Virus record (IMG/VR): IMGVR_UViG_3300033072_001087
Location: 50,816-114,815 of that record
DNA length: 64,000 bases
Strand: one strand, 5' to 3'
From: a virus
Taxonomy: Duplodnaviria > Heunggongvirae > Uroviricota > Caudoviricetes
In this document: positions 1 to 64,000 of the stretch, in pieces
Layout of the letters: each line of letters opens with the position of its first letter
Numbering within the stretch: position 1 is the first letter of the stretch
The notes under the pieces: generated by a model
What the model saw: only the letters and a program-made list of their open reading frames with translations
What the model was told of the DNA's origin: nothing
Database searches by the model: none
Translations under genes and position numbers: made by a program

Positions 1-9
1 GGCGGGGCG

Positions 10-1020
10 GTGTTGTATGTCGTCAAGTTAGATGATGACAATACTGCTGGCACACTGCGTTGGGCGTGTACAAGAGCGTTCAAGCGACATATCAAGGTTG
101 CGGTAACGGGCATCATTACGCTGCTCTCTGACCTTAATTGTGAGCCGGAGATGAATCTTGAGCCTGAAGATGGCTACGCTTTCATGACGCGGGGCGAACA
201 GTTCAGCGTCGGCAGCGATACCATCGTCAAAAACTGCCGGTTCACCAACGGCATACCGACGAACAATTGGGGCTATGCCGATGCGTTCGCGCTGCGCTCG
301 GAGGCGGACGGCGTGGTCATGCTCAACTGCGAAGTTCTCGGCGGAGCAGATAGCTGCATCGAGCATCTGGGGCAAAACCTGCTGCTGTACCGGACGCTGG
401 TCGCCGACGCCTTCTACAACGAAAAGGGCATCAACGTGACGCAGGGCGGTGAGGGCTTCACGATGCTTGAGTGCGTGGTTGCCGATGTCAGCGACCGCCC
501 GCCGACGTTTTTCAGCGGAGGCAGGGTCGATCTGTTTCGCAACATCTTTGCCTTCAATGGCACGCCAACCAACTTTGAGGTACGTGACGGTTCTGTGCAA
601 GTGAATGCGAAAAACAACCTCATGATCCCGCGCCGTAATCCGAACCCAAACGTAACTTATCATATGTTCAATACCCCTGTCGGATCGCATATCGATCCTG
701 ACTTAGTTTCGGCATCGGGCATTTATCTAGAAGGCAATACTATTGATATTGACGCCGAAGCAACACAGGCAGACATGATTCAGCCAAGTGATCGCCCCTC
801 GGTCGGTCAAGTAATGACACCTTACACAGATCAATATTATCCATTGGCATCCGTTGGAGCGATGGATGAGGCTAGTGTTCTAGCAAATGTTGGCGCTATG
901 CCGCGCGACTCGTGGGCGCAGACGGTCATTGATGAAATCGCAAGTCGCTCATGGTCGGCGCAGGTTTTACATCAAGATGCGCGCGACGGGTATCCTGATT
1001 TAGAATCGTTGTTCGAGTGA
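10..1020 (+). CDS. Right-handed parallel beta-helix (pectate-lyase-fold) protein, C-terminal portion. Possibly a tail-spike/depolymerase-like protein. The 5' end may lie outside the window.
   Basis: Repeated NxxxxNG / N-C-x-V-x-G-G-x-D beta-helix rungs (NCRFTNG, NCEVLGGADSCIEH), Asn ladders. The ORF runs from the window edge. Confidence 0.4.
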   Translation: MLYVVKLDDDNTAGTLRWACTRAFKRHIKVAVTGIITLLSDLNCEPEMNLEPEDGYAFMTRGEQFSVGSDTIVKNCRFTNGIPTNNWGYADAFALRSEADGVVMLNCEVLGGADSCIEHLGQNLLLYRTLVADAFYNEKGINVTQGGEGFTMLECVVADVSDRPPTFFSGGRVDLFRNIFAFNGTPTNFEVRDGSVQVNAKNNLMIPRRNPNPNVTYHMFNTPVGSHIDPDLVSASGIYLEGNTIDIDAEATQADMIQPSDRPSVGQVMTPYTDQYYPLASVGAMDEASVLANVGAMPRDSWAQTVIDEIASRSWSAQVLHQDARDGYPDLESLFE

Positions 1021-1024
1021 TGAT

Positions 1025-1279
1025 TTATTCGTCCATTTCGCCCGTAATCCAGACGGCAACGATGGATATGCCGTGCGGAAAGAGTATGACAGCTTCGCCA
1101 CCATAAATCGGGATGCGCGGCGGCGTGTTGTCTTGCCCGACGATGTACGTCATGATTGTTTTTAGCGCTTCTTCCGCTTCTTCGTAGCTGTTCATCTCAA
1201 ATTCGAGTGTCGGGCGCTTTGCGGCGTCCGAATAGGCGATACAGAGTTTTGCGTCGGATGAATACTGTGAATTTGCCAC
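1025..1279 (-). CDS. Hypothetical protein (84 aa).
   Basis: ORF in a compact minus-strand gene array. No recognisable motifs. Confidence 0.3.
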   Translation of the reverse strand: MANSQYSSDAKLCIAYSDAAKRPTLEFEMNSYEEAEEALKTIMTYIVGQDNTPPRIPIYGGEAVILFPHGISIVAVWITGEMDE

Positions 1280-1280
1280 G

Positions 1281-1742
1281 TTAGCCTCGTGCTTTATCGA
1301 ACGCTTCTACTAGATCGGCGATACTGTCCCACACCAATTCGTCGTCAATGTATCCGGCGACGAGTTTTGTGTAGCTGATGCCCGGTTTTTCCGCGCGCTT
1401 CTCCAGAAAAAAGCGGTAGGTGTTGACAAACGGCAGGATAACCGATGTTGGCAGCACAACTCTCTCTCCTAGTTCGTGGCTTTCCAAGTAATCTGCGTGG
1501 TCATGCCCGAAAACAAGGCTGAACGCACGCCGAAAATCACCAATACGCGGTTGAGCATAGCCATTCCACACCGGGTCACTGTCTTTTTGCCACAAAAACG
1601 AGTCTGCGATGCTCGCAAATGGTCTCAGCGCGTCGATCAAGTCGCTAACTTTCGCTGCCAGCTGCAGCGAATCGTCGCTTCTGCGCTGTTTTTCAGCCGC
1701 CAATTCCGCTTTTAGCTGTTCGATTTCCTGTTCTTTAGTCAC
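1281..1742 (-). CDS. Hypothetical protein with N-terminal coiled coil.
   Basis: 153-aa ORF with a KEQEIEQLKAELAAEKQRR coiled-coil N-terminus. Stop/start-coupled with its neighbours. Confidence 0.35.
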   Translation of the reverse strand: MTKEQEIEQLKAELAAEKQRRSDDSLQLAAKVSDLIDALRPFASIADSFLWQKDSDPVWNGYAQPRIGDFRRAFSLVFGHDHADYLESHELGERVVLPTSVILPFVNTYRFFLEKRAEKPGISYTKLVAGYIDDELVWDSIADLVEAFDKARG

Positions 1743-2062
1743 GCGTTTTCCTCACTTTCCAACACAAGATACACGGGCATGTCTGCTAAAACCCCGTACG
1801 CAGTCGCCCATTTTATGTACAGATCGACTTTTTCGGGGTTGATTCTACCGATCCGAAATGGGTCCGGTTTCTCTTTCTTGATGATATTGCATCGCTGGCA
1901 CAAGAGCTGAAGATTTTCCAGCGTGTTTCCGCCGCCAGCGATTTTGGGGATGATATGATCGATGGTCAGATCTTCCACCTTTTTGCGGCGACGGCAATGC
2001 GCACAGCGATCGGAGTCTCGCGCGATCAGTTTTTGCCGTGTCGCGCGCGCGTCGAATGGCAT
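1739..2062 (-). CDS. HNH endonuclease.
   Basis: CAHCRRRK...DHIIPKIAGGGNTLENLQLLCQRCN is a canonical HNH motif (Cys pairs, His, Asn). Confidence 0.8.
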   Translation of the reverse strand: MPFDARATRQKLIARDSDRCAHCRRRKKVEDLTIDHIIPKIAGGGNTLENLQLLCQRCNIIKKEKPDPFRIGRINPEKVDLYIKWATAYGVLADMPVYLVLESEENA

Positions 2063-2073
2063 GAGAAAACCCC

Positions 2074-2427
2074 TTAGAGCTTTCTCGCAGTATCTACGAT
2101 CTTTGAGATCGCGGCCGAAACGATTAGCATGGCGGCATCGTCGTTTTTAGGCAGCCCAACATCGTCCTTCCTGAGTAGATTGAGGATAACCCGTGTCGAA
2201 TTTGGCGGGAGTGGTGTTCCATCTAAACGACGCTTCACAACCGCGCGCGCCGAAAGAACGCTTGGCAAGGCGCTAATTTCGGCGTCTGGATTGGAGATAA
2301 ACACCGCCAGTTCGAGTTCGTCGGTGAACATTCCGTACTTCATAATGTACTCCAATACACTGTGTCGATGTCTTTTGCATAGGCTAGCAAAACGCCAAAC
2401 CCTTTCGGATAACCGGCGCGCCCCCAC
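2074..2427 (-). CDS. Hypothetical protein.
   Basis: 117-aa ORF within the minus-strand operon. Confidence 0.3.
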   Translation of the reverse strand: MGARRLSERVWRFASLCKRHRHSVLEYIMKYGMFTDELELAVFISNPDAEISALPSVLSARAVVKRRLDGTPLPPNSTRVILNLLRKDDVGLPKNDDAAMLIVSAAISKIVDTARKL

Positions 2428-2849
2428 TCTTCGAATGTAGCCATTCCGGTTTTAGGTGTTACCCTAGAGATGTCATTTGTGTCCATAAAAAACTCTGTGA
2501 CTTGTGGCGCAAGGTAGTACATTTGCATGTCTTGTCCGACGTGGCGCACATACACAACCGCCGTCTTTGCGCTGATCTCTCGGTATTTGTCCTCATAGAG
2601 CGCACACAGATATTTGCCAATGATCTTCTCAAGCGCTTGGCACTTGCAAACGACGCGTTGAGATAAAATGGTTGAAAGCGACGTGATGAGTTCGGCGATC
2701 TGCGTCGGGTTAACGGCGATAAACGGTCTGTTTTCGCTGTGATCGCCAAGTCCGACCGATAGAAATAGCTGCTGCTCATCACCGTTGATGTACGTATATG
2801 CGGCTTCGACGTGAAGATCGCCTATAGCCCTGTTGTAGATTTTGTTCAT
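2340..2849 (-). CDS. Hypothetical protein. The start is probably downstream of the annotated one, because it overlaps the neighbouring ORF.
   Basis: 169-aa ORF, translationally coupled to the downstream gene. Confidence 0.3.
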   Translation of the reverse strand: MNKIYNRAIGDLHVEAAYTYINGDEQQLFLSVGLGDHSENRPFIAVNPTQIAELITSLSTILSQRVVCKCQALEKIIGKYLCALYEDKYREISAKTAVVYVRHVGQDMQMYYLAPQVTEFFMDTNDISRVTPKTGMATFEEWGRAGYPKGFGVLLAYAKDIDTVYWSTL

Positions 2850-3364
2850 TACAGTTTCCCCTTCGGTGCCTGTTCAAGCAAGTCCACCGCTTTTGCGATC
2901 TCTTCGTCCGTATGTGGTGTGCCGCCTGTGTTCATCTCGATGTACCATCTCACCACATCGCGATACGTCTTCAGATCGTTTACGTAGATGTCGAAATACG
3001 CCTCAAGTTGATTTAGGCTGTCTTCGTAGTCACGCAGCAGCGTTCCGAAAGCGGGGATTTCGTTGTGCAAAAAGCGCAGCACCGCATTTGTACGCTGTTT
3101 GCCGTCCACAAGATACATCGGCGCTTTAAATGCGCCCATCCAATCCGCTTGGTTGAAATAGATGGCGCGGCCGGATTTACCGCCGCGTAGAATATACTCG
3201 ATATAGGCGATTTGCTGCGCTTCCGTCCAAACATGAAGGCGTTGAAAATCCGCATCGACCAGCGTAGGACGCCGCGCAAGCCAATCTTCAAGGTAGAGCC
3301 AAGGCTGCGTGACGTGATAGCTTGGCGAACGGGTGAATTGGGGGATATTTTGGAATTTAGGCAT
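2849..3364 (-). CDS. DUF262 / ParB-like nuclease-domain protein.
   Basis: VDGKQRTNAV resembles the DGQQR motif of DUF262 (GmrSD N-terminal / ParB-Srx fold). Confidence 0.5.
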   Translation of the reverse strand: MPKFQNIPQFTRSPSYHVTQPWLYLEDWLARRPTLVDADFQRLHVWTEAQQIAYIEYILRGGKSGRAIYFNQADWMGAFKAPMYLVDGKQRTNAVLRFLHNEIPAFGTLLRDYEDSLNQLEAYFDIYVNDLKTYRDVVRWYIEMNTGGTPHTDEEIAKAVDLLEQAPKGKL

Positions 3365-3869
3365 GGTTAGGTGCGATCAAGTCGCAATCGACCCCATAAG
3401 CAGACAGAGCGGTCCGGTAGAATGGATTGTTGGCTATTGCGGCGACGAGTTCGGGTGGAAGCTTCTTGCTTGGCTGCTGCAGCCCTCTGACTTTGATCTC
3501 AGGAAGCCGAACGACGTTCTCAAATACGATCGTCGTTTCCATGCCGCAGAACCGTTCCCTCCAGTAATCTCTTACGACGAACTTACTCCGATCCGCTTCC
3601 GGCATTGTCAAGAACGTATCCCCGATCGCCGCAGCGTGCGCCAAACCATAGACCACGCCGCGCGGCATATTCTTGACATCCAAGTGTTTCGCCCAGTCAA
3701 GATAGCGCCAGCTGTTCCACAGCGCGACGCTGGCATGAAGAAAGACCAGATCGCCCGGTTGAATCCAGATGGCGTGTCTTGTTTTGGACGAAATCAGCCC
3801 ATTGATGACCGCCTCGGTCCACGGCTGCCGATTGCTCATAATCCAGATTGCCACAACCTTACTCCTCAA
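3357..3869 (-). CDS. Hypothetical protein.
   Basis: 170-aa ORF, coupled to its neighbours. Confidence 0.35.
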   Translation of the reverse strand: MRSKVVAIWIMSNRQPWTEAVINGLISSKTRHAIWIQPGDLVFLHASVALWNSWRYLDWAKHLDVKNMPRGVVYGLAHAAAIGDTFLTMPEADRSKFVVRDYWRERFCGMETTIVFENVVRLPEIKVRGLQQPSKKLPPELVAAIANNPFYRTALSAYGVDCDLIAPNHA

Positions 3870-4197
3870 TCAGATTGTCAGCGCGCAAGCGCAACGCGTC
3901 GGTATACTCGTACACTGCCTCTTTTACCTTTTCGCGTACCGGTTTGGAATTGATTGCATCGTTGAATCTGTCTATATTGAACGGAAACTCGATGTCTTTG
4001 ATGTAGCGCCCTCGTTTTCCACCGATTTTCATGCGCGTTGCCATAAAATAGTTCCACGTTATTGATCGATAACTCATACACTCGACTTTGTATTCAAATT
4101 CGTCCTTTTGGAACCTTACACTCTTTACCGATACATATCGAGGGTCCGCGAATATTTCCATTACAGTGTCGAGTAGGGCGATGTTGAACATCGACAT
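3859..4197 (-). CDS. Hypothetical protein.
   Basis: 112-aa ORF. Confidence 0.3.
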   Translation of the reverse strand: MSMFNIALLDTVMEIFADPRYVSVKSVRFQKDEFEYKVECMSYRSITWNYFMATRMKIGGKRGRYIKDIEFPFNIDRFNDAINSKPVREKVKEAVYEYTDALRLRADNLIEE

Positions 4198-4198
4198 G

Positions 4199-4894
4199 CT
4201 ATTTCCCCCTCCATGCTAATGCGTCGTATGTTTTCCCGAATAAAAGACGGTTGTTGCCGGGAAATCGATCGGAGCCTTGCTTGTGAAAAAACGCCGCCCC
4301 GTCTCTCATCGCGATTTGCCGAACATCTTCCGCCCATTGCGGATCGAATGGACGACGACTTGTACCGCTTTCAGCTCCGGTAATGACTCCATCGACGCCA
4401 TTCAGGTTGATTTCACCGAGCGATCCCAACAACGGCTCGATGCTCAAGTATTTGTGCTGTGCCGGAATTCGTCGTAACCAGTCGATGCGCCATGTATAGT
4501 CGGCGTTCTCAACCGATGTGCCGAGCCATATATTCGGCAACCAATTCAGATACGGGGATAAATAGTAGGCGCGTTCGATGCGCTTGGTCAACAGCAAAAA
4601 GGTTACATCCGGGCGCATTGCCAGCGCATTAAAGTGCCAGTGCAGGTAGCGCAACGGCATATCCTCGTGAAACAGGTCATACATATCTCCGACAAAAACC
4701 TCCGCGCTTTTCGGCAGTGCGCGCAGTTCGTTCATCGCTTTTTGCCGCCACACAAACGTATCCGCTGCCGCTTGCGGATAACGTGCAGACAGTTCCAGCA
4801 TGTAACAATGCTTGCAGCCGGGTGAAATGCGCGTGCAGTACCATTTCACGAAATTCAGCGAGTGCGTACACCACGCGATGCTTGTTTTGCCCAT
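4199..4894 (-). CDS. Phage Gp37/Gp68 family protein (DUF5131).
   Basis: N-terminus TSIAWCTHSLNFVKWYCTRISPGCKHCY matches the TKIEWT..WNP..GC..VSPGC.NCY signature of the Gp37/Gp68 family. Confidence 0.7.
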   Translation of the reverse strand: MGKTSIAWCTHSLNFVKWYCTRISPGCKHCYMLELSARYPQAAADTFVWRQKAMNELRALPKSAEVFVGDMYDLFHEDMPLRYLHWHFNALAMRPDVTFLLLTKRIERAYYLSPYLNWLPNIWLGTSVENADYTWRIDWLRRIPAQHKYLSIEPLLGSLGEINLNGVDGVITGAESGTSRRPFDPQWAEDVRQIAMRDGAAFFHKQGSDRFPGNNRLLFGKTYDALAWRGK

Positions 4895-4900
4895 CTTTGC

Positions 4901-5155
4901 TTACCTTCTTTTGATGTTAAACTCGGCGGCTTGCTCATCGCTTATGACCCACAAATGACGACGGTTTGTCTCATTGACCAAGTTGCTCGATGCAGGAAAT
5001 AGCTCAATCGCAAATGTCTCTTCGCCGACCATTTCGTTTTTGATTTGCTGTAATACGTCCCACTCGGCGACTATTGGCTGTCCATCACGCCGCTGAATGA
5101 CAATATGTTTGCCGTCCACGCTGCTTGCAGTATAGGTATCCCATATATCTTGCAT
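4901..5155 (-). CDS. Hypothetical protein.
   Basis: 84-aa ORF. Confidence 0.3.
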   Translation of the reverse strand: MQDIWDTYTASSVDGKHIVIQRRDGQPIVAEWDVLQQIKNEMVGEETFAIELFPASSNLVNETNRRHLWVISDEQAAEFNIKRR

Positions 5156-5194
5156 CGCCCACCTTCGTTCACATGGTATAAAATCTATCGAAAA

Positions 5195-5575
5195 CTACTT
5201 CGCAATCTCGTAGAGCGCAGCTAATAACGCCAATGCTGCGCGTTCTGCGATTGAGATGGCATAGTCCTGTCTGGAAACACCGTGATATTCGCCGTTCTTG
5301 CGATAGGTCAGAACGACTCGTCCGTCATCGTGGAATGTGATGTCGAACCCTTTTTCTTGGCATACTTCAACGACCACATTGAGATCGGAGTGGTAATCTG
5401 GAACCCTCACGCTTGCCATAACAATCTCAACGCCTTGCGCATCGCGAGTAATTCCATTTTCTTGAATCTGAGTTTTTAATGGGTGTTCGTACCAGTAATC
5501 GTTGTATTCCGCAACGTATACTGGCTTGAGTCCTAAGTGTACTGCGATTTCTATGTCGATGCTTCTGGCGTTCAT
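5195..5575 (-). CDS. Hypothetical protein. The start was moved to the internal ATG at 5575 (MNARSIDIEI...).
   Basis: The upstream part of the long ORF covers a GC-rich hairpin and is unlikely to be coding. Confidence 0.35.
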   Translation of the reverse strand: MNARSIDIEIAVHLGLKPVYVAEYNDYWYEHPLKTQIQENGITRDAQGVEIVMASVRVPDYHSDLNVVVEVCQEKGFDITFHDDGRVVLTYRKNGEYHGVSRQDYAISIAERAALALLAALYEIAK

Positions 5576-5614
5576 AGCGCTCCTGTGAACAATTGTTCTC
5601 ACCGTAGACGCGGC

Positions 5615-5646
5615 GGAGGGGCGGCCACGCACATAGCCGCCCCTCC
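5615..5646. promoter_or_regulatory. GC-rich stem-loop (11-bp perfect stem ggaggggcggc/gccgcccctcc, 10-nt loop) in the leader of the minus-strand operon.
   Basis: Inverted repeat read directly from the sequence. No flanking T-tract on either strand. Confidence 0.5.
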
Positions 5647-5806
5647 CGTAAGCCACACTTACACACAAGGAGTGGGGTGAAAGGAGTAAACCCCCCACAC
5701 AAAAATTTTACCACAAACATCTTGAGAAAGATATGCTAGAATTGCTTAAGATAGGATTGATAAACGCGCTGAGTTTACGCAACTGTTAACTAATGAGGTA
5801 GTAAGA

Positions 5807-7105
5807 GTGAAAAAATACAAAGTTACGGAACGCAAGATCACCGATTACCAGCCTGACCCAACAAATCCGAATTTGGGTTCTGAGGAGGGATTGGCATTCA
5901 TAGAAAAGAGCTTGCGTGAAGTCGGCGGTGGGAGATCGTTGGTTGCGGACGAGAAAGACATTCTTGTTGCCGGAAATAAGACGCAGGAAGCTGCGGTCAA
6001 TGCGGGGATTACCGATGTCATTGAGATCGAGACTGAAGGGGATGTACTGATCGTTCACAAGCGGCGCGATTGGGACGCAGAACAATTGAACGGCGAAGCG
6101 CGACGCTATACGTTTCTCGACAATCGCGCATCCGAATTGTCGATGCGTTGGAATCCCGAACAGGTCAAACTGAATCTCGACGCTGGTATGAAACTGACAG
6201 ATGTGTTTGATCCGTTGACGCTCAAAAAGCTCATGAATAGCATCACCGGCGAAAACAGCGGTGCGGATCCGAACCGCACATCGAAAGGGCAGGTGGATAA
6301 AGCCGAGCAGATCCGCGCAAAGTGGAATGTCGAGAGCGGACAGGTCTGGCAAATTCCAAGCAAGTTCCGCGATGGGGCAGTGCATCGCGTGATGTGCGGA
6401 GACAGTGCGCAAACGGCGGATGTAGAAAAACTGATGCAAGGGATTATCCCCGATTTGTCGGTCACGTCGCCGCCCTATGCGGTAGGCAAAGACTACGAAG
6501 GCGCAACGCTGCAGGACTGGCGCGCGATTATCGCCGGAGTCTTCGGGGTTATGAGCGCGTGGGGGAATATCTGGTTTGTCAATTTGGGCGATCAAAAGAT
6601 CGGCGATGATGGCTTTGAGCATCACACCTACGGTGAGATGGTCGATCATTTTGAACGATCTTACGGATACAAGATTCTCACCACGCGTATCTGGAAGAAG
6701 GATGCCGCGTGGCAAGCCGCGCCGTACTGGAATACGACCTACAAGGCGGTTGATGAATTTGAGTATCTTGGTGTCTTTGCCAAAGACAAACCTAAGCACA
6801 TCATTCGTGTCGAAGGGCAGGAATACAACGACTGGGCAATACGCGGCGTTTGGGATATTCCATCGGTCCGCGCCAATACGCTGCATTCCGCACAGTTCCC
6901 GGTTGAAATTCCAATCCGTGCTATCCGGTTGTACACCGATTTTGGGGGGACGGTTCACGATCCGTTTGGCGGAAGCGGGACGACATTGGAAGCCGCCGAA
7001 CGATTGGGAAGAACCGCCTATCTGATGGAAAAGCAGCCGCATTACGCGGCAGTCATTTTAGACCGTGCGGAGAGCATGGGACTGGAGCCGAAATGCGATG
7101 AGTGA
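5807..7105 (+). CDS. ParB-like nuclease domain fused to an N4/N6 DNA methyltransferase.
   Basis: N-terminal ParB-like region. Methyltransferase motif IV SPPY (VTSPPYAVGKDY) and motif I HDPFGGSGTT. GTG start with a gagg RBS. Confidence 0.8.
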   Translation: MKKYKVTERKITDYQPDPTNPNLGSEEGLAFIEKSLREVGGGRSLVADEKDILVAGNKTQEAAVNAGITDVIEIETEGDVLIVHKRRDWDAEQLNGEARRYTFLDNRASELSMRWNPEQVKLNLDAGMKLTDVFDPLTLKKLMNSITGENSGADPNRTSKGQVDKAEQIRAKWNVESGQVWQIPSKFRDGAVHRVMCGDSAQTADVEKLMQGIIPDLSVTSPPYAVGKDYEGATLQDWRAIIAGVFGVMSAWGNIWFVNLGDQKIGDDGFEHHTYGEMVDHFERSYGYKILTTRIWKKDAAWQAAPYWNTTYKAVDEFEYLGVFAKDKPKHIIRVEGQEYNDWAIRGVWDIPSVRANTLHSAQFPVEIPIRAIRLYTDFGGTVHDPFGGSGTTLEAAERLGRTAYLMEKQPHYAAVILDRAESMGLEPKCDE

Positions 7106-7691
7106 TACGACTTACGAATGGGAAAGACAGAGTAACGAGTCAGAAGATCAGTATCGCGCTTTTCTGATCTACCGTGATTTGGGGCTGAGTCGCTCACTCC
7201 AAAAGGCATGGAAACAATATTCGCCGGATGCAACAGATAATCCTTCATCCGCGTTTTCCGGGTGGTCTTCGCGGCATAAGTGGCGCGATCGCGCGCGCGA
7301 ATGGGATCGGCATCTACAGCGCCTTGAAGATGCGACACAGGAAAACGAGTTTAAGGCAGTTCGCCGTGCGGAGAAAAAGAATCGGCTGGAGATGCTCAAT
7401 GCCCTGCGTTTAACGGCGACATATCTAGCCAACATCACGATTGGCGATGACAAGAAGTTCACAAAGTCGGCTGACATTAAAAACGCGGCAGGCGTGATCG
7501 CCATGTATCTTGAGCAGTCGCGGATTGAGATGGGCGAGGCGGTCAAGGGCGGTCAAGAAATTACGGTAAACGCAAATACAAAGGTGGATGTCAGTGATGC
7601 AGTCGCAACAGCCAGAGAGCGGCTTCAATCTCTCGTTGCTGAAAAGCCTGCCAAAGCAGAAGCAGCAAGAGATAATAAGCTCGTTCAGTGA
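7098..7691 (+). CDS. Putative terminase small subunit.
   Basis: Position immediately upstream of, and overlapping, the large terminase. Helix-rich N-terminus. ATGAGTGA start/stop overlap with the upstream gene. Confidence 0.4.
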   Translation: MSDTTYEWERQSNESEDQYRAFLIYRDLGLSRSLQKAWKQYSPDATDNPSSAFSGWSSRHKWRDRAREWDRHLQRLEDATQENEFKAVRRAEKKNRLEMLNALRLTATYLANITIGDDKKFTKSADIKNAAGVIAMYLEQSRIEMGEAVKGGQEITVNANTKVDVSDAVATARERLQSLVAEKPAKAEAARDNKLVQ

Positions 7692-8973
7692 CGAGGAAAT
7701 CCTACAACTCCTATACTCGTGGGAGTTTATGGCGCGTCCAAACCAGCTGCCACCGAAAGGCGACTGGCGCATTTGGCTTTTGATGGCGGGCCGCGGGTTC
7801 GGGAAAACGCGAGTGCTGTCAGAGTGGGCGCGGCTCATGGCACACAAAATGCCGGGCAGTCGTGGAGCAATTATCGCAGCCACCGCCGCCGACTCGCGTG
7901 ATACCGTCGTTGAAGGGCATTCCGGTATTCTGAACGTGTGTCCGCCTTGGGACCGTCCTACGTATCAGCCGACTAAGCGTCTCGTGCTTTGGGGCAATGG
8001 ATCGCGCGCGACGTTATTCAGTGCGGATGAGCCGAACCGATTGCGTGGTCCGCAGTTTCATTGGGCGGTATGCGACGAGCTAGCGGCGTGGCGCTACCAG
8101 AGCGCTTGGGATATGTTGGAGTTCGGTTTGCGTTTGGGGCAAAACCCGCAGGTGGTTGTGGCGACGACTCCGAAACCCGTTGCGCACTTGCGACGTTTGG
8201 TTAAAGACTCTGAGGATCCCGAAAACAAGATCTTCATCACGACGGGATCGATGTACGAAAACATCGATAACCTTGCGCCGACGTTCATCCGCGCGATTCT
8301 GCGCAAATATGAAGGTACGCGGCTTGGGGAGCAAGAAATTCACGCTGTTCTTCATGAGGATGCCAAATATTCGCTCTGGAAAAGCACGATGTTCGAGCGC
8401 GAGGGCTTCCGTTTTACGGATATTCCGCCGCTGGAGCGCATTGTTGTGGCGGTGGATCCGGCGATCAAGTCTGGATCGGAACGCAATGATGATGAATTGG
8501 ACGACAAGGTAACAGAGACGGGAATCATCGTTGTTGGCGTTGATCGGCGCGATCACGGGTACGTCCTTGAAGACGCGACGATCGCCGGGTCGCCGAAAGA
8601 GTGGGCGGACGAAGCGGTGCGAATGTACAAGAAATACAAAGCGGATCGAATCGTTGTCGAAATCAACAACGGCGGTGAAATGGTGGCGCATACCATTCGC
8701 ACAAGTGATCCGAATGTAGCGATTGCCGAAGTAAGCGCTTCGCGTTCAAAGCAAACACGCGCCGAACCGGTTGTCGCGTTATACGAGCAATGGCGTATTC
8801 ATCATCGCGGTGTTTTAGCCGATTTAGAGACGCAGATGGTGCAGTGGGAGCCGGGCGCAAAGTCTCCCGATCGTATGGATGCGCTTGTATGGGGACTCAG
8901 CTACCTTCTGATTAATGATCAAGAGGAAGCCTTAGAAATGATGCAGGGGCATTATGAGCATGTTAGTCGATAA
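7588..8973 (+). CDS. Terminase large subunit.
   Basis: Walker A-like LMAGRGFGKT, Walker B VCDELAAW, and C-terminal nuclease-like acidic motifs (VVAVDPA...). Confidence 0.85.
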   Translation: MSVMQSQQPESGFNLSLLKSLPKQKQQEIISSFSDEEILQLLYSWEFMARPNQLPPKGDWRIWLLMAGRGFGKTRVLSEWARLMAHKMPGSRGAIIAATAADSRDTVVEGHSGILNVCPPWDRPTYQPTKRLVLWGNGSRATLFSADEPNRLRGPQFHWAVCDELAAWRYQSAWDMLEFGLRLGQNPQVVVATTPKPVAHLRRLVKDSEDPENKIFITTGSMYENIDNLAPTFIRAILRKYEGTRLGEQEIHAVLHEDAKYSLWKSTMFEREGFRFTDIPPLERIVVAVDPAIKSGSERNDDELDDKVTETGIIVVGVDRRDHGYVLEDATIAGSPKEWADEAVRMYKKYKADRIVVEINNGGEMVAHTIRTSDPNVAIAEVSASRSKQTRAEPVVALYEQWRIHHRGVLADLETQMVQWEPGAKSPDRMDALVWGLSYLLINDQEEALEMMQGHYEHVSR

Positions 8974-10375
8974 TATCCGCAAAGGGGCAGGGGGATTCCT
9001 GCGCAGCATGATCGGATCGGTCGGCGGCTTTGCCGTCTCGCGCTACGATTATCAAGCCTATTTTTCAACGCGCGATGTGTCGCGTTCTGATTACCAGACT
9101 TTTGATCGGATGCGCCGCGCTAAAGCGCGCGGTTTTGAGTTATCGGGGCTGTTCCTCAAGCCGATGGCATCGAAGGTTGCTTCGTGGGTCTTAGGTGCTC
9201 CGCCAGAATACAAGTTCCCTGATCGAAAGACTGAGATCGCGGTTGAAGACTGGTGGCGGCGTAATCATGCCGATGTATTGAGAGCCTACGAAGAGTCGGT
9301 CAATCTTGGCGATTGCTACGCAGTTATCAACGCCGATCTGACCGTAACCGTCGTGCCACCGCATGTAGTCAAAAAGATTGTTGACAAGAAGAATTTCAGC
9401 AAAATCATCGGCTATAAAATTACCGAGCGGTATCCCGATCCTGATAAACCGTCCAGCATTATGACCATCACCGACGAATATTACGCCACGCACCGTTGGC
9501 ATACGCGTGAGATCAATGGTAAACAAGTCTTCCGAAAAAGCTACAAAAACCTGATTGGCATCAATCCGGTGGTGCATATCAAGAATCAGTTGGGCGCGGA
9601 TGAGGAAAACGGCAGACCGGAAGGCGAAGCGCTGGTCGCGTTGTTACAAATCTACAATGAAACGTTGGTCGCAGCACTGAAGGGGAATATCCGGCAGGGC
9701 AGACCGACGCCCGTCATTCAGAAGATGGGAACCGCTTCGCAGCTTAAAGCGTTCTGGGAAAAGTTTGGCAAAACCGAAACCATTACGCTTCCAAACGGAA
9801 GAACAGAGACCATCACCACGATTCCGTTCGATCCCGATCAATTGTTGACAGTAGGCGGCGAGTCTGAGTTCAAGTACGAAGCACCCGGCTCTTTCAGCGC
9901 GGATACCGTTGCGCTGTTGCAAATCTTGTTTTATCTGATTGTGCAGTTCAGCGAAATCCCCGAATTTATTTGGGGCAATGCGATTGGCGCAAGCAAGGCG
10001 AGCGCCGAATCGCAGATCGAACCGTTCGTTAAGTGGTTGGGGAAAAAGCGATCGCGCGCCCATTCATGGCTCAATTCAATAGCGACAATTGTCTTAGCAT
10101 ACATTTCGCTATATGATGATAGTGTCAATCGAGATTCGCTTCCAAGTATTCAGTGGAAGCCGCTCACAAGCGCAGATGGACGCTTGACACTCGATACGGT
10201 TATCTGGGCATGGAGTCAGAATCTCTTTGACAACGAAACAGCAGTCGCTTTGCTGCCAGTCGGGATTAGCAATCCTAAAGCCGTTCTTGCCAAAGGATTA
10301 GCAGAACCACGACACATGCAAGCGCCAGTAACTACAGATAACAAGAGTGACGACACTGGTGGGAAACCTCAATGA
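8954..10375 (+). CDS. Putative portal protein.
   Basis: 473-aa ORF directly after the large terminase, of the size and position expected for a portal. No diagnostic motif recognised. Confidence 0.5.
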   Translation: MSMLVDNIRKGAGGFLRSMIGSVGGFAVSRYDYQAYFSTRDVSRSDYQTFDRMRRAKARGFELSGLFLKPMASKVASWVLGAPPEYKFPDRKTEIAVEDWWRRNHADVLRAYEESVNLGDCYAVINADLTVTVVPPHVVKKIVDKKNFSKIIGYKITERYPDPDKPSSIMTITDEYYATHRWHTREINGKQVFRKSYKNLIGINPVVHIKNQLGADEENGRPEGEALVALLQIYNETLVAALKGNIRQGRPTPVIQKMGTASQLKAFWEKFGKTETITLPNGRTETITTIPFDPDQLLTVGGESEFKYEAPGSFSADTVALLQILFYLIVQFSEIPEFIWGNAIGASKASAESQIEPFVKWLGKKRSRAHSWLNSIATIVLAYISLYDDSVNRDSLPSIQWKPLTSADGRLTLDTVIWAWSQNLFDNETAVALLPVGISNPKAVLAKGLAEPRHMQAPVTTDNKSDDTGGKPQ

Positions 10376-10926
10376 GTGCAAGCGCGTTAGAGCAGACATT
10401 CTCGTTGTACTGGCAGACGCATTATCCCGATGCGCCGCAGCCGCGACGAGAATACCTCTTCCATCCACAGATGGATTATCGTTTCGATTTTGCGTGGCGC
10501 GATCATTTGGTCGCGCTTGAGATTCAGGGCGGCGCGTTCACAGGCGGTAAGCACGGACGCGGCAACGGGCTAACTTCCGATTTCAAGAAAAATAATGCCG
10601 CTATTGCGTTGGGCTGGCGCATTATCTACGCCTCAAGCCCAATGCTGCGTGGCGTTGCAATTACCGAACTCGGCGAGATTATCGCAGATCTGGTTTGGAC
10701 TCCCTTCTCAATTGCTGATTTGGATCGTTCGCGTTGGACAGCCGTCATTCGCAATCTTAAGCCTAAAGACAGCGAGATGATGCGGGGAATTTGCGTTCAA
10801 CGCGTGAGTGCAGGTAAGTACACTGTTGAGAAAAATGGACTCAACCGGGTGTTTACCAAAAAGAAGCTCAAGCTGCACGAGCTTCAAAGCGGCGTATTGG
10901 ACTATATACTAGGCGATCAACCATGA
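10372..10926 (+). CDS. DUF559 / Vsr-like PD-(D/E)xK endonuclease-domain protein.
   Basis: YRFDFAWRDHLVALEIQGG resembles the DUF559 core (RxDF...LaIEvDG). Confidence 0.4.
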   Translation: MSASALEQTFSLYWQTHYPDAPQPRREYLFHPQMDYRFDFAWRDHLVALEIQGGAFTGGKHGRGNGLTSDFKKNNAAIALGWRIIYASSPMLRGVAITELGEIIADLVWTPFSIADLDRSRWTAVIRNLKPKDSEMMRGICVQRVSAGKYTVEKNGLNRVFTKKKLKLHELQSGVLDYILGDQP

Positions 10927-12122
10927 AAATCCTCTTCTACACCCCGACAGTCGGGCGCGGCGGCGTACATCGCGTCGTGGAAACCGTCTTGGCGCAAATT
11001 GTCAAACAGTATCCACAGCACACCTATCATGCTTTAGGGCAGCGCTACAACGAAGTTGGCGATAAAGTCAAATATCCGTGTGCGCTTACACAGATTCGCC
11101 CGGTCAAGAAGCTGCCAGATCACCCGGAACAATTCAAGTTCTTACTCGACAACGCGGACGTGTTTTATCAGCACTTAGCCGAAATTGCGCCCAAGTACGA
11201 TCTGATTTACGCGCCGTCGATCTGGTGGGGGCTTCCGAAAGGGGAGTGGGAGATCACTACGCCGTTGGTTGCGACTATCCCCGATTTCGCTTTCGACATC
11301 ATGAATATGGGGTCGATTGCGCAGCACTTTCGATCGGTGATCCGAAAACTTGGCGAATTCAGCAACACACTCGTCGTCCACAGCCGCTATTGGCAGCAGC
11401 ACGCGCAGCAAACCTACGGCACTCAAAACATCGAAGTTATCGAACATACGCGTGATTTCCTGAGTAAATCGTTCGATTACTCGTTCGCGGAAGGCGTACG
11501 GGTAAGAGAGAAATACGGGCTGCCGAACGAATATGTCTTGGCGTTTCATTGCTATGGACACAAAGACCCGATCACGATTTTGCACGGGCAGTTGTATGCG
11601 CGTTCGCGCTCGCCGTATGTGCCGCCATTGGTGATCGCCGGACTTGAAACCGAACAATACGTAGAGGGCGCGCCCATAAAAGGCGGAGCCGAGTCTCACG
11701 TACATGAGGTTCGACGAGCTATTCGCGAGATTAAGGCGACGCTTGGGCGCGACTTGTGGATCCTTGGCAAGTTACCGGATGAGGATATTGGCGGCTTATA
11801 CGCGATGGCGATGTGTGCGGTTTCCGCGTCGGTCTCGGAGGGCGACTTGCCGGGAACTGCGTTTGAGGCAATTGAGTCGCGCACGCCGTTCATTTGTTCC
11901 GATTTTCCGATTTTCACCGAAAAGCTGGGTGAAGACTGCGCGTGGATTTTCCCGCGCCGCAATGCGAACAAGTACGGGCAAGCGCTGATCGAGTGCGTCG
12001 AAAATCGCGAAGAAGCGCTTCGCCGTGTCAACAATGCACTAGAGCGTACCGGTAAGCGCTCGGTAAAAGACGTGGCAGCCGAGTACATGACTCTATTTGA
12101 AAAGGCGGTCAGTGATGTATAG
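10923..12122 (+). CDS. Glycosyltransferase family 1 (GT4-type).
   Basis: N-terminal MKILFYTPTVGRGGVHRVV (GT4 N-domain) and C-terminal E..GTAFEAIESRTPFICSD (E-x7-E-like) motif. Confidence 0.75.
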   Translation: MKILFYTPTVGRGGVHRVVETVLAQIVKQYPQHTYHALGQRYNEVGDKVKYPCALTQIRPVKKLPDHPEQFKFLLDNADVFYQHLAEIAPKYDLIYAPSIWWGLPKGEWEITTPLVATIPDFAFDIMNMGSIAQHFRSVIRKLGEFSNTLVVHSRYWQQHAQQTYGTQNIEVIEHTRDFLSKSFDYSFAEGVRVREKYGLPNEYVLAFHCYGHKDPITILHGQLYARSRSPYVPPLVIAGLETEQYVEGAPIKGGAESHVHEVRRAIREIKATLGRDLWILGKLPDEDIGGLYAMAMCAVSASVSEGDLPGTAFEAIESRTPFICSDFPIFTEKLGEDCAWIFPRRNANKYGQALIECVENREEALRRVNNALERTGKRSVKDVAAEYMTLFEKAVSDV

Positions 12123-13092
12123 GGTAGCGGTTACAGGCGTCGGCGGCGGCTGTGGACAGGCGATTGTCAAGGCGCTGCGCATGTCGAAACTCCCGTTGGA
12201 AATTTTTAAGGTAGACATCACCCCATTATCGGCTGGATTGTTTTTCAGTGATGCAGGTTTAAGCGCGGTGCTTCCCGCGCCGGAAAAGTCGCTGACGGAG
12301 TGGGAACAGTTCATCGACGAGTTCGGCATTGATGCGATCATTCCGGGTTCGGATCACGATTTGCTGCCGTTGTCGATCGCCTTCTCGCGGTCGGTCGCGT
12401 TGGTAGCAAAACCATCGTTTGTTCGGATCGCGAATGATAAGGCTGAAACATATCGTACCGGTATTTATGCAATTCCGTCGATTTACGCGGCCGCAAATAC
12501 CGATGACATCCTTGCCTTTGCCGAAGCGCACGGCTTTCCGCTGATCGTTAAACCGCGCAACGGAATGACATCGCGCGGTGTTTCGCTGGTCAACGATCTA
12601 GAGGAACTGCTGTTTTACTGGAAGCACACAGCCAATCCGATTGTACAAAAGTACATCGACGGCGATGAATACACTTGCGCGGTCTATTTTTCACGTAGAG
12701 GCGAACCGGTCGCATTCTTCCAGATGCGGCGCTGGTTATATGCAGGATCGACTTATCGCGCGGAAGTGACGCATCACCCCATTGTTGAAGAATTTATGCG
12801 CTGCACGGCGGTTGCTTTGCAGCGGTATCGTCCGACCGGCCCAGTGAATTTGCAAATGCGATTGGACGCCAATAACACACCACATCTACTGGAAATCAAT
12901 GCGCGTTGTTCGGGTTCGACCGCAATGCGCGCGCATTTTGGCTACAACGAGCCAGAGATGCTGCTGCGTGAATATTGCGCAGGTGAAGACATCGAAATGC
13001 CAAAAACGCGAGATGGGGTCGCGATGCGTTATTGGGATGAATTGTACGTTGATAACGCGACGATCGAGGACATCAAAGGATTCAACCGGTGA
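12115..13092 (+). CDS. ATP-grasp domain enzyme.
   Basis: FPLIVKPRNGMTSRGVSLV and LEINARCSGST are ATP-grasp signatures. The ATG at 12115 overlaps the GT stop codon. Confidence 0.7.
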   Translation: MYRVAVTGVGGGCGQAIVKALRMSKLPLEIFKVDITPLSAGLFFSDAGLSAVLPAPEKSLTEWEQFIDEFGIDAIIPGSDHDLLPLSIAFSRSVALVAKPSFVRIANDKAETYRTGIYAIPSIYAAANTDDILAFAEAHGFPLIVKPRNGMTSRGVSLVNDLEELLFYWKHTANPIVQKYIDGDEYTCAVYFSRRGEPVAFFQMRRWLYAGSTYRAEVTHHPIVEEFMRCTAVALQRYRPTGPVNLQMRLDANNTPHLLEINARCSGSTAMRAHFGYNEPEMLLREYCAGEDIEMPKTRDGVAMRYWDELYVDNATIEDIKGFNR

Positions 13093-13994
13093 AAATCTTA
13101 GTGACAGGCGGAGCCGGGTACGTTGGCTCTGTATTAATTGGGGATATGCTCAATCTTGGTTACTCGGTGGTCTGTTATGATCGACTTGATCACGGAATAT
13201 CCCCGATTGCGGGGTATCTAGAACACCCGAATTTTGCGCTAATTGTCGATGACATCCGGCGCGGCTACGCGCTGCAGCAAGCGCTTTTGAAAGCGGATGC
13301 GGTCATTCATTTGGCTGCGCTGGTGGGGTATCCGATTTGTGAGCAATCACCGAAGGAGGCCGAAGGCATTAACCTTTTCGGATCGATCATGCTCAATGAG
13401 TCGCGATCGAAACATCAGCGTGTAATCTACGCGAGTACCGAGAGCGTTTACGGTGGCGTCAAAAATGCCGATAATGGCATATTGCACGAGTGGATGCAGA
13501 CCGATCCGCATTCAGTGTATGCGCGCACGAAATTGGACTCGGAATCCCCATTTTTGGATAAGGGGAATGCGGTTGTGTTTCGTTTCGCCACCGGATATGG
13601 GTTATCACCAAGAATGCGCGCTGATACGATGGTCAATGATTTTACCCGCCAGATTGTAAGGTCTGGAACGCTGTCGTTGTATGAGCCAAATGTATTGCGG
13701 TCGTTTGTTCATGTGCGGCAAATGGCGCGTGTTCTCCTACATGGACTTGGTGCATTTGAGGGATTATACAACGTTAGCGAGATCGGACTGCGCAAAGAAG
13801 CGTTGGTCAAGAAAATAATCGATCAAGTCGGCTACGGGCATGTAACCTATGGAGAGGGTGCGGATCTAGAGATGCGCGACTACTTCATGGATTGCAGCAG
13901 ACTACGCGAAAGTGGATTTGAGTTTCAGCCGATCCACATGGAATCGGCGATTAAAGCGATGGCGAGGTACTTTACACATGATACCGCTTGCTAA
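13089..13994 (+). CDS. NAD-dependent epimerase/dehydratase (SDR family).
   Basis: MKILVTGGAGYVGSVL Rossmann motif plus a YxxxK-type region. GTGA overlap with the upstream gene. Confidence 0.8.
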   Translation: MKILVTGGAGYVGSVLIGDMLNLGYSVVCYDRLDHGISPIAGYLEHPNFALIVDDIRRGYALQQALLKADAVIHLAALVGYPICEQSPKEAEGINLFGSIMLNESRSKHQRVIYASTESVYGGVKNADNGILHEWMQTDPHSVYARTKLDSESPFLDKGNAVVFRFATGYGLSPRMRADTMVNDFTRQIVRSGTLSLYEPNVLRSFVHVRQMARVLLHGLGAFEGLYNVSEIGLRKEALVKKIIDQVGYGHVTYGEGADLEMRDYFMDCSRLRESGFEFQPIHMESAIKAMARYFTHDTAC

Positions 13995-15063
13995 TCCAGA
14001 CATCACCAAAGTCGAACGCCGTCATGTCCTGCAGGCGCTTTGGTCAAACACCATTTCCGGCACGGGTCCACAAATTCGTGAATTTGAGGCGGCATGGGAA
14101 CAGCGCAGCGGGCGCAAACGCGCTTTCGCGGTGAGCAATGGCACCGTAGCGCTGGAGATCGCACTGCAAGCCATCGGCATTGGACCGGGGGATGAAGTAA
14201 TTGTTCCAGCATTGACATTCGCCGCGCCTGCTGCGGCGGTGCGCAGACTTGGAGCGACTCCGGTGTTTGCGGATGTTGGGGTGGATGCTGTAATCAACGT
14301 GCTATCGGTCGCCGAGCGAATTACCGAAAAGACGCGCGCAATCATCGCCGTCGATACGCTTGGCAACATCCCTGACTACAATGCGTTGATGGATCTGGCC
14401 TTCTATTACGGACTGACCGTCATCGAAGACGCGGCTGAAGCACATGGATCGAGTCGTTTGGGAAAACTCAGCGGAACCTTCGGACACATCTCGACCTTTT
14501 CTTTCCACGCCAACAAAACCATCACGACGGGCGAGGGCGGCATGATTCTACTAGACGACGACGACACGATCGGAGTCATTGAATTGATCCGCAATCATGG
14601 CATGAGAAAGCCATATATCCATGAAGTCGTCGGAACAAACGGTCGAATGACGAGCCTGACTGCGGCCCTCGGTATCGGGCAAATGCAGCGCTGGGACGAA
14701 ATCATGCAGCGTCGCAAAGAGATCGATCGCGCTTATGATGCTGTGCTACCAAGCGTGTATTATTCACTGCCCATATCGCCTAATACTTCCAGAATTGTGT
14801 GGCTGAAAACGATTTGCGTTCGGGATGAACATCACGACGGATTGCGCGATCGAATCGTCCACCGACTGCGGGAAGCGCAAATCGACGCGCGCGCCATCTG
14901 GCCGCCGTTGACCGGGCTGAAACCGTATCAGTCGGAGCCGCTGCCGGTTGCTGAAATCGTGAGCGGGAATTCGTTCTGGCTGCCCACCTATAATACATTG
15001 GGTGATGATGATATTTACCGGATTGGAGAGGAATTGAGGATCGCTTATGAACGAGAGAATTGA
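13978..15063 (+). CDS. DegT/DnrJ/EryC1/StrS-family PLP-dependent sugar aminotransferase.
   Basis: Motifs VIEDAAEAHGS and FSFHANKTITTGEGG (the PLP lysine region) are typical of DegT aminotransferases. Confidence 0.8.
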   Translation: MIPLANPDITKVERRHVLQALWSNTISGTGPQIREFEAAWEQRSGRKRAFAVSNGTVALEIALQAIGIGPGDEVIVPALTFAAPAAAVRRLGATPVFADVGVDAVINVLSVAERITEKTRAIIAVDTLGNIPDYNALMDLAFYYGLTVIEDAAEAHGSSRLGKLSGTFGHISTFSFHANKTITTGEGGMILLDDDDTIGVIELIRNHGMRKPYIHEVVGTNGRMTSLTAALGIGQMQRWDEIMQRRKEIDRAYDAVLPSVYYSLPISPNTSRIVWLKTICVRDEHHDGLRDRIVHRLREAQIDARAIWPPLTGLKPYQSEPLPVAEIVSGNSFWLPTYNTLGDDDIYRIGEELRIAYEREN

Positions 15064-15232
15064 TGCGCCAATGCGTGAAGTTCGCTGTCCGACGTGCAAC
15101 CATCTGTTGTTTTACGCAGATTCGTTGTCAAAACCGTACATCGAAATCAAGTGTTCATCGTGCAAGCATATCATCGCCGTTAATGGCGAAAATCAGGTCG
15201 TCAAGGTTGTGACGAAAAGAGTTGCGGAGTAG
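15047..15232 (+). CDS. Mu Com-like zinc-ribbon protein.
   Basis: VRCPTCNHLLFYADSLSKPYIEIKCSSCKHIIAV closely parallels Mu Com (RCKNCNKLLFKADSFDHIEIRCPRCKRHII). Confidence 0.6.
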   Translation: MNERIDAPMREVRCPTCNHLLFYADSLSKPYIEIKCSSCKHIIAVNGENQVVKVVTKRVAE

Positions 15233-15281
15233 CCTATTGCTATTCTGCAAAATAGTCTTACAATTGAGAAAGAATTAATTA

Positions 15282-15320
15282 GACGCCGTGAGCGCAATTC
15301 GTCTCACGGCGTCTTTTATT
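15282..15320 (+). terminator. Rho-independent terminator.
   Basis: Perfect 11-bp stem gacgccgtgag/ctcacggcgtc with a 10-nt loop, followed by TTTTATTT. Confidence 0.7.
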
Positions 15321-15331
15321 TGGAGAAAAGG

Positions 15332-16837
15332 ATGGAAACCGTCTATCTCAAGCTACCGGATGCGCTTAAGGAAGCGCTTGGAAGCATCAGCGGTGTGAAT
15401 GCTGAGAATTTGACGCTTCCAATCGCGACCATCCTAGACGACGCAGACGAAAACGCCGTCAGCGAAGCGCTGGATTATTTTGCGCAAGTCAGTGGCAAAG
15501 TCACAGGCAAAATCTCGTCACTCAGTCGTAATTTTGGCGATGAACAAGATCGGGTTGTAGTTGAACTTTTTTCAGAGAACTATAACTTTGGATACTTAGA
15601 TTTTGTTTTCTGGCTCTACGACATTAATGGTGCGGTAAGCAATCGGTTAAGTATCGAACTGATGACCATCGCGAAATCAGAGAGTATGCCGGGTGCAAGC
15701 TTATCGACGGAAATGTACGAATTTCGCGAATTGGTCTATCGCGACACAACGCGTGATTTAGCGGTCAAGGTACTCGGAGTAGGGGAGATGGCGAACGCGA
15801 AGCCAATGCTGGTCACAGAGAATCTACAGAAAAAAGACGGGCGATTGATGGTTGAAATGCGCGTCCGTGCGCAGTATGACCCATCGGCGTATCCCAAAAT
15901 CGCGCTGCCGTCCGATATTGTCGAAGGCAGCGGCGAAATGTTCATTACGCTGCCGGTGGCGGCGTTCGATGCGGAGTCCTTGAACGGACACACGTACCTT
16001 GAAAGTTCCGTCCGCGACATGCTCAACCAAATTAACGATCGCCGACCGGAATCCAACTGGGGGCATATCCCCGATCACGAGTTCTCGACGCGTTACGGCG
16101 CGCCACCAGTTCGCTGGCTGGCAGCGGTTGAGCAGGGCGGGACGATTTTTGCGCGCGGTCGCGTGTTGACGGACGAAGCGCGAACCTACTATGCCCGCGC
16201 TGACATGGACAAGGCGCGTGTTGGCACGAGTTTGTTTGCGTGGGTCGAAATGGAAGATGACCGCGTAATGCACATGGATCTGATCACGATTGATCTGGCG
16301 GATCCGGCACGAGTGGGTGTTCCGTTGACGGCGGCGCGTGCGGCTGTCAATGTTACCGAGATGAGTAAAGTCAAACAAGAGGCAGGAGCGGAAGAAATGC
16401 TGGAAGCGAAAGTGCGCGAACTGCTTGCGATTGACGAGTCTGCCGATGTCGAAAAGGAATTGGCGGCTGTAATCGAGTCAAGCAAGCTGGCACAGGAACA
16501 CGAAAAGGCGTTGGTTGAACTTGAGAACGAAAAAGTCGAATTGCAGTCGCAAATTGACGCGCTGAAGGAACAGGGCGCGGAATGGGCGAAGCAGTTTGTG
16601 GCGCTTTCGATCCCGGTTGAATTGGCGCGACAAACAGTTCTCGATCTGATGGATTTTTCGAAGATCGAAAACGTCGAACAAGCAAAGGAACAGCTGAAGG
16701 CGATCAAATCGCGTGCAGATGTTATTGCGCTCATCAAGGCTGGCGTGGTTGAAGAGTCCGGCCCTCCACAAAAACGCGGCACTGACGATGGTAGTGCTGG
16801 CGGCAAGTTCTTCAAGATTCCAGAAAGAGAGGAATAG
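15332..16837 (+). CDS. Head morphogenesis protein with a long C-terminal coiled coil (putative scaffold or protease-scaffold fusion).
   Basis: Sits between the portal region and the decoration/capsid genes. C-terminal heptad-rich segment (VRELLAIDESADVEKELAAVIESSKLAQEHEKALVELENEKVELQSQIDALKEQ). ATG at 15332 with a ggagaaaagg RBS. Confidence 0.4.
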   Translation: METVYLKLPDALKEALGSISGVNAENLTLPIATILDDADENAVSEALDYFAQVSGKVTGKISSLSRNFGDEQDRVVVELFSENYNFGYLDFVFWLYDINGAVSNRLSIELMTIAKSESMPGASLSTEMYEFRELVYRDTTRDLAVKVLGVGEMANAKPMLVTENLQKKDGRLMVEMRVRAQYDPSAYPKIALPSDIVEGSGEMFITLPVAAFDAESLNGHTYLESSVRDMLNQINDRRPESNWGHIPDHEFSTRYGAPPVRWLAAVEQGGTIFARGRVLTDEARTYYARADMDKARVGTSLFAWVEMEDDRVMHMDLITIDLADPARVGVPLTAARAAVNVTEMSKVKQEAGAEEMLEAKVRELLAIDESADVEKELAAVIESSKLAQEHEKALVELENEKVELQSQIDALKEQGAEWAKQFVALSIPVELARQTVLDLMDFSKIENVEQAKEQLKAIKSRADVIALIKAGVVEESGPPQKRGTDDGSAGGKFFKIPEREE

Positions 16838-16840
16838 TTC

Positions 16841-17218
16841 ATGGCTGGAAATCTGACGTACTTTGAAAGCGACGGCAAGTCAGTCACGGTCGATCTGACC
16901 TCGACAGTGCCGAAAGATCAGATCGCTTATGTTAGCGGTTTCTTGGGCATCGCGCTTCAATCCGGCGACAGCGGCGACTCGATTGCGCTGAATGTCGATC
17001 ATCGCGAGTATCAGTTTGTCGTGCCATCGGGCTTGTCGGTGTCGAAGGGCGATATTGTCTACATTGACACCGCCGATCTCACCGGCCATCTTCCAGACGA
17101 CACGGCATGGTCAACATCGGCTGGCTCTGGGAAAATTCGTTTGTGCAAGGCGACCTCGGCGAAGGACGCCAACAACATCGTTACAGGCATTCTTCTTGCA
17201 GGAGAACACGCGTCATGA
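16841..17218 (+). CDS. DUF2190-like head decoration protein.
   Basis: 125 aa. Pattern Y..DGK.V...S.G...VSGF.GIAL.SGDSGDSIAL resembles DUF2190 proteins found between protease and capsid genes. Confidence 0.5.
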   Translation: MAGNLTYFESDGKSVTVDLTSTVPKDQIAYVSGFLGIALQSGDSGDSIALNVDHREYQFVVPSGLSVSKGDIVYIDTADLTGHLPDDTAWSTSAGSGKIRLCKATSAKDANNIVTGILLAGEHAS

Positions 17219-18231
17219 AGATTATTTCTAAAGAGCAACTGATCAAGAGCCGCGACGTTGCTGCCGTAAGCGGCGAAGTCGATCTGAGAAAAGAACTCAG
17301 AATCGTTGAAAATTCGCCGGGGCGGACGGTGGTCGAGTTTGTCGGCACCGACGACTTCCGCGCCGAATGGTATGATCGTCAGCGCTACGAAGTTGACGCC
17401 GGACGCGACAGCGAACCGCTGCTGTATCAGCCGCTCTACCAAGAGACGGTTGATGCGTCGCTCCCACGCAACGTCACGGTCTTTCGTATCGGGCCGGGCG
17501 CTGTGGTCTTCGAAGAAATCTACGAAGGCGGCGAAGTCAAGTTCGTGACTGTCAATCAGTCCAACTATTCGGTTCAGATGCACCACTATGCGGTCGGTCT
17601 CGAATACGGGAAAGACCTCGTGATGTACAACGAACTGTGGAACTTGCCGATCATCGAACGTCAGGCGGGGATCGCGTTTAACGCGCTCAAGAATCACATC
17701 CACCTGAATCCGTTCATCAGCTATTCCTATGGCGCTGCCAATCAGACCGCCGCCAACACAGGCGGGGATTCGATTGTCGAGAATTACCTGCGCACGCTGG
17801 AAGACGCTGTGACGAACGCGACGGAAGATACAACCAATCCGCGCCGTGGCCCGTACTGGATTTTGTGCAGTACCGCCAATTTGTTCACGCTAGAACGCGC
17901 TTTGACGCGTGTGCCGCAAGAAGGCTTCACGCTGCAGTCGTCAGTGATGAACATGGTTCAGGGCATCATCGCCTACAACGGCTGGAGCGGAATGCGCGGA
18001 CACAAGGCAACCAGCTACAGCGGCGTCAGCGCCAACAAGTTGTACCTGATCGATGCGTCGGACAAGCTGCGTAATCTGCGCTCATTCGTCAAGCAGGATC
18101 TTGCGCCGACGATGGGCAACGAAGACGTGAGCCGCTTCATTTTGGAACAGGTCGTGTGGGACACGTACTTCACGATGTACGCCGACATTCCGGCGACGAC
18201 GGAAGAAGTGACGCTGCCAACAACGGCGTAA
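17215..18231 (+). CDS. Major capsid protein (HK97-like).
   Basis: 339-aa ORF immediately after the decoration-like gene, at the canonical position. No motif-level proof. Confidence 0.55.
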   Translation: MKIISKEQLIKSRDVAAVSGEVDLRKELRIVENSPGRTVVEFVGTDDFRAEWYDRQRYEVDAGRDSEPLLYQPLYQETVDASLPRNVTVFRIGPGAVVFEEIYEGGEVKFVTVNQSNYSVQMHHYAVGLEYGKDLVMYNELWNLPIIERQAGIAFNALKNHIHLNPFISYSYGAANQTAANTGGDSIVENYLRTLEDAVTNATEDTTNPRRGPYWILCSTANLFTLERALTRVPQEGFTLQSSVMNMVQGIIAYNGWSGMRGHKATSYSGVSANKLYLIDASDKLRNLRSFVKQDLAPTMGNEDVSRFILEQVVWDTYFTMYADIPATTEEVTLPTTA

Positions 18232-18233
18232 TC

Positions 18234-19247
18234 ATGAACATCTTCGCGCACACATGGGAACTTGCCGACAGCTATGGAAGGCTTGCCATTGAAACCGCAG
18301 ACGCCATTGAGCGCGTCTGCGGCGTGCAGGTTAATCGGGTCGGCGAACACAAACTTAACAAGCCAATCAAGCCCATGTTTGGCGGGGTTCTGACGGCGTA
18401 TCCGACGCAGTTTTGGAAGTACGGCCCGTTGTCGGAATTTGGAACACGAGTTGCGCTGACGATGTTTGAGTCAGACGCGCTGCCGATGGATTGGATCGAT
18501 CCGTTAAATGGTTGCGATACGGTAATTGTGCCGTCTAAGTGGCTGGTGGACGTATTTAAGTCCAGCGGGGTAACGAAGCCGGTATACGCGGAATCCATCG
18601 GAGTGAGCAGCGCGTTTCGATATGTCAAACGCAAGTCGAGTCCGGTGTTTAAGTTCTTGGCGATCGGCGATCACGCGGGTCGTAAGGGCGTGCATGATGT
18701 CCTATTCGAGTTCGTCCGGGCTTTCGGGGATCGGGATGATGTGCATCTATTCATCAAGACGCGCCACGCAACAATGGCGGGGTTTATGAACAAAAACATC
18801 ACGTTGATCAACGAAGAACTGAACGACGCGGATATGGCACGGCTGTATTGGGAATGTGACTGCATGGTGTTCCCGACGAAAGGTGAAGGGTTCGGGCTTC
18901 CGCCGCGCGAGTTTGCGGCGACCGGTGGAATCGCGCTGGTCACGAATTGGGGCGGCACGGCAGATGACATCGAACGTTGGGGAATACCGTTGCCATACAC
19001 GCTGGAAAGCGCGTGGGCGGGCGGCAAATTCGAAGGTATTGGGCGTTGGGCGCAGGTAGATCGCGTCCATTTGCGCACGCTGATGCAGTGGGTAGCGGCA
19101 ATGCCGTATGCTGCACGAATGGCGCTTGGCGCGGCATACGCTGAGAATGTCGCAGAGATGTACACATGGGATCGGTTCGGCAAGCGCGTTTACGAGATAT
19201 GGAGTGAGGCAAATGCCAACAGCCACACAGTACGCGCGGGTGCGTAG
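18234..19247 (+). CDS. Glycosyltransferase family 1 (GT4-type), second copy.
   Basis: FPTKGEGFGLPPREFAATGGIALVTNWGG is the GT4 C-terminal EX7E-type motif. Starts 3 nt after the capsid gene stop. Confidence 0.65.
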   Translation: MNIFAHTWELADSYGRLAIETADAIERVCGVQVNRVGEHKLNKPIKPMFGGVLTAYPTQFWKYGPLSEFGTRVALTMFESDALPMDWIDPLNGCDTVIVPSKWLVDVFKSSGVTKPVYAESIGVSSAFRYVKRKSSPVFKFLAIGDHAGRKGVHDVLFEFVRAFGDRDDVHLFIKTRHATMAGFMNKNITLINEELNDADMARLYWECDCMVFPTKGEGFGLPPREFAATGGIALVTNWGGTADDIERWGIPLPYTLESAWAGGKFEGIGRWAQVDRVHLRTLMQWVAAMPYAARMALGAAYAENVAEMYTWDRFGKRVYEIWSEANANSHTVRAGA

Positions 19248-19623
19248 CGACCTCAAGTGGAGCGCCTTAACCGACGCGCAGATCGATGATTGGTATGCAC
19301 GCGCCGAAGCGCGTTATGACACGCTCACCGACGCGGTTGAGGCGCAGGTGCGAATTTACGGCGTCCGTGAACTTATCATGGAAGCCGCAAAGAATGTCGA
19401 TTACAAGCAGGGGCAAAGTTCGGAGAGCCTATCGCAGCAGGTAGTGAACCTGTCCAAATACGCGCTGCCGATCTTCAAAAACGACTTGCTTGAAGCGCTT
19501 GAAGCCGGGTATCCGAACGCGATGTGGGGAGCGCTGCGCCGTCCGCGTTCAACTATTGTCGAGTACCCGGAGGATATGTTCGATTATCTGACGGATCCGG
19601 TGTTGTTAACGAGTGTGTCATGA
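19213..19623 (+). CDS. Putative head-tail connector protein.
   Basis: Position in the structural operon. ggagtgagg RBS. Confidence 0.35.
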   Translation: MPTATQYARVRSDLKWSALTDAQIDDWYARAEARYDTLTDAVEAQVRIYGVRELIMEAAKNVDYKQGQSSESLSQQVVNLSKYALPIFKNDLLEALEAGYPNAMWGALRRPRSTIVEYPEDMFDYLTDPVLLTSVS

Positions 19624-19985
19624 GTCTGTCCGACTGGCGTTCTTCAGATGTTACGGCGATTAGCGAAACGGATCGCGCGGTTTCGATCTGGCGCATGATC
19701 TCGCGTAAGCCGACTGTGATTTCAATTCAGCGGCGCGACGGGACTGCAGTAGCGGATCAGACCGTGAGAATCGAGTACGAGCAGCGCCAGATCGAACGCG
19801 GCGGAATGCTGACGACGGCGGAACGAAACAAGACGACGGTGTTTGGAGTGCGTAATCATCCGACGATCGCCGACACGGATATTCAGGAAGGGGATGTGTT
19901 CGCGTATCAGAACGCGGATTATGTGGTGATGTCAATCTCGTGGTATTCCGGCGAGGTACAGGCGCTATGCGAACAAAGGAACTAG
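19620..19985 (+). CDS. Putative head closure / head-tail adaptor protein.
   Basis: Position in the operon. ATGA overlap with the upstream gene. Confidence 0.35.
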   Translation: MSLSDWRSSDVTAISETDRAVSIWRMISRKPTVISIQRRDGTAVADQTVRIEYEQRQIERGGMLTTAERNKTTVFGVRNHPTIADTDIQEGDVFAYQNADYVVMSISWYSGEVQALCEQRN

Positions 19986-20407
19986 TTTCCATCAAGTGGA
20001 AGTTCAAAGGGGGTAACAAATATTCTACCAGACTGAGTTCTGCGTTGAGGTTCTATGATTACGACGATCTTTTTCACAATACAGTGGAAAGCATACTCAC
20101 ACGGGCTGCGGATGATATTACGGATTGGATGAAAGCAAACGCGCCGTGGACCGATCGCACAGGAAAAGCGCGCGCTTCGTTGAAAGCGCAAATGGGTGAC
20201 TTTTGGCTTGCAGGAACAGATTACGAGTCGAACTACAAGAGTTCGACGCAAGTAATCATCGGTTATGTTGCCACCGCAGATCCGGTATGGTACGCGTGGT
20301 ATCTGGAAACTATACAGGCTGGTAAGTGGGCAATTGTTGGTCCTGCGTTGGATGAATGGGGTCCAATTATTTGGCAGCGCGTGAAGACTGCATTGGGGAT
20401 GCTCTGA
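19967..20407 (+). CDS. HK97 gp10-family tail-component protein.
   Basis: APWTDRTGKARASL matches the TG.LR.S motif of the HK97 gp10 family. Confidence 0.5.
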   Translation: MRTKELVSIKWKFKGGNKYSTRLSSALRFYDYDDLFHNTVESILTRAADDITDWMKANAPWTDRTGKARASLKAQMGDFWLAGTDYESNYKSSTQVIIGYVATADPVWYAWYLETIQAGKWAIVGPALDEWGPIIWQRVKTALGML

Positions 20408-20414
20408 GGCGAAC

Positions 20415-20858
20415 ATGAGTCTTGAAAATAATGTCAGGGATTTTTTAAAAAGTGATGCAACGTTGGTTGCGCTGCTCACAGGCGGTATCTATTCATTCAG
20501 CGATGATGCCAAAACTAATGGTATCAATCGAAATGATACGCCGGGAGCGTATGGCACGAGTGGGCTAAAGCCGTGTGCGGTTGTGAAGTGTCCACAAGAG
20601 CGTATTTGGGGCGGAATTAACGACGGCAAAGTTCATTCACGAAGCGCGCGTTGCGAAATATATCTTTACGACGACGGCAAGCGCAAACGAGACGATGCGA
20701 TCGAAGCGGCCAAGACGAGACTGGAAGCCATTTTCGACGCTGAGTTTCATACCACTATCGGGCATAGCCGATTGCTTGGCTATGTGGAGGGGCGAGACAT
20801 AGAAATGTTGAACGCGCTTTTTTCACGCGCGGACTTTCAAATAGTAGGAGTAAGGTAA
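20415..20858 (+). CDS. Putative tail completion/terminator protein (DUF3168-like).
   Basis: Position plus an N-terminal ATLVALLTGGIY-type segment. Confidence 0.35.
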   Translation: MSLENNVRDFLKSDATLVALLTGGIYSFSDDAKTNGINRNDTPGAYGTSGLKPCAVVKCPQERIWGGINDGKVHSRSARCEIYLYDDGKRKRDDAIEAAKTRLEAIFDAEFHTTIGHSRLLGYVEGRDIEMLNALFSRADFQIVGVR

Positions 20859-21440
20859 ATGGCTAACATTTTTGGATTTGGCGGTCCACAGTACGACGTA
20901 GACGATGTGAAGATCGCTGTCAACAATGGCGATGGCACGTTCGGCCCACTTGTCGATGTCCCTTCGGTTGACTTGTTCCAAGTCGGTATTCGTATGAAGT
21001 CGGCAGAAATGCGCGGCGATGCCAGAATCACGGCGGTCGCGTCGCAAATCGAAGCGGTCGAGTTCCAGATGCGCATGGGTTCGTTCGGGCTGGATGTTTA
21101 CGAGATTTTGTTCGGCGTATCGAACAGTGAATCTGGAACGACGCCGGATCGCTACAAGGAGATCGAGCTTGGCGCTGGCACCAGAATGCCGTACTTCGCG
21201 ATTGTCGGACGTTCGTTGGCGGGTGAAACGAGCGGTGGCACGATGATCTTTGTGCCTTACGTCAAGATCATGCAGACGGTATCGGTGCGCGTTGAGTACA
21301 ACTCGTTCTCGATGCCAGAAGTGACGGCACTTGCACTTGGAGATCCGGTCTTGGAAGATAACTCCAGTAGACCGCTGGTGCTGAAGATCAAGGAATACGA
21401 AACGCTGCCTGCGATCACGATCCCGCTGCCGGGTGGTTGA
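20859..21440 (+). CDS. Putative major tail protein.
   Basis: 193-aa ORF directly upstream of the chaperone pair and tape measure. Confidence 0.5.
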   Translation: MANIFGFGGPQYDVDDVKIAVNNGDGTFGPLVDVPSVDLFQVGIRMKSAEMRGDARITAVASQIEAVEFQMRMGSFGLDVYEILFGVSNSESGTTPDRYKEIELGAGTRMPYFAIVGRSLAGETSGGTMIFVPYVKIMQTVSVRVEYNSFSMPEVTALALGDPVLEDNSSRPLVLKIKEYETLPAITIPLPGG

Positions 21441-21473
21441 TCATCAAATTGACGAATGGAGTAGGGAGTTAAC

Positions 21474-22019
21474 ATGGCTGAACACACGTATACGATTGAC
21501 GGAAAATGGCGGCTTGGGTGGGAGTTCAAACTCCCATCCGAGAACGTGGTGTTAATTCGCCCATTGGACGTGGCGCAGTTGCTTAAAAAACGTAAGACAC
21601 TGCCGCAAAATCTGATGCTGGTGGTTGAGCGGCTGTTCGACAACAAGCCGGTGGCTGAGAACGAGGATGAGGCAAATCAGATGGCGGCGGATGCGCTTGA
21701 GGGCATTGACCGCTTTGATCTGATGACGCACGACCGGCAGTATTGCGAGGCGCTGACATCGCTCATGTGGGTGTATCCGCGTATTGGCGAAGAAACGGAT
21801 TTGGAAAAGGGGGTGATCGCTCTCGATGACGTTCCGCTCGACGACTTGCGTTTTACGAGAGATCTCGCGTTCAAGACAGTGCAGGAGCTTCGATTTCTCT
21901 CTGACCAGCAAAGCAGTGGTGTGGAACTTGTACTCGGTCGCCAAAGCCAGCAATCGCCCGCCGTCACAGGTGATCAACCTGACGGAGACGGCGCGACATC
22001 TGACGGGGATGGATCGTGA
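21474..22019 (+). CDS. Tail assembly chaperone.
   Basis: Acidic 181-aa protein immediately upstream of the tape measure, overlapped by a second ORF in another frame. Confidence 0.45.
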   Translation: MAEHTYTIDGKWRLGWEFKLPSENVVLIRPLDVAQLLKKRKTLPQNLMLVVERLFDNKPVAENEDEANQMAADALEGIDRFDLMTHDRQYCEALTSLMWVYPRIGEETDLEKGVIALDDVPLDDLRFTRDLAFKTVQELRFLSDQQSSGVELVLGRQSQQSPAVTGDQPDGDGATSDGDGS

Positions 22020-22242
22020 CGATTTAGCCGCGTATCTGTTTGACGAGGCGGTATTGTGGTTTGGCTCTAAAATTGAAGCCAAACTCCACGTTCTCGACAA
22101 GAAGGGGAATCCAGTGTACAAGCTGGAATACCTACTGGCAGAACGCAAAATAAATCCGACCGCAAGAGAGGTTAAACAAGCGTTTGCGCAAGCATCCGGT
22201 GTAGGGGCAAACGGGTTCTTAAGCGGTGTCGAAATAGGCTAA
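21826..22242 (+). CDS. Overlapping out-of-frame ORF, a candidate frameshift extension of the tail chaperone.
   Basis: The ORF overlaps the chaperone's 3' end in the +1 frame, conserving the G/GT architecture. No slippery heptamer identified. Confidence 0.3.
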   Translation: MTFRSTTCVLREISRSRQCRSFDFSLTSKAVVWNLYSVAKASNRPPSQVINLTETARHLTGMDRDDLAAYLFDEAVLWFGSKIEAKLHVLDKKGNPVYKLEYLLAERKINPTAREVKQAFAQASGVGANGFLSGVEIG

Positions 22243-22244
22243 AT

Positions 22245-22267
22245 GAGGGCGATCATTGATCGCCCTC
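22245..22267 (+). promoter_or_regulatory. Stem-loop (10-bp stem gagggcgatc/gatcgccctc) between the chaperone ORFs and the tape measure.
   Basis: Inverted repeat read from the sequence, followed by ttcgtgtt. Confidence 0.4.
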
Positions 22268-22314
22268 TTCGTGTTATACTTAAGCCGTAAACTATTTAAA
22301 TTAAGGCGACAACT

Positions 22315-25300
22315 GTGGAGTTTAGAAGCGGGTATAACTTAGGCAGCGCGACCGCCGAAATTCGGGTTGATACGTCACAATTGACAACCGCGTTGTATCG
22401 CGCCCGTGACGCCGCAGACGACATTCAAGCGGCATTGACGCGTGTTGTTGCGTCGATTAACCAGCTGTACGCTGCTGGAGATACCGGCATGGCGGAATCG
22501 CTGCAAGCGCAAACCCAAGCGCTGAAGGCGATGACCGAGCAAATTAAAGCAGCGAACGCGGCCACAAAGCAAGCACAGGCGCAAGAACACAAAGAGCGCA
22601 TGGCGATGCTCGCCAATGAGTCGATGATGCTTGAGGCTGTCCACAAGCTGCAGATGGACAACATTCGAGAGGAAAGCTCGGCGTACAGTAGTCTCGCTAA
22701 AGCAATTACGTCGGCGCGGCGTCAGGCTGAAAACCGAGATAAAGTTCCGGCTTCGCTGCAGCGGGATCGCACAAACGCACAAGCCGAGTCGCGGCTTACC
22801 GCACTCAGAAATCAACTAGAGAAATACAACTCCGCTTTCATTGAAATGGCGCGTATTGAAGCGCAAATCGGGCAAACGTCAAATCAAAGAACAAAACAAA
22901 AGCTAGAGCAACAGCTTCAGGCGTACAAAGATTTTACCCAAAAGTTCGAGGCTGAAGTTCGGACGATTAACGCGCTGCGTTCGCAAATTAACAAAGATGC
23001 AGTTGGGTATGACTTATTAACCAGTAGGGAAAGAACTCGACTTAGAAAAGACATCTCTGTTGACAAAGCGGCTAGCGATATTGGGTTATCTACTGGCGAT
23101 CAAAGATTTAACACGCTAAGAGATGCGGAGTTCAAGAAGCAAGCTGCAGAACAAAAAGCAGCCATAGAGGAAATTGCAAGGATTAAGAAGGAAGCTGCCG
23201 CAGAGCGTGAGCGAATCGATACTAGTATTGCGCAAAACGCGAAAAAATCCGCTGCTGAACAACTTGCCGCTGATAAAGCTGCCGCCAAAGAGAAAGAGCG
23301 CGTTGAAAACGAGAAAGCTGCAATTAAGGCAAAAGTCCTAAAAGAAATTAGTGATTTTGAGCATTCCGCCCGCGTTGCTCAATTATCGGCGGATAAGTCC
23401 GCAGAAAAAGAAAGAGAGCGTATTGATAAAGAGCGGCTTGCAACCAGAAAGAAAGTCCTGAATGAAATAAGCGATTTTGAGGAATCTGTACGGGATGCAC
23501 AAAGACAAAAAGATGCGGAAACACGGAAGTTTCAAGGCCAAGAGTCTGTTGATAAAGATAAGCGCGCAGAGCGTTTTGTAAACACTTTACATAAAGAGCG
23601 ACAGCTACAGGACAAGGAGCAGGTTGAAAGCCAAAGAGCTATCGCCAAACTCAAAGCCGATATTGCCGCCAAATCTGCCGCTGACGCCGAAGCCGCATTG
23701 AGGAGGGAAATCGCTGCTGAGAAAGAAGCGAATAAAGAGCGCGCCGCTGCTCTCAGAAAGGCAAATGCTGACAAAAAGGCACAACTCGCGGAGGAAAAGA
23801 GACTCGCGGCTGAAAGCAAGTCTGTTGCCGAATCAAAAGTTGCTAACGCCACAAGATCCGTAGACGACGCGATGCGACGCGCTCGCGCATCCATGCGCAT
23901 GAGCGGCGAACAAATCTCGATCACGCGTTCCTACGATCGCGAATCACCGGATATTTCACAAGACACATCGCGGCTTATTCAGCTTAAAGCACGCCTGTCG
24001 GAATTGGATGCAGAAGCGATTGCGCTCAAACAACAGTTGCGCGCCGCGTTTGATGATCCGGCAACGCTCGATCAGCTCATTACCAAGATGAATGCGTTGC
24101 AAGCGGAAATCGACCAAACAACCAAAGACTCGCAACAAATGTACACCGCCATCAAGGGGCGCAACGATGCACTGATGGCGCGTAGTACTGTGTCTACCGA
24201 TTCTGATAAGCCGGTGATTGTTTCGCCGCTTGTCAAGCGTGAGGCGACGCGCGCGGCTATCGGCGAAGTCAATGCAACGATCAAGGAACTGCAGGCGCGA
24301 TTCAAAGCTGCGCGCGTCGGGCTGCCCATCACTGTCGATACGACACAGATGGAACGCTCGCTTGAAGACGCGATGGTGCCAATCCGCCAACTGCAATCCG
24401 CCTTTGCTGAACTCAAGCGTCAATTCAAAGACCTGACAAACGATCCCGAAGCACAGGGGCTTTTGATCCATCAATTTGAAGCGCTGGAAGCCGAAGCCCT
24501 ACGCCTGAAAGGGCAGATGGGTGCGCTGGATAACAGCATGGATCGCTTCGAGGCTTCGGCGCGGCGCGCAACCACCGGCGTACGGGGGTATTTCAACAAC
24601 CTACGCATCGAACTAGAGCGCATCAACCAAACATCGATCGGCGCAAATGTTCAACAGCTTGGGTATCAGTTGTTCCCGGCCGGGCTTGTCGCGACTGCGG
24701 GGGTTGCGCGTGGCGTCCAGACAGCGCAGACGCTTGAGGAAACCGAGATCGCGTTTCGCGGGATTGTCGGCGACCAAAAAGAGGCGTTGGCGCTCATGGA
24801 GTCGTTGGCGGACGAAGCGCGACGCTTTGGGCTGCCGGTTATTTCATCGGTGCCTGAATTTGCCAAGCTGCTGCCCATTGTCAGGAACTTGGGCTACGAC
24901 ATGGAGCAGTTTGTCGGTTTAGCCGCTAGACTGGCAACATTGAACCCGGCACAGGGGCTTGAAGGCGCTGTGCGCGCGATTTCGGAATTGGCGTCCGGCT
25001 CCGGTAATGACTTTGTTTCGATCGCGGAACGATTCAATATCGCGCGTTCCGCTTTGCGTCAGGCGATGGAAGAAACCGGACGCAACGTCCCTGAAGCGTT
25101 GGATCGCGTGCTGACCGCCTACGGACGCACCAACGAAGTGGCACTCGAATTTGGAGCCACCAGCCGCGCGTCGATGAACCGCGCGCGCGATGCGGTCGAT
25201 CAATTCCTTGCGGAATCGATGGAACCGCTGTTGGAAGCGTTCGTGCCGCTGTTGGAAAATGCGACCGGGTTGTTTAATGCGATTAACGAAGGCGGGGGCT

Positions 25301-27624
25301 TCCTACAGGGCTTTACTGGAATTGCGATGGCTGCAACCGCTGGCGCGGTGACACTAACCATCGCGCTGGGTCAGCTTATCATCGCGCTGGAAGCGATCAA
25401 GGCGGTCGGAACGGCGGGACTGTTATCTGCACTTGCCTCACCGGTTGGGTTGGCGATTGGCGGTGGGATTGCAGCGATCGCAGGTATTGTTGCGCTGAGT
25501 TCGGCGATTGATTCTCTAAATCAGGCGTCGCAAAATGCACTTAATCAGTCCATACGCCCGTTTGTTGACGAACTTGAACGCGCTGCTGCTCAACAACCGA
25601 CGACGACGACGGAACCCGTCGCGATGTCGGATGAGGACCGGACATTTGATTTTGGCGGCGTGGTGTCGCGTGGAAGAGAAATAGGCAGACCGCAATTTGA
25701 GGCTTTTGAACTTCCGAATGTCCCATCGCGCTTTACGCCCGAAATCTACACGCGCTTAAACGATGAAATTGAACGTCAATTCCAAATCGCAGCGCGAAAC
25801 TACGGGCGCGCATCACAATATATACGAAGCGAACAACTCGGCGTTCTTGGAAACTTTGCAACAGGGTTGAATGATCCAGCCTTGCGCGCGCAAACGAGAG
25901 GCGGCGAATTGGAGACCGCGCTTAGAGGCATGGTATTGACAGGTTCAGTAACCAGCCAATATGGACGCGGATTGATTGATTTACTAACCAGCAACGAAGA
26001 TATACCTATATCGCCAGAGCTGCTTCAAAATGTTCCGGTCGAAGAACTTCAAGCTATTTTACAAATTCTACCGGGCGTTAATCAAGAATACATCGCGCAA
26101 CTTCAGGCGACAATCGATCTGCAGCGGCAAGCAAATGAGGTTTGGGGTCAAAATGTTGACGCGGTAAATGAATCAAGAGAAGCGTTGCAAGCCGCATCAG
26201 AAGCCTATCGGCAGATAGCACAATCCGCACAGCTTCAGAGCGACGCTCTTGACGCCATTTACGCCGGTGCCGCTACGCGAGTTGGCGCAATGCTTAACGA
26301 AATACCGGGAGGCATTAGTCAAGAGACTCGCACCGGCATTTTGCAAGGGGTTTATGGCGCTAAACCGCAAGACCTTGCGGCGCTTGAAGAGGCGCTGCAA
26401 AGCTACGCCGATATGTACACCGACTTCATGCTGGACTCTATTCGCACCGCTGAAGACCGTGCGCGTTCGCAACTGCTAGAAATGGAAGACTTCTCGATTG
26501 GGCGGCTTCGTGCGCTAAATGATTTCGCGAGGGATGCACAGCGTGCGGAAGAGGATTATCAACGTTCGCGCCAACAGGCAATTGATGATTATTACGAACA
26601 AGAAGCAAAGGCGCAGGAGGAATACGAAAAGCAGGTCGCTGAAATCAATGGTAACTACGAAGAAGAGCGGCTGAAAGCGCTTGAAAATCATCTCATCGAC
26701 ATGCAGCGGATAGCGGCGGATGTCGATGAATCGATTGCGGCGCGTGATTTCCTTGCGGCGCAAAAACAGATTCGCTCGATGCGTGAACGTCAAGAGGACT
26801 TTGATCGCGAACAGGCGGAACGCAAAGAAGATCTCGATAAGCAGCTCGAAGATCTGATAGACAATCTTGAGGAACAACGCGCCGAACGCGAAAAGTCCTT
26901 CCGTGAACAGATGGCTGATACTGAGGCGCAGTACCGCCTACAGCGTCAACGCGCCGAAGAAGACTTCCGCCTATCGCTGCAGCGCGAGGACGAGGATCGC
27001 GCGCTGCGCCTACGTCGTCAGCAAGAGGAATACAATATTGTTGATCGGCGACGCGTTGAAGACTTTAATCGTCAAGTCGAACAGCTAATCGCGCACAATG
27101 AGGTCATGCGCTTTAATCAAGACTATTGGTTTGGTATTCTCGAAATGGATTATGGCGAACACATGGCGCGAATTCACGCGATGATGTCTCCAGCGGATTA
27201 TGTGGGATATGGCGGCGCAGCAGGGGGAATGGGCGGCACTGGTGGGCTGCCAGCGGATGTGTATCAAGCGCTGATTGACTTTTACAACTCCGCAGACCCG
27301 AATGCTGGCGCAGCGCGTCCGGGCGGCTGGATCCCGCAGTACGCGGATGGAGTAGACTTCATTACCAAAGAGGGGTTGGCGTACTTGCATTTTGGCGAAC
27401 GCGTGTCAAAGAGCGCAGACGGAGTTAGAGAGCGCACGGGCGTCATTGGGAACATCCCGAATATGTTTGCGCCAGTAGCGAATGTGAACGTGAAAGTGGA
27501 GTCGGGCGGGAAAATGTCGAAACGCGAAGAAATGGAATATGCGCGCAGACTCTCGAAACAGATCACGAGTGACGTGATGAATGCGTTTAACGGAGTCATT
27601 GATAATACACGGAGATCATCGTGA
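22315..27624 (+). CDS. Tape measure protein (1769 aa).
   Basis: Very long ORF at the TMP position with extensive coiled coil, internal tandem repeats, and hydrophobic Gly/Ala-rich TM-like segments (AMAATAGAVTLTIALGQLIIALEAIKAVGTAGLL). Confidence 0.85.
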   Translation: MEFRSGYNLGSATAEIRVDTSQLTTALYRARDAADDIQAALTRVVASINQLYAAGDTGMAESLQAQTQALKAMTEQIKAANAATKQAQAQEHKERMAMLANESMMLEAVHKLQMDNIREESSAYSSLAKAITSARRQAENRDKVPASLQRDRTNAQAESRLTALRNQLEKYNSAFIEMARIEAQIGQTSNQRTKQKLEQQLQAYKDFTQKFEAEVRTINALRSQINKDAVGYDLLTSRERTRLRKDISVDKAASDIGLSTGDQRFNTLRDAEFKKQAAEQKAAIEEIARIKKEAAAERERIDTSIAQNAKKSAAEQLAADKAAAKEKERVENEKAAIKAKVLKEISDFEHSARVAQLSADKSAEKERERIDKERLATRKKVLNEISDFEESVRDAQRQKDAETRKFQGQESVDKDKRAERFVNTLHKERQLQDKEQVESQRAIAKLKADIAAKSAADAEAALRREIAAEKEANKERAAALRKANADKKAQLAEEKRLAAESKSVAESKVANATRSVDDAMRRARASMRMSGEQISITRSYDRESPDISQDTSRLIQLKARLSELDAEAIALKQQLRAAFDDPATLDQLITKMNALQAEIDQTTKDSQQMYTAIKGRNDALMARSTVSTDSDKPVIVSPLVKREATRAAIGEVNATIKELQARFKAARVGLPITVDTTQMERSLEDAMVPIRQLQSAFAELKRQFKDLTNDPEAQGLLIHQFEALEAEALRLKGQMGALDNSMDRFEASARRATTGVRGYFNNLRIELERINQTSIGANVQQLGYQLFPAGLVATAGVARGVQTAQTLEETEIAFRGIVGDQKEALALMESLADEARRFGLPVISSVPEFAKLLPIVRNLGYDMEQFVGLAARLATLNPAQGLEGAVRAISELASGSGNDFVSIAERFNIARSALRQAMEETGRNVPEALDRVLTAYGRTNEVALEFGATSRASMNRARDAVDQFLAESMEPLLEAFVPLLENATGLFNAINEGGGFLQGFTGIAMAATAGAVTLTIALGQLIIALEAIKAVGTAGLLSALASPVGLAIGGGIAAIAGIVALSSAIDSLNQASQNALNQSIRPFVDELERAAAQQPTTTTEPVAMSDEDRTFDFGGVVSRGREIGRPQFEAFELPNVPSRFTPEIYTRLNDEIERQFQIAARNYGRASQYIRSEQLGVLGNFATGLNDPALRAQTRGGELETALRGMVLTGSVTSQYGRGLIDLLTSNEDIPISPELLQNVPVEELQAILQILPGVNQEYIAQLQATIDLQRQANEVWGQNVDAVNESREALQAASEAYRQIAQSAQLQSDALDAIYAGAATRVGAMLNEIPGGISQETRTGILQGVYGAKPQDLAALEEALQSYADMYTDFMLDSIRTAEDRARSQLLEMEDFSIGRLRALNDFARDAQRAEEDYQRSRQQAIDDYYEQEAKAQEEYEKQVAEINGNYEEERLKALENHLIDMQRIAADVDESIAARDFLAAQKQIRSMRERQEDFDREQAERKEDLDKQLEDLIDNLEEQRAEREKSFREQMADTEAQYRLQRQRAEEDFRLSLQREDEDRALRLRRQQEEYNIVDRRRVEDFNRQVEQLIAHNEVMRFNQDYWFGILEMDYGEHMARIHAMMSPADYVGYGGAAGGMGGTGGLPADVYQALIDFYNSADPNAGAARPGGWIPQYADGVDFITKEGLAYLHFGERVSKSADGVRERTGVIGNIPNMFAPVANVNVKVESGGKMSKREEMEYARRLSKQITSDVMNAFNGVIDNTRRSS

Positions 27625-28031
27625 GTAGTGTGCGAATTGCCAATGGACATGACAACGAAGCGAGTCTTGAGGAACTTCAGGATATTTTTTCAGGCACCGA
27701 TCCGCTGTTGTTTGCGGAATACACGGCGTATGACGCTGTTGAGACGGAATGGCACGACGCCGAAGCCGTCGAAATCGATGGTGATGGTAATCCGAAATTG
27801 ATCGGCTTGCCGTGGTGCGTCTGGAAATTCGGGCGGCTAACCGCTGCCGAAGTTGTGATGCTGAAGACGCTGGGGCCGAACGTAACCATTAATACGTATA
27901 ACAAGTCAGCAGGCGGATATACAGACTTCAACGCAGTCATGGACTATATTGAGGTTGGAGAATTGGATTGGGATATGGGCGGTTATGATGATGTCAATAT
28001 CACATTCCGCCGACTGGAAGAGATTTTCTGA
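27621..28031 (+). CDS. Putative tail protein.
   Basis: Position immediately after the TMP. No motifs. Confidence 0.35.
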   Translation: MSSVRIANGHDNEASLEELQDIFSGTDPLLFAEYTAYDAVETEWHDAEAVEIDGDGNPKLIGLPWCVWKFGRLTAAEVVMLKTLGPNVTINTYNKSAGGYTDFNAVMDYIEVGELDWDMGGYDDVNITFRRLEEIF

Positions 28032-31000
28032 TGAGCATTACAGTCTACGATCACGGATTGATACGGTCTGGCAAGCAGGTTGTTAAGCGTCGTATCTCTA
28101 TACCGACGCGCGAGTCCGTTTTCAGCGCCGTCGTAACCGGCATCGTACGCGATGATGTCAGCAATGCGATTATCGCCATCGAGTATGACACCGCAACCGG
28201 AGATTACGCCGACATTGAACCCGGCATGACATTGGATGTCGGTACGACAGCCGGGGCTTACGATGTTGGCATGGTCAGAATTAGGGGCTTTGCGACTTCC
28301 GATACCATCCTGATTGCGGAAACGGGGTTCTCTCTGCTTCCGGTTGAAGTTGGCGATCATCTGACGGCGCGCATGGAATTTCGGCTGCATCGCGTTTTGC
28401 CGCGCGGGGTAGGGGAGCGCACAGACGGCGCGACCTACACCAACGACTTCACGCTGTACATGGATTATGACGACGCCTACAGCGACCAAAATGACAGTCC
28501 GCCGCCTAAAGCCAACATCACGCGTTCCGCGACCAGTCAACTTGCGCCGAAACCGGCTGGATGGACAGATGACACGGATTATCGGCTTGTCACGGTCAGT
28601 TCGGCGAAAAGCGAAGCCTACAATGGGAAAACCATCACATCGCGGTTATGGGCGATCGGCGACTGCACGCTGGATACCGGCTACGCACTCACCGATACGA
28701 CGGTGGTGTTGAAAGTACCGGCTGGTTTTCGCTACATCAAGCTGGAAGTCACAGACAGCGATGGCAAGACCGGGTTGATGCGTTATCCCTTGTGGGCGCA
28801 TGATGATGCGTATTTGCCGCTGACAAGTTTTTCGGTGGTGAGTGACGACAGCGATACACTTGGCACCACCATGAATTTCGAGTTTTACGGAGAAGACGAC
28901 TCGGTAGACGAGTCGGTGCTGCCGCCCGGAACACTGCTTTGCTATTGGGAAGAGGCAAAATTCTTTAACACAGCGCCGCCAGATTTGTATCGCGACAGCT
29001 ATCTTGGCTGGGTGAATCGCGTCGCCACGACGCTTAAAATCGGAAAGCGCAGCACGCATCGCGTCGAAACCGCTGGTGTGGGCTGGTGGCTGAATGCGAT
29101 GGGCGGATCTTCGCTCTACATCTACGATCCGGGCGAAACACCGGACAAGTGGTATGAGATGCAGACCATTACCTGTGATAAAGTGGCCTATTTCATTCTG
29201 AAATGGTTTTCAAACGCGCTGGAGCTGTGCAATTTCTACGGCGGCTCAAACACCTATCGGAGCAAGGGCGAAGAAATCAGCATGGGAACCGTCTGGCAGC
29301 AACTTAATTACATGCTGGACGGCTATAAGGGAATTGCGGTGCCGGACTCTCTGAACGGCATTTGGGTCACGCGGCAGTATATGTACAAAAACGACGTTGA
29401 GCGCGGCATAACTGATGATGCCGCCAGCATGACGAGTGCCGATCTGGAAGGCGACACCGGCTTCGTTTGGGCGCAGAATTTTGTTCAGACGGTACAGGCA
29501 ATTGGCGGCGGATCGACCTACGACGGAACAACGCAGATGCTTTTTGCCAGCGCCGCGCCGTTAGCGCCGGGTTATGGCGCGTCGATTGATAATTCGCTTG
29601 CTGTGCGCTTGAATACGAGCGATCCGCAGTTGGAATTGAATGAGCTTACGGGACAACGCCGTGCTGAACTGGACAATCCAAATCGCGATCTCACCATCGA
29701 TACACTCTTGAACTTCGACGTGTTCGAGATGGCGTATGGCGAACCGATCGCCTTTACCTATGCGCATCCAAATATCGCCGGATTGTCGATTTTGACAAAA
29801 CTCGTCATCCGCAGCATTTCTCGTTCGCACAGCTCGGATTTCCGCGAACAACCAAAGCGGCTCTCAATCCGCGTCGATGCGGTGCCTGCGTGGACAGTTG
29901 GGGACACAAAGCCGGTTGAGGACGACAGTATTGACGATTGGGGTGGCGGTGGCGGCGATCCGCCGGTAATTGTTTTGCCACCGCCAGTCGATTGGAGCGG
30001 CGATGGGATACCGAGCGGGGCGGTTGTTCTCGCTTATTTCGGCACTGACAATTACGTGTATATCACGCGCAACTATCGCGCCACAAACCCAACGTGGTCG
30101 CGTTATGCCTTATCACTTGATGGGACGTTGATTGCGTTTGTCGTAGACGCGCGTTCGCCGTTGTATATGGGCAGCGGCACAGCAGTTCATGGCTGGATCG
30201 CTACAACGACTAAGATTTACAAGATCGAAGACATCTTCGGCGCGCGGACGCTGACGGCTTCCTTTACGTTCCGTTCCACTTCCAGTCTGCGCAGTATGGA
30301 TTTCTCGTATGGCGCAGCCAATCGCGGGCTTGTCGTAACAAATTACAACGACGGAGTCTACGAGACGCATACCAGTGATGGTAGTTCGTGGAGCAGCGAA
30401 GCATTAATCAGCGGGCATTTAGGAAACTCGAAAACGCTAGTGGCAACAGGCGGCGCACTTGGAATTGCGGTCAATCCATGCGGAACGGTCTTGTCGTATG
30501 AAGGAAGTGGGGAGTGGGTAGTTCAAGGAGAAAGCAACGGTGGCGGTTATTACAGTTTTGTTGGCGCATTAAGCGATAGTTCTTGTTTCGATTTTCAAAC
30601 GAGGGCGTGGAGTATTCCATTTGGTTTTGGAGGAGGGCATAGCTACATTAATTGCAGCGGGACACCAGTCGGTTCCGGCTCTTTTCATAACAACACATCA
30701 TTTGGTTTTATTACCAGCGGATTAATGTTCAGAATCGATTGGAACGCCTATTATCCGCCAACATTCCGAGTGCGAGTTGACGGATGGGTGGACGACGATG
30801 GCAGCGCGTATCAACCCGGCGCATTTTTGGGAAGCTCGCTTGTCGGGCTTGCCTATACGACTGCGAAAAACTCCACTGTGCAGGGCGGATACAAAGACGC
30901 ATCGGCATATGGCGCATCTTTTTCGCTTGATAGTACGGCGTGGGGGCATGGTGGTCATGCGGCAGGTGATATTTATGCAGGGTATGGTGGGGAAACGACC

Positions 31001-31435
31001 CTGTTTTATGGAGCGACTGTAAGTGGCGAAAGACGCCTGTATCGACGCAGATCGGGGATTGACTCGGACGTAAGTCCATCTTACGGTGGCACGAAATACG
31101 GACCGTGGCAATCGCGCCACCAAATCTATGTTTATCCACTTAATTCAAGCATCGTCATCTGCGTTGGCGGCAATGCCGATCAAAGCCTGTGCGGAGTCTG
31201 GGTGTCTCGAAATGAGGGTGCGACTTGGACAAACATCGTCACGCCTTCTAGTAGTAGTGACAGAATTGAACGCGCCGCATTTTCAGGTGACGATCCCGAT
31301 GTCATCTACCTGTATGGCAAAACGGGAAAGAATTATATTTCCACCGATTTTGGTGTAACATTGAAAGAGCGCACGGGGAATATTGCGCAAATGGCAAGCG
31401 TCGGAACTTTCGTCAATCTGTGCGGCGGTGCGTGA
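28031..31435 (+). CDS. Large tail/baseplate protein with BNR/Asp-box repeats (putative host-specificity protein).
   Basis: 1134 aa. Asp-box-like SRNEGATWTNI and SDGSSWSSE. Confidence 0.5.
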   Translation: MSITVYDHGLIRSGKQVVKRRISIPTRESVFSAVVTGIVRDDVSNAIIAIEYDTATGDYADIEPGMTLDVGTTAGAYDVGMVRIRGFATSDTILIAETGFSLLPVEVGDHLTARMEFRLHRVLPRGVGERTDGATYTNDFTLYMDYDDAYSDQNDSPPPKANITRSATSQLAPKPAGWTDDTDYRLVTVSSAKSEAYNGKTITSRLWAIGDCTLDTGYALTDTTVVLKVPAGFRYIKLEVTDSDGKTGLMRYPLWAHDDAYLPLTSFSVVSDDSDTLGTTMNFEFYGEDDSVDESVLPPGTLLCYWEEAKFFNTAPPDLYRDSYLGWVNRVATTLKIGKRSTHRVETAGVGWWLNAMGGSSLYIYDPGETPDKWYEMQTITCDKVAYFILKWFSNALELCNFYGGSNTYRSKGEEISMGTVWQQLNYMLDGYKGIAVPDSLNGIWVTRQYMYKNDVERGITDDAASMTSADLEGDTGFVWAQNFVQTVQAIGGGSTYDGTTQMLFASAAPLAPGYGASIDNSLAVRLNTSDPQLELNELTGQRRAELDNPNRDLTIDTLLNFDVFEMAYGEPIAFTYAHPNIAGLSILTKLVIRSISRSHSSDFREQPKRLSIRVDAVPAWTVGDTKPVEDDSIDDWGGGGGDPPVIVLPPPVDWSGDGIPSGAVVLAYFGTDNYVYITRNYRATNPTWSRYALSLDGTLIAFVVDARSPLYMGSGTAVHGWIATTTKIYKIEDIFGARTLTASFTFRSTSSLRSMDFSYGAANRGLVVTNYNDGVYETHTSDGSSWSSEALISGHLGNSKTLVATGGALGIAVNPCGTVLSYEGSGEWVVQGESNGGGYYSFVGALSDSSCFDFQTRAWSIPFGFGGGHSYINCSGTPVGSGSFHNNTSFGFITSGLMFRIDWNAYYPPTFRVRVDGWVDDDGSAYQPGAFLGSSLVGLAYTTAKNSTVQGGYKDASAYGASFSLDSTAWGHGGHAAGDIYAGYGGETTLFYGATVSGERRLYRRRSGIDSDVSPSYGGTKYGPWQSRHQIYVYPLNSSIVICVGGNADQSLCGVWVSRNEGATWTNIVTPSSSSDRIERAAFSGDDPDVIYLYGKTGKNYISTDFGVTLKERTGNIAQMASVGTFVNLCGGA

Positions 31436-32778
31436 TGAACGGGATTAAGCGTCGGTTTAGAGATAATGTAGCCTCCATTGTTAGTGGGCAAATCAAGCCC
31501 GATCCTTCAGGGATCGCACAATTGGGTTACACGATACGCGGCAAATATATGGTGGTAGACGACACCGACTCACGCTATATGTTTGCTCGGTTTATCGACG
31601 GCGGATTTGTGCGCGCGCGTCATGAGGGATTGATCGTCCCCAAGCCGGACAAGTATGTGCGCGTGGTCACAACCAATAGCATTACTTACTTAAAGCCGCT
31701 GACGAAAGAAGAGGAATTCTATTACGAAGGCGGCAACTCAACAACCGCGCAGGTCGGGATTCATTCACACAAACGCGGAACGCCTTACGAATTTGAGATC
31801 GACCCGTATTTGTTGGGCAACGGGCGAACTACGGTCTATGAAGATCTGAAGGTCAAAACGACACAAGCATGGTTTTGGGACAACGGCGCGTTCGATGGCA
31901 TGACAGAAGTTATCACCGATTTGTCCGTCTCGTTGCCCGGAGCCGCAAGTACGTGGTATTACGTGACACTTTCGATAGACCCCGCAACCAACGCGATTGA
32001 GATTGAAGAAGGCACAGAAAAATCGATTGCTATACCATTGCTTATGTCGGATATTCCCGTGCCAGATGCGGAAAACATTTGCTTATGTGCCATCAAATTG
32101 CGTTACGGCCAAACCGAGATTTACCCCGCTGACATTATTGACTTGCGCGGATCGCTGATTTCGCAAGCCATCGCGACGCTGCAGATCGGTGAAATGACCG
32201 GCGCGACATCTGGATATGACGGGGAAAGCGGCTTAGTGCCGCAGCCAGTAGCAGGGGAACAGGACAAGGCGCTGCTTGGCGATGGCACATTCGCATTTCG
32301 CCATCTGACATCTACGGCTTCAGAAACGCTCACCATTGCGTCTGGCGTGGTCACAGGTACTAGCACAGCCTCATACTTCAAAATAGCGGCTGAAAGCGGC
32401 ACGGCGGGCGATCTAGATACATTGACATTGACGGGTGCGCCGCGTCTAATCGTGCTGCAAGCGGATACAGGCGACACCATTACAGTCAAGCACAGCACGG
32501 ACAACATCGAACTGAACGGCGCTGTGGATTTTGAATTGAGCGGCGACAAGACGCTTGCGCTGTTCTGGGACGGCACGAATTTAGCGGATGTCGGCGCTGG
32601 TGGCGGTGGAGCAGGTGGCAGTTTCGCAACACTCTCTGATGTTGACGTATCAACACCGCCGACCGATGGGCAGGTGCCGGTTTGGGATGATGGCGACTCA
32701 AAATGGAAACCCGGAACAGTTTCCGGTGGCGATGAAAGCACAGCCGAAAAAGTATACGCGTATACCGTGTTTAGATAG
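31420..32778 (+). CDS. Tail fibre protein.
   Basis: 452 aa. Gly-rich C-terminal region GAGGGGAGGSFATLSDVDVSTP and a beta-rich repeat-like middle. Confidence 0.5.
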   Translation: MRRCVMNGIKRRFRDNVASIVSGQIKPDPSGIAQLGYTIRGKYMVVDDTDSRYMFARFIDGGFVRARHEGLIVPKPDKYVRVVTTNSITYLKPLTKEEEFYYEGGNSTTAQVGIHSHKRGTPYEFEIDPYLLGNGRTTVYEDLKVKTTQAWFWDNGAFDGMTEVITDLSVSLPGAASTWYYVTLSIDPATNAIEIEEGTEKSIAIPLLMSDIPVPDAENICLCAIKLRYGQTEIYPADIIDLRGSLISQAIATLQIGEMTGATSGYDGESGLVPQPVAGEQDKALLGDGTFAFRHLTSTASETLTIASGVVTGTSTASYFKIAAESGTAGDLDTLTLTGAPRLIVLQADTGDTITVKHSTDNIELNGAVDFELSGDKTLALFWDGTNLADVGAGGGGAGGSFATLSDVDVSTPPTDGQVPVWDDGDSKWKPGTVSGGDESTAEKVYAYTVFR

Positions 32779-32787
32779 GAGCTACAA

Positions 32788-33180
32788 ATGGCAGCAAGTC
32801 CAGAATTCGCAACCAATCCGGTTGTCGGAATGGCGCAGGTATCCACCGCCAATACGAACCGTGATGGAACGGGAACAGTCGTAGATGTACTGACTGGCGG
32901 CAGTAATGGGACGCTGATCAACAAGGTCAGAATTCAAGCGGTGGGAACGACGACCGCTGGCGTAATTCGTTTGTACCTGTATGATGGAACAAACACGCGA
33001 CTGATGAAAGAAATTCTTGTGACTGCGAAAACACCAAGCACGACAGTGGAAGCGTGGTCTACAACAGTCATGTTCAGCGGATATGACTTGCTTGTTTTGC
33101 CGAGCGCCTCGTGGGTCTTGAAGGCTTCTACCCACAACGCGGAAACCTTTAATATCTTCGCGGTAGGGGCTGAGCTGTGA
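32788..33180 (+). CDS. Hypothetical tail-fibre-associated protein.
   Basis: Position. Gly/Thr-rich. Confidence 0.3.
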   Translation: MAASPEFATNPVVGMAQVSTANTNRDGTGTVVDVLTGGSNGTLINKVRIQAVGTTTAGVIRLYLYDGTNTRLMKEILVTAKTPSTTVEAWSTTVMFSGYDLLVLPSASWVLKASTHNAETFNIFAVGAEL

Positions 33181-33602
33181 ACGGCGGGGTGATGGGATTT
33201 CCGAGCGGATTGGGGGGCGATATTCCAATCTCGTTCATGGCGCTCTTTTCAGGCACGCCAAACCTAAGCGCTTCAGTTCAACGGATGAACTTTCAAACCG
33301 TCATTCACGACGTTTACGGCGTCTATGACGCCGCGAATTCGCGTTTCAATGTGACACTGAGTGGTGTGTACTACATTTTCTTTAACGTCGCATCGAACAG
33401 CGGACCGGGAAAATACATTCGCTTTTATATCAATGGCGTTGATATTTTCCCAGCCATGATTGCTTTCGGCACGGTGGGAAATTTCAATCTCGGCATTTTA
33501 CACTATCTCCAAGCAGGGGATTACGTAGAGGTTTGGGGCGCTGCTGACAGCAACGCAGCAATGATCGGTTGGGGTAATTTTGGCGCGTTTATGGTGAGGT
33601 AG
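33177..33602 (+). CDS. C1q/TNF-like domain protein (putative receptor-binding tip).
   Basis: FSGT...FNVTLSGVYYIFFNVAS...YIRFYINGV...LQAGDYVEVW follows the C1q jelly-roll consensus (F.A.....G.Y.F.........L..GD.V.v). Confidence 0.45.
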   Translation: MNGGVMGFPSGLGGDIPISFMALFSGTPNLSASVQRMNFQTVIHDVYGVYDAANSRFNVTLSGVYYIFFNVASNSGPGKYIRFYINGVDIFPAMIAFGTVGNFNLGILHYLQAGDYVEVWGAADSNAAMIGWGNFGAFMVR

Positions 33603-33608
33603 CTATCT

Positions 33609-34538
33609 ATGACAGCACGGCGGCAGAACACAATCGCAATATTTTACGCATTGGCGCTCGGCGTCTTCGTCTTGATTCAGTACATCCGAATTTCACTTCC
33701 CGCTTGCACTACCTACTGTGTCGGATTGCACAACGCGATCCTCGATAACACGCTGACAAGCCCATTCGTCTACCGCGTGCTGTCACCCTTCGCGGTGAAT
33801 GTGCTGGTCGGGGGCGCGCGAGATTTCCAGACGGTTTCGATGGGCTATATCATTGCACACGCGATTGTATTCCCCGTGCTGTTTGTGCTGCTCTATCTGT
33901 GGCTACGGCGATGGTTGTCGTTGCCCGCGTCGGTCGCCGGTATCTCGATTGCGGCAGCGCTGTTCAACGTCATGTTGCCATTGTGGGCGGTCGCGCTCTA
34001 CAACGCGGTCGAAGCGGCGCTGTTGTGTGCTGCGCTCCTGCTTATCACGGATCAGCGGCGCTTGCGCTTCGGTTTGTTGTGCGCGATCACGGCACTGGCG
34101 GCACTCAATCGGGAAACATCGGTGCTGATTCCACTGGCATTCGCGGCATATACACTGCCAGTAAACCGGGATCGCCGATCATTGTTGCGATCTGCTGTGC
34201 TGTTAGGTATTTGGGGCGCGATCTTCGTCGGGATACGCATAATTCGAGGCTCCGCGCCGGACGATACTCCCATCGCGGTCGCGTGGAATATGAACACAAA
34301 CGGCGGGTGGTGGACAATCTCAGCGATTGAAAACAACCTGCCATTTATGTTCGTGTGGATTGCGGCGTTGGCATTTTACGGACGCGCTGCACCGGGGCTG
34401 AAAAGGATCGCGCTGGTAGCGCCGGTCTATGCCGGATTATTCCTAGTGTTCGCGCTTTGGAATGAGGTACGGCTCCTCTTGCCGCTACTGATTTTGCTTT
34501 TGCCAATCTCTCTGTTTCCAATCGATCAGAATCGTTAA
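33609..34538 (+). CDS. Polytopic integral membrane protein (about 8-9 TM helices). Possible GT-C-like or O-antigen-modifying enzyme.
   Basis: Hydrophobicity pattern only. Confidence 0.4.
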   Translation: MTARRQNTIAIFYALALGVFVLIQYIRISLPACTTYCVGLHNAILDNTLTSPFVYRVLSPFAVNVLVGGARDFQTVSMGYIIAHAIVFPVLFVLLYLWLRRWLSLPASVAGISIAAALFNVMLPLWAVALYNAVEAALLCAALLLITDQRRLRFGLLCAITALAALNRETSVLIPLAFAAYTLPVNRDRRSLLRSAVLLGIWGAIFVGIRIIRGSAPDDTPIAVAWNMNTNGGWWTISAIENNLPFMFVWIAALAFYGRAAPGLKRIALVAPVYAGLFLVFALWNEVRLLLPLLILLLPISLFPIDQNR

Positions 34539-34623
34539 CACAATAATTGAGATCGCGCAACCCCGATTGCCAATATTTGTGTTATAATCATTGTTGTGAA
34601 TGGGATAACACTGGTGGTCGGGA

Positions 34624-34986
34624 TTGGAAACTAACGGAACGAAGCGCGCGATTGCAACTATCTTTGGGTTGGCGATGGCACTTTTTGGTGCTTACATGCT
34701 CTCCATTCCGGAGTCATTAAAGCTCGGATCGCTGGCGCTGATTGTATCGCTGATCGGCGCGACTGGATATACGCTCATTGCCTTAGTGTTTATGCTGTAC
34801 GGGGTTATCTTAATTTTGCGTCGTCCGGCAAGGACGCCGATGTTCCTTCTTCTTACTACGCCTTATTCGCTTTACATCCTTTTCACAATCTTTGGTACTC
34901 TCCTCAACAATGGGCCGCTGCATGTGGGCTATTGGTTCGGGGCGCTTTACTTCGCGATTTGCATAGCATATTGGATGGCAGATTAA
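34624..34986 (+). CDS. Small 4-TM membrane protein (possible holin).
   Basis: Four hydrophobic segments in 120 aa. Confidence 0.3.
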   Translation: METNGTKRAIATIFGLAMALFGAYMLSIPESLKLGSLALIVSLIGATGYTLIALVFMLYGVILILRRPARTPMFLLLTTPYSLYILFTIFGTLLNNGPLHVGYWFGALYFAICIAYWMAD

Positions 34987-35619
34987 ATGACACCAGATCA
35001 ACTATTGCTTTTACTTTTTACAACGCTCGCCTCAATTATTACCTTCTTTTTGAGCCGCACGCGCAATTCAGCGCGTGCGCAAGAGTTCGTGCAAAAGTAT
35101 GCCGAAGAGAGCGATCGAAAGATCGAGGCGTTAGGGGCGGCGCTTGAAGACCAGCGCAAAGAGAATGTACGTCTGAAGGCGGAAGTCGAACACTTGAAAG
35201 ATGACAAAACGTTATCCGAAGGCATCATTGAGGACTTGCGTAAAGGCAAAGAGTCGCAAGAGGCGCGTATCGTCACACTAGAAAAGCAATTTGTAGATGT
35301 TCAAAACGAACGTGAAATCGAAAAAGCTAACTACAAACGGGACATCGACGCGCTGCGTCAAAAACTGGAAAAAACCGAGCGTGACTTGGCAGTTGTGCAA
35401 TCTGAGCGTAAGCAGCTGGCAACCGAGCGCGATGAACTGCTCAAGCGTGTTTCTGAGATCGAAACATTGGCGGAACGGCGCGCGGTCGAATTGGACGACA
35501 TGAAAAAGCGCCTTGAGACCGAACGCGTTGTGTTCAAAGAGTTCATTGAGCCGACCATCAATGACCTCTTTAAAACCATGAAAGACGCCGTAAATTCGGC
35601 AGTTAGGAATGAGGAATGA
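34987..35619 (+). CDS. N-terminal TM plus coiled-coil protein.
   Basis: TM segment followed by a long heptad coiled coil. Confidence 0.3.
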   Translation: MTPDQLLLLLFTTLASIITFFLSRTRNSARAQEFVQKYAEESDRKIEALGAALEDQRKENVRLKAEVEHLKDDKTLSEGIIEDLRKGKESQEARIVTLEKQFVDVQNEREIEKANYKRDIDALRQKLEKTERDLAVVQSERKQLATERDELLKRVSEIETLAERRAVELDDMKKRLETERVVFKEFIEPTINDLFKTMKDAVNSAVRNEE

Positions 35620-35963
35620 ATACCGAAACCCTGCTCATCATCATCACGATCGTCGTCGTTGGCGCGATCTTGGCGTATCTCCAGCGCAAGGCGCTGACGG
35701 ATGCGATTATCGAAATTGTCGAGAATCAGGACTTGGTGTCGAACATCGAGACCGTTGTCGAACAACAGCCGCAGGCAACACAAGATTTGGTCGCCGTCCT
35801 TCAACGTCAGCTTACCTTGATCGAAGGACTGGTTCGCGGTGCAGGCTTAATCGATACTCCTATTGGACGCGTCATTGATAAGATTGAGGACTCGGCACGC
35901 GAAATTACGGACGCCAATGGAGCCGAAAAGCCAAAAGAAGATCCTGAGACTCCGGCTGGTTAG
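35616..35963 (+). CDS. N-terminal TM plus helical protein.
   Basis: LLIIITIVVVGAILAYL TM segment, then helical. Confidence 0.3.
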   Translation: MNTETLLIIITIVVVGAILAYLQRKALTDAIIEIVENQDLVSNIETVVEQQPQATQDLVAVLQRQLTLIEGLVRGAGLIDTPIGRVIDKIEDSAREITDANGAEKPKEDPETPAG

Positions 35964-35974
35964 TATCTAGACAC

Positions 35975-35998
35975 AACAAGGGGCATACGCCCCTTGTT
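35975..35998. terminator. Strong stem-loop (10-bp stem aacaaggggc/gccccttgtt, 4-nt loop) at the end of the plus-strand late block.
   Basis: Perfect inverted repeat. No T-tract, so terminator status is uncertain. Confidence 0.45.
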
Positions 35999-36010
35999 AC
36001 TGGAAAGAAC

Positions 36011-37078
36011 ATGCCACCAACACGCGAAATCTACAAAGAATATACCCGCTTGCTCGAAGAACTGTCACTCTCGAAAAGGAGCGCGGCGCGCATGATAGCG
36101 GACAAGTACGGACTATCGCTCGATCCAACGCGGCGTCGGCTGCATCAATATGATGTGCGGCTTAAAGACGATCTCAGTAAATGGAAAGACGCGCTTTCAG
36201 ACCTTCGTCGGCAGAACCATTTTGTTGTCGGTCACGCCAGCGATATTCACGCCCCATTTCACGACCAACAAGCCCTCAACCTGTCTTATCAGACCACACA
36301 TCATCTACAACCCAATATCGTTGTCGTCGGCTCTGACTTCGCCGATTTTCCAACGATCAGCGCCTACGCGCCCGACCCGGACTTGGGCAACGAAGATATT
36401 CTCGAAACCATCCAACAGGCTTGGTGGCGGCACATTGACGACATTCGTAAAGCCGCGCCGAACGCGGTACTCGTCTGGATACGCGGGAACCACGAAGAAC
36501 GGCTTTGGCGTTTCATCAATGAAAGCGCACCGCAAATTCGTAATACGACGCGCGACGCCTTTATCAACCTCATCCGCTATCAAGGGAATGTCCTCTATCT
36601 AGGCGACATACCGGAAATCGAGATCGGCCCACTGACGGTGCTGCATGGCGACAACACTTGCATCGGCGACATGGCGGCGCGCAAGCTGCTGACGCATCGC
36701 CGTTTTCAAGGATTCTATATGTTCGGGCATAATCACAAGATTACCGAATACACCACGCAGGGCAATAATCGGTTGTCTGGCGCAGCGGGCGGCGGGCATC
36801 TTGGGCAGCGCATCCCGCATTACCAGCGCAACTCAAAATTCAATCACTGGATTCAAGGCACTTGCTACGGAATCGTAGATTGGAAAGCCGATTACGTGGC
36901 ATTTGAAAATCTCAAGTTTCAAGTGGATAATAAAGGCACGCTGCACACAAGCATCGGCAGCACTCACTTTACGGAGAGGAAATGTACATCTTCGCGCCAA
37001 ACTACCCAATGGCACAACGTTATGCAGAACTCCATCGAATCAAGTCCTTCGTCTACGTCACAGATGAATGCCAAGTAA
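36011..37078 (+). CDS. Metallophosphoesterase (calcineurin-like phosphatase) with N-terminal HTH-like segment.
   Basis: VVGHASDIHAPFHD (DxH), VVVVGSDFADF (GD), WIRGNHEE (GNH[DE]), FMFGHNH. Confidence 0.7.
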   Translation: MPPTREIYKEYTRLLEELSLSKRSAARMIADKYGLSLDPTRRRLHQYDVRLKDDLSKWKDALSDLRRQNHFVVGHASDIHAPFHDQQALNLSYQTTHHLQPNIVVVGSDFADFPTISAYAPDPDLGNEDILETIQQAWWRHIDDIRKAAPNAVLVWIRGNHEERLWRFINESAPQIRNTTRDAFINLIRYQGNVLYLGDIPEIEIGPLTVLHGDNTCIGDMAARKLLTHRRFQGFYMFGHNHKITEYTTQGNNRLSGAAGGGHLGQRIPHYQRNSKFNHWIQGTCYGIVDWKADYVAFENLKFQVDNKGTLHTSIGSTHFTERKCTSSRQTTQWHNVMQNSIESSPSSTSQMNAK

Positions 37079-37215
37079 CCAATGGCGACAAAATCCTCGC
37101 CATTGTCAAGGACAATCGTGGTGGTATTCCGCTCCCAAAACCCAAAGCCGAACTCCTCAAACGCCTTGAAAGCGCCTACCGACACCGCGTCGAGTATGTC
37201 GAACAATCGCAGTGA
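36982..37215 (+). CDS. Hypothetical small protein.
   Basis: 77-aa ORF overlapping the 3' end of the phosphoesterase gene. Weak support. Confidence 0.2.
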   Translation: MYIFAPNYPMAQRYAELHRIKSFVYVTDECQVTNGDKILAIVKDNRGGIPLPKPKAELLKRLESAYRHRVEYVEQSQ

Positions 37216-37225
37216 ACAATTGTTC
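37214..37225. promoter_or_regulatory. Cheo-box-like palindrome GAACAATTGTTC (GAAC-N4-GTTC), a candidate LexA/SOS operator.
   Basis: Perfect 12-bp palindrome matching the Gram-positive-type LexA box core, about 90 bp upstream of the ATG at 37312. Confidence 0.45.
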
Positions 37226-37265
37226 GCATTCTTTGGGCTTTACTATCTAAAAATCTTGTGCTAAA

Positions 37266-37300
37266 ATTACTGTACATTAGTAAGTCTAATGTACAGTAAT
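37266..37300. promoter_or_regulatory. Perfect inverted repeat with 15-bp arms and a 5-nt spacer (attactgtacattag taagt ctaatgtacagtaat), an operator-like site adjacent to the RBS.
   Basis: Read directly. Ends 5 nt before the aggag RBS of the ORF starting at 37312. Confidence 0.6.
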
Positions 37301-37311
37301 TAGGAGCTGTC

Positions 37312-37815
37312 ATGATTTCAACCAAAGACCTGAACAACTATAATCTAATCGGCGTATTTTCCGTCCGCGATCTGGCGACGATGTTCAATCCGCCAACCGG
37401 CACATATGTATATTTTAAGCGGTCTGATTTGGTTTGCTGTGGATTCGACGCGATCGTTATCGAAAGAGTCCTGCGCGAGAAGATGCACACAAAAGCCGCA
37501 TATGGGCTGGTATTTACCAACGAGGATCGAAAGGATCTACTTCTCGTAGACGGAAACGATATGATTTTCGCTTATGAGCCAAGAATGGCTGTTGAGTCAA
37601 CGAGCGGCTTGACGGAAGACGAACGCGCGGTACTCGACAACCTCGTCGCGGCTTGGGACGCGCACGCAAAACTGCCGGTGCAGCACCCGACGCACATGAA
37701 TGAATTTATGCAAGCCATTCACGCCGCACAACGGATTGTCATGTCGCGTCCAGTGGCACGCGCCGAAGGCTGGATAAAAGAAACCGCAAATACTCGTATC
37801 AATCTACCGGAGTAA
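37312..37815 (+). CDS. Hypothetical protein.
   Basis: 167-aa ORF with a good RBS (taggag). Confidence 0.4.
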   Translation: MISTKDLNNYNLIGVFSVRDLATMFNPPTGTYVYFKRSDLVCCGFDAIVIERVLREKMHTKAAYGLVFTNEDRKDLLLVDGNDMIFAYEPRMAVESTSGLTEDERAVLDNLVAAWDAHAKLPVQHPTHMNEFMQAIHAAQRIVMSRPVARAEGWIKETANTRINLPE

Positions 37816-37818
37816 GCA

Positions 37819-38325
37819 GTGACAAACCTAAAAGGCTATACGCTGAAGTTCGTAGTAACGGCTGGGGCGATTTCGTCCAGCTTTCCATCTGTAGATGTTG
37901 TCAAGTTTTTTCAGACGGAGAACGGGGTGATTATCGCGTATGAGTTAACAGACCCAAAGCAATATGACACGTCGCGGATCTCATTTCTCGATAAAACGTC
38001 GAACAAGCGCATTGTGCTGCACGTCAACGACATCGTGTTTGTGTTTGCAAGTCCCGATACGGCACAGAATCGGTATGTTGGCGAGCCGACGACGCAAGCT
38101 GAACGCTTTATGGATTCCGATTCGACCAAAAAGCGCAAGGCAATTATGGCTGCGCTTGACGTTTTAGCCGATGAGCGTGGGTTTGAGCATAATAAGGAAA
38201 TGGCGCGAGCGATGTTTGATCCGCACGGCATGACCGATCCATCGAAGGCGTACATGAAAAAGCTGGCTTCAGGAATTCTATCCATCGCGTTCGAGGAGCT
38301 TTACGAGGAGACCGGGCTGGCATGA
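37819..38325 (+). CDS. Hypothetical protein.
   Basis: 168-aa ORF in the operon. Confidence 0.35.
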   Translation: MTNLKGYTLKFVVTAGAISSSFPSVDVVKFFQTENGVIIAYELTDPKQYDTSRISFLDKTSNKRIVLHVNDIVFVFASPDTAQNRYVGEPTTQAERFMDSDSTKKRKAIMAALDVLADERGFEHNKEMARAMFDPHGMTDPSKAYMKKLASGILSIAFEELYEETGLA

Positions 38326-38816
38326 CAACGACATTCTTCCGTGATGTTCTGGACATGCAGGTGTGGCGGTTCACGGAAAAGACCGGAGTCGTCTTCGTAA
38401 ACGGCGCTCCGCGCTACATCAGCGAGCACCAAGACGTTGAACTGCGATTTGTCGGTTCAGTCGGCGATTCGGGCGTATTTCTTTGGGTAAACGGTAGTGG
38501 ATATAAGCCCGGAGATTGCGATCTATTCTCGATGCCTCTGAGTTATGCCGAGCCGGTCAATATCATCCGGTCGAAGATTTACATTGCCGGGTGTGATGAG
38601 CCGGTTTTGATCTACGAGTACGACAACGCGCCGTCGCGCTGGAAGAAGCTGCTTCACAGCGATGACGGGTACTATATCGCGCTTGTGCCGTTTGACATCG
38701 CGAAATACGGACTCAAGCAAGAACTTGGGTTCTTGCTAGGCAACAGCTGGTTTGGCGATACAGTCGTCATGTTCATCGAAAGACCTTATCAAATCTACAT
38801 TGGAGTCAAAGCGTGA
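38322..38816 (+). CDS. Hypothetical protein.
   Basis: 164-aa ORF, coupled. Confidence 0.35.
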   Translation: MTTTFFRDVLDMQVWRFTEKTGVVFVNGAPRYISEHQDVELRFVGSVGDSGVFLWVNGSGYKPGDCDLFSMPLSYAEPVNIIRSKIYIAGCDEPVLIYEYDNAPSRWKKLLHSDDGYYIALVPFDIAKYGLKQELGFLLGNSWFGDTVVMFIERPYQIYIGVKA

Positions 38817-39061
38817 ACGAGCAAGTCATCCTTACACTTTTGCTCATCGGGCTAATCGCGTTTGTCGTGCTGCGGTCGATTCCGCGAACTAATACCAACG
38901 GCGACGGGGCATTTAAACTGCGTGGCGGTTCTGGAGAGTATGAGGTTTGCATTGGTGGCAGGCGCGAACGCTATATCGTCAAAGCCACGAGCGGACGTGA
39001 GGCGATCCAGAAAGTCAGGATGTTCATAGAGACGAAAGGCGTTAAGCGTGTCGATCCATGA
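38813..39061 (+). CDS. Small protein with N-terminal TM segment.
   Basis: ILTLLLIGLIAFVVL TM segment. Confidence 0.3.
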   Translation: MNEQVILTLLLIGLIAFVVLRSIPRTNTNGDGAFKLRGGSGEYEVCIGGRRERYIVKATSGREAIQKVRMFIETKGVKRVDP

Positions 39062-39476
39062 TTTGATGAACGAGGCCATGAAGTGGCTTCGAACCTATAG
39101 CGTGAAAAGAGATGAGACCATTCCACATCTGGGATATTTTGTCGATCTCAACCTTGTGCGCGTGTTCTTTGTGCCGGTGCTTTTGCCACAGGAAGCACCG
39201 GCACTTGTGTTTCGGTGTATGCCAGAAGTGTTTGATAATGGTGAAATAAATACGTTTTCAGAAGACAATATCACCGAGATCGAAAACCTCTTTGAGTGGC
39301 TTGGTGAACCGATACTATCCGAATTTACAAACAACGAGCGGACAACGCATACGGTCGTTCTAGGCATCAACAGCCGCGCCGAAGTACGAGATGCGCTGGA
39401 TCGCTATATTGCACAGGGGATTTGGGATAACCTGTCAACGGCTGAAGCGCCGAATGGTTGGATGCAATATGTTTAA
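39048..39476 (+). CDS. Hypothetical protein.
   Basis: 142-aa ORF. Confidence 0.35.
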   Translation: MSIHDLMNEAMKWLRTYSVKRDETIPHLGYFVDLNLVRVFFVPVLLPQEAPALVFRCMPEVFDNGEINTFSEDNITEIENLFEWLGEPILSEFTNNERTTHTVVLGINSRAEVRDALDRYIAQGIWDNLSTAEAPNGWMQYV

Positions 39477-39621
39477 CAAGCTTAAGGGCGCAGCGCTTTT
39501 TCTATTCACGCGCTTTGCATATACGCAAAAATCTGCGGAAGACGTTATTTTTGTCGTTATTGCTATCGCACTGATCGTCATCATGGCATCTTGTGGTATC
39601 ATTATCCTCATCGCACGATGA
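39469..39621 (+). CDS. Small hydrophobic peptide (about 50 aa).
   Basis: FVVIAIALIVIMASCGIIILIA TM segment. Could be a membrane-active or lysis-related peptide. Confidence 0.25.
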   Translation: MFNKLKGAALFLFTRFAYTQKSAEDVIFVVIAIALIVIMASCGIIILIAR

Positions 39622-39636
39622 GGATAATCAATCTAG

Positions 39637-40170
39637 ATGAAAAGGTTCATGCAGCGTTACGCCGAAGGACGCACTTGGTTCGCTTTGTTTACGCGTGATA
39701 GCGACAGCCCACAGCCCTTTGCCATTGTTGATATACGCGACTCTGCGCTCTTGCGTAACTTCTTTTCGCGTGCATTTTCGCAGTATAACCACCGACTGAT
39801 TTCAGATTCGCTGATGCACTACATTGAACAGAGTGAATGGGATCGGCAAGGCTATTTTGACGCCATTATCCGCGTCGGTCGCCGCCACCCAAGTCGATCA
39901 CAAATGTTCCTACTGTCCTATGCGGCAACCCATACGGGATGGTTTCGCTTTCCCGAAGAAATGCGCGCCGACGTTTCCACTAAGAGCCTGTTTGTCTGCA
40001 CGGAACGGGGTTGGATGGCATGGAACGATGGCAACTATCGCATTACATCGGAAGGGCGTCGCGTCCTAAGAAATGCAATCCTAGATGAACGAGATCGAGA
40101 AAAATCAAGCCGGGATAAACGCCGCGCTCGGCAAAATCGCCAACGCGGCGGCGCAGGCGACAGCACTTGA
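39637..40170 (+). CDS. Hypothetical protein with basic C-terminal tail.
   Basis: 177-aa ORF. C-terminus RDKRRARQNRQRGG. Confidence 0.35.
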   Translation: MKRFMQRYAEGRTWFALFTRDSDSPQPFAIVDIRDSALLRNFFSRAFSQYNHRLISDSLMHYIEQSEWDRQGYFDAIIRVGRRHPSRSQMFLLSYAATHTGWFRFPEEMRADVSTKSLFVCTERGWMAWNDGNYRITSEGRRVLRNAILDERDREKSSRDKRRARQNRQRGGAGDST

Positions 40171-41080
40171 CACCTACAAATTAGACCTTGCCCCAAATAC
40201 ATTGGATCGTCAACGGCGCGATTTGTCGCTCTTTGCGGATTACTTGATGGGAAAAGGGATGCGCGTCGGCGATCTGTTCAACAGCGCCGAGGCGTGGCGT
40301 GGTATTACGTGGGGATTGGTCAAGGGGTTCGGGTTGTGGATGCAGCACAAGGGATACGCGTTGGGTTCGGTTGCGGTTAGATTTGCAACCGTCAAGCGCT
40401 ATGCCGCGCTTGCTGTACAATCTGGAATAATCGACGCAAATGAGGGCGCATTGATTAAATCCTTGCGCCCCTTTACGAACACACGCAATGTCGATGCAAA
40501 ACGCGCCAGAACACGTCTGGGCGCGAAAAAAGCCCATTCTACAGACTTGACGTTAGAGCAGCGAAAAACCCTCAAAGAACGCGCCTCCTCTACCCCACAA
40601 AGCGCGTGTTACGCCCTGCTCATGTGTTTACTTCTTGATCACGGTCTTAGAGTATCGGAGGTCATTCTGCTTACTGACGCGAACGTAGACACTACCCTGT
40701 GGACTCTCAGTTTCTATCGTCCAAAGGTTGATCGTCACGATATTCACCGCATGACGCAAGACACAATCCATGCTTACTTAGCCTACAAACCGTTTATAAT
40801 AGAAGGCGAGAAGCTGCTGCGTCAATCAGAACGCGGCGGCGCATTAGGCAAGCCCGGATTAACGCGTGGCGGCGTCGAACAAATCGTCAAACGACTTGGG
40901 AAAAACATCGGGGTCCCATCGCTCTCGCCCCATGATTGTCGGCATTCTTGGGCAACAGAATACGAGAAGAAACACACGCCGTTTGAACTGCGCGACGCAG
41001 GGGGCTGGAACAGCTTGGATATGCCAAATCGCTATGTCAACCGAAAACGAATCAGCAATCAAGGAGAGGACTTGGAATAA
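40085..41080 (+). CDS. Tyrosine recombinase / phage integrase.
   Basis: C-terminal catalytic region HDCRHSWATEY...GGWNSLDMPNRYV (R..H..R..Y). N-terminal SAM-like core-binding region. The true start may be downstream of 40085. Confidence 0.8.
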   Translation: MNEIEKNQAGINAALGKIANAAAQATALDTYKLDLAPNTLDRQRRDLSLFADYLMGKGMRVGDLFNSAEAWRGITWGLVKGFGLWMQHKGYALGSVAVRFATVKRYAALAVQSGIIDANEGALIKSLRPFTNTRNVDAKRARTRLGAKKAHSTDLTLEQRKTLKERASSTPQSACYALLMCLLLDHGLRVSEVILLTDANVDTTLWTLSFYRPKVDRHDIHRMTQDTIHAYLAYKPFIIEGEKLLRQSERGGALGKPGLTRGGVEQIVKRLGKNIGVPSLSPHDCRHSWATEYEKKHTPFELRDAGGWNSLDMPNRYVNRKRISNQGEDLE

Positions 41081-42285
41081 TGTTTGGCGTGAATATACTG
41101 GCGCAATTCCTCAAAGATCGAAATCGCGCCATTGACTTTGTGTACGATCTCAAGCCCAATGCGCTGTTGGTGATGGACGATCGACAGCTGGCATTAGATT
41201 TAGCGTTTTCGCCAAAACTGCCAACGACGACGGTTGTTTACCGCGCCTACGATCCACACGACGATTCGTGGCATCTAAGAAACAGCGCGAGCGAGATATG
41301 GAACTGGCACAAACGCTTCGCGCATCCGAAACTCGTCATGCAGATCTGGAACGAGCCGTCTGGATACGTGAACGTCGAAGCGTTGGTCGAAAAAGCGGTT
41401 GACATTGTGCATATGGCTTCTGCAGACAACTTAAGAGTGGTCATGCCGATGTGGGGCGTCGGACATCCCGATAACAAGTTGATCAGCAGTGGGGTTTTAG
41501 ATCCGCTGATCGAAACGCTCTACCAACACCCGGAACAGTATTACGGCGTTCATGAATACGCCAGAACATCCATTGCAGAAGCGATTGACGAAGACCATGT
41601 ACTGCGCTGTGTCGCTTTCTTGGAACGCGCAAAAAAGATCGGCTGCCCGATTGCGGCTCAGCGCATCATCGTCGGCGAATTTGGGCGTGACTACATGGGG
41701 CGCTATGAAGATGGCTATCGCGATAACATGACCAGCGAGGGCTATGCTGTCATGCACCGGAGTGCTGAAGAAGCATACCGCGCCTACGGCATCAACAAGG
41801 TTATTACGTTTTGCATGGGCAACGGCGGCGGCAATCGGTGGGAGAAGTTCAATATCGAAGGAGACGAGATCGTGCAAGACGCGCTTATCGACATCAACAC
41901 AAAATCAATCACGGAGCCCCCACCTGCGGTCGAACCGCCGGTTGAATCAAAGAAGTATTACGGCATCATTCAAACCACTGCTCTACGCGTGAATGTCAGA
42001 GAAGCCCCTTCCCTCAACGCGAAGGTTGTAACAACAGTCACGGGCGGAAATGTTGTCGAATACATGCCGGACTCGGTTGTGATGGATGAGAATGGGCGCG
42101 CATGGTTCATGCTGATTGAACCGCGCGGCTATCTTGCGTCATGGGCGGCTTGGGTTCAAAGCATTACAAGCGATCAAGGTTCTATCGATCGGATTGCCAA
42201 ACTTAACGATGACATCACGGATGCGCTGACACGCGCCGCAAGCGCTGTTGGCGAGATAAAAGACATACTGAACTCGATCAAGTAG
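41080..42285 (+). CDS. GH5-like glycoside hydrolase domain fused to a C-terminal SH3b domain (candidate lysin or depolymerase).
   Basis: QIWNEPSGY (GH5 NEP acid/base) and IIVGEFGR (GEFG nucleophile-like). C-terminal YYGIIQTTALRVNVREAPSLNAKVVTTVTGGNVVEY...DENGRAWFMLIE resembles bacterial SH3b. Confidence 0.5.
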   Translation: MFGVNILAQFLKDRNRAIDFVYDLKPNALLVMDDRQLALDLAFSPKLPTTTVVYRAYDPHDDSWHLRNSASEIWNWHKRFAHPKLVMQIWNEPSGYVNVEALVEKAVDIVHMASADNLRVVMPMWGVGHPDNKLISSGVLDPLIETLYQHPEQYYGVHEYARTSIAEAIDEDHVLRCVAFLERAKKIGCPIAAQRIIVGEFGRDYMGRYEDGYRDNMTSEGYAVMHRSAEEAYRAYGINKVITFCMGNGGGNRWEKFNIEGDEIVQDALIDINTKSITEPPPAVEPPVESKKYYGIIQTTALRVNVREAPSLNAKVVTTVTGGNVVEYMPDSVVMDENGRAWFMLIEPRGYLASWAAWVQSITSDQGSIDRIAKLNDDITDALTRAASAVGEIKDILNSIK

Positions 42286-42286
42286 C

Positions 42287-42326
42287 GATAGTCCCGGTCA
42301 TGACCGGGACTATCTAATTTTGTTGG
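42287..42326 (+). terminator. Rho-independent terminator.
   Basis: 13-bp perfect stem gatagtcccggtc/gaccgggactatc with a 2-nt loop, followed by taattttgttgg. Confidence 0.75.
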
Positions 42327-42483
42327 TTGAGATGATCCGCGTTCTATGTCCCGTCCCGTTTCTTAAACGCATCCATATCACCAGCCGCAAAATCTCGGTT
42401 AGCTTGAGGCACTTTATCAAGCGGGATTTCACGGGGTCTGTGCGGCACATATTCAAGATCGGAAGGCTTCAAAACTAAGCTGA

Positions 42484-43257
42484 TCAAGCAAAGTTATCTG
42501 CGAACATTGGCAGCGTGTAGGCAACGGATAGCCGCTTACGTGCTGTTACCGAGTGAACTGGCGAATTATCCCCAAGAATGTACCGTCGTCCCGTGTTCCG
42601 CGCAGCGACGCCGGTAGTGCCGCTGCCGCACGTTGGGTCTAAGACGACATCGCCAGATAGCGTATAGGTTCGTATAAGATACTCGATCAAGCTAACAGGC
42701 TTTTGCGTCGGATGCAGCCCGGTTTCGTTCGCAAATTGATGAACGGTCTTCGGGTATCTCCACCCCTCGTTGACTGTACCGAGCAAATCGAACTTGCCGT
42801 AGTTGGTCGTCTTGCCTTTCGTCTTTGCCTTGTACGGCGTTCCAGCTTCCATTTGCGGGAAATATACCGGTTCTTTCCGAGAGAAAATCAGAATGTTCTC
42901 GTGTGAGCGAAGCGGACGGCGGTTCGCATCCAAGAAGCCGCTTCCGCGCGGCTTCTCCCAAATCATCTCGTAGCGAAATAAGTCGAGTGCGCTCATAACC
43001 AACATACTCGTGAATGGTTGAGATCCGGTGAGCGCAATTACGCCGTCCGACTTGATGATGCGGCGGAAACGCCGCCACATCGGTTCAAGCGGAATCAGCG
43101 TATCCCAACTGTTTTGCGTTACCGCGTAGGGTAAATCTGCGAAGATGAAATCGACAACGACTCCCGCCTCGTAAATCCAGTCGCACAGCGAGAACAGGTC
43201 CAGAAAATGAACCGCGTTGAATAGATCTGAGGCCGTCCGCGCTGGCAGCAGGTTCAC
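42484..43257 (-). CDS. DNA methyltransferase (N4/N6 class).
   Basis: FADLPY-type motif IV and VLDPTCGSGTTGVAA motif I. Confidence 0.7.
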   Translation of the reverse strand: MNLLPARTASDLFNAVHFLDLFSLCDWIYEAGVVVDFIFADLPYAVTQNSWDTLIPLEPMWRRFRRIIKSDGVIALTGSQPFTSMLVMSALDLFRYEMIWEKPRGSGFLDANRRPLRSHENILIFSRKEPVYFPQMEAGTPYKAKTKGKTTNYGKFDLLGTVNEGWRYPKTVHQFANETGLHPTQKPVSLIEYLIRTYTLSGDVVLDPTCGSGTTGVAARNTGRRYILGDNSPVHSVTARKRLSVAYTLPMFADNFA

Positions 43258-43266
43258 GATAGCGTC

Positions 43267-44397
43267 CTAACGGTTGAGGCTCATCGGCATGATCACGCAA
43301 ACGAGTCCGTCATAGCTTTCTGGGCGAATCACCACCGGATGCGCCGCGCCGTGAGTCTCCAGAATAATGCGCTCGCTGTCGATGATATTCAGCACGTCGA
43401 TCAAGTAGCGAATGTTATACGCCACTTCCAGCGCTTCCCCTTCGACTCCGGCGTCGATCATGCCCTCACTATCACCGCGTTCGGCGCTGCGTCCCAAGAT
43501 CGATAACTGTCCCGGTTCACTGGGGCTGGCAGGCGGTTGTGCGATGAATCGCGCGCTGAAGTTGTTGTCGCGCGCAAAAATTTCGGCTCGCTTGCATTGA
43601 TTGAGCAGTTCATCGGCATATACCGTTATCGATGTACTGTAGGTTTTTGGAACAATAGCGTTGAAGTCTGGGAATTTACCGCTGATCAATTGCGACGTAA
43701 TGATCGTGCTTTCGTAATAAAACGCCACACCCTCTCGTTCATCGAGCATGGATAGTCCAAGCGGCCGCTCTTCATCGGTAATCACACGCGCTACTTCCGC
43801 TAACGTTCTTGCGGGAATGATCATCGGTTCACTTTCAGCGGACTCGTCAATTTGACTTGTCCGAACTGACAGACGATACCCATCCGCTGAAGTCATTGTC
43901 AGCGCGTTATTGCCGAACTGAGTATAGATGCCACCCAAAACAGGGCGAGAGTCTTCCTTCGCCGCAGCAAAGACTGTTTGCGTAATCATCTGCTTGAATA
44001 CGCCGGATGGTAGTTGTACGGACGCCCCTTTTGTTTCAGGAATCGGAGGGAATTCTGACGCCGCAATGCCCTTGATGTTCGATTTGGTCGTACCACAGCG
44101 GACATTAACCGTTTGCGTTTGCGCGTCAAGTATTAGATCGACTCGTTCAGATGACAGGTTATTGACTAATTCAGCGAATGTCTTAGCGGGAAGCGTAATC
44201 GCGCCGGGAACATCGATTTTCGCACCGACATAGGTTGTGATGCTCATTTCGAGGTTCGTTGCGACGAGTTTGAGGCGGGCATCTTCGGTCATCAACAGCA
44301 CGTTCGCCAAGACCGGCAGAGTCGGACGCGACTCGACAGCTTTGGCGACAATACTTAATCCTCTGGCGAGCTGATCTTGCAAGATTGAAACACGCAT
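43267..44397 (-). CDS. dnaN: DNA polymerase III beta subunit (sliding clamp).
   Basis: 376 aa. N-terminus MRVSILQDQLARGLSIVAKAV...PVLANVLL and the three-domain clamp pattern. Confidence 0.8.
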   Translation of the reverse strand: MRVSILQDQLARGLSIVAKAVESRPTLPVLANVLLMTEDARLKLVATNLEMSITTYVGAKIDVPGAITLPAKTFAELVNNLSSERVDLILDAQTQTVNVRCGTTKSNIKGIAASEFPPIPETKGASVQLPSGVFKQMITQTVFAAAKEDSRPVLGGIYTQFGNNALTMTSADGYRLSVRTSQIDESAESEPMIIPARTLAEVARVITDEERPLGLSMLDEREGVAFYYESTIITSQLISGKFPDFNAIVPKTYSTSITVYADELLNQCKRAEIFARDNNFSARFIAQPPASPSEPGQLSILGRSAERGDSEGMIDAGVEGEALEVAYNIRYLIDVLNIIDSERIILETHGAAHPVVIRPESYDGLVCVIMPMSLNR

Positions 44398-45242
44398 TAC
44401 GTTGACTCCTCATTGATTGTTAGGTTCGCGAACATCGGTAGTGTTCGGATTGGATCGTAATTCATCCACAGCGATTCCATCTTCTGCTTTGGCGTCCCTG
44501 TGCCGCTAACTGTATTTACGGCAAAGTCCCTGCGCGTATACCCGTTTAAAGCGGAATACAACGCATTATCGTAGCCGCTCAAAATGACATATGCCTTCTT
44601 GATCGCGTTTAAAGCGGCGACCAACCGTTCGTGATGCGCATCATCAACATCATTTTCATACCGCGCTTCGGTCCGCGTCGATAAAACATATGGCGGATCA
44701 AGATAAATCAACGTCCGTTCGCGGTCAAATTCGCCGATCAGTTCCAGTGCGTCGCGGTTGGTCACAATGACCGTCGATAGCCGCGCGTGTAATTCCGGCA
44801 TTTCATCGACCGATGACAGGAAATCGCTGACCGACTTGCTCGTATTACGGCGAACGGTTGTGTTGATTGAGAACCCCCCAATGCCATTATGCCGTGTCCG
44901 ATTGACGTACCAGAAACGGAATGCGCGCTCAACATCATCCAATTCGCCGCGCAGCGATACGCGGTACTCGTTCGATGTGCTTTCGTCATAGAGCGCTAAC
45001 TGACACAGGCGATAAAATTCCGCGAACAACGCCTCATCGCGCAGCACTTTGAATAAGGCGTAGACATTCCGATTCACGTCGTTGTAGAGTTCAATCGGAA
45101 CGCGCGGCTTGTTGAGCAGAACAACGCCGCTTCCGCCATACGCATCCACGAACGTGTCGTATAAGGACTCGTCAGGGAAATAAGACAACAATTGCGCGAT
45201 CATGCCGCCTTTTCCGCCAAAATACTTGACCGGTGCGTTCAT
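44397..45242 (-). CDS. dam: DNA adenine methyltransferase (Dam-like).
   Basis: KYFGGKGGM (motif I region), DAYGGSG, YLDPPYVLSTR (DPPY). Start placed at MNAPVKYFGGKG. Confidence 0.75.
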   Translation of the reverse strand: MNAPVKYFGGKGGMIAQLLSYFPDESLYDTFVDAYGGSGVVLLNKPRVPIELYNDVNRNVYALFKVLRDEALFAEFYRLCQLALYDESTSNEYRVSLRGELDDVERAFRFWYVNRTRHNGIGGFSINTTVRRNTSKSVSDFLSSVDEMPELHARLSTVIVTNRDALELIGEFDRERTLIYLDPPYVLSTRTEARYENDVDDAHHERLVAALNAIKKAYVILSGYDNALYSALNGYTRRDFAVNTVSGTGTPKQKMESLWMNYDPIRTLPMFANLTINEEST

Positions 45243-45562
45243 TTTGTATCTAGTAATTTTGGCATGTACAGCGCGTGTTTGCCCATCACCCATCCATCCG
45301 GCATCGCGAAGATTTTTATCTTAATCGCCCAATCCGCAAACGCTTTTGCCTCAAGCAGCATCTTGATCTTGCCATCATCAAGGTTGGTTGCAGTTTGTGC
45401 TGCAAACAAGAGAAGCAAGCAGTACGATGCGCGCCAATAGACCATTTCGCGCCACGCTTTAAACCAGCGGTAAAGCAAGTACAATGGCACAAGAAATATC
45501 GCGAAGAACCACCCAACATCCGCGTTCATGAAGGCTGTCCAATCGATAATGCTGGCGTTCAC
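45239..45562 (-). CDS. Small membrane protein.
   Basis: Hydrophobic segment DVGWFFAIFLVPLYLLY. Confidence 0.3.
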   Translation of the reverse strand: MNASIIDWTAFMNADVGWFFAIFLVPLYLLYRWFKAWREMVYWRASYCLLLLFAAQTATNLDDGKIKMLLEAKAFADWAIKIKIFAMPDGWVMGKHALYMPKLLDTK

Positions 45563-45960
45563 TCGATCGATTCCTTTGCGTAATAGCGTGCGATCATCGC
45601 GTCCGTCTTACCAGTCTCATCGATGATACCGGCGCGTTTGCCGTATATCATGTGATATGGCTTACGCGTACTCAAATCAAGATAGACCGGTGTATTCCGC
45701 GCGCCGAAATAGTCGCCGTAGCCGATAATCGGACCTTGCTCATGTTTCTTGAATCGCTTCGCCGCTGGCTGCGTCGATGCTTCAATGGCCACCTGCTTGA
45801 CCGCCTCGATAAAATCGGGGTGTCGTAATGTGCGATAGACCGACTCGATGACGTTTTCCCAGACAATCGGGATTTGTTCGCCCCGCTCATCGTATGCCGC
45901 ACCGACAATACCCAATCCGATCGCCAATTTCATTGTGTTTACAGCGTCATGATGCTTCAT
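45559..45960 (-). CDS. Hypothetical protein. Start moved to MKHHD to avoid overlap with the ligase.
   Basis: ORF. A possible H..HD..D HD-like motif, but too weak to call. Confidence 0.25.
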   Translation of the reverse strand: MKHHDAVNTMKLAIGLGIVGAAYDERGEQIPIVWENVIESVYRTLRHPDFIEAVKQVAIEASTQPAAKRFKKHEQGPIIGYGDYFGARNTPVYLDLSTRKPYHMIYGKRAGIIDETGKTDAMIARYYAKESIE

Positions 45961-47029
45961 CGTTACCCTCTGTGCGTTCCTTGAAAGCATTGCGGTAGAT
46001 AATAGGTTCAATCGACTTTCCCGACTTAAGCGCAAACAAATACCCATGTACATCTTTCGGGTAATTTGCTTGTACCCACAGCGCGAAGTCCCGTTGAGTT
46101 CCGCTCGGCGCAATTGATATTGCGTCCACGCACTCGTTTGTGATGCGTGTTACTGTTTCATCTATCTCTCTTTTCCAAGCACGAATTTGATCAAGGAACT
46201 CGTCTGGTACGCCATCAATTAGCTGCTCGTATTTGTCTTGCGCAACCGCATCAAGGATTCGGTTAAAGCTGCATCCCGTCAAAATGCGATGAGCCATTAC
46301 ATACGCATCCCCCTTGACTTTAAGACGCATATTGTCCGAATAGCGCAGCACCCAGCCCTCCTCATTCGCACTTAAAGATTGCGCCGCATTCAAAATGTCA
46401 TCTATACTATCGAAGGTGTAGGTTCGCGGACGCATAAACCCATACGCATTTGCTATAACATCTAATTCAGCCGCATAAAGCTCGTGACCTAATTGAATAT
46501 TGCGCCCGCCAAGCAGCACAACACCCTCGTAATCGCCGTAATTTACGACGATGCGGTTTTCTGGATAGATGATTTCAAATAACAGCGTAACCCTGCTGTC
46601 AAATGCGAAATTGGGATGATGTTGTTGAAACCATGCGCTCGCCCATTGTGCTTGAGCGCCGGTGAACGATCCGCGCGTTGCCATTTTCCATTGATCGTTG
46701 TGGAAATACAAAATACCAAGCGAACCATCCATCTTTTCCGTTATCTCGATCAAACGAGCGCCCGGCATAGGAAAGATTTGTCCGTAATTCCAGAACTTTG
46801 AGAACGGACGGGCTATGCACTCGCCGTTCTGAGTGTTAAAAATCAGCCCTCGTGAATTCGCTTCGAACCAGTTCCATCCTGACGGCGGCTTAAATTGTGC
46901 TGCTTGGGTGTAGTTGAATAACACTAACCCGTCGTGGTATGTAGCTGATACCTCTCCATACTGGCTCCAATCTTGTTCGCCGCGCTGGATTAACGACTGT
47001 ATATCGCCCAAGGACCGGATACTATTCAT
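45947..47029 (-). CDS. ATP-dependent RNA/DNA ligase-family nucleotidyltransferase.
   Basis: ITEKMDGSLG is the KxDG lysine-adenylylation motif I. 360 aa. Confidence 0.5.
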   Translation of the reverse strand: MNSIRSLGDIQSLIQRGEQDWSQYGEVSATYHDGLVLFNYTQAAQFKPPSGWNWFEANSRGLIFNTQNGECIARPFSKFWNYGQIFPMPGARLIEITEKMDGSLGILYFHNDQWKMATRGSFTGAQAQWASAWFQQHHPNFAFDSRVTLLFEIIYPENRIVVNYGDYEGVVLLGGRNIQLGHELYAAELDVIANAYGFMRPRTYTFDSIDDILNAAQSLSANEEGWVLRYSDNMRLKVKGDAYVMAHRILTGCSFNRILDAVAQDKYEQLIDGVPDEFLDQIRAWKREIDETVTRITNECVDAISIAPSGTQRDFALWVQANYPKDVHGYLFALKSGKSIEPIIYRNAFKERTEGNDEAS

Positions 47030-47820
47030 GATGCTCCCCCAAATAAGCTCAATTGCACAACGCCGTCTTTAAGCGGCTTATCCGTAGGAAATTCGGCGAT
47101 GCGCCGGTTTGCCATTTCGACATATTTTCCAGAACGATCGCAGCCTAAGAAACAACGCTTGTGTTTAAGCGCGGCTTCAGCAACCGTTCCGGATCCCATA
47201 TACGGATCAAGGATAACTTGCGCATTCGTCGTGCGAATGCAGCGGCTTGCCAATTCCAGCGGAAATGGCGCGGGATGTTCGGTACCAGAGGCTTGTGGAA
47301 TATCCCACACATCCGTCAACCCGGACGATCCTTCGACAAACGTAAAATCAGCCATCGCGATGATGTAAATGACCTCATAGCTAGGCAAGAAATAACCACG
47401 ATTGTGATTGACTCCACCAGATCGCCGCCAAATAATAATCTGACGCAGCGGCGCATCACCGATGATCTTTTCAGCGTGACGTTGGTATAACCCATTCTGC
47501 ACGCGCCACTTGTGGTTGTAGAATATGACCCCTGTTTTCGGGTTAATCACACGCAGCAGTTCGCGCATCACCTGCCGCTGCCAGTCAATGTACTCATCTT
47601 CCGGCAAATCGTCTGCGTAGCCGTCGTAGCCATTTGTGACTAATTCGCCATGCCATCCCGAAAGCGGCGGATGCTTGAATGAATTGCCGCTGCTGTTGCG
47701 GATATTGTATGGCGGCGAAGTCACGACCGAGTCAACAAAACCATCGGGAATTCGCTTAAGGTAATCTAAATCTTTCTCAACAGAAATTGTATTAAGTTGC
47801 GGTGGGAGTACCATCAGCAT
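47026..47820 (-). CDS. DNA methyltransferase (N4/N6 class, ParB-less).
   Basis: VVTSPPYNIRN motif IV and DPYMGSGTVAEAA motif I. Confidence 0.8.
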   Translation of the reverse strand: MLMVLPPQLNTISVEKDLDYLKRIPDGFVDSVVTSPPYNIRNSSGNSFKHPPLSGWHGELVTNGYDGYADDLPEDEYIDWQRQVMRELLRVINPKTGVIFYNHKWRVQNGLYQRHAEKIIGDAPLRQIIIWRRSGGVNHNRGYFLPSYEVIYIIAMADFTFVEGSSGLTDVWDIPQASGTEHPAPFPLELASRCIRTTNAQVILDPYMGSGTVAEAALKHKRCFLGCDRSGKYVEMANRRIAEFPTDKPLKDGVVQLSLFGGAS

Positions 47821-48421
47821 CGATCCGTCTTAGCTTGTACGTCGGGTAAGTACGTGTACATTCTGGAAAGCGAATATACGCTACATCGTCATCAACTCTA
47901 AAGATTTCACCGCTTGCGCCATCGAACGGCGCTACGCGGACCACATCCCCCACCATCACATGGGACTCAAGGTTATTCTTCACAGTCAGCGTTTCTAGTG
48001 GCAAATCAACTGCCGAACCGGACACCGAGACTAACGCCGATGTGCCGCGCACATCAAGTACACGGCACAAAATCCTTGCCGACTTGCCTTCAATCAAAGA
48101 ATCCGCGTACACATAAGCCCCGATCTCGATAAAGCCGATTTTGGGGTTGATGTCGCGCTCCACGAAATCGCGCAGCATCGCCTCGATCCGAAGCAGTTCC
48201 CCTTCTTTTCGGGTGTATACGCCAAGTCCGACCATCTTCACCAGCGCGCGAATGCGCCCGATCAAATATCCGCGCCGAAACGACTGCCCATCGTGTCTGC
48301 TTAACTTTACCTTATTTTTGCGCTGCCAGAGCGTTAATATCCGCTCTGGCGTCATCTCGCGCGCATTTCTGACAAACATCTCGCCGATGTCTTCGGCGAT
48401 TTTTTGGTACGTCTTCCGCAT
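47792..48421 (-). CDS. Hypothetical protein.
   Basis: 209-aa ORF. Confidence 0.35.
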   Translation of the reverse strand: MRKTYQKIAEDIGEMFVRNAREMTPERILTLWQRKNKVKLSRHDGQSFRRGYLIGRIRALVKMVGLGVYTRKEGELLRIEAMLRDFVERDINPKIGFIEIGAYVYADSLIEGKSARILCRVLDVRGTSALVSVSGSAVDLPLETLTVKNNLESHVMVGDVVRVAPFDGASGEIFRVDDDVAYIRFPECTRTYPTYKLRRIDADGTPTAT

Positions 48422-48428
48422 CGGTCAG

Positions 48429-48803
48429 CTAGTTCGTATACTTCGGCTTGGGCGCATTTTGCGCCATCTGCGCGCCTGTGACTGACGTGACCGCCTGTGC
48501 CAACGCAAACTCGACCTCGGTCTCGTAAATCATCTGCAGTAGCTCAAAGAGCGCTGACACGCGTGTCGCTTCCATGTCGTATTCGGCGATCGGCTCCCAT
48601 TCCACTTCATCGTTGAACACGAATGGAAGATACTCCCCGTCTCGTTCGACAAAGTTCACGTAACGGAACTTGTCTCCGTCCCGCTGTTCCACGATGTCAA
48701 TAAACTCGTCTGCGACTGGTACGCGCGCGATCAACAACCCGTGCGGGAATGTGTTTGGCGCTACCGGATTTCCAAGTTCTCCGCTTGCGTTCTGGTTATC
48801 CAC
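48429..48803 (-). CDS. Hypothetical protein, paralog A of a tandem pair.
   Basis: GELGNPVAPNTFPHGLLIARVPVADEFIDIVEQRDGDKFRYVNFVERDGEYL is a paralog of the next ORF. Confidence 0.4.
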   Translation of the reverse strand: MDNQNASGELGNPVAPNTFPHGLLIARVPVADEFIDIVEQRDGDKFRYVNFVERDGEYLPFVFNDEVEWEPIAEYDMEATRVSALFELLQMIYETEVEFALAQAVTSVTGAQMAQNAPKPKYTN

Positions 48804-49138
48804 TATGCACCAAACCCCTTGAGAATTTTTGCCATGCCCATCACAACGCTGTTCGCTTCATTGACCGACTTGCTCACAACCGACGCCATCGCCGCGTCCA
48901 GCATATGCCGATCCATCTTCTCAACCAGTTCTTGTGGGATGTCCATCGCTTGTTCTGTACGAATGTACTTGCCGTCTCGACCGCACACATAAACGTGGTA
49001 AGCCGGTTCGTTTTCGTCACCCTCGTCGATCAGATCGATAAATCCGGTGAATACGCTCTGGATTCTCGCTACCAATCTACCGCAGGGGTGCGTTTCGCGC
49101 TGCGCCGGTGTACCGATTTCGCCTATGTCAAAGTTCAT
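48803..49138 (-). CDS. Hypothetical protein, paralog B of a tandem pair.
   Basis: GEIGTPAQRETHPCGRLVARIQSVFTGFIDLIDEGDENEPAYHVYVCGRDGKYI aligns with the previous ORF. Confidence 0.4.
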   Translation of the reverse strand: MNFDIGEIGTPAQRETHPCGRLVARIQSVFTGFIDLIDEGDENEPAYHVYVCGRDGKYIRTEQAMDIPQELVEKMDRHMLDAAMASVVSKSVNEANSVVMGMAKILKGFGA

Positions 49139-49575
49139 TGCGTTTTCTCCTGTGTGAATATATCGTCAATTGACTCGCCGCATAACCGGATCGCCGCATA
49201 TAAGATCAACATTCCGGGTACGTACTTCCTGCGTTTGCCTAGTCCGATGGCGGAGGCTGTCTCTCTCAATCGCTTTCCCATCTGCGCCTGCAGCCCACGA
49301 ATGACACGCTTGTCTTCCGGTTCCATCCGCACGGATAAACGCCTGTAATCGTAGGCTGCACGGCTGTAATCCAGAAACAAGCCCGTGATCACGTCGCTAT
49401 CGGCGGTGAGAAACAGATTACGCTTGTCGCACTCAATCAGACAACGGCGAATGATCGCCTCTTTAGGAACAAGCCGCATCCCAATCGCCTCGAATTGAGG
49501 GCGAATTGCAGTGCCAACTTTCTCTAACGCCTCGTCGATCTTGGAATCGACGTAGTACCACGTTTTACTTACCAT
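49135..49575 (-). CDS. Hypothetical protein.
   Basis: 146-aa ORF. Confidence 0.35.
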   Translation of the reverse strand: MVSKTWYYVDSKIDEALEKVGTAIRPQFEAIGMRLVPKEAIIRRCLIECDKRNLFLTADSDVITGLFLDYSRAAYDYRRLSVRMEPEDKRVIRGLQAQMGKRLRETASAIGLGKRRKYVPGMLILYAAIRLCGESIDDIFTQEKTQ

Positions 49576-49624
49576 ACCTTACCCTACTGTTTAGAGGGAA
49601 TTATAGCACACGGTAGCATGAATT

Positions 49625-50143
49625 TCAAGGGTGAGGTTGATTGAATGTCAAGGCAAAAAAGGCGTCGGCGTCAATGTAGTTCGTTCCACCATTTTCTGCG
49701 GCTAGCTTATCCTCAATGCGATCACCGATGTAGACCGTTTCTTTGAGGTCGTACCCCAGCTTCTTTGCCAGAAAATGCAGCATTCCCGGCATTGGCTTCC
49801 GCCACTGCGGATCGAGCGAGAATCCATGTTCAGGGTGGTTGAGAGCGTACTGCATCTGTCGCGTATAAGCAACGGATGGATGCCACAGCGCCGCAGCGAA
49901 AGCATCAGCGTTCACCAATACGGATAGCGCCGATAGCTTGAGCAAGACATCGCCAAGCGTGACATAGCCGAGCGAAACCCCTGCTTGGTTCGTCGCAATG
50001 GCGATGGCGTTTCGCTTTGAGAGCCGACGGACCGCGCCTACGCGGTTGTAGTAGATGCTTTCCCCGAAAGACTTACCCGTGAGCGGCTTTGCGTTTTTCG
50101 AGTGTGCTAACGTGCCATCGAGATCAAAGATGTAAAGCATGGT
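49625..50143 (-). CDS. HAD-superfamily phosphatase.
   Basis: MLYIFDLDGTL (motif I DxDGT), and a late IGDRIEDKL...D motif. The N-terminal 150 aa of the track ORF are judged non-coding. Confidence 0.6.
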   Translation of the reverse strand, partial: TMLYIFDLDGTLAHSKNAKPLTGKSFGESIYYNRVGAVRRLSKRNAIAIATNQAGVSLGYVTLGDVLLKLSALSVLVNADAFAAALWHPSVAYTRQMQYALNHPEHGFSLDPQWRKPMPGMLHFLAKKLGYDLKETVYIGDRIEDKLAAENGGTNYIDADAFFALTFNQPHP

Positions 50144-50190
50144 GCCTCGTTTCTGGCGGATGCGTAGTGCATCCGCCAGTGCGTGTGTTC

Positions 50191-50391
50191 TTATTTCTTG
50201 ATACTGACTGAAACAAGCGGCTTTGATAGGCGGATGATGAGTAGCCATGCGATGAGCGCAATAGCACCCCAAAGCGGATTGACGCCAAATGTCCAGATCA
50301 CGATCGCCCATCCGATGATCCCGATAGACAGCATCACGCCAAGAAAAATCACGAATAGCGCCACGAATAACAACCCAAACAGCGTCTTCAT
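50191..50391 (-). CDS. Small two-TM membrane protein.
   Basis: 66 aa, two clear hydrophobic helices. Immediately downstream of the SPFH gene. Confidence 0.4.
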   Translation of the reverse strand: MKTLFGLLFVALFVIFLGVMLSIGIIGWAIVIWTFGVNPLWGAIALIAWLLIIRLSKPLVSVSIKK

Positions 50392-50402
50392 GACAGACTC
50401 CT

Positions 50403-51695
50403 TTAAGCCGGAGGTGTTGGCGAGACAGGAACGGCGGTCGGTGCAACAGGCGGAATGAACGGCATGACGCTATCGCTGTCCATGATGTCCGGCAGCTGTC
50501 CGTCCCATCGGCGCACAGCTTCCAGATAGATCGAGTCTGGGTTCTCTGCAAGCGCTTCGGCTTGTGCGCGCTGGACTTCGGCATTCGCCTGCCCAGCAAT
50601 CACAGTCGCGGTTGCTGCGGCTTGACCACTGACAACGAGCGCATTGTTATAGATCGCAGTCTGTGTCGCACCAGCAATCGCTGCATTTTGTTGTTCCTCG
50701 CGGATGTAGGACTCGTCAATCGCCTCTTGGATGCGAACATTGTCATAAACCAACCCATTCATGCCGCCCAAGACTTCAATGGTAATGCCGTCCTGTGCAA
50801 ATGCGGCCGCCACTTCTGTGCGTGCGATTTCCCAAATCATCGATTTTTCACGCTGTGCCTGATCGACCGTGCGCTGCCCAAACTCGCGATCCAGAACCAC
50901 CTGCACGCGATCACGCACAACCGAGTCCAGCACCGAACCGAGATCGCGCGCATAGCGAACAGTCGCAAGCGGATCGCTAACCGCAATCGTCCCGTAGTGC
51001 GCCAGATACAGCGCGGCGTCTTCGGCGGCAATACGCGCGGTAATCACCGCGCCCACTGCGATCCCTTGACTATCGACGCTCTCAACCATCAACGCTTCGA
51101 CGGAGTCGGCGTCTTGACCGGGCAGGATTTGTGTCCACTCGCGCGATACTTCGGTTAGCGGCACAAGAATAACCGTGTGACTCGGACGCCAGACGCCCGG
51201 CAGATCAAGGAATCCGCCTGTCTTTACCCATGAACGCGTGATCGGAATCTGTGGACGAAGATCGCTCAAGTTTTCCCAATACTGTTCATTATGTTCGATT
51301 TCGCTGGCGTCATCAATGCCAGCCGTCAGACTTACCGTAAATGCAGCATAATTCGACTCGACCGCCACAAATTCGCGCGGCGGCGAACATGCGCCAGCAC
51401 CAATCGCGACAATCAATACCACCGCAGACAACACGACCGATTTGGCGAACCGCTTGATCAGCGGCACCAGCACATCGATCGCTTGAAATAGAAACGCCAC
51501 AATCACCGACAGCCCAACGATATTGAGCAGCACGTTTTGAATGGCATAACGCGATGCTTCGACTTCACTGTAATTCCCTCGCGCACCTTCGATGGTGAGC
51601 CGCGCCGCCGCTTCCGTCATGCTTGGCATCACAATGCCGTAGATGATGAGCATGACCAAAAGTAACACTGCCAGAATTCCCGCTTTGCGCATCAT
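50403..51695 (-). CDS. SPFH/band-7 (stomatin/HflKC-like) membrane protein.
   Basis: N-terminal TM ILAVLLLVMLIIYGIV, then an SPFH-like core and an Ala/Gln-rich C-terminal coiled coil (AIAGATQTAIYNNALVVSGQAAATATVIAGQANAEVQRAQAEALAENPD). ATGA coupling to the upstream gene. Confidence 0.45.
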   Translation of the reverse strand: MMRKAGILAVLLLVMLIIYGIVMPSMTEAAARLTIEGARGNYSEVEASRYAIQNVLLNIVGLSVIVAFLFQAIDVLVPLIKRFAKSVVLSAVVLIVAIGAGACSPPREFVAVESNYAAFTVSLTAGIDDASEIEHNEQYWENLSDLRPQIPITRSWVKTGGFLDLPGVWRPSHTVILVPLTEVSREWTQILPGQDADSVEALMVESVDSQGIAVGAVITARIAAEDAALYLAHYGTIAVSDPLATVRYARDLGSVLDSVVRDRVQVVLDREFGQRTVDQAQREKSMIWEIARTEVAAAFAQDGITIEVLGGMNGLVYDNVRIQEAIDESYIREEQQNAAIAGATQTAIYNNALVVSGQAAATATVIAGQANAEVQRAQAEALAENPDSIYLEAVRRWDGQLPDIMDSDSVMPFIPPVAPTAVPVSPTPPA

Positions 51696-52188
51696 TCGAT
51701 TATCTCCAGACCTTTTCTCTTGTACAAGTCGATACGTTGTTCGGTCCACGCGTGCCGATCCAGCACGCGGCATACCCTATTTCGGATGTCATCGGCGTAA
51801 TACGACCACAATGACCATTCGTCCCGTTCATCCAGCACCAGCACACATGATGAGGCGGACAAGTCCGGTGTCAGCAGTAATTCAGCCTCACAGGATTGCG
51901 CCGGATGAATGATTTGCCACGCATCCCCCCGGAAATTGAGGTTGGTTCCGCGCTTGTAGTGCGTGATTTCGCCTGTTTCGTGCAGCGCGCACAAGCGCTT
52001 GTGCCAGCGGAAATACGCCGTCCAATCCTTCGCATATAGGTCAATATCGCCATAGAAGTCCGCTTGCCCTGTCAGCCACAGCGGATAGCCCCCTGCGATC
52101 ATCAAGCCGCTGCCGACCATTTCGCGCAGCAGCGGCTCGTGTCGAATGGCGCGGCGCAATTCAAGGCGTTCGATCTGTCCGTTCGCCA
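51692..52188 (-). CDS. Minimal nucleotidyltransferase-fold protein.
   Basis: GGYPLWLTGQADFYGDIDLY is a G[GS]-x9-13-DxD NTase motif. Start at 52188 with a ggag RBS. Confidence 0.4.
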
Positions 52189-52487
52189 TTGCATTCTCCG
52201 TAGTACAGCACTTGGTATTCCCGCGCTCTCCACGCGTTTTGCATGATATACGCCCCGTCATTCCGCTTGTACACGATGTATTGACGATTGAACGACGAAT
52301 CGACGCTGATAATTTGCGGGACTCCGTTTTCAATGCACACATCGTCAAGAATTGGCGTTCCGCGACTATCGCCGCTATTAGGCGGAAGCAAGATAATAAC
52401 CGTGATAAACACGGCGACCGCAAGAACTACCCCAACAAGAGCAGGGAATAGATCGTGCGCGATTAGACGCCGCAGCATTTTTCTCAT
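52161..52487 (-). CDS. Small protein with N-terminal TM anchor.
   Basis: ALVGVVLAVAVFITVIILL. Confidence 0.3.
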   Translation of the reverse strand: MRKMLRRLIAHDLFPALVGVVLAVAVFITVIILLPPNSGDSRGTPILDDVCIENGVPQIISVDSSFNRQYIVYKRNDGAYIMQNAWRAREYQVLYYGECNGERTDRTP

Positions 52488-53536
52488 TGCCACCACTTCC
52501 AATCGACGCGCGTGATGTTCAGCGGCACAAATTCGCGCTGCCAACCGAGTTCGTCGTACATCACGCGGTCAAAAAGCGCGAACAATTGTTCAGGCTTGTA
52601 CAGCCGCGCGTGCTTGTCCGCCAACGTACATGCCCTGAAGTATTTGACCATCGGTTCGGGCATATCCTGACACGCCCAAAGCATACACTTCGCCGCCATG
52701 TAAATATCGCTGGCAGGTACGGTATCGGTACTCCCAAGCAGCGTTTCGGTCGGATAAAAGTTCTCCCACCGGTCGATCATGTACGAGAACTTCGCGCCCG
52801 CCTCGACCGCGCATGTCCAGTCGATCAGGTAGCCGCGATGCTGTCCGCCGCCACCGATGCCACCGGGTTTGAGCAGGATGTTATCCGGCACTACCGCCCC
52901 GTGCAAGTAGCCAAAGGCGTGCGGGATGGTCAGCGCAGCCAGAACCCGCCGCCAGATCCACGAAATCGCTTTCACAGGAACATGACGATCATAGATGTCA
53001 GCAAGCGTTGTCAGCGAAATCAGTTCATCGCCCTTCACATCATCGCTGTAGGCGAGAATGTGATAGTAGCCGTCGTCGTCCATGTCGCTTTCGACGAGGC
53101 GCGGAATGTACTTGAACGCTTCGCCTTCGTACAACGGCAGCGCGTTGATCCGGTTTAGGATGGCTTCTTCGCGGTCGAACAAGTCTTTGTCGCCGGTGAG
53201 AAGCCGTTTTGTGACCGTCCCATCCGCATTCAACGTGACGGACGCGATTTCGCCGACGCCGAGCATGTGTGAATCATCTTCGACCCACAGCTCATATTTC
53301 GCGTTCAAGTCGGCGATGAAGTCCTCCGCCAGCCCGTACACTTCCTTGTCGCCCATGTGTGCATCGGGGTGATAGGACTTCACAAGCCGCCGCCGAACGT
53401 CGTCAATTTGCGCTTCGACGTTCCCAAAAACCATCGCCGGTGTCGATTGGCGCATCTGTGCGTGCAGTGAACGCAGTTGATCGCGTACGGGCAATTGCTG
53501 AAAAGTTTGCAGGTTCATGTGCGACTCCATTCGCAT
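52484..53536 (-). CDS. J-domain (DnaJ-like) fused to a protein-kinase-like fold.
   Basis: RRRLVKSYHPDAHMGD carries the HPD tripeptide of J-domains. YLHGAVVPDNILL resembles the kinase catalytic loop (HRDLKPENILL, with the Asp replaced), and YLIDWT is DFG-like. Confidence 0.4.
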   Translation of the reverse strand: MRMESHMNLQTFQQLPVRDQLRSLHAQMRQSTPAMVFGNVEAQIDDVRRRLVKSYHPDAHMGDKEVYGLAEDFIADLNAKYELWVEDDSHMLGVGEIASVTLNADGTVTKRLLTGDKDLFDREEAILNRINALPLYEGEAFKYIPRLVESDMDDDGYYHILAYSDDVKGDELISLTTLADIYDRHVPVKAISWIWRRVLAALTIPHAFGYLHGAVVPDNILLKPGGIGGGGQHRGYLIDWTCAVEAGAKFSYMIDRWENFYPTETLLGSTDTVPASDIYMAAKCMLWACQDMPEPMVKYFRACTLADKHARLYKPEQLFALFDRVMYDELGWQREFVPLNITRVDWKWWQ

Positions 53537-54663
53537 ACGCGCCGTCCATGCCCCATGATTTTCACGGGAGCGAATGCGGCGACTTCGATTAGCTCAACCA
53601 ATGACTTCAGCGAGTGTACTTCGATGTAGTCTTTCATTCCGATTCGATCTGTTCCGCGCAAATCGATAACATTCCATAGCTGTTCTGGATTGAATCGATC
53701 AACATGCGACAATGCGATTTCGTGAATGCCGCCCAGAATGTTGTCTGCGGCGTAACGCAGCAGCTTGCGGTCAAGCCAGCCAACGCGCCATGCTCCTTGT
53801 AGTTCCGGTAGTCCGTCGTGATTGTGTCGCTCGACTATTGCCTTACGATCGAGCATATGACTCTCTGACGGGAACGGTCCAACGCCATGCCGCGTGGCAT
53901 AGATGCGGGTTACGCCAACCCGCTTGACCTGTGTGCCGGACGGAATCATCTCCAGAGCGCCTGAAAATGTCGTATCGCTCGACGTGACATATGGGCGATA
54001 GCCGCGATCGCAATCCAACAGCGCTCCTTGTGCGCCTTCAAAGATAACGTGATCAAAGCCGCCGAGTACACTTTCGTCCGAAACGGCGGTCACGACGTTA
54101 TTCAATGCGTCGATCAAATCATCGCCGATTTCCCGATAGAAACTCTCCACCGGACAAATGCGCGCTTCAAGGTACTGCAGCTTCTCATAGACTCTTTGCG
54201 GATCGTTGATCAGATCGCATACGCGCAGCGCCATATCGGGATGGGTTTCTGCCCAGCGCTTCGTGGTGCCTACCCCATTCGCCGTCGTACCGCGCTTGTG
54301 TATGCTGGCGTTGATCAGCGACGTGTACTTGTGATACTCTGTCACGACCAACGCTTGCGGATGAACGATCAGCGCCGGATTTTCACCTAATAGGCGCAGC
54401 CGTTTGTATTCTGCCCACGCCTCGATCGGATCGAAACACACATGCCGACCAAGATACGTGGAAGCGCCCTCAAACGTGCCGCTTCCGAATTGACGGAAGG
54501 TGTGATGGCGAAAATCGTCCGATGTGACGTTGTGCGCAGCGTTCGCGCCACCGTTGTACCGCGCTACCATCTTAGCAGCGTGCTGGCGCGTCAAAAACGC
54601 GGTCGTCATGCCTTTACCTTCGTCGCCGAACCCAAGTCCGGCGACTACCGTTGCGCTTTTCAT
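53515..54663 (-). CDS. Adenylosuccinate synthetase homolog (PurA-like / possibly PurZ-like).
   Basis: GFGDEGKGMTTAFL (GDEGKGK P-loop), YNGGANAAHN (GGxNAGH), IFEGAQGALLDCDRGYRPYVTSSDTT (very close to PurA [25 protein letters not shown]), ATRHGVGPFPSE. At 382 aa it is shorter than bacterial PurA. Confidence 0.75.
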   Translation of the reverse strand: MKSATVVAGLGFGDEGKGMTTAFLTRQHAAKMVARYNGGANAAHNVTSDDFRHHTFRQFGSGTFEGASTYLGRHVCFDPIEAWAEYKRLRLLGENPALIVHPQALVVTEYHKYTSLINASIHKRGTTANGVGTTKRWAETHPDMALRVCDLINDPQRVYEKLQYLEARICPVESFYREIGDDLIDALNNVVTAVSDESVLGGFDHVIFEGAQGALLDCDRGYRPYVTSSDTTFSGALEMIPSGTQVKRVGVTRIYATRHGVGPFPSESHMLDRKAIVERHNHDGLPELQGAWRVGWLDRKLLRYAADNILGGIHEIALSHVDRFNPEQLWNVIDLRGTDRIGMKDYIEVHSLKSLVELIEVAAFAPVKIMGHGRRVCEWSRT

Positions 54664-55722
54664 TTACAGCCTGCGAAGTGTGTGTGATTGATCAGCGGTG
54701 ACGATCGAACCCGCGCCGAACAGCGTCAGCGCGCGATCGATGACTTGCAGCCCATTGCTCGTCGCGGTGTTGCCATTCGACAGGGCTTCCATGATTTGCT
54801 TCTTGCTTGCGCCTGCCGTGCGCGCGATCAACGCGGTTGTAAGTTCCGACATATCGGAAGCGTCCGCCATCTTGATCGTGCGTTCCGCGCCCAACAAGCC
54901 GCTCCAACGCGCAAAACAGTTGTCGCGGAAATCAGACCCGTAGCCGTCGCTTTCCGAACAAAGCACGCCAAACACATCATATTTCTTCTTGACTTCAGCG
55001 ACTAATTCTTCGATCTCCATATCCCGAAACGCCTCCTTTGGAAGCTCGCCGACAGTCGAACGCTGCATTTTGTCGCTCATCTCACCGTTACTGATAGTGC
55101 CGATGGGCTTGTCCCGATACAGACTGCGCAAGCGCGAGGCGTAGATTCGATCGTAAGGAAGCTCGTCGAACATGATGACAAGGATGCCTTTGCGCCCGTC
55201 TTTCCAGATTTCAAGATCGTTCTGGTAAGCAGCCGCCCACAACGCGGCTTCATAGGCTTCGTGCCCATTGCCGTAGCCGCGTCCCGCTGGCCACAGACGC
55301 TCAAGCCACTTGGTCATCACCGACAGATCGGCTTCGAATTGCGACAACTGCAGCGCCCCATCCGCATTATCGCCGTAATAATCGTCAACCGCGCCGATTT
55401 GGAGGTTTGGATGAAACTCCTCCGGGATAAGGTATTCCCACAGCCCGTGAATCTGCGGCATGTCGTCCATGATCTTCCGCGCTGCCTCCGCGTTCGATCC
55501 GGTCACGTCAACAATCAGACTCGCCGAAATCAACGTCTTGTCCGACCGATCTTTCGGCTTGAGCGAATAGCGTTTGCCGCCGAACGCCGGATCCAACGCT
55601 GGATGCAGGCTGCTGCCAGTCTGTACGGTTTTGCCGTTATAGCTGAAGACCGTGCCTCCCGTTGACCGATACGCCGAAACCGCTTGCGCGGTTTGCTGCG
55701 CGTTACCGCGTGATGCTCCCAT
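54664..55722 (-). CDS. von Willebrand factor A-like domain protein.
   Basis: LIVDVTGSN is a MIDAS-like DxSxS variant. Weak. Confidence 0.35.
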   Translation of the reverse strand: MGASRGNAQQTAQAVSAYRSTGGTVFSYNGKTVQTGSSLHPALDPAFGGKRYSLKPKDRSDKTLISASLIVDVTGSNAEAARKIMDDMPQIHGLWEYLIPEEFHPNLQIGAVDDYYGDNADGALQLSQFEADLSVMTKWLERLWPAGRGYGNGHEAYEAALWAAAYQNDLEIWKDGRKGILVIMFDELPYDRIYASRLRSLYRDKPIGTISNGEMSDKMQRSTVGELPKEAFRDMEIEELVAEVKKKYDVFGVLCSESDGYGSDFRDNCFARWSGLLGAERTIKMADASDMSELTTALIARTAGASKKQIMEALSNGNTATSNGLQVIDRALTLFGAGSIVTADQSHTLRRL

Positions 55723-55778
55723 GTGATCGTCCTTTCATATCCTATATTGAACTATTATAACACACCGCGCTTGTTAGT

Positions 55779-57404
55779 TCAAGCCCCAAGTGTGCCACTT
55801 AAGAGTTCCAGCACTTGTGCTTTTTCCGCCACCCATTCTAGAATACTCTCTGGTAATTCAGAGAGAATTTCATCGATAGAGCGCAAGCGTAGGTGCGCTG
55901 CCATCAATAATAAATCCTGTGGGGTGATTGTGTCATCCCCTACAAAATCGGGGTAATATTGTGTAACATACTCCAATGGCTCTAGCGCATCCTGATCGAT
56001 CGCCTGTTCAACGACGGAAAAGAGCGTCGGATCATGAAAATCGCCGCGATCAAGCAAGCGTAGGTTGTGACTGCGAAACTCGCGTTTCAAGTACCAGTGA
56101 TGCGTGAGGTATCCATAAGCAACCGACTGCTCCAGCATGTGTGAGTCGGGAACGGGCGCAACAATGGTGACGGGCTGTTTTATGGACGGCGTTTCGCGAA
56201 TAGAATCGATCGGCAATGACAGCGACAGCGCGATCTTCTGCTGTGCGTCGATTCGTTCCAAGTGATTAGAAGAGGAAAGCAGTTCAATCAGCCGCAGCGC
56301 CGCGTTTTTGCGTTCTTGAAACGATTGTGGATTGCCGCGCAGTTCATGGGCGATCATGTAATCCACAACTGGAATCGCCTGCGCGATCGCGCTTGCCCAT
56401 GTCCCCGCCTTCACTAGATCGTCCGGATCCGCGCCCTGCGGAAGTTCTGCTACCCACAAGTCATAAGCTGTCTTCGCCAACTGCGCGATCCCACCGACCG
56501 TCGCGCTCTCCCCCGCCTTGTCACCATCCAGCGCGAGAATGGTTTTGCTCTTGCCGATGAGTTTTGCCTGTGCGTCGGTCAGTTGTGTACCCATCTGCGC
56601 GACGACATCCCGATACCCCGCCAAATGACACTGAATGACATCGAAATAGCCTTCTACCAGCACCATTGAACGTGTTGAGCGAATGACGGATTTGCCCTGC
56701 ACGTAGCCGTACAGGATGGAGCCACGATCAAAGATTTCGGTGCGTGGCGTATTTAAGAATTTCGGCTGCACATCATCGCTCAATGAGCGCCCGGAAAAGC
56801 CGACGATCGCGCCACTTGCATCGAATAACGGAATAATCAACCGTCCGCGAAACAATTCCGTAATTCCGTGTTCGCCTTTATGCAGCAACCCGATTGCCAA
56901 CAATTCGCTTTCCTTGAAGCCCCGCTTTTCGAGTGTTTTTGCGACGCCCCAACGCGGTGAATAGCCCAAGCGAAATTCGCTCATGAGCGCTTCGCCAAGC
57001 CCACGCGCTTCAAGGTGATCGCGCGCTGGATTAGATGTTTCGACAAGCGACTGACTGTACAATTCAGCCGCCGCCGCCAACGCGTCGTAAAGCCGCTGCT
57101 TGTGCCGCGATCCCTGCCGTTGAATTTCGACTCCCGCTTCTTTCGCAAGATTCTCAATCGCGGTTGCCAGATCCCAACCGTGTTTGAGCCGCGCGAAATC
57201 AATGACATCGCCGCCCGTTGCGCACGCCCCAAAACAGCGCCATTTCCCCGTATCCGCGTTGAGAACAAAAGAAGGCGTCGAATCGTCGTGCAGCGGACAG
57301 CGGCATTTGTAGCGATTGGTTCCGGTTTGCTTGACGTCTGGCGCGAACTGCCGTACATACGACAGCAGATCGATTTTGTTCTTAATATCTTCGATTGTGG
57401 ACAA
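55779..57404 (-). CDS. dnaG: DNA primase.
   Basis: Zinc-binding CHC2 region YKCRCPLHDDSTPSF...WRCFGAC, TOPRIM LVEGYFDVI...DGDKAG. Confidence 0.85.
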   Translation of the reverse strand: MSTIEDIKNKIDLLSYVRQFAPDVKQTGTNRYKCRCPLHDDSTPSFVLNADTGKWRCFGACATGGDVIDFARLKHGWDLATAIENLAKEAGVEIQRQGSRHKQRLYDALAAAAELYSQSLVETSNPARDHLEARGLGEALMSEFRLGYSPRWGVAKTLEKRGFKESELLAIGLLHKGEHGITELFRGRLIIPLFDASGAIVGFSGRSLSDDVQPKFLNTPRTEIFDRGSILYGYVQGKSVIRSTRSMVLVEGYFDVIQCHLAGYRDVVAQMGTQLTDAQAKLIGKSKTILALDGDKAGESATVGGIAQLAKTAYDLWVAELPQGADPDDLVKAGTWASAIAQAIPVVDYMIAHELRGNPQSFQERKNAALRLIELLSSSNHLERIDAQQKIALSLSLPIDSIRETPSIKQPVTIVAPVPDSHMLEQSVAYGYLTHHWYLKREFRSHNLRLLDRGDFHDPTLFSVVEQAIDQDALEPLEYVTQYYPDFVGDDTITPQDLLLMAAHLRLRSIDEILSELPESILEWVAEKAQVLELLSGTLGA

Positions 57405-57612
57405 GCCGTATCCCTCGTGTGACGCGCGGCGTATAATGAATACGCCCCTGCTTCGCCAGTTTCAAAACGTGCCAACGCGCCGTACCTACATTCATATCGA
57501 ATTTCTCGGCAATATCGTACAGCGATGGCGAACAATCTTGGTCATAGATGAAATCGCGAATAAAGATCTCCATCTCTTGCCGTAATTGCCGTCCTTCTAA
57601 CCCCTTACGCAT
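57382..57612 (-). CDS. LexA-like winged-helix DNA-binding protein (DBD only, no protease domain).
   Basis: QEMEIFIRDFIYDQDCSPSLYDIAEKFDMNVGTARWHVLKLAKQGRI follows the LexA N-terminal domain pattern. 76 aa. Confidence 0.45.
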   Translation of the reverse strand: MRKGLEGRQLRQEMEIFIRDFIYDQDCSPSLYDIAEKFDMNVGTARWHVLKLAKQGRIHYTPRVTRGIRLVHNRRY

Positions 57613-57624
57613 GGCGATACCAAC

Positions 57625-58242
57625 CTACCCTATATCGAACAACTGCATCTGTTTTACCATATCCAACGCCTCTGGAATTGACTCCATTGGCATTTGTTTG
57701 CGTTTGCTAATTTTCGCGAAGGTAAACGGTCGTCCGATTCCCAATCTCCACGTAAACCAGACCGATGCGAATTGACTACTGCTGCCCTCAAAGCCGATGT
57801 TTGGCATTCCGTAGTCGATACGCTTATTCATGAACACGAACTCGAACCCGTAGCGATCAAAGAGCGCCTGCGCCTGCCCGGATCCCAATACATCGAGTGG
57901 CATGATCAGCGCAAATGGCTTATCCAGCAAATAGGCGCGTGTCAGCCATTTATACTTTATGCTGAACGGCGGATTTGTGACCATGACATCGTAGTGATCA
58001 GGAACGCTTTCACTCAGAAAGTAGTTCTGTCCGGTCAAAAGATCGCCGCTAATGACCTTATGTCCGTTTGTCAAGAGCGTCCGTTCAATATAACCACCCC
58101 CTCGCGCTGGTTCCCAAATCACCCACTCCGGCTTCAAGTACGGAAGAATCGGATCGAGCGCGTAATCAGGAGTTTGGCACTGATCGCGTCGATTTACGGT
58201 CGATCCGTTCGACTGCTTGTCGTTGCGCTTGGGCTTGCTCAT
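57625..58242 (-). CDS. N6-adenine DNA methyltransferase.
   Basis: MVTNPPF (NPPF motif IV) and an upstream EPARGGG motif-I-like region. Confidence 0.7.
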   Translation of the reverse strand: MSKPKRNDKQSNGSTVNRRDQCQTPDYALDPILPYLKPEWVIWEPARGGGYIERTLLTNGHKVISGDLLTGQNYFLSESVPDHYDVMVTNPPFSIKYKWLTRAYLLDKPFALIMPLDVLGSGQAQALFDRYGFEFVFMNKRIDYGMPNIGFEGSSSQFASVWFTWRLGIGRPFTFAKISKRKQMPMESIPEALDMVKQMQLFDIG

Positions 58243-59702
58243 ATCCCGCTACCGGCATACTCATCGGCGTCAAAGATCTTCATGTAAGACGTGTCGATGC
58301 GGAACAAAATATCATCATGCGTATCGACATTGCGCCCTTTGGCGATGATAAGTTCCGCTTCGTGCGGATCGCCATATCCCTTGTTCTTTTGTAGCTTCGA
58401 TGGACGCCACAGAAACAGGACGCCATCGGCATTGTCCTGCGCGGCTGAAGTGCCAAACAGATCATTCATGTTGAATTTGTCGTCTTCGCTGCGCCCTTCG
58501 TAATTTCGGTTCATTTGCGTGGCGCAGATCAACGGCGCGTGTGCAAAATCTTTCTTTGACCACTTGTCGATTCGCGTGAACATCGCCGCCATTTCCGATG
58601 GCGTATCCGTTCCGCCAGCAAACTTGGTCGTCTTCGCGTAGTCAAGGAATAGAATGTCAAAGCCCGGATTATAGAATGCGCTGTAAATCTCGCTCTCCAA
58701 TTCATCCAGCGTCGGGCTTACCTTGCGTAGAATCGTGAATTGTCCGCTGCCGACCAGCGTTGCGACGCGCTGCTGCGCTTCCGCCAGCCGCTCCAGTTCG
58801 TCTCCCTGAAAATCGCGTTTTTGATAGTGCGTGTAATCTATGCGTCCAAGATTGCAAATCAGGCGATCGATAAACTCGTTGGGGTCCATTTCCAGTGTCA
58901 CGTACAGAACGCGATACCCCGCCATCGCGGCGTTGAGCGCCCAATTCATCATGACTACCGTCTTCCCCCAGCCTTGCGGCGCAGAGAAGATATAGAGTCG
59001 CCCGCGCTGCCAGCCCAACAACGCCTCATCCATCGCTTTGAGTCCGGTTGTGATGCCCGGCTTAAACGACGGATCGGCGATCTCGGCTTTGACCTGTTCG
59101 ATACGCTTTTGTACTGTATCCACAGCGTCATACAACGATTGCCCGCTCATGCTGTCAAGCCGCATTTGCAGTTGACGTTCGGCGGAGCGAATTTCTGCCA
59201 GCGCGGATGGCAAATCGCGCTGCGAATCGTCAAGAATACTAAGCGCATGTTGGCTCAAATACATAAACCCACGACGGACGGATAAACGCATCAAAGCGTC
59301 CGCGTAGGATTGCACAGAAAGCCCCTTTACAGACGCGATCAGCGTGTTTAGGTAGCTATCCCCCCCAACGTAATCCAGAACCGATCTAGCCCCATTTTTG
59401 ACCGATTCCAAGCGTGTTCTGAGAGTTGTTAGATCGACGTGCTGCCCATCGCGTGCGATTGCTTGCATCGCCTTGTAAATCGTGCCGTTTTGCACGAAAT
59501 AGAAATCTCTGTAATCGAGTCCGCCGATGCTTTTCATCAGCGCCGATGTATCAGCGCTTGGCGACTGCCCCTTGAGCAGAATCGCGCCTAACAGCGATTG
59601 TTCAAGTGTGCGATCGGACGGATAATCAGGATCCTTTTTGTTGCCGACAACGACTTTCGTTGGCGTCGAAATCTGGTTGTTGACCCAAATATCGATGGTC
59701 AT
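58239..59702 (-). CDS. dnaB: Replicative DNA helicase (DnaB family).
   Basis: N-terminal EQSLLGAILLKG, Walker A IFSAPQGWGKT, RecA-like core. Confidence 0.85.
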   Translation of the reverse strand: MTIDIWVNNQISTPTKVVVGNKKDPDYPSDRTLEQSLLGAILLKGQSPSADTSALMKSIGGLDYRDFYFVQNGTIYKAMQAIARDGQHVDLTTLRTRLESVKNGARSVLDYVGGDSYLNTLIASVKGLSVQSYADALMRLSVRRGFMYLSQHALSILDDSQRDLPSALAEIRSAERQLQMRLDSMSGQSLYDAVDTVQKRIEQVKAEIADPSFKPGITTGLKAMDEALLGWQRGRLYIFSAPQGWGKTVVMMNWALNAAMAGYRVLYVTLEMDPNEFIDRLICNLGRIDYTHYQKRDFQGDELERLAEAQQRVATLVGSGQFTILRKVSPTLDELESEIYSAFYNPGFDILFLDYAKTTKFAGGTDTPSEMAAMFTRIDKWSKKDFAHAPLICATQMNRNYEGRSEDDKFNMNDLFGTSAAQDNADGVLFLWRPSKLQKNKGYGDPHEAELIIAKGRNVDTHDDILFRIDTSYMKIFDADEYAGSGI

Positions 59703-59704
59703 GT

Positions 59705-60703
59705 TCAGCCTCGCGGGGTTGATGCAAGACGCGCGATCTCGTCACGCTTCCTGAAAAACTCGGCGATTTTCTCTGGATCGGCTGGTGCCATTTTCGTCTC
59801 CTGTGCTGGTTTGATGCGCTTGAGCAGTCGTTCGCGCGCAACCCGGACCGCCGTGTCGCTGCGTTCGTGCGCCAAAAACGCCTCAAAGTGATGTTGGATG
59901 GTTTCGGGCTTGGTCGGAATCGGTGTATCACCGTACATCATGCGCCAATATGCGCCGAATGCCTCGACGTGTGGTGCTGTTACTTCGCCGTCGATCTTAA
60001 AATCACCCCATTTTCCCGTACCCCGCCCTTGAAAATAAGCGATCAACTTGCCCGGAAACGGCCCGGCCTTGAGCCGGTAAGCAACGCAAACCGCATCCAT
60101 CCACGCACGATGACTCGCGAGTATTTCGTCGTCGCTTTGCGACGACAGATCTTTTAAATCTTTTTTCTTTTCTTTGTCTTTATCTTTGTCTTTAGGTCCT
60201 ATAGGCCCCGGGACTTTAGCCTTAAGAGACAAGAGAAGAGAGTCTAGGATCCGCGCGCGCGCGTCCGAAGGCAGCACCGCTAAATCTGGCTGTGCTTCAA
60301 GGTTTTCCCTCAACTGTTCAGCAAGCACCGCTAAATCTGGCTGTGCTTCTTCGACGGTTTCGGGCAGCACCGCTAAATCTGACGATGCTTTCGCTGCGAC
60401 ATATTCAAGGTTATCGACGTGACGATCTTGCAGTTCGATGCGGGTTGAAATGCCCCGCGCGGCTTCTGATTTGGTGGGTGTTGTGCATTTAAGATAGCCA
60501 AGCCGTTCAAGCGACTCGCGTGCTTCGCGTGTTTTGCTGACACTCATCTTACAGGCTGCGGCGGTTGTCTCAAGGGACTCGTCGCTGTTTGCGCCGAGCG
60601 ATAGATAATGACCGAGAAGCCGATGCTCGTATGGGTCAAGCTCTTCCGCCAGCATCGGCATGGTGTAGTCGTAGCGGGGAGCGGTTGAAATAATGGTTTG
60701 CAT
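59705..60703 (-). CDS. Replication initiation protein (HTH N-terminus) containing internal repeats.
   Basis: Position upstream of dnaB. wHTH-like N-terminus. Repeated peptide (Q)PDLAVL(AEQ) three times. Confidence 0.45.
   Translation of the reverse strand: MQTIISTAPRYDYTMPMLAEELDPYEHRLLGHYLSLGANSDESLETTAAACKMSVSKTREARESLERLGYLKCTTPTKSEAARGISTRIELQDRHVDNLEYVAAKASSDLAVLPETVEEAQPDLAVLAEQLRENLEAQPDLAVLPSDARARILDSLLLSLKAKVPGPIGPKDKDKDKEKKKDLKDLSSQSDDEILASHRAWMDAVCVAYRLKAGPFPGKLIAYFQGRGTGKWGDFKIDGEVTAPHVEAFGAYWRMMYGDTPIPTKPETIQHHFEAFLAHERSDTAVRVARERLLKRIKPAQETKMAPADPEKIAEFFRKRDEIARLASTPRG
60273..60391. repeat. Three direct repeats of about 26 bp (agcaccgctaaatctggctgtgcttc), a candidate origin with iterons inside the initiator gene.
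   Basis: Copies at 60273-60298 and 60324-60349 are identical. The third, at 60366-60391, has a few mismatches. Confidence 0.5.
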
Positions 60704-60762
60704 GAGTTGTTCTCAATAGACCATAGAGGGACACAGAGTCCCTCTATGGCGCTTGCTTTTGG

Positions 60763-62163
60763 TTAGAACGGGATGTCTGCCATCGAGAGGCTGACGCCGA
60801 CAACTTCCATGTAGGCGCGATCCGCTTCGCCGCGCTTTTCCCATGTCAGCAGTACCAGCTTGTCGAGTGACAGCTTGCTTTTCAGACCTTCGTCCTGTAG
60901 GTTTTGCAGTCCGGTCTCGTCGATTTCGGCAAAGATTTCACGCAGCTTTGTGCGTCCGGCGTGATAGCTCAGATCGCCGATAACCGTGTGGAACACGATC
61001 GGTTTGCCCTTGCCTGCATAACTGACATCACGCGCTGTCACCGGGAGAAGGCGCTTGACAACTTCGGCGATAATCCCTGCCCGCGCCGCTTCTTCCGATG
61101 CAAAGCCTCTTACGTCGGATACCGGAGCGCTGATGAGGATGAGTTCGGCGGGAGTTTCAAAGTTTGCCTGACACCACGCGTCAAGATGCGCGATGGACTG
61201 TTCGTCCCATGTGAATTTCGGCTTTGGCTTGTTGTTTGCCGCAAGCGATTGCAGGTGCGCATCCATCGCCGCCAAGAACGAATCGACGGTTGGATAAGTC
61301 TTGAGATCAAGTTCGCTAAAGCCCTTGATCGGATGTCCAAGCATTTCGCCCGTTTCCTTGAGTGCCGCTTCCCAATCGACGTTCTTCGGCTTGCCCTTTT
61401 CGGTGAACTCGTGTTTGCGCCAGTATGCGGCGAAGGCTTGCTTGGCGGTGTCGTCCGTAATCCAATGCTTGATTTCAGCGGAGCCGCCGTTCCCGCTGGC
61501 TGCGCCCGCTGCCGAGTCTGGCGCGGGTGTTGCTGACTCCCCGTGTTTCGGGAGCGCGCGTAAAGGGGGCGTTGTCGATCTAACCTCCTCAACTTCGCCG
61601 ACTACCGTCATGTTGCCTTCGGCGTCTACATCTACGTCCGCTCCTAATTCATCTGGCGTGTACAAGCCTAAGATGACATCGGGGAACACGACACGGGCGC
61701 AAGCAGCGACCGCGCGCCATTTGAGCATTGTCTTCGGCTGTTTCTTGTAGTTCTCTTTGGCAGCCAGCCCCAATTTCTGAGCATCGTCCATCGAGAAACT
61801 TTCGGTGTGCGCCGCGCGCCCTGAGCGCTTCATGGTGACGATGGCGACCGTATCGCTGCAGTCAAATTCGATGTTTTCCAGAAGCCCGCTAGCGTTGATC
61901 ATCGCCAACATCAACTGCGGCGACGCCGCAGGCTTGCCATTGATGACGTTGATGTTGTTGATGCTCGTCCAGTAGGATAAGCCATATTCAGCGCCCATCA
62001 TGATAATGGCGGCTGCTTGCTGTTCGCTGCGGATGTGGGATGGCATGAACCCGCTCCGCACAAGCACCGACGAGATTTGGATAATGGTGTTGAGGTCATT
62101 CATGTCGCGTGGCACGCCAACAATACCCTTCGGCTGTGTCGTCGTTATTGCCATGTCTACCAT
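60763..62163 (-). CDS. RecT-like single-strand annealing protein with a C-terminal extension.
   Basis: N-terminal 200 aa (SQLLMAMINASGLLENIEFDCSDTVAIVTMKR...YKKQPKTMLKWRAVA) fits the RecT-family pattern. The C-terminal 250 aa are unassigned. Confidence 0.5.
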   Translation of the reverse strand: MVDMAITTTQPKGIVGVPRDMNDLNTIIQISSVLVRSGFMPSHIRSEQQAAAIIMMGAEYGLSYWTSINNINVINGKPAASPQLMLAMINASGLLENIEFDCSDTVAIVTMKRSGRAAHTESFSMDDAQKLGLAAKENYKKQPKTMLKWRAVAACARVVFPDVILGLYTPDELGADVDVDAEGNMTVVGEVEEVRSTTPPLRALPKHGESATPAPDSAAGAASGNGGSAEIKHWITDDTAKQAFAAYWRKHEFTEKGKPKNVDWEAALKETGEMLGHPIKGFSELDLKTYPTVDSFLAAMDAHLQSLAANNKPKPKFTWDEQSIAHLDAWCQANFETPAELILISAPVSDVRGFASEEAARAGIIAEVVKRLLPVTARDVSYAGKGKPIVFHTVIGDLSYHAGRTKLREIFAEIDETGLQNLQDEGLKSKLSLDKLVLLTWEKRGEADRAYMEVVGVSLSMADIPF

Positions 62164-62354
62164 ACTGCGTCTCCCGCAATAATTAATTTGGCGATTACGA
62201 AAGAATAAGGCGCAATGCTCGTAAGCCGTGCGCCCTTAGTTTTTCTCAATATTGTATCGGGTTTGTTTGCCATTGACCATTGAGACTTGTTTTGCTCTTT
62301 TATCCCTGCTATCATTTATTCTATCACCTTAAATCTCTCAAGGCAAGGGTCAAA

Positions 62355-62594
62355 ATGTCAAGGAAAATAGGATCGGGATTTATAAAAGAAGGCGAAACAG
62401 CAGTGCATGTTCGTCTTAAATCTGACGTTCACGGCGCTGCGGCGTTGTTGATCGAAACCAACACGGCGCATAAGGGCAAGACGGTTGAAATGGTACTGGA
62501 CGAAATGCTGCGCGAAGAATTACGGCTGCATATCGAAGCGTACCAAAAAATAGAAAATGCAAAGCAGAAGGCTTTAGCGCATCTGGTCGAGTAG
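62355..62594 (+). CDS. Small protein (about 80 aa) at the start of a plus-strand unit divergent from recT.
   Basis: ORF following a 190-bp AT-richer intergenic region. Confidence 0.3.
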   Translation: MSRKIGSGFIKEGETAVHVRLKSDVHGAAALLIETNTAHKGKTVEMVLDEMLREELRLHIEAYQKIENAKQKALAHLVE

Positions 62595-62671
62595 GTGGTA
62601 TAATAGACGGCATCAGTGATGTCCGTTTATGTGTGGGAAAATGACCACAACAACCTCTCAAGGATAAGCCA

Positions 62672-63586
62672 ATGAGCCTAGCAGTACGAACGGCGGATGG
62701 TCTTGACGACCAGACCGCTATTACGAGTCGGTCGGAACGGTTAAAGGCGCTTGAGGCGCGAATCGAAACCAACAAGCGTGCGTTCATTCAGGTCGGCATG
62801 GATCTAGCCGAGATCCATGCCGATCGTTTGTATAAAGAGTCGGGTTATGCCAACTGGAACCAATACTGCCGCGATCGGTGGGGCTTCAGCGGACGCAAGG
62901 GTTATTTCCAGATCGGTGCGGCATTGATTGCGATGGAAATTGAAACCGATACCCCCGCCACCAGCGAATCACAGGTGCGCCCTTTGACGCTTGACGGCTT
63001 GAGCGATGACGCGCGCAGCATCATCTGGAATCGCGCCGCCCAAGACGAACGCACGACCGGAGACGCGCCAACCGCTAAAGTCGTGACTGAACACCGCGAT
63101 CGCTTTATTGTCGAAGCCTGCCCCTACGAATACATCAAAGAGTCTGTGAACAATTGTTCACTTCAACCAAAAGACGCCGCCGCCTTGATCGTTGCTTTGG
63201 ATTCCGCCCCGAATCGCGTTGTGCGCGATGCGTTGGCCAGTGCCAAAATCCAAGACAAGTCTTTGGCGTTGGAATTGGTTCGACTCTACAACGATAATTC
63301 ATCGACGTTCGGCGAAGTCATGGCTTCCCGTCACATTCAAGTCGAAGATACCGCGATTCCGCTTGAGAAAGCGCGTGTCGGCGATCTGCGCGTACTCTTG
63401 GATGCAAAGGCAAAAGAGCATCGCGCAGCCGCGCAAGCCGAACGCGATGCTGACAAGCGGGTGACGCCGATCTCGTTGGTGATTTACCGTAACGATCCGC
63501 GCGCCACGTACCGCGAACTGCAGCGCGCGTTGACGACCGACGATCTTCGCGGACTAAAAACCATCCTAAACGCGGCGGATGTTTGA
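62672..63586 (+). CDS. Hypothetical protein.
   Basis: 304-aa ORF. Confidence 0.35.
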   Translation: MSLAVRTADGLDDQTAITSRSERLKALEARIETNKRAFIQVGMDLAEIHADRLYKESGYANWNQYCRDRWGFSGRKGYFQIGAALIAMEIETDTPATSESQVRPLTLDGLSDDARSIIWNRAAQDERTTGDAPTAKVVTEHRDRFIVEACPYEYIKESVNNCSLQPKDAAALIVALDSAPNRVVRDALASAKIQDKSLALELVRLYNDNSSTFGEVMASRHIQVEDTAIPLEKARVGDLRVLLDAKAKEHRAAAQAERDADKRVTPISLVIYRNDPRATYRELQRALTTDDLRGLKTILNAADV

Positions 63587-63760
63587 GCCTAGTAGATAGA
63601 GCAGGTTGCAAAGCTGTAGAAACACAAGGGAAGCCACGCCGGTGAATACAACAGCGGGGTTTTCCTTGTGGGTGTCAGCCACAAGCATAGTTACGCCGTA
63701 GGCGATCATGATTCCGATGGTGAATAGGATGTACTTGATCGCTCTGATGTCTTTTTCCAT
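63566..63760 (-). CDS. Small membrane protein.
   Basis: YILFTIGIMIAYGVTMLVA TM segment. Confidence 0.3.
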   Translation of the reverse strand: MEKDIRAIKYILFTIGIMIAYGVTMLVADTHKENPAVVFTGVASLVFLQLCNLLYLLGSNIRRV

Positions 63761-64000
63761 GTTCTTATTCCTCTGTCATTTCGTGATATGATTTTGCCAG
63801 CCCGTACTTGCGTGCGATGTTCCACAAATCATCAGCAATCGCATCGATTTGTGTTGCATTGGCGTAACGCAAATAGCGGTCGATGTCTTCAACCGCATAC
63901 CGCGCTTTGCCGATACGCCAACCACGAAAGAAGTCCCGTTTTTCCCGACCAGTCAGCTTTCGACCGATTTCTTGTTCGCGTTCGGCAAGCGCTTCGTGTA

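Follow-up and report, generated by a model that had tools for sequence, protein, structure and literature searches.

Truncated LexA homologues of phages have a described example in gp6 of the Bacillus thuringiensis tectivirus GIL01. This early-expressed protein is an activator of the late promoter and recognises a 14-bp palindrome of its own that overlaps the −35 element (Fornelos et al., 2018; PMC6182141). This palindrome is distinct from the host LexA box, and gp6 and LexA are bound simultaneously (PMC6182141). Tailed phages encode a further set of proteins described as 'LexA-like': SfV orf42 and its Stx2/SfII/cdtI homologues, gp13 of the Mycobacterium phage Wildcat, proteins of the Myxococcus phages Mx4/Mx8/Mx9 and of Bacillus phage 11143, and those of PHROG 3502 and 24920. 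The 'LexA-like' proteins of Thermus phages, repressors encoded beside integrase genes at lysogeny-switch positions (PMC11437467), were considered as a parallel and rejected. Here we analyse a phage gene whose product resembles gp6 and the tailed-phage set.

The gene (57382..57612, minus strand, ATG start) encodes a stand-alone LexA-type winged-helix (wHTH) protein of 76 aa, as assigned from ORF, profile, fold and selection evidence. It lies in a stretch of 64 kb (the window) of a 114.8-kb contig, and the window searches and site counts cover that part. It belongs to a replication operon on a single strand with genes for RecT-like and initiator-like proteins, DnaB, a methyltransferase (MTase), the wHTH protein and DnaG; the initiator candidate is a 332-aa protein whose gene contains three iteron-like 26-nt repeats (60273-60391). 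Immediately upstream is the gene for a 205-aa DNA methyltransferase of the N6-adenine type with an NPPF motif (57625..58242, minus strand; PHROG 799 'DNA methyltransferase', E=2.8e-30), whose stop is 12 nt from the wHTH start, and the two genes are presumably co-transcribed. The DnaG-type primase gene that follows (55779..57404, minus strand; DNAG_N, E=1.7e-28; Zn_ribbon_DnaG; Toprim/Toprim_2; PHROG 6444, E=2.3e-84) starts at a TTG inside the wHTH gene and shares its final 23 nt, which suggests translational coupling. The same overlap is present at two other loci, L001 and L005, the latter an independent assembly of the same phage on which gene callers gave an identical gene structure. The ORF coordinates and neighbour assignments bear out the placement between dnaG and an MTase made in the first-pass annotation.

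Locus L001, only 1.86 kb long, encodes the nearest relative, P0002, which is 65% identical to the wHTH protein, and has the same gene order: an MTase gene (66% identity to the window MTase), then the wHTH gene, then dnaG. Differences between the two wHTH genes fall 22/14/44 by codon position, and their dN of 0.27 equals that of the adjacent MTase. The wHTH ORF is a real gene under purifying selection: synteny at 65% identity and the third-position differences rule out a chance ORF or a pseudogene remnant of a full LexA, and the latter is also countered by the lack of an S24 remnant in any frame. A word-indexed search for close relatives returned only the wHTH protein itself and P0002, and none were found in IMG/VR and GTDB genome scans or by tblastn in 50,697 phage genomes.

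In Pfam, PDB and NCBIfam, LexA models were the only ones matched. The direct match to Pfam LexA_DNA_bind (PF01726; 21.7 bits, E=1.7e-4, residues 12-67, model positions 9-65 of 65) falls short of the gathering threshold of 23.7 bits, a near miss due to divergence, and the nine best matches in a PDB sequence search were all LexA (best E=1.2e-3). Exhaustive searching of representatives of ~15 billion public proteins yielded 267 relatives at 50% clustering; among the best 150 of these, 148 have LexA_DNA_bind and just eight Peptidase_S24. With a profile built from 84 stand-alone relatives, leaving out the query and P0002, the query scored 90.9 bits, compared to a maximum of 7.3 bits for 2000 shuffles. 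A profile of all 86 short members, query included, matched all solved LexA structures with E-values between 6e-24 and 1e-22, the next non-LexA match being at 1e-7.

The AlphaFold model of the protein (pLDDT 87.5) has three helices (residues 3-25, 31-37 and 42-54, the last being the recognition helix) and a β-hairpin wing (58-70, with strands 58-60 and 68-70), and superposes on the E. coli LexA DNA-binding domain (DBD) with 1.0-1.2 Å rmsd over 61-64 residues. All top 10 PDB matches in a fold search were LexA (27-33% identity), the best nine with 1.0-1.3 Å rmsd and one with 2.7 Å, and the top viral matches were phage proteins of 65-140 aa labelled 'LexA repressor DNA-binding domain-containing'. 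The DNA-binding scaffold is retained (P29, A45, H48, G56, P62, I68 and the invariant wing residue R66). The base-contacting start of helix 3 varies across the family, which is what members with an operator each would be expected to show. We conclude with high confidence that the 76-aa product is a DNA-binding protein consisting of a LexA-type DBD alone. The LexA N-terminal winged helix claimed in the first-pass annotation is thus upheld by the family profile, the relatives and the structure model, and the claim also survived a profile search against the LexA N-domain, in which similarity was found.

The protein is not a LexA orthologue. Its score with the LexA equivalog model TIGR00498 was 25.8 bits against a cutoff of 110.95 bits, with only positions 9-70 of 203 matched. 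Its N-domain is like that of canonical LexA (PF01726 + PF00717), being 31-33% identical to the DBD of E. coli LexA, superposing on it at ~1 Å rmsd and keeping the wing motif R-G-I-R-L, but it is phage-encoded and has no linker, Ala-Gly site or S24 Ser/Lys peptidase/dimerisation domain. It ends six residues past the wing (HNRRY and a stop), and a search through all frames of the 64-kb window gave no S24-like ORF (best E=0.5). The absence of an S24 peptidase part proposed earlier is therefore confirmed, the protein stopping at residue 76 with dnaG directly after it, and so is the description as non-cleavable, since linker, cleavage site and S24 domain are all missing. The helix-3 residues through which E. 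coli LexA contacts bases are also replaced, the predicted contacts being G43, R46 and W47 here compared to N41, E44 and E45. The best full-length LexA in the exhaustive search had E=2.7e-8 and ~34% identity, and none of the 150 best relatives other than P0002 exceeded ~39%; given the low identity to every LexA found, the protein is not a recently captured host LexA domain.

The first-pass annotation suggested that the protein could serve as a repressor, an anti-repressor or a competitor at SOS boxes. LexA dimerisation runs through the C-terminal domain (PMC8565304), and since that domain is missing here, poisoning of LexA by mixed dimers, and with it an anti-repressor role of this kind, is unlikely. 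A repressor role is possible, but the characterised precedent is an activator. No dimerisation element is evident in the 76-aa protein, and an isolated LexA DBD reportedly binds DNA far more weakly than the dimer. In domain content, the protein equals the LexA N-terminal fragment (1-84), which shows weak but specific operator binding and is not inactivated by RecA*; the fragment is a transient breakdown product, whereas here the domain is a dedicated, conserved gene product. LexA cleavage fragments are cleared by ClpXP, according to a statement cited in bioRxiv 10.1101/2020.07.14.201889.

The stand-alone LexA DBD is a module that recurs widely among small phage regulators. Family members are mostly of 65-100 aa and some have tandem domains: 28 of the 150 best relatives (of 267) have at least two LexA-type domains per chain, which we count as support for a dimer-on-DNA unit. 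The stand-alone-family profile also recovers GIL01 gp6 (57.6 bits), SfV orf42 (65.0 bits) and Wip1 ORF3 (57.9 bits), and an early- or replication-region context recurs at L001, L002, L003/4, L007, L008, L010, SfV and GIL01. Small phage LexA-type regulators are already described and common, and the gene analysed here is one more member. The tailed-phage 'LexA-like' proteins resemble it in being small, with a single LexA_DNA_bind domain, and in their location in early, replication or nin regions, but identity is 25-37% and some are C-terminally extended (SfV orf42 has 108 aa). SfV, too, has an MTase gene directly ahead of its LexA-like gene, encoding a DNA adenine methyltransferase, but that MTase is from another family; a conserved cassette of homologous MTase and LexA-DBD genes was rejected, as an NPP[FY] motif is all that the window MTase has in common with SfV Dam (PF05869).

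GIL01 gp6 is likewise a winged-helix DBD alone (66 aa, compared to 76 aa here), of the same family (57.6 versus 90.9 bits on one stand-alone profile), and encoded in an early regulation/replication block, directly after the DNA polymerase gene; both phages also carry host-type LexA boxes. Pairwise identity of the two proteins is just 26% over 54 residues, and Lys38, essential in gp6, aligns with Gly43 here, a difference that bears on DNA specificity and not on the kind of protein. A palindrome census of the window showed no copy of the gp6 site (GaCACAn nTGTGaC, which in GIL01 is centred at −43.5). GIL01 is a 14.9-kb tectivirus of Firmicutes, whereas the phage analysed here is of ~115 kb, with a large terminase of the T4 type, a gene set unrelated to that of P22 and a probable Chloroflexota host, and the neighbours of its gene, an MTase and a primase, are unlike those of gp6.

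A bacterium of the Anaerolineae (Chloroflexota) is the probable host: the phage clamp DnaN shares 70-76% identity with Anaerolineae/Chloroflexota DnaN, with 18 of 18 genome matches in Chloroflexota. By this clamp, the nearest Anaerolineae genomes are JAYRZU01, JACSRG01 and Ca. Flexifilum breve JADKGC01. We rejected the possibility that these matches are to related prophages, as their flanks share nothing with the phage and the genes are host chromosomal dnaN. Neither lexA nor an S24 gene was present in the 18 Anaerolineae loci examined, and GAAC-N4-GTTC occurred in them just once. Chloroflexi LexA boxes are GAAC-N4-GTTC variants (Fernandez de Henestrosa 2002, as cited in PMC4951493).

A perfect host-type SOS-box palindrome, GAACAATTGTTC, occurs in the window as four identical 12-mers in the context (T)GAACAATTGTTC(A), and has the architecture of a Gram-positive/Chloroflexi-type LexA box; no other long palindrome is conspicuous there. 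GAAC-N4-GTTC is matched five times compared to 1.1 expected; four of the five are the identical 12-mer, with an AATT centre in each. The first copy (5587..5598), located in a divergent region, directly adjoins the Shine-Dalgarno of a minus-strand gene, provided that this gene starts at ATG 5575. The second (37214..37225), singled out in the first-pass annotation and found to be real, lies between genes, with a −35-like hexamer 14 nt downstream of it, and the promoter-like site there (37239-37267) precedes an operon with an integrase-like gene (40085-41080; integrase family, Pfam E=2.5e-14); this copy is a candidate operator for the 76-aa protein or for host LexA. The third (52580..52591) falls within a kinase-like ORF of 350 aa, in its 3' part, and the fourth (63148..63159), part of the full 14-mer TGAACAATTGTTCA, is within a 304-aa ORF. 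With one box before a −35-like hexamer, one at a Shine-Dalgarno and two intragenic, the four lack a common promoter geometry, and none is found near the wHTH operon promoter region (~62.2-62.35 kb). No degenerate variants were seen in the window, and four identical copies without such variants are unusual for transcription-factor sites. A census of direct repeats, palindromes and dyads in the window gave no other recurrent element as a second operator candidate; an inverted repeat at 37265-37301 (16-bp arms) is unique. An IMG/VR scan for GTGAACAATTGTTC was uninformative, with at least 118 loci of which none was related to the phage and none had a LexA-type ORF. The phage also encodes a PurA/PurZ-like gene, given which its DNA might be base-modified, altering how the boxes are read.

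The role that we consider most likely, by analogy with gp6 and with a probability of roughly 0.55, is that of a RecA-insensitive phage transcription factor; this assignment is built on one characterised relative with 26% pairwise identity. The protein would be made together with the replication proteins, would not respond to RecA*, there being nothing to cleave, and would bind DNA sequence-specifically, using helix 3 together with the wing and placing two copies on one short palindrome, and may time later gene expression as gp6 does in GIL01. The best candidate target in the window is the (T)GAACAATTGTTC(A) palindrome, which might be read by the wHTH protein, by host LexA or by both. That the 76-aa protein itself binds the four boxes we propose only tentatively. 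On the broader question of function, it is probably a transcription regulator rather than an accessory of replication or methylation.

A division of labour as in GIL01 has a modest chance of being correct: the GAACAATTGTTC boxes would be host LexA sites that place some phage promoters under SOS control, and the wHTH protein would bind another site. This is exactly the GIL01 arrangement, with LexA on dinBoxes and gp6 on its own palindrome (PMC6182141), and the box fits the LexA motif type of the host phylum (PMC4951493). That an integrase-family gene (40085-41080) belongs to the operon which the 37214 box precedes also fits, the phage being one that, on this reading, may be temperate. Yet the window has no other recurrent palindrome or dyad that could be the separate site, the 37265-37301 inverted repeat being unique; two of the four boxes are intragenic; and an identical AATT spacer in all four would exceed the usual constraint on LexA boxes.

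It is unlikely that the protein is instead an uncleavable LexA mimic that occupies the GAAC-N4-GTTC SOS boxes of phage and host and blocks their response to RecA-stimulated LexA cleavage. Its fold is that of the LexA DBD, the phage has four perfect boxes with identical AATT centres, and the likely host belongs to a phylum, Chloroflexota, whose LexA boxes are GAAC-N4-GTTC variants (PMC4951493). Against this, no close LexA was found among representatives of ~15 billion proteins (best E=2.7e-8), the helix-3 base-contact positions are unlike those of E. coli LexA and variable family-wide, gp6 as the precedent binds a site other than the LexA box (PMC6182141), and a monomeric DBD would be a poor competitor of dimeric LexA. 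Quite improbable, too, is the specific proposal that phage protein and host LexA read the same four GAACAATTGTTC boxes, with the uncleavable copy uncoupling them from RecA.

We regard as very unlikely a function as a replication accessory, a winged-helix partner of primase or helicase acting, for example, in loading or origin remodelling. The gene does lie between dnaB and dnaG, with its end overlapping the dnaG start, in both relatives; the L002 relative comes after a helicase and a Toprim gene; and DnaD_N and HTH_36 are cross-matched by 11 and 21, respectively, of the 150 best relatives. But a separate 332-aa initiator candidate is present, most relatives are not beside primases, the variability at base contacts is like that of operator-specific regulators, and the characterised member is a transcription activator. 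Least likely is a controller-like or targeting factor for the adjacent MTase following the logic of PapI/PefI with Dam. In its favour, the wHTH gene comes straight after an MTase gene at this locus, at L001 and in lambdoid phages of the SfV/Stx type, in which the start of the 'LexA-like protein' gene overlaps the dam stop; PefI is the best non-LexA fold match (TM 0.72); FaeA is cross-matched by 26 of the 150 best relatives; and PapI/PefI/FaeA, proteins of ~70 aa with one winged helix, work with Dam methylation. Against it, the PF05869 Dam has no detectable homology to the NPPF enzyme of the window, an MTase neighbour is lacking in most other relatives, and phage replication/nin regions commonly hold both gene types, so that adjacency in two lineages may be chance. 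Identity to PapI/PefI/FaeA is 15% only, the signature is clearly that of LexA_DNA_bind, and there is no sign of an Lrp-type partner.

Read as a RecA-insensitive phage transcription factor, the gene leaves current understanding unchanged. It belongs to a family that as a whole is under-explored, GIL01 gp6 being the sole studied member that we found, and with this window the family comes to include a probable phage of Chloroflexota, hosts for which very few phages have been studied. It also pairs, in one genome, one LexA-type domain with four identical host-type SOS-box palindromes. If the protein binds these boxes, they would provide a simple system for how a phage decouples or re-wires SOS-controlled promoters; and if it shares them with host LexA, it would amount to an 'SOS-blind LexA' of viral origin, made by a Chloroflexota phage and taking over phage, and perhaps host, SOS boxes.

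The 76-aa LexA-type protein, here wHTH, is encoded by the minus-strand ORF 57382..57612 (ATG start; MRKGLEGRQLRQEMEIFIRDFIYDQDCSPSLYDIAEKFDMNVGTARWHVLKLAKQGRIHYTPRVTRGIRLVHNRRY), and ORF and domain matches bear out both the coordinates and the placement between dnaG and a methyltransferase gene in the first-pass annotation. The gene starts 12 nt past the stop of one for a 205-aa methyltransferase with an NPPF motif (57625-58242, minus strand; PHROG 799 'DNA methyltransferase', E=2.8e-30), and it runs 23 nt into a DnaG-type primase gene with a TTG start (55779-57404, minus strand); a second assembly of this phage, with genes called independently, has the same structure, overlap included. Further upstream, that strand encodes DnaB helicase (58239-59702), a 332-aa protein with a weak N-terminal HTH_36 match (59705-60703) and a RecT-like protein. 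Three direct 26-nt repeats AGCACCGCTAAATCTGGCTGTGCTTC within the 332-aa gene (60273-60391; spacing 51 and 42 nt) resemble an origin of the lambda-O type, in which the initiator gene harbours the iterons. At 62.2-62.35 kb (within 62164-62671), a divergent region adjoining an unannotated 79-aa ORF (62355-62594) faces this replication operon and may be the genetic switch.

Direct tests of the LexA assignment were weak but consistent. Pfam LexA_DNA_bind matched nearly over its whole length (E=1.7e-4), its 21.7 bits falling short of the 23.7-bit gathering score; the sole NCBIfam match was the LexA equivalog, at 25.8 bits versus a 110.95-bit cutoff and over the N-terminal 70 model positions only; and all nine best phmmer matches among PDB sequences were LexA (best E 1.2e-3). 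Indirect tests were strong. An exhaustive search of 1.84 billion representatives with HMMER yielded 267 relatives at E<=1e-3, and among the best 150 of these LexA_DNA_bind was passed by 148, Peptidase_S24 occurred in only eight, and 86 were at most 100 aa long. The stand-alone profile built from these 86, a set from which true LexA is absent, matched every solved LexA over the full domain (E=6e-24 to 1e-22; next non-LexA structure, 1e-7). Rebuilt without wHTH and its close relative P0002, it gave wHTH 90.9 bits, compared to a maximum of 7.3 bits for 2000 shuffled copies. The AlphaFold model (mean pLDDT 87.5, with a 150-sequence alignment as input) consists of three helices (3-25, 31-37, 42-54) and a beta-hairpin (58-70); in a Foldseek search of the PDB its top ten matches were all LexA, and E. 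coli LexA superposed at 1.0-1.2 A rmsd over 61-64 residues (31-33% identity, query TM 0.74-0.78). Family profile and fold thus uphold the initial reading as a LexA N-terminal winged helix, and the profile search proposed as its test did find similarity to that domain.

The chain ends six residues past the wing and has no linker, Ala-Gly site or S24 domain, in agreement with its earlier description as non-cleavable and without the autoprotease. An HMM trained on the C-terminal regions of nine full-length relatives found no S24-like sequence in any frame of the 64-kb window (best E=0.5), in which wHTH is the only LexA-type domain. Since the C-terminal domain of LexA is the site of both autocleavage and dimerisation (PMC8565304), wHTH is predicted to be unable to sense RecA* or to dimerise in LexA fashion. 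The best full-length LexA in the exhaustive search reached E=2.7e-8, at ~34% identity, and none did better, so wHTH was not copied recently from a host LexA.

Relatives of wHTH are borne mostly by phages. They lie past helicase and Toprim genes and ahead of NinG (L002), amid small early genes preceding the terminase gene (L003, L004), elsewhere in early regions (L007 and, close to an integrase gene, L008), or between Gam-like and Dam-like genes in a Leptospira prophage (L010); L009 is the single cellular context among these listed loci. The family consensus matches 98 deposited phage genomes, including SfV, SfII, cdtI and Stx2 phages (annotated 'LexA-like protein' or 'transcriptional repressor'), Bacillus phages, Myxococcus Mx4/Mx8/Mx9 and Mycobacterium phage Wildcat. 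The nearest viral structure models are 'LexA repressor DNA-binding domain-containing' proteins of 65-140 aa, and the matching PHROGs, 3502 and 24920, are both labelled 'unknown function'. A small N6-adenine methyltransferase gene with a stand-alone LexA-type domain directly after it is found in the window (57625-58242 and 57382-57612) and in the lambdoid phages SfV (locus L147, 2851-3827), SfII, cdtI and Stx2, the methyltransferase families differing.

Because 28 of the best 150 relatives carry at least two LexA-type domains per chain, the sequences suggest a pair of domains on a dyad as the functional unit on DNA; single-domain members presumably pair on DNA. The tandem relatives (P0003, P0004, P0005, P0008 and others) are 130-230 aa long, with two, rarely three to five, domains and no S24. 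The 86 short relatives share a conserved scaffold (P29, A45, H48, G56, P62, I68; wing R66 invariant) and vary where helix 3 begins, at positions 41-44 and 46-47. Alignments set these variable positions, where wHTH has G43, R46 and W47, opposite the base-contacting N41, E44 and E45 of E. coli LexA and K38 of gp6 from the Bacillus thuringiensis tectivirus GIL01, the pattern expected of regulators each with its own operator.

GIL01 gp6 is the one characterised family member found. This product of one of eight early genes is a truncated homologue of LexA, 44% identical to the DBD of B. thuringiensis LexA. It binds a palindrome, GaCACAn nTGTGaC, centred at -43.5 on late promoter P3, and activates transcription; recognition-helix Lys38 is essential, and host LexA is bound at the same time, at boxes downstream of the gp6 site (PMC6182141). 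As gp6, SfV orf42 and Wip1 ORF3 all match the stand-alone profile (57.6, 65.0 and 57.9 bits), the four proteins can be assigned by sequence to one family, although gp6 and wHTH are only 26% identical.

Among 5.8 billion clustered proteins, wHTH has a single close relative, P0002 (83 aa, 65% identity), whose 1.86-kb contig (L001) keeps the gene order: DnaB end, methyltransferase, wHTH, and a dnaG start overlapping the wHTH end. The two genes differ at 22/14/44 nucleotides at codon positions 1/2/3, and dN is 0.27, the same as for the adjacent methyltransferase, with synonymous sites saturated, hence a signature of purifying selection on the protein. In L001 (143-900), an HNH (AP2-type) homing-endonuclease gene is inserted just after the ~19 first codons of the methyltransferase gene, whose 5' end is duplicated downstream of it, in what looks like a mobile insertion beside the wHTH gene.

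The window is part of a large phage (source contig 114,815 bp), as seen from its large terminase, sliding clamp, RNA ligase, methyltransferases and other phage genes, among them a PNK-phosphatase. Its five DNA methyltransferase genes (5807-7105, 42484-43257, 44397-45293, 47026-47820 and 57625-58242; three N6_N4, one D12 class and one unassigned NPPF enzyme) amount to an uncommonly large anti-restriction load. The adenylosuccinate-synthetase homologue at 53515-54663 (minus strand; Pfam E=1.4e-49) is short, at 382 aa, scores far under the NCBIfam cutoffs for PurA and PurZ, and is ~37% identical to 'PurA-like' genes of cluster C mycobacteriophages; this PurA/PurZ-like gene might point to a modified purine (2-aminoadenine-type) pathway, and no DatZ or MazZ was recognised near it. 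The tyrosine-integrase-family gene (40085-41080, plus strand; Pfam E=2.5e-14) suggests that the phage is temperate or a plasmid prophage. The DnaN clamp (43267-44397, minus strand) shares 70-76% identity with DnaN from three Anaerolineae genomes (L011-L013) and 42-45% with that of other Chloroflexota, the phylum of all 18 genome matches, which indicates a recent capture from the host and makes an Anaerolineae bacterium the likely host. The flanks of the matched Anaerolineae dnaN genes are not phage-like, so these are host chromosomal genes.

The palindrome at 37214 proposed as a binding site is real, one of four identical copies of the 12-mer GAACAATTGTTC. These make up four of the five GAAC-N4-GTTC sites in the window (1.1 expected); no other long palindrome stood out in an unbiased census, and degenerate copies are essentially absent from the window. 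Two copies are in regulatory positions. In the first (37214-37225), 14 nt separate the box from the downstream -35-like hexamer of a promoter-like site (TTTACT-17-TAAAAT with TG), which precedes an operon including the integrase-like gene; the second (5587-5598) abuts the Shine-Dalgarno sequence of a minus-strand gene, assuming that this gene starts at ATG 5575. The other two (52580-52591 and 63148-63159) are within ORFs. According to PMC4951493, which cites a Dehalococcoides study, Firmicutes and Actinobacteria have GAAC-N4-GTTC as their LexA box, and Chloroflexi have variants of it; given the likely Anaerolineae host, the four boxes therefore look like host-type SOS boxes. They may be read by wHTH, by host LexA as in GIL01, or by both. 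The AATT centre, identical in all four, suggests a reader sensitive to the whole 12-14 bp. A perfect inverted repeat at 37265-37301 (16-bp arms AATTACTGTACATTAG and CTAATGTACAGTAATT, 5-nt spacer), unique in the window, runs from the -10-like hexamer to the Shine-Dalgarno of gene 37312 and may serve as an operator or form a hairpin in the 5' UTR.

The best-supported reading is that wHTH would be a RecA-insensitive, sequence-specific phage transcription factor, activator or repressor, timing later gene expression. Like gp6, it is placed to be made together with replication proteins, since its gene lies 12 nt past that of the methyltransferase, overlaps dnaG and is in an operon with dnaB. Gene position and apparent translational coupling to dnaG would fit a role with primase or helicase, but another protein, whose gene contains iterons, is a candidate initiator, and most relatives have no primase neighbour. 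A partnership with the adjacent methyltransferase draws on SfV-type lambdoid phages, in which the gene pair recurs and orf42 overlaps the stop codon of dam; however, the window and SfV methyltransferases are not detectably homologous and other relatives have none adjacent. Competition at SOS boxes, also raised at first pass, is possible but not favoured, and anti-repression through mixed dimers is unlikely because the dimerisation domain is missing. None of this would come as a surprise to a specialist: wHTH is a divergent addition to the known stand-alone LexA-type phage regulators, with gp6 as their type example. Such regulators are under-studied, and this phage genome suits a clean binding experiment.

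What the first reader, a model, noticed from the sequence alone, without database searches (positions are those of the whole stretch)
60273..60391. Iteron-like direct repeats inside the replication initiator gene
Three 26-bp direct repeats spaced 51 and 42 bp apart lie inside the gene upstream of dnaB, reminiscent of lambda ori within O. They are also translated as a repeated PDLAVL(AEQ) peptide. This is a likely replication origin.
Basis: seen in the sequence. Interest (0 to 1): 0.55.

Follow-up and report, generated by a model that had tools for sequence, protein, structure and literature searches.

The report
Lambda-style replication origin inside initiator gene
Three palindromic repeats and an adjacent easily melted A-rich stretch inside a phage's replication-initiator gene look like a classic lambda/P22-type replication origin, so this is a well-supported but ordinary example of a known arrangement in a poorly catalogued metagenomic protein family.

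Summary
Three 26-nt direct repeats lie at 60273, 60324 and 60366, against none expected by chance, and they are unique in the 64-kb window. They sit in a 332-aa gene (59705-60703, minus strand) directly upstream of a DnaB-type helicase gene in a tailed-phage replication module.

Each repeat is a 24-bp imperfect palindrome. The repeats lie just after a predicted winged-helix DNA-binding domain. About 85 nt further on is an A-rich tract, the second least stable stretch of the window, and then a small palindrome. Phage lambda's origin has the same order of parts.

Against its one close relative (56% protein identity, four repeats), synonymous sites are conserved in this central segment: 79% against 42-49% in the flanks (p = 7e-6). 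An exhaustive search found 461 related protein clusters. Of the 151 listed proteins (150 search hits plus close relative P0002), 92 carry peptide repeats, and 88 of 89 N-domain members start them at residues 95-175. Nine related loci have palindromic iterons of at least six different sequences at that spot, often read in different frames. Most are followed by an A-rich tract, and five have a confirmed DnaB helicase gene next door.

Verdict: a lambda/P22-type origin embedded in its initiator gene. It is a new member of a known kind, not tested experimentally. Interest is modest.

The parts
59705..60703 (-). Initiator gene (332 aa) that contains the whole candidate origin
   Evidence: ORF. It has no direct Pfam or PHROG hit. 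461 related cluster representatives were found, and 51 of 60 tested match phrog_270 'replication initiation protein'.
60425..60643 (-). Coding region for the N-terminal winged-helix domain (aa 21-93), the presumed iteron-binding domain
   Evidence: The AlphaFold2 model has pLDDT 66-85 here with H-E-H-H-E-E topology. Foldseek matches are only to MarR-type winged-helix DNA binders. This is the conserved part of the family.
60366..60391 (-). Iteron 1 (aa 105-113, KASSDLAVL), the weaker copy
   Evidence: It has 8 of 12 dyad-symmetric pairs.
60324..60349 (-). Iteron 2 (aa 119-127, EAQPDLAVL); coding-strand sequence GAAGCACAGCCAGATTTAGCGGTGCT
   Evidence: It has 9 of 12 dyad-symmetric pairs.
60273..60298 (-). 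Iteron 3 (aa 136-144, EAQPDLAVL)
   Evidence: It has 9 of 12 dyad-symmetric pairs.
60197..60272 (-). Conserved spacer of about 76 nt (60197-60272) between the last iteron and the A-rich tract; it includes the (CG)6 run at 60252-60263
   Evidence: Synonymous codon identity with L001 is 13/15 for aa 147-165. GACGCGCGCGCGCGG is identical in L001, and the similar CGCGCGTGCGCGCGG sits at the same place in L013 although the peptide differs. This is the only (CG)6 run in the window. Its role is unknown.
60146..60196 (-). A-rich, purine-skewed tract (coding strand AAAGACAAAGATAAAGACAAAGAAAAGAAAAAAGATTTAAAAGA; encodes KDKDKDKEKKKDLKD), the candidate DNA-unwinding element
   Evidence: GC is 0.20-0.24. 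It is the second least stable 40-60-mer of the 64-kb window (z 3.7-3.9). It is 81% pyrimidine on the + strand. Equivalent tracts follow the iterons in lambda and in 8 relatives.
60128..60146 (.). 8-bp-stem palindrome GTCGTCGC-TTT-GCGACGAC directly after the A-rich tract
   Evidence: L001 has GTCGTC-AAAA-GACGAC at the same place. Lambda has a 12-nt-arm palindrome directly after its AT-rich tract (I3 of L003).
59708..60127 (-). Coding region for the C-terminal helical domain (aa 193-332), the presumed helicase-recruiting module
   Evidence: It is shared with L001 and L013/P0003 and with proteins that have other N-termini. It has no Pfam family. The role is inferred from the adjacent DnaB gene.
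58239..59702 (-). DnaB-type replicative helicase gene immediately downstream, probably translationally coupled
   Evidence: Pfam DnaB and DnaB_C, and phrog_19 at E = 4.5e-61. A DnaB-type gene follows the initiator in L007, L010, L012 and L013, and in L011, which is the same phage as the window. The truncated gene after the initiator in L001 is presumed DnaB but was not scanned.

Best explanation
The region from about 60128 to 60391 is most likely a lambda/P22-type origin of replication embedded in the linker-coding part of the phage's own initiator gene. The proposed mechanism is as follows. Dimers of the initiator bind the three 24-bp palindromic iterons through the N-terminal winged-helix domain. 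The iteron spacings of 42 and 51 nt, about 4 and 5 helical turns, put the sites on roughly one face of the DNA, so a wrapped nucleoprotein complex could form. The strain opens the A-rich, purine-skewed tract about 85 nt downstream. The C-terminal domain then brings in the phage's own DnaB-type helicase, encoded by the next gene, followed by the phage DnaG primase. The anatomy, its conservation at the DNA level and its recurrence across the protein family are shown by tool results. Binding, melting and helicase recruitment are inferred by analogy with lambda O/ori-lambda and P22 gene 18/gene 12.
For: (1) The repeats are real, unique and non-random.
(2) Each repeat is an imperfect 24-bp palindrome with 8-10 of 12 symmetric pairs in all 7 copies of the window and L001. 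The chance of 9 or more of 12 in a random 24-mer is 4e-4.
(3) The constraint is at the DNA level. Synonymous codon identity with L001 is 50/63 in aa 104-192 against 62/136 in the flanks, Fisher p = 7e-6. The iterons consistently use rare codons, for example TTA, which is 9.6% of Leu codons.
(4) The order of parts is winged helix, iterons, A-rich least-stable tract, palindrome. Annotated lambda ori has the same order when run through the same tools.
(5) The feature runs through the family. 92 of the 151 listed proteins have peptide repeats against 1 of 151 after shuffling, and 88 of 89 N-domain members start them at aa 95-175.
(6) Nine related loci carry 3-6 palindromic iterons of different sequence at that position. 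In several, spacings of 20-23 nt put the same DNA repeat in two reading frames; in L006 it reads as RSPHEQ and PVHHMN.
(7) In 9 of 10 iteron-bearing loci, counting the window and lambda, the least stable 40-mer of the gene lies -5 to +86 nt after the last iteron and is purine-rich on the coding strand.
(8) Iteron copy number varies between close relatives, 3 against 4, as it does between lambda (4) and Stx phages (6) (PMC7466680).
(9) A DnaB-type helicase gene follows the initiator in the window and in 4 distinct relatives. This is the P22/L gene 18-gene 12 layout (PMC8022706).
(10) Relatives match PHROGs named replication initiation protein and O-like.
Against: There is no experimental evidence of binding or initiation for this phage or for any member of this protein family. 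The window protein itself has no significant Pfam or PHROG hit (best E = 0.034 to phrog_270). Direct similarity of the family to lambda O is marginal: hhalign E = 0.035 with probability 1.5%, and hmmsearch 2.5 bits. In this phage all three repeats are in one reading frame, so selection on the peptide is not excluded by frame alone. The A-rich tract is about 85 nt from the last iteron, whereas it is 10 nt or less in lambda and most relatives. One relative (L004) has no detectable iterons, and one (L012) has iterons but no adjacent A-rich tract. GC skew changes sign near 60-62 kb, but this coincides with the switch in gene orientation and so is uninformative. Only 64 kb of a 114.8-kb contig was visible, so another origin elsewhere cannot be excluded.
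Confidence: 0.77

Rival explanations
1. The repeats are binding sites for the initiator or another phage DNA-binding protein, but they serve regulation, such as autorepression or copy control, rather than marking the site of initiation. The true origin would lie elsewhere in the 114.8-kb genome.
For: Palindromic sites for a winged-helix dimer are also typical operators. Only 64 kb of the contig was examined (one search gives the contig length). A small LexA-like winged-helix protein is encoded nearby at 57382..57612. L012 has iterons without an adjacent A-rich tract.
Against: The least stable, purine-skewed tract sits next to the iterons in 9 of 10 loci, including experimentally defined lambda ori. 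No other iteron-like cluster exists in the window, and the divergent promoter region 62170-62670 has none. The position is inside the gene and not at a promoter.
Confidence: 0.12
2. The repeat is selected at the protein level. EAQPDLAVL would be a repeated short motif or linker unit of the initiator, for example for partner binding, and the DNA repeat would be a by-product.
For: All three copies, and all four in L001, are in the same frame with spacings of 33, 42 and 51 nt. The peptide is conserved between the window and L001. A similar peptide, VPDLAQ, recurs in the distant members P0063 and P0007.
Against: Synonymous sites are conserved and rare codons are kept. The DNA is palindromic, which a peptide motif does not require. 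In relatives the same DNA repeat is read in different frames and gives unrelated peptides. The segment is modelled as low-confidence linker. The recurrence of PDLA in L012 is explained by a shared DNA core, CCAGATTTAGC.
Confidence: 0.07
3. The repeats are a recent, neutral in-frame duplication in a tolerant linker and have no function.
For: Two copies are 100% identical. Copy number differs between the window and L001.
Against: The repeats are retained with almost the same sequence in a relative at 56% protein identity, while synonymous sites elsewhere in the gene have diverged. Analogous repeats occur at the same place across a family of hundreds of clusters.
Confidence: 0.03

Closest known systems
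Phage lambda ori-lambda inside gene O, and the Stx-phage variants
   Same: Iterons with internal dyad symmetry lie in the middle of the initiator gene, directly after the DNA-binding domain: aa 117-145 of 299 in lambda and aa 105-144 of 332 here. They are followed in the coding direction by an A-rich, purine-skewed, least-stable tract that encodes a Lys-rich linker (lambda TKEKRKDYSSE; here KEKKKDLKDLSSQSDDE), and then by a palindrome. Iteron number varies among relatives (PMC7466680).
   Different: The iterons here are 24-26 bp at 42-51 nt spacing, against about 19 bp at 20-24 nt in lambda. There are three copies instead of four. An 85-nt conserved spacer with a (CG)6 run separates the iterons from the A-rich tract. 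The next gene is a DnaB-type helicase, not a P-type loader for the host helicase. Sequence similarity to lambda O is only marginal.
Salmonella phages P22 and L: gene 18 (initiator with internal repeats) followed by gene 12 (DnaB-type helicase)
   Same: The initiator gene carries its own distinct iterons and is followed directly by a phage-encoded DnaB-type helicase gene (PMC8022706).
   Different: No detectable sequence match to any isolated phage genome by blastn or tblastn. The iteron sequence is different. The C-terminal domain has no Pfam family. I did not compare directly with P22 gp18.
PHROG families phrog_270 (replication initiation protein) and phrog_678/345/391 (replication initiation O-like)
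   Same: Relatives of the window protein match these families: 51, 20, 7 and 6 of 60 tested. Lambda O matches phrog_678, phrog_345 and phrog_391.
   Different: The window protein and its close relative P0002 fall below threshold, with best E = 0.034. They belong to a divergent branch known only from metagenomes.
Iteron-type plasmid origins (Rep initiators with winged-helix domains, such as RK2 TrfA)
   Same: Direct repeats bound by a winged-helix initiator lie next to an AT-rich unwinding element (review PMC4980987, seen in the list; otherwise my own knowledge).
   Different: Plasmid iterons normally lie outside the rep gene and are usually non-palindromic sites bound by monomers. Here they are palindromic and lie inside the coding sequence.

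Membership tests
Lambda/P22-type origin embedded in the initiator gene (architectural class) | Three or more direct repeats (iterons), each with internal dyad symmetry | tested here: met
   There are 3 copies. The motif is unique in the window (3 hits against 0.04 expected). Each has 8-9 of 12 symmetric pairs, and the chance of 9 or more in a random 24-mer is 4e-4.
Lambda/P22-type origin embedded in the initiator gene (architectural class) | Iterons located inside the initiator gene, between the N-terminal DNA-binding domain and the C-terminal domain | tested here: met
   The iterons are at aa 105-144, the winged helix at aa 21-93, and the low-confidence linker at aa 94-199. Lambda's iterons are at aa 117-145 of O.
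Lambda/P22-type origin embedded in the initiator gene (architectural class) | AT-rich, strand-asymmetric unwinding tract flanking the iterons on the downstream side | tested here: met
   The tract at 60146-60196 has GC 0.20-0.24, is about 81% purine on the coding strand, and is the second least stable stretch of 64 kb. It starts about 85 nt from the last iteron, against 4 nt in lambda.
Lambda/P22-type origin embedded in the initiator gene (architectural class) | Constraint at the DNA level overlaid on the coding sequence | tested here: met
   Synonymous codon identity is 0.79 in the central segment against 0.42-0.49 in the flanks, p = 7e-6. Relatives read the same repeat in different frames.
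Lambda/P22-type origin embedded in the initiator gene (architectural class) | Helicase or helicase-loader gene directly downstream of the initiator | tested here: met
   The DnaB-type helicase gene starts 2 nt after the initiator stop. The same layout occurs in L007, L010, L012 and L013.
Lambda/P22-type origin embedded in the initiator gene (architectural class) | The initiator binds the iterons, and replication starts there | not testable with these tools
   This needs gel-shift or footprint assays, marker-frequency mapping, or an ori-plasmid assay.
Lambda O protein sequence family (Pfam Phage_rep_O; PHROG 'replication initiation O-like') | Significant sequence match of the protein to the family model | tested here: not met
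   There is no Pfam hit at E <= 0.01 and no PHROG hit at E <= 0.01. At a relaxed threshold the best matches are phrog_270 at E = 0.034 and phrog_391 at E = 0.11.
Lambda O protein sequence family (Pfam Phage_rep_O; PHROG 'replication initiation O-like') | Remote homology of the N-terminal domain shown through profiles or intermediate sequences | tested here: inconclusive
   20 of 60 relatives hit phrog_678, which lambda O hits at 1.7e-35. Direct profile tests against lambda O are marginal (hhalign E = 0.035, probability 1.5%; hmmsearch 2.5 bits, E = 0.006 at Z = 1), although both align the helix-turn-helix region.
DnaD-like replisome organisers (phrog_186; Pfam DnaB_2) | C-terminal DnaD/DnaB_2 domain | tested here: not met
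   33 of 60 relatives hit phrog_186 and 2 hit Pfam DnaB_2. The window protein does not, and neither its C-terminal domain nor its C-terminal-only relatives have any Pfam family.

The most novel reading that the evidence does not exclude
In this clade (window, L001, L013) the origin may be more than a lambda copy. A conserved alternating-CG element sits in an approximately 75-85-nt spacer between widely spaced 18-24-bp palindromic iterons and the A-rich tract. It might act as a supercoil-sensitive (B-Z) switch or as a clamp that sets where melting starts. Separately, the strictly in-frame repeats may also be used at the protein level (EAQPDLAVL as a partner-binding motif), which would make the segment truly dual-coding.
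Probability: 0.1. Interest if true: 0.5.

Novelty: new member of a known kind. Interest (0 to 1): 0.3.

Why it matters
The finding gives a concrete, testable origin (60128-60391) and a cognate initiator for an uncultured phage lineage with no relatives among isolated phages. It also shows that a large initiator family carries its iterons inside the gene, as lambda O and P22 gp18 do. That family has 461 cluster representatives, has no curated Pfam model (7 of 60 members weakly match the generic HTH_36 domain), and is known mostly from metagenomes. The practical value is for annotation, for predicting origins in metagenomic phage genomes, and for building ori-plasmids. It does not change how phage replication is understood.

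Tried and rejected
- The nucleotide search of the module against 50,697 phage records found nothing. tblastn with the window protein and with the L006 protein also found nothing.
- The PDB sequence search with the two-sequence profile gave 0 hits. The AlphaFold2 model was poor overall (pLDDT 52), so only the winged-helix domain was usable, and Foldseek gave only generic MarR-type matches.
- The IMG/VR scan with the two-sequence alignment found nothing, and the GTDB genome scan found nothing. IMG/VR scans with P0003, P0063 and P0007 also found nothing.
- GC skew cannot locate the origin, because it follows gene orientation.
- I considered the divergent, low-GC intergenic region 62170-62670 as an alternative origin. 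It has no iteron-like repeats, only weak promoter-like matches.
- I considered a Z-genome (2-aminoadenine) twist, because phrog_1211 labels gene 53515..54663 as PurZ-like. I rejected it. The protein keeps the catalytic Asp (GFGDEGKG), whereas that residue is Ser in 100% of phage PurZ sequences according to PMC12884076.
- A promoter-like match inside the gene (60573..60546, minus strand) is at chance frequency and was not used.
- The (CG)6 run is not statistically unusual on its own, since shuffles give about 3 near-matches. Only its conservation in relatives is notable.

Full report
**1. The observation**

The window holds three copies of a 26-nt unit at 60273-60298, 60324-60349 and 60366-60391 (100%, 100% and 85% identity; spacing 51 and 42 nt). 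Shuffled sequence gives no such matches. A degenerate palindromic version of the motif occurs three times, all here, against 0.04 expected. No other local repeat family with three or more copies exists in the 64 kb. An independent assembly from another sequencing run (L011) is 100% identical over 11.4 kb including this region.

The repeats lie in a 332-aa ORF on the minus strand (59705..60703). On the coding strand they translate as KASSDLAVL, EAQPDLAVL and EAQPDLAVL.

**2. Context**

The window is a tailed phage. It encodes a large terminase, a portal and a major head protein. The minus-strand replication module runs in this order:
- RecT-like annealing protein, 60763..62163
- the 332-aa ORF
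- DnaB-type helicase, 58239..59702, starting 2 nt after the ORF's stop
- a DNA methyltransferase
- a small LexA-like winged-helix protein
- DnaG primase, 55779..57404

The 332-aa protein itself has no Pfam or PHROG hit. It has no PDB sequence relative and no match in 50,697 isolated phage genomes.

**3. Anatomy of the candidate origin**

On the coding strand the repeat is GA-AGCACAGCCAGATTTAGCGGTGCT. The 24-bp core is an imperfect palindrome. It has 8-10 of 12 symmetric pairs in all seven copies of the window and its close relative, and the chance of 9 or more in a random 24-mer is 4e-4.

An AlphaFold2 model, poor overall, gives a winged helix at aa 21-93, a low-confidence linker at aa 94-199 and a helical C-terminal domain. 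Fold matches are only to MarR-type winged-helix DNA binders. The iterons (aa 105-144) therefore begin just after the DNA-binding domain.

Downstream in the coding direction come three further elements:
- A conserved spacer containing (CG)6 at 60252-60263.
- An A-rich tract at 60146-60196. Its GC is 0.20-0.24 and it is about 81% purine on the coding strand. It is the second least stable 40-60-mer of the whole window, beaten only by an intergenic stretch at 37.2 kb.
- An 8-bp-stem palindrome at 60128-60146.

Annotated lambda ori, run through the same tools, shows the same order: four palindromic iterons at aa 117-145 of O, then the least stable purine-rich tract, then a palindrome. This matches the description of lambdoid origins in PMC7466680.

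**4. DNA-level or protein-level constraint**

The word-based search of 5.8 billion proteins found only one relative, P0002 at 56% identity on locus L001, which has the same RecT-initiator synteny. L001 has four copies of the repeat at spacings of 33, 42 and 51 nt, and the repeat DNA is almost invariant between the two phages.

At residues that are identical between the two proteins, the same codon is used in 50 of 63 cases in aa 104-192. The figure is 62 of 136 in the two flanking domains (Fisher p = 7e-6). The iterons keep rare codons, for example TTA, which is 9.6% of Leu codons. This points to selection on the nucleotide sequence.

**5. The wider family**

An exhaustive HMMER search found 461 cluster representatives, mostly sharing the N-terminal domain. 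Of 60 tested, 51 match phrog_270 'replication initiation protein' and 33 match a DnaD-like loader PHROG. Twenty, 7 and 6 match 'replication initiation O-like' PHROGs that lambda O itself hits.

Of the 151 listed proteins (150 search hits plus P0002), 92 carry short peptide repeats, against 1 of 151 after shuffling. Among the 89 repeat-bearing proteins that share the N-terminal domain, 88 start their repeats at aa 95-175.

I could read DNA for ten related loci; L008 and L009 encode the same protein. Nine carry palindromic iterons at this position:

| Locus | Iteron | Copies | Spacing (nt) |
|---|---|---|---|
| L001 | same type as the window | 4 | 33, 42, 51 |
| L002 | GTCCACCACATGGAC | 3 | 20, 22 |
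| L005 | TGTTCATGGAGTGAA | 3 | 20, 21 |
| L006 | GTTCACCAGATGAAC | 5 | 36, 21, 20, 21 |
| L007 | GTTCACCACACGAAC | 3, plus 1 inverted | 20, 20 |
| L008/L009 | CGCGTCTGTGGTGAACACC | 5-6 | 21 |
| L010 | TGTACCCAATCAGGTACA | 4 | 21, 34, 23 |
| L012 | TGTGCCAGATTTAGCACA (shares the core CCAGATTTAGC with the window) | 3 | 33, 24 |
| L013 | TGTACGAAATNTCGTACA | 4 | 33, 30, 42 |

L004 has no detectable iterons.

Where spacings are not multiples of three, one DNA repeat is read in two frames; in L006 it gives RSPHEQ and PVHHMN. That can only reflect selection on the DNA.

In 9 of the 10 iteron-bearing loci analysed, counting the window and lambda, the least stable 40-mer of the gene lies -5 to +86 nt after the last iteron and is purine-rich on the coding strand. 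L012 is the exception.

A DnaB-type helicase gene follows the initiator in the window, L007, L010, L012 and L013. The truncated next gene in L001 is presumed DnaB but was not scanned. L002 instead has a DnaC-like loader about 1 kb downstream.

**6. Most likely mechanism**

The arrangement is that of lambda O/ori-lambda and, more closely, of P22/L gene 18 followed by the DnaB-type helicase gene 12. In those phages each initiator binds its own iterons inside its coding region (PMC8022706).

I infer the following, without having shown it. Initiator dimers bind the three palindromes through the winged helix. The spacings of 42 and 51 nt, about 4 and 5 helical turns, allow a wrapped complex. The A-rich tract melts. 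The C-terminal domain, which has no Pfam family and is shared with initiators that have other N-termini, then recruits the phage helicase.

**7. Rivals**

- A regulatory role for the sites, with the origin elsewhere, is not excluded. Only 64 of 114.8 kb were visible.
- A protein-level repeat motif is disfavoured by the synonymous conservation, the palindromy and the frame-shifted relatives.
- A neutral duplication is disfavoured by conservation across relatives.
- GC skew is uninformative, because it follows gene orientation.

**8. Membership and novelty**

As an architecture, every computable defining feature of a lambda/P22-type embedded origin is met.

As a sequence-family member of lambda O, the protein fails direct tests. 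The link is only transitive or marginal.

Three things differ from the textbook cases:
- The iterons are longer and more widely spaced.
- An approximately 85-nt conserved spacer with an alternating-CG run is also present in L001 and, in similar form, in L013.
- The C-terminal domain is uncharacterised.

This is a new member of a known kind. Interest is modest, and function remains untested.

Noticed in passing
window 60721-60749 (between the RecT-like gene and the initiator gene); L001 3185-3217: A perfect 12-bp-stem hairpin lies just upstream of the initiator start codon (RNA fold -27 kcal/mol, z = -5.7). L001 has a 14-bp-stem hairpin of unrelated sequence at the same place (z = -5.9), so the structure is conserved but the sequence is not. 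It could be an attenuator or terminator, an RNA stability element, or a protein-binding palindrome.
   Followed up: partly
window 60252-60263; L001 about 3705-3722; L013 about 3030-3045: An alternating-CG run (GACGCGCGCGCGCGG) lies between the iterons and the A-rich tract. It is identical in L001, and a similar run (CGCGCGTGCGCGCGG) is present in L013 although the encoded peptide differs there. It is the only (CG)6 in the window. Its role is unknown.
   Followed up: partly
window 53515-54663 (-): An adenylosuccinate-synthetase homologue matches phrog_1211, a PurZ-type label, at E = 1e-60. However, it keeps the catalytic Asp (GFGDEGKG), which is Ser in all phage PurZ sequences according to PMC12884076. 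It is therefore probably a PurA-type auxiliary gene and not evidence for a 2-aminoadenine genome.
   Followed up: partly
window 59834-59923 (aa 261-290 of the initiator): A second island of high synonymous-codon identity with L001 (9 of 10 codons) lies in the C-terminal domain (PIPTKPETIQHHFEAFLAHERSD). It could be chance or another embedded DNA or RNA element.
   Followed up: no
window 57625-58242, 47026-47820, 44397-45293, 42484-43257 (all -): Four separate DNA methyltransferase genes lie in the early and replication region, an unusually heavy set that suggests anti-restriction self-methylation.
   Followed up: no
window 43267-44397 (-) and 45947-47029 (-): The phage encodes a beta-clamp-like processivity factor (phrog_947, E = 2e-63) and an RNA-ligase-like protein (phrog_562). 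No DNA polymerase gene was identified among the window ORFs I scanned.
   Followed up: no
window 60763-62163 (-): The RecT-like protein is 466 aa, but the RecT-like match covers only about aa 20-260. The C-terminal 200 aa or so have no match. The same long form is present in L001 and L013.
   Followed up: no
window 37241-37303: The least stable 40-60-bp stretch of the whole window (GC 0.24, z about 4) lies in the gap between ORFs 36011..37078 and 37312..37815. I did not examine it for repeats or promoters.
   Followed up: no
L006 2116-2922: In the relative L006 the gene after the iteron-bearing initiator is a ParA/MinD-type ATPase and not a helicase. This hints that the element may be a plasmid-like prophage (phage-plasmid).
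   Followed up: no
L004 2977-3801: This relative has the most similar N-terminal domain outside the window/L001 pair (48% identity) but no detectable iterons in its gene. It is followed by a 671-aa protein with no Pfam match.
   Followed up: partly
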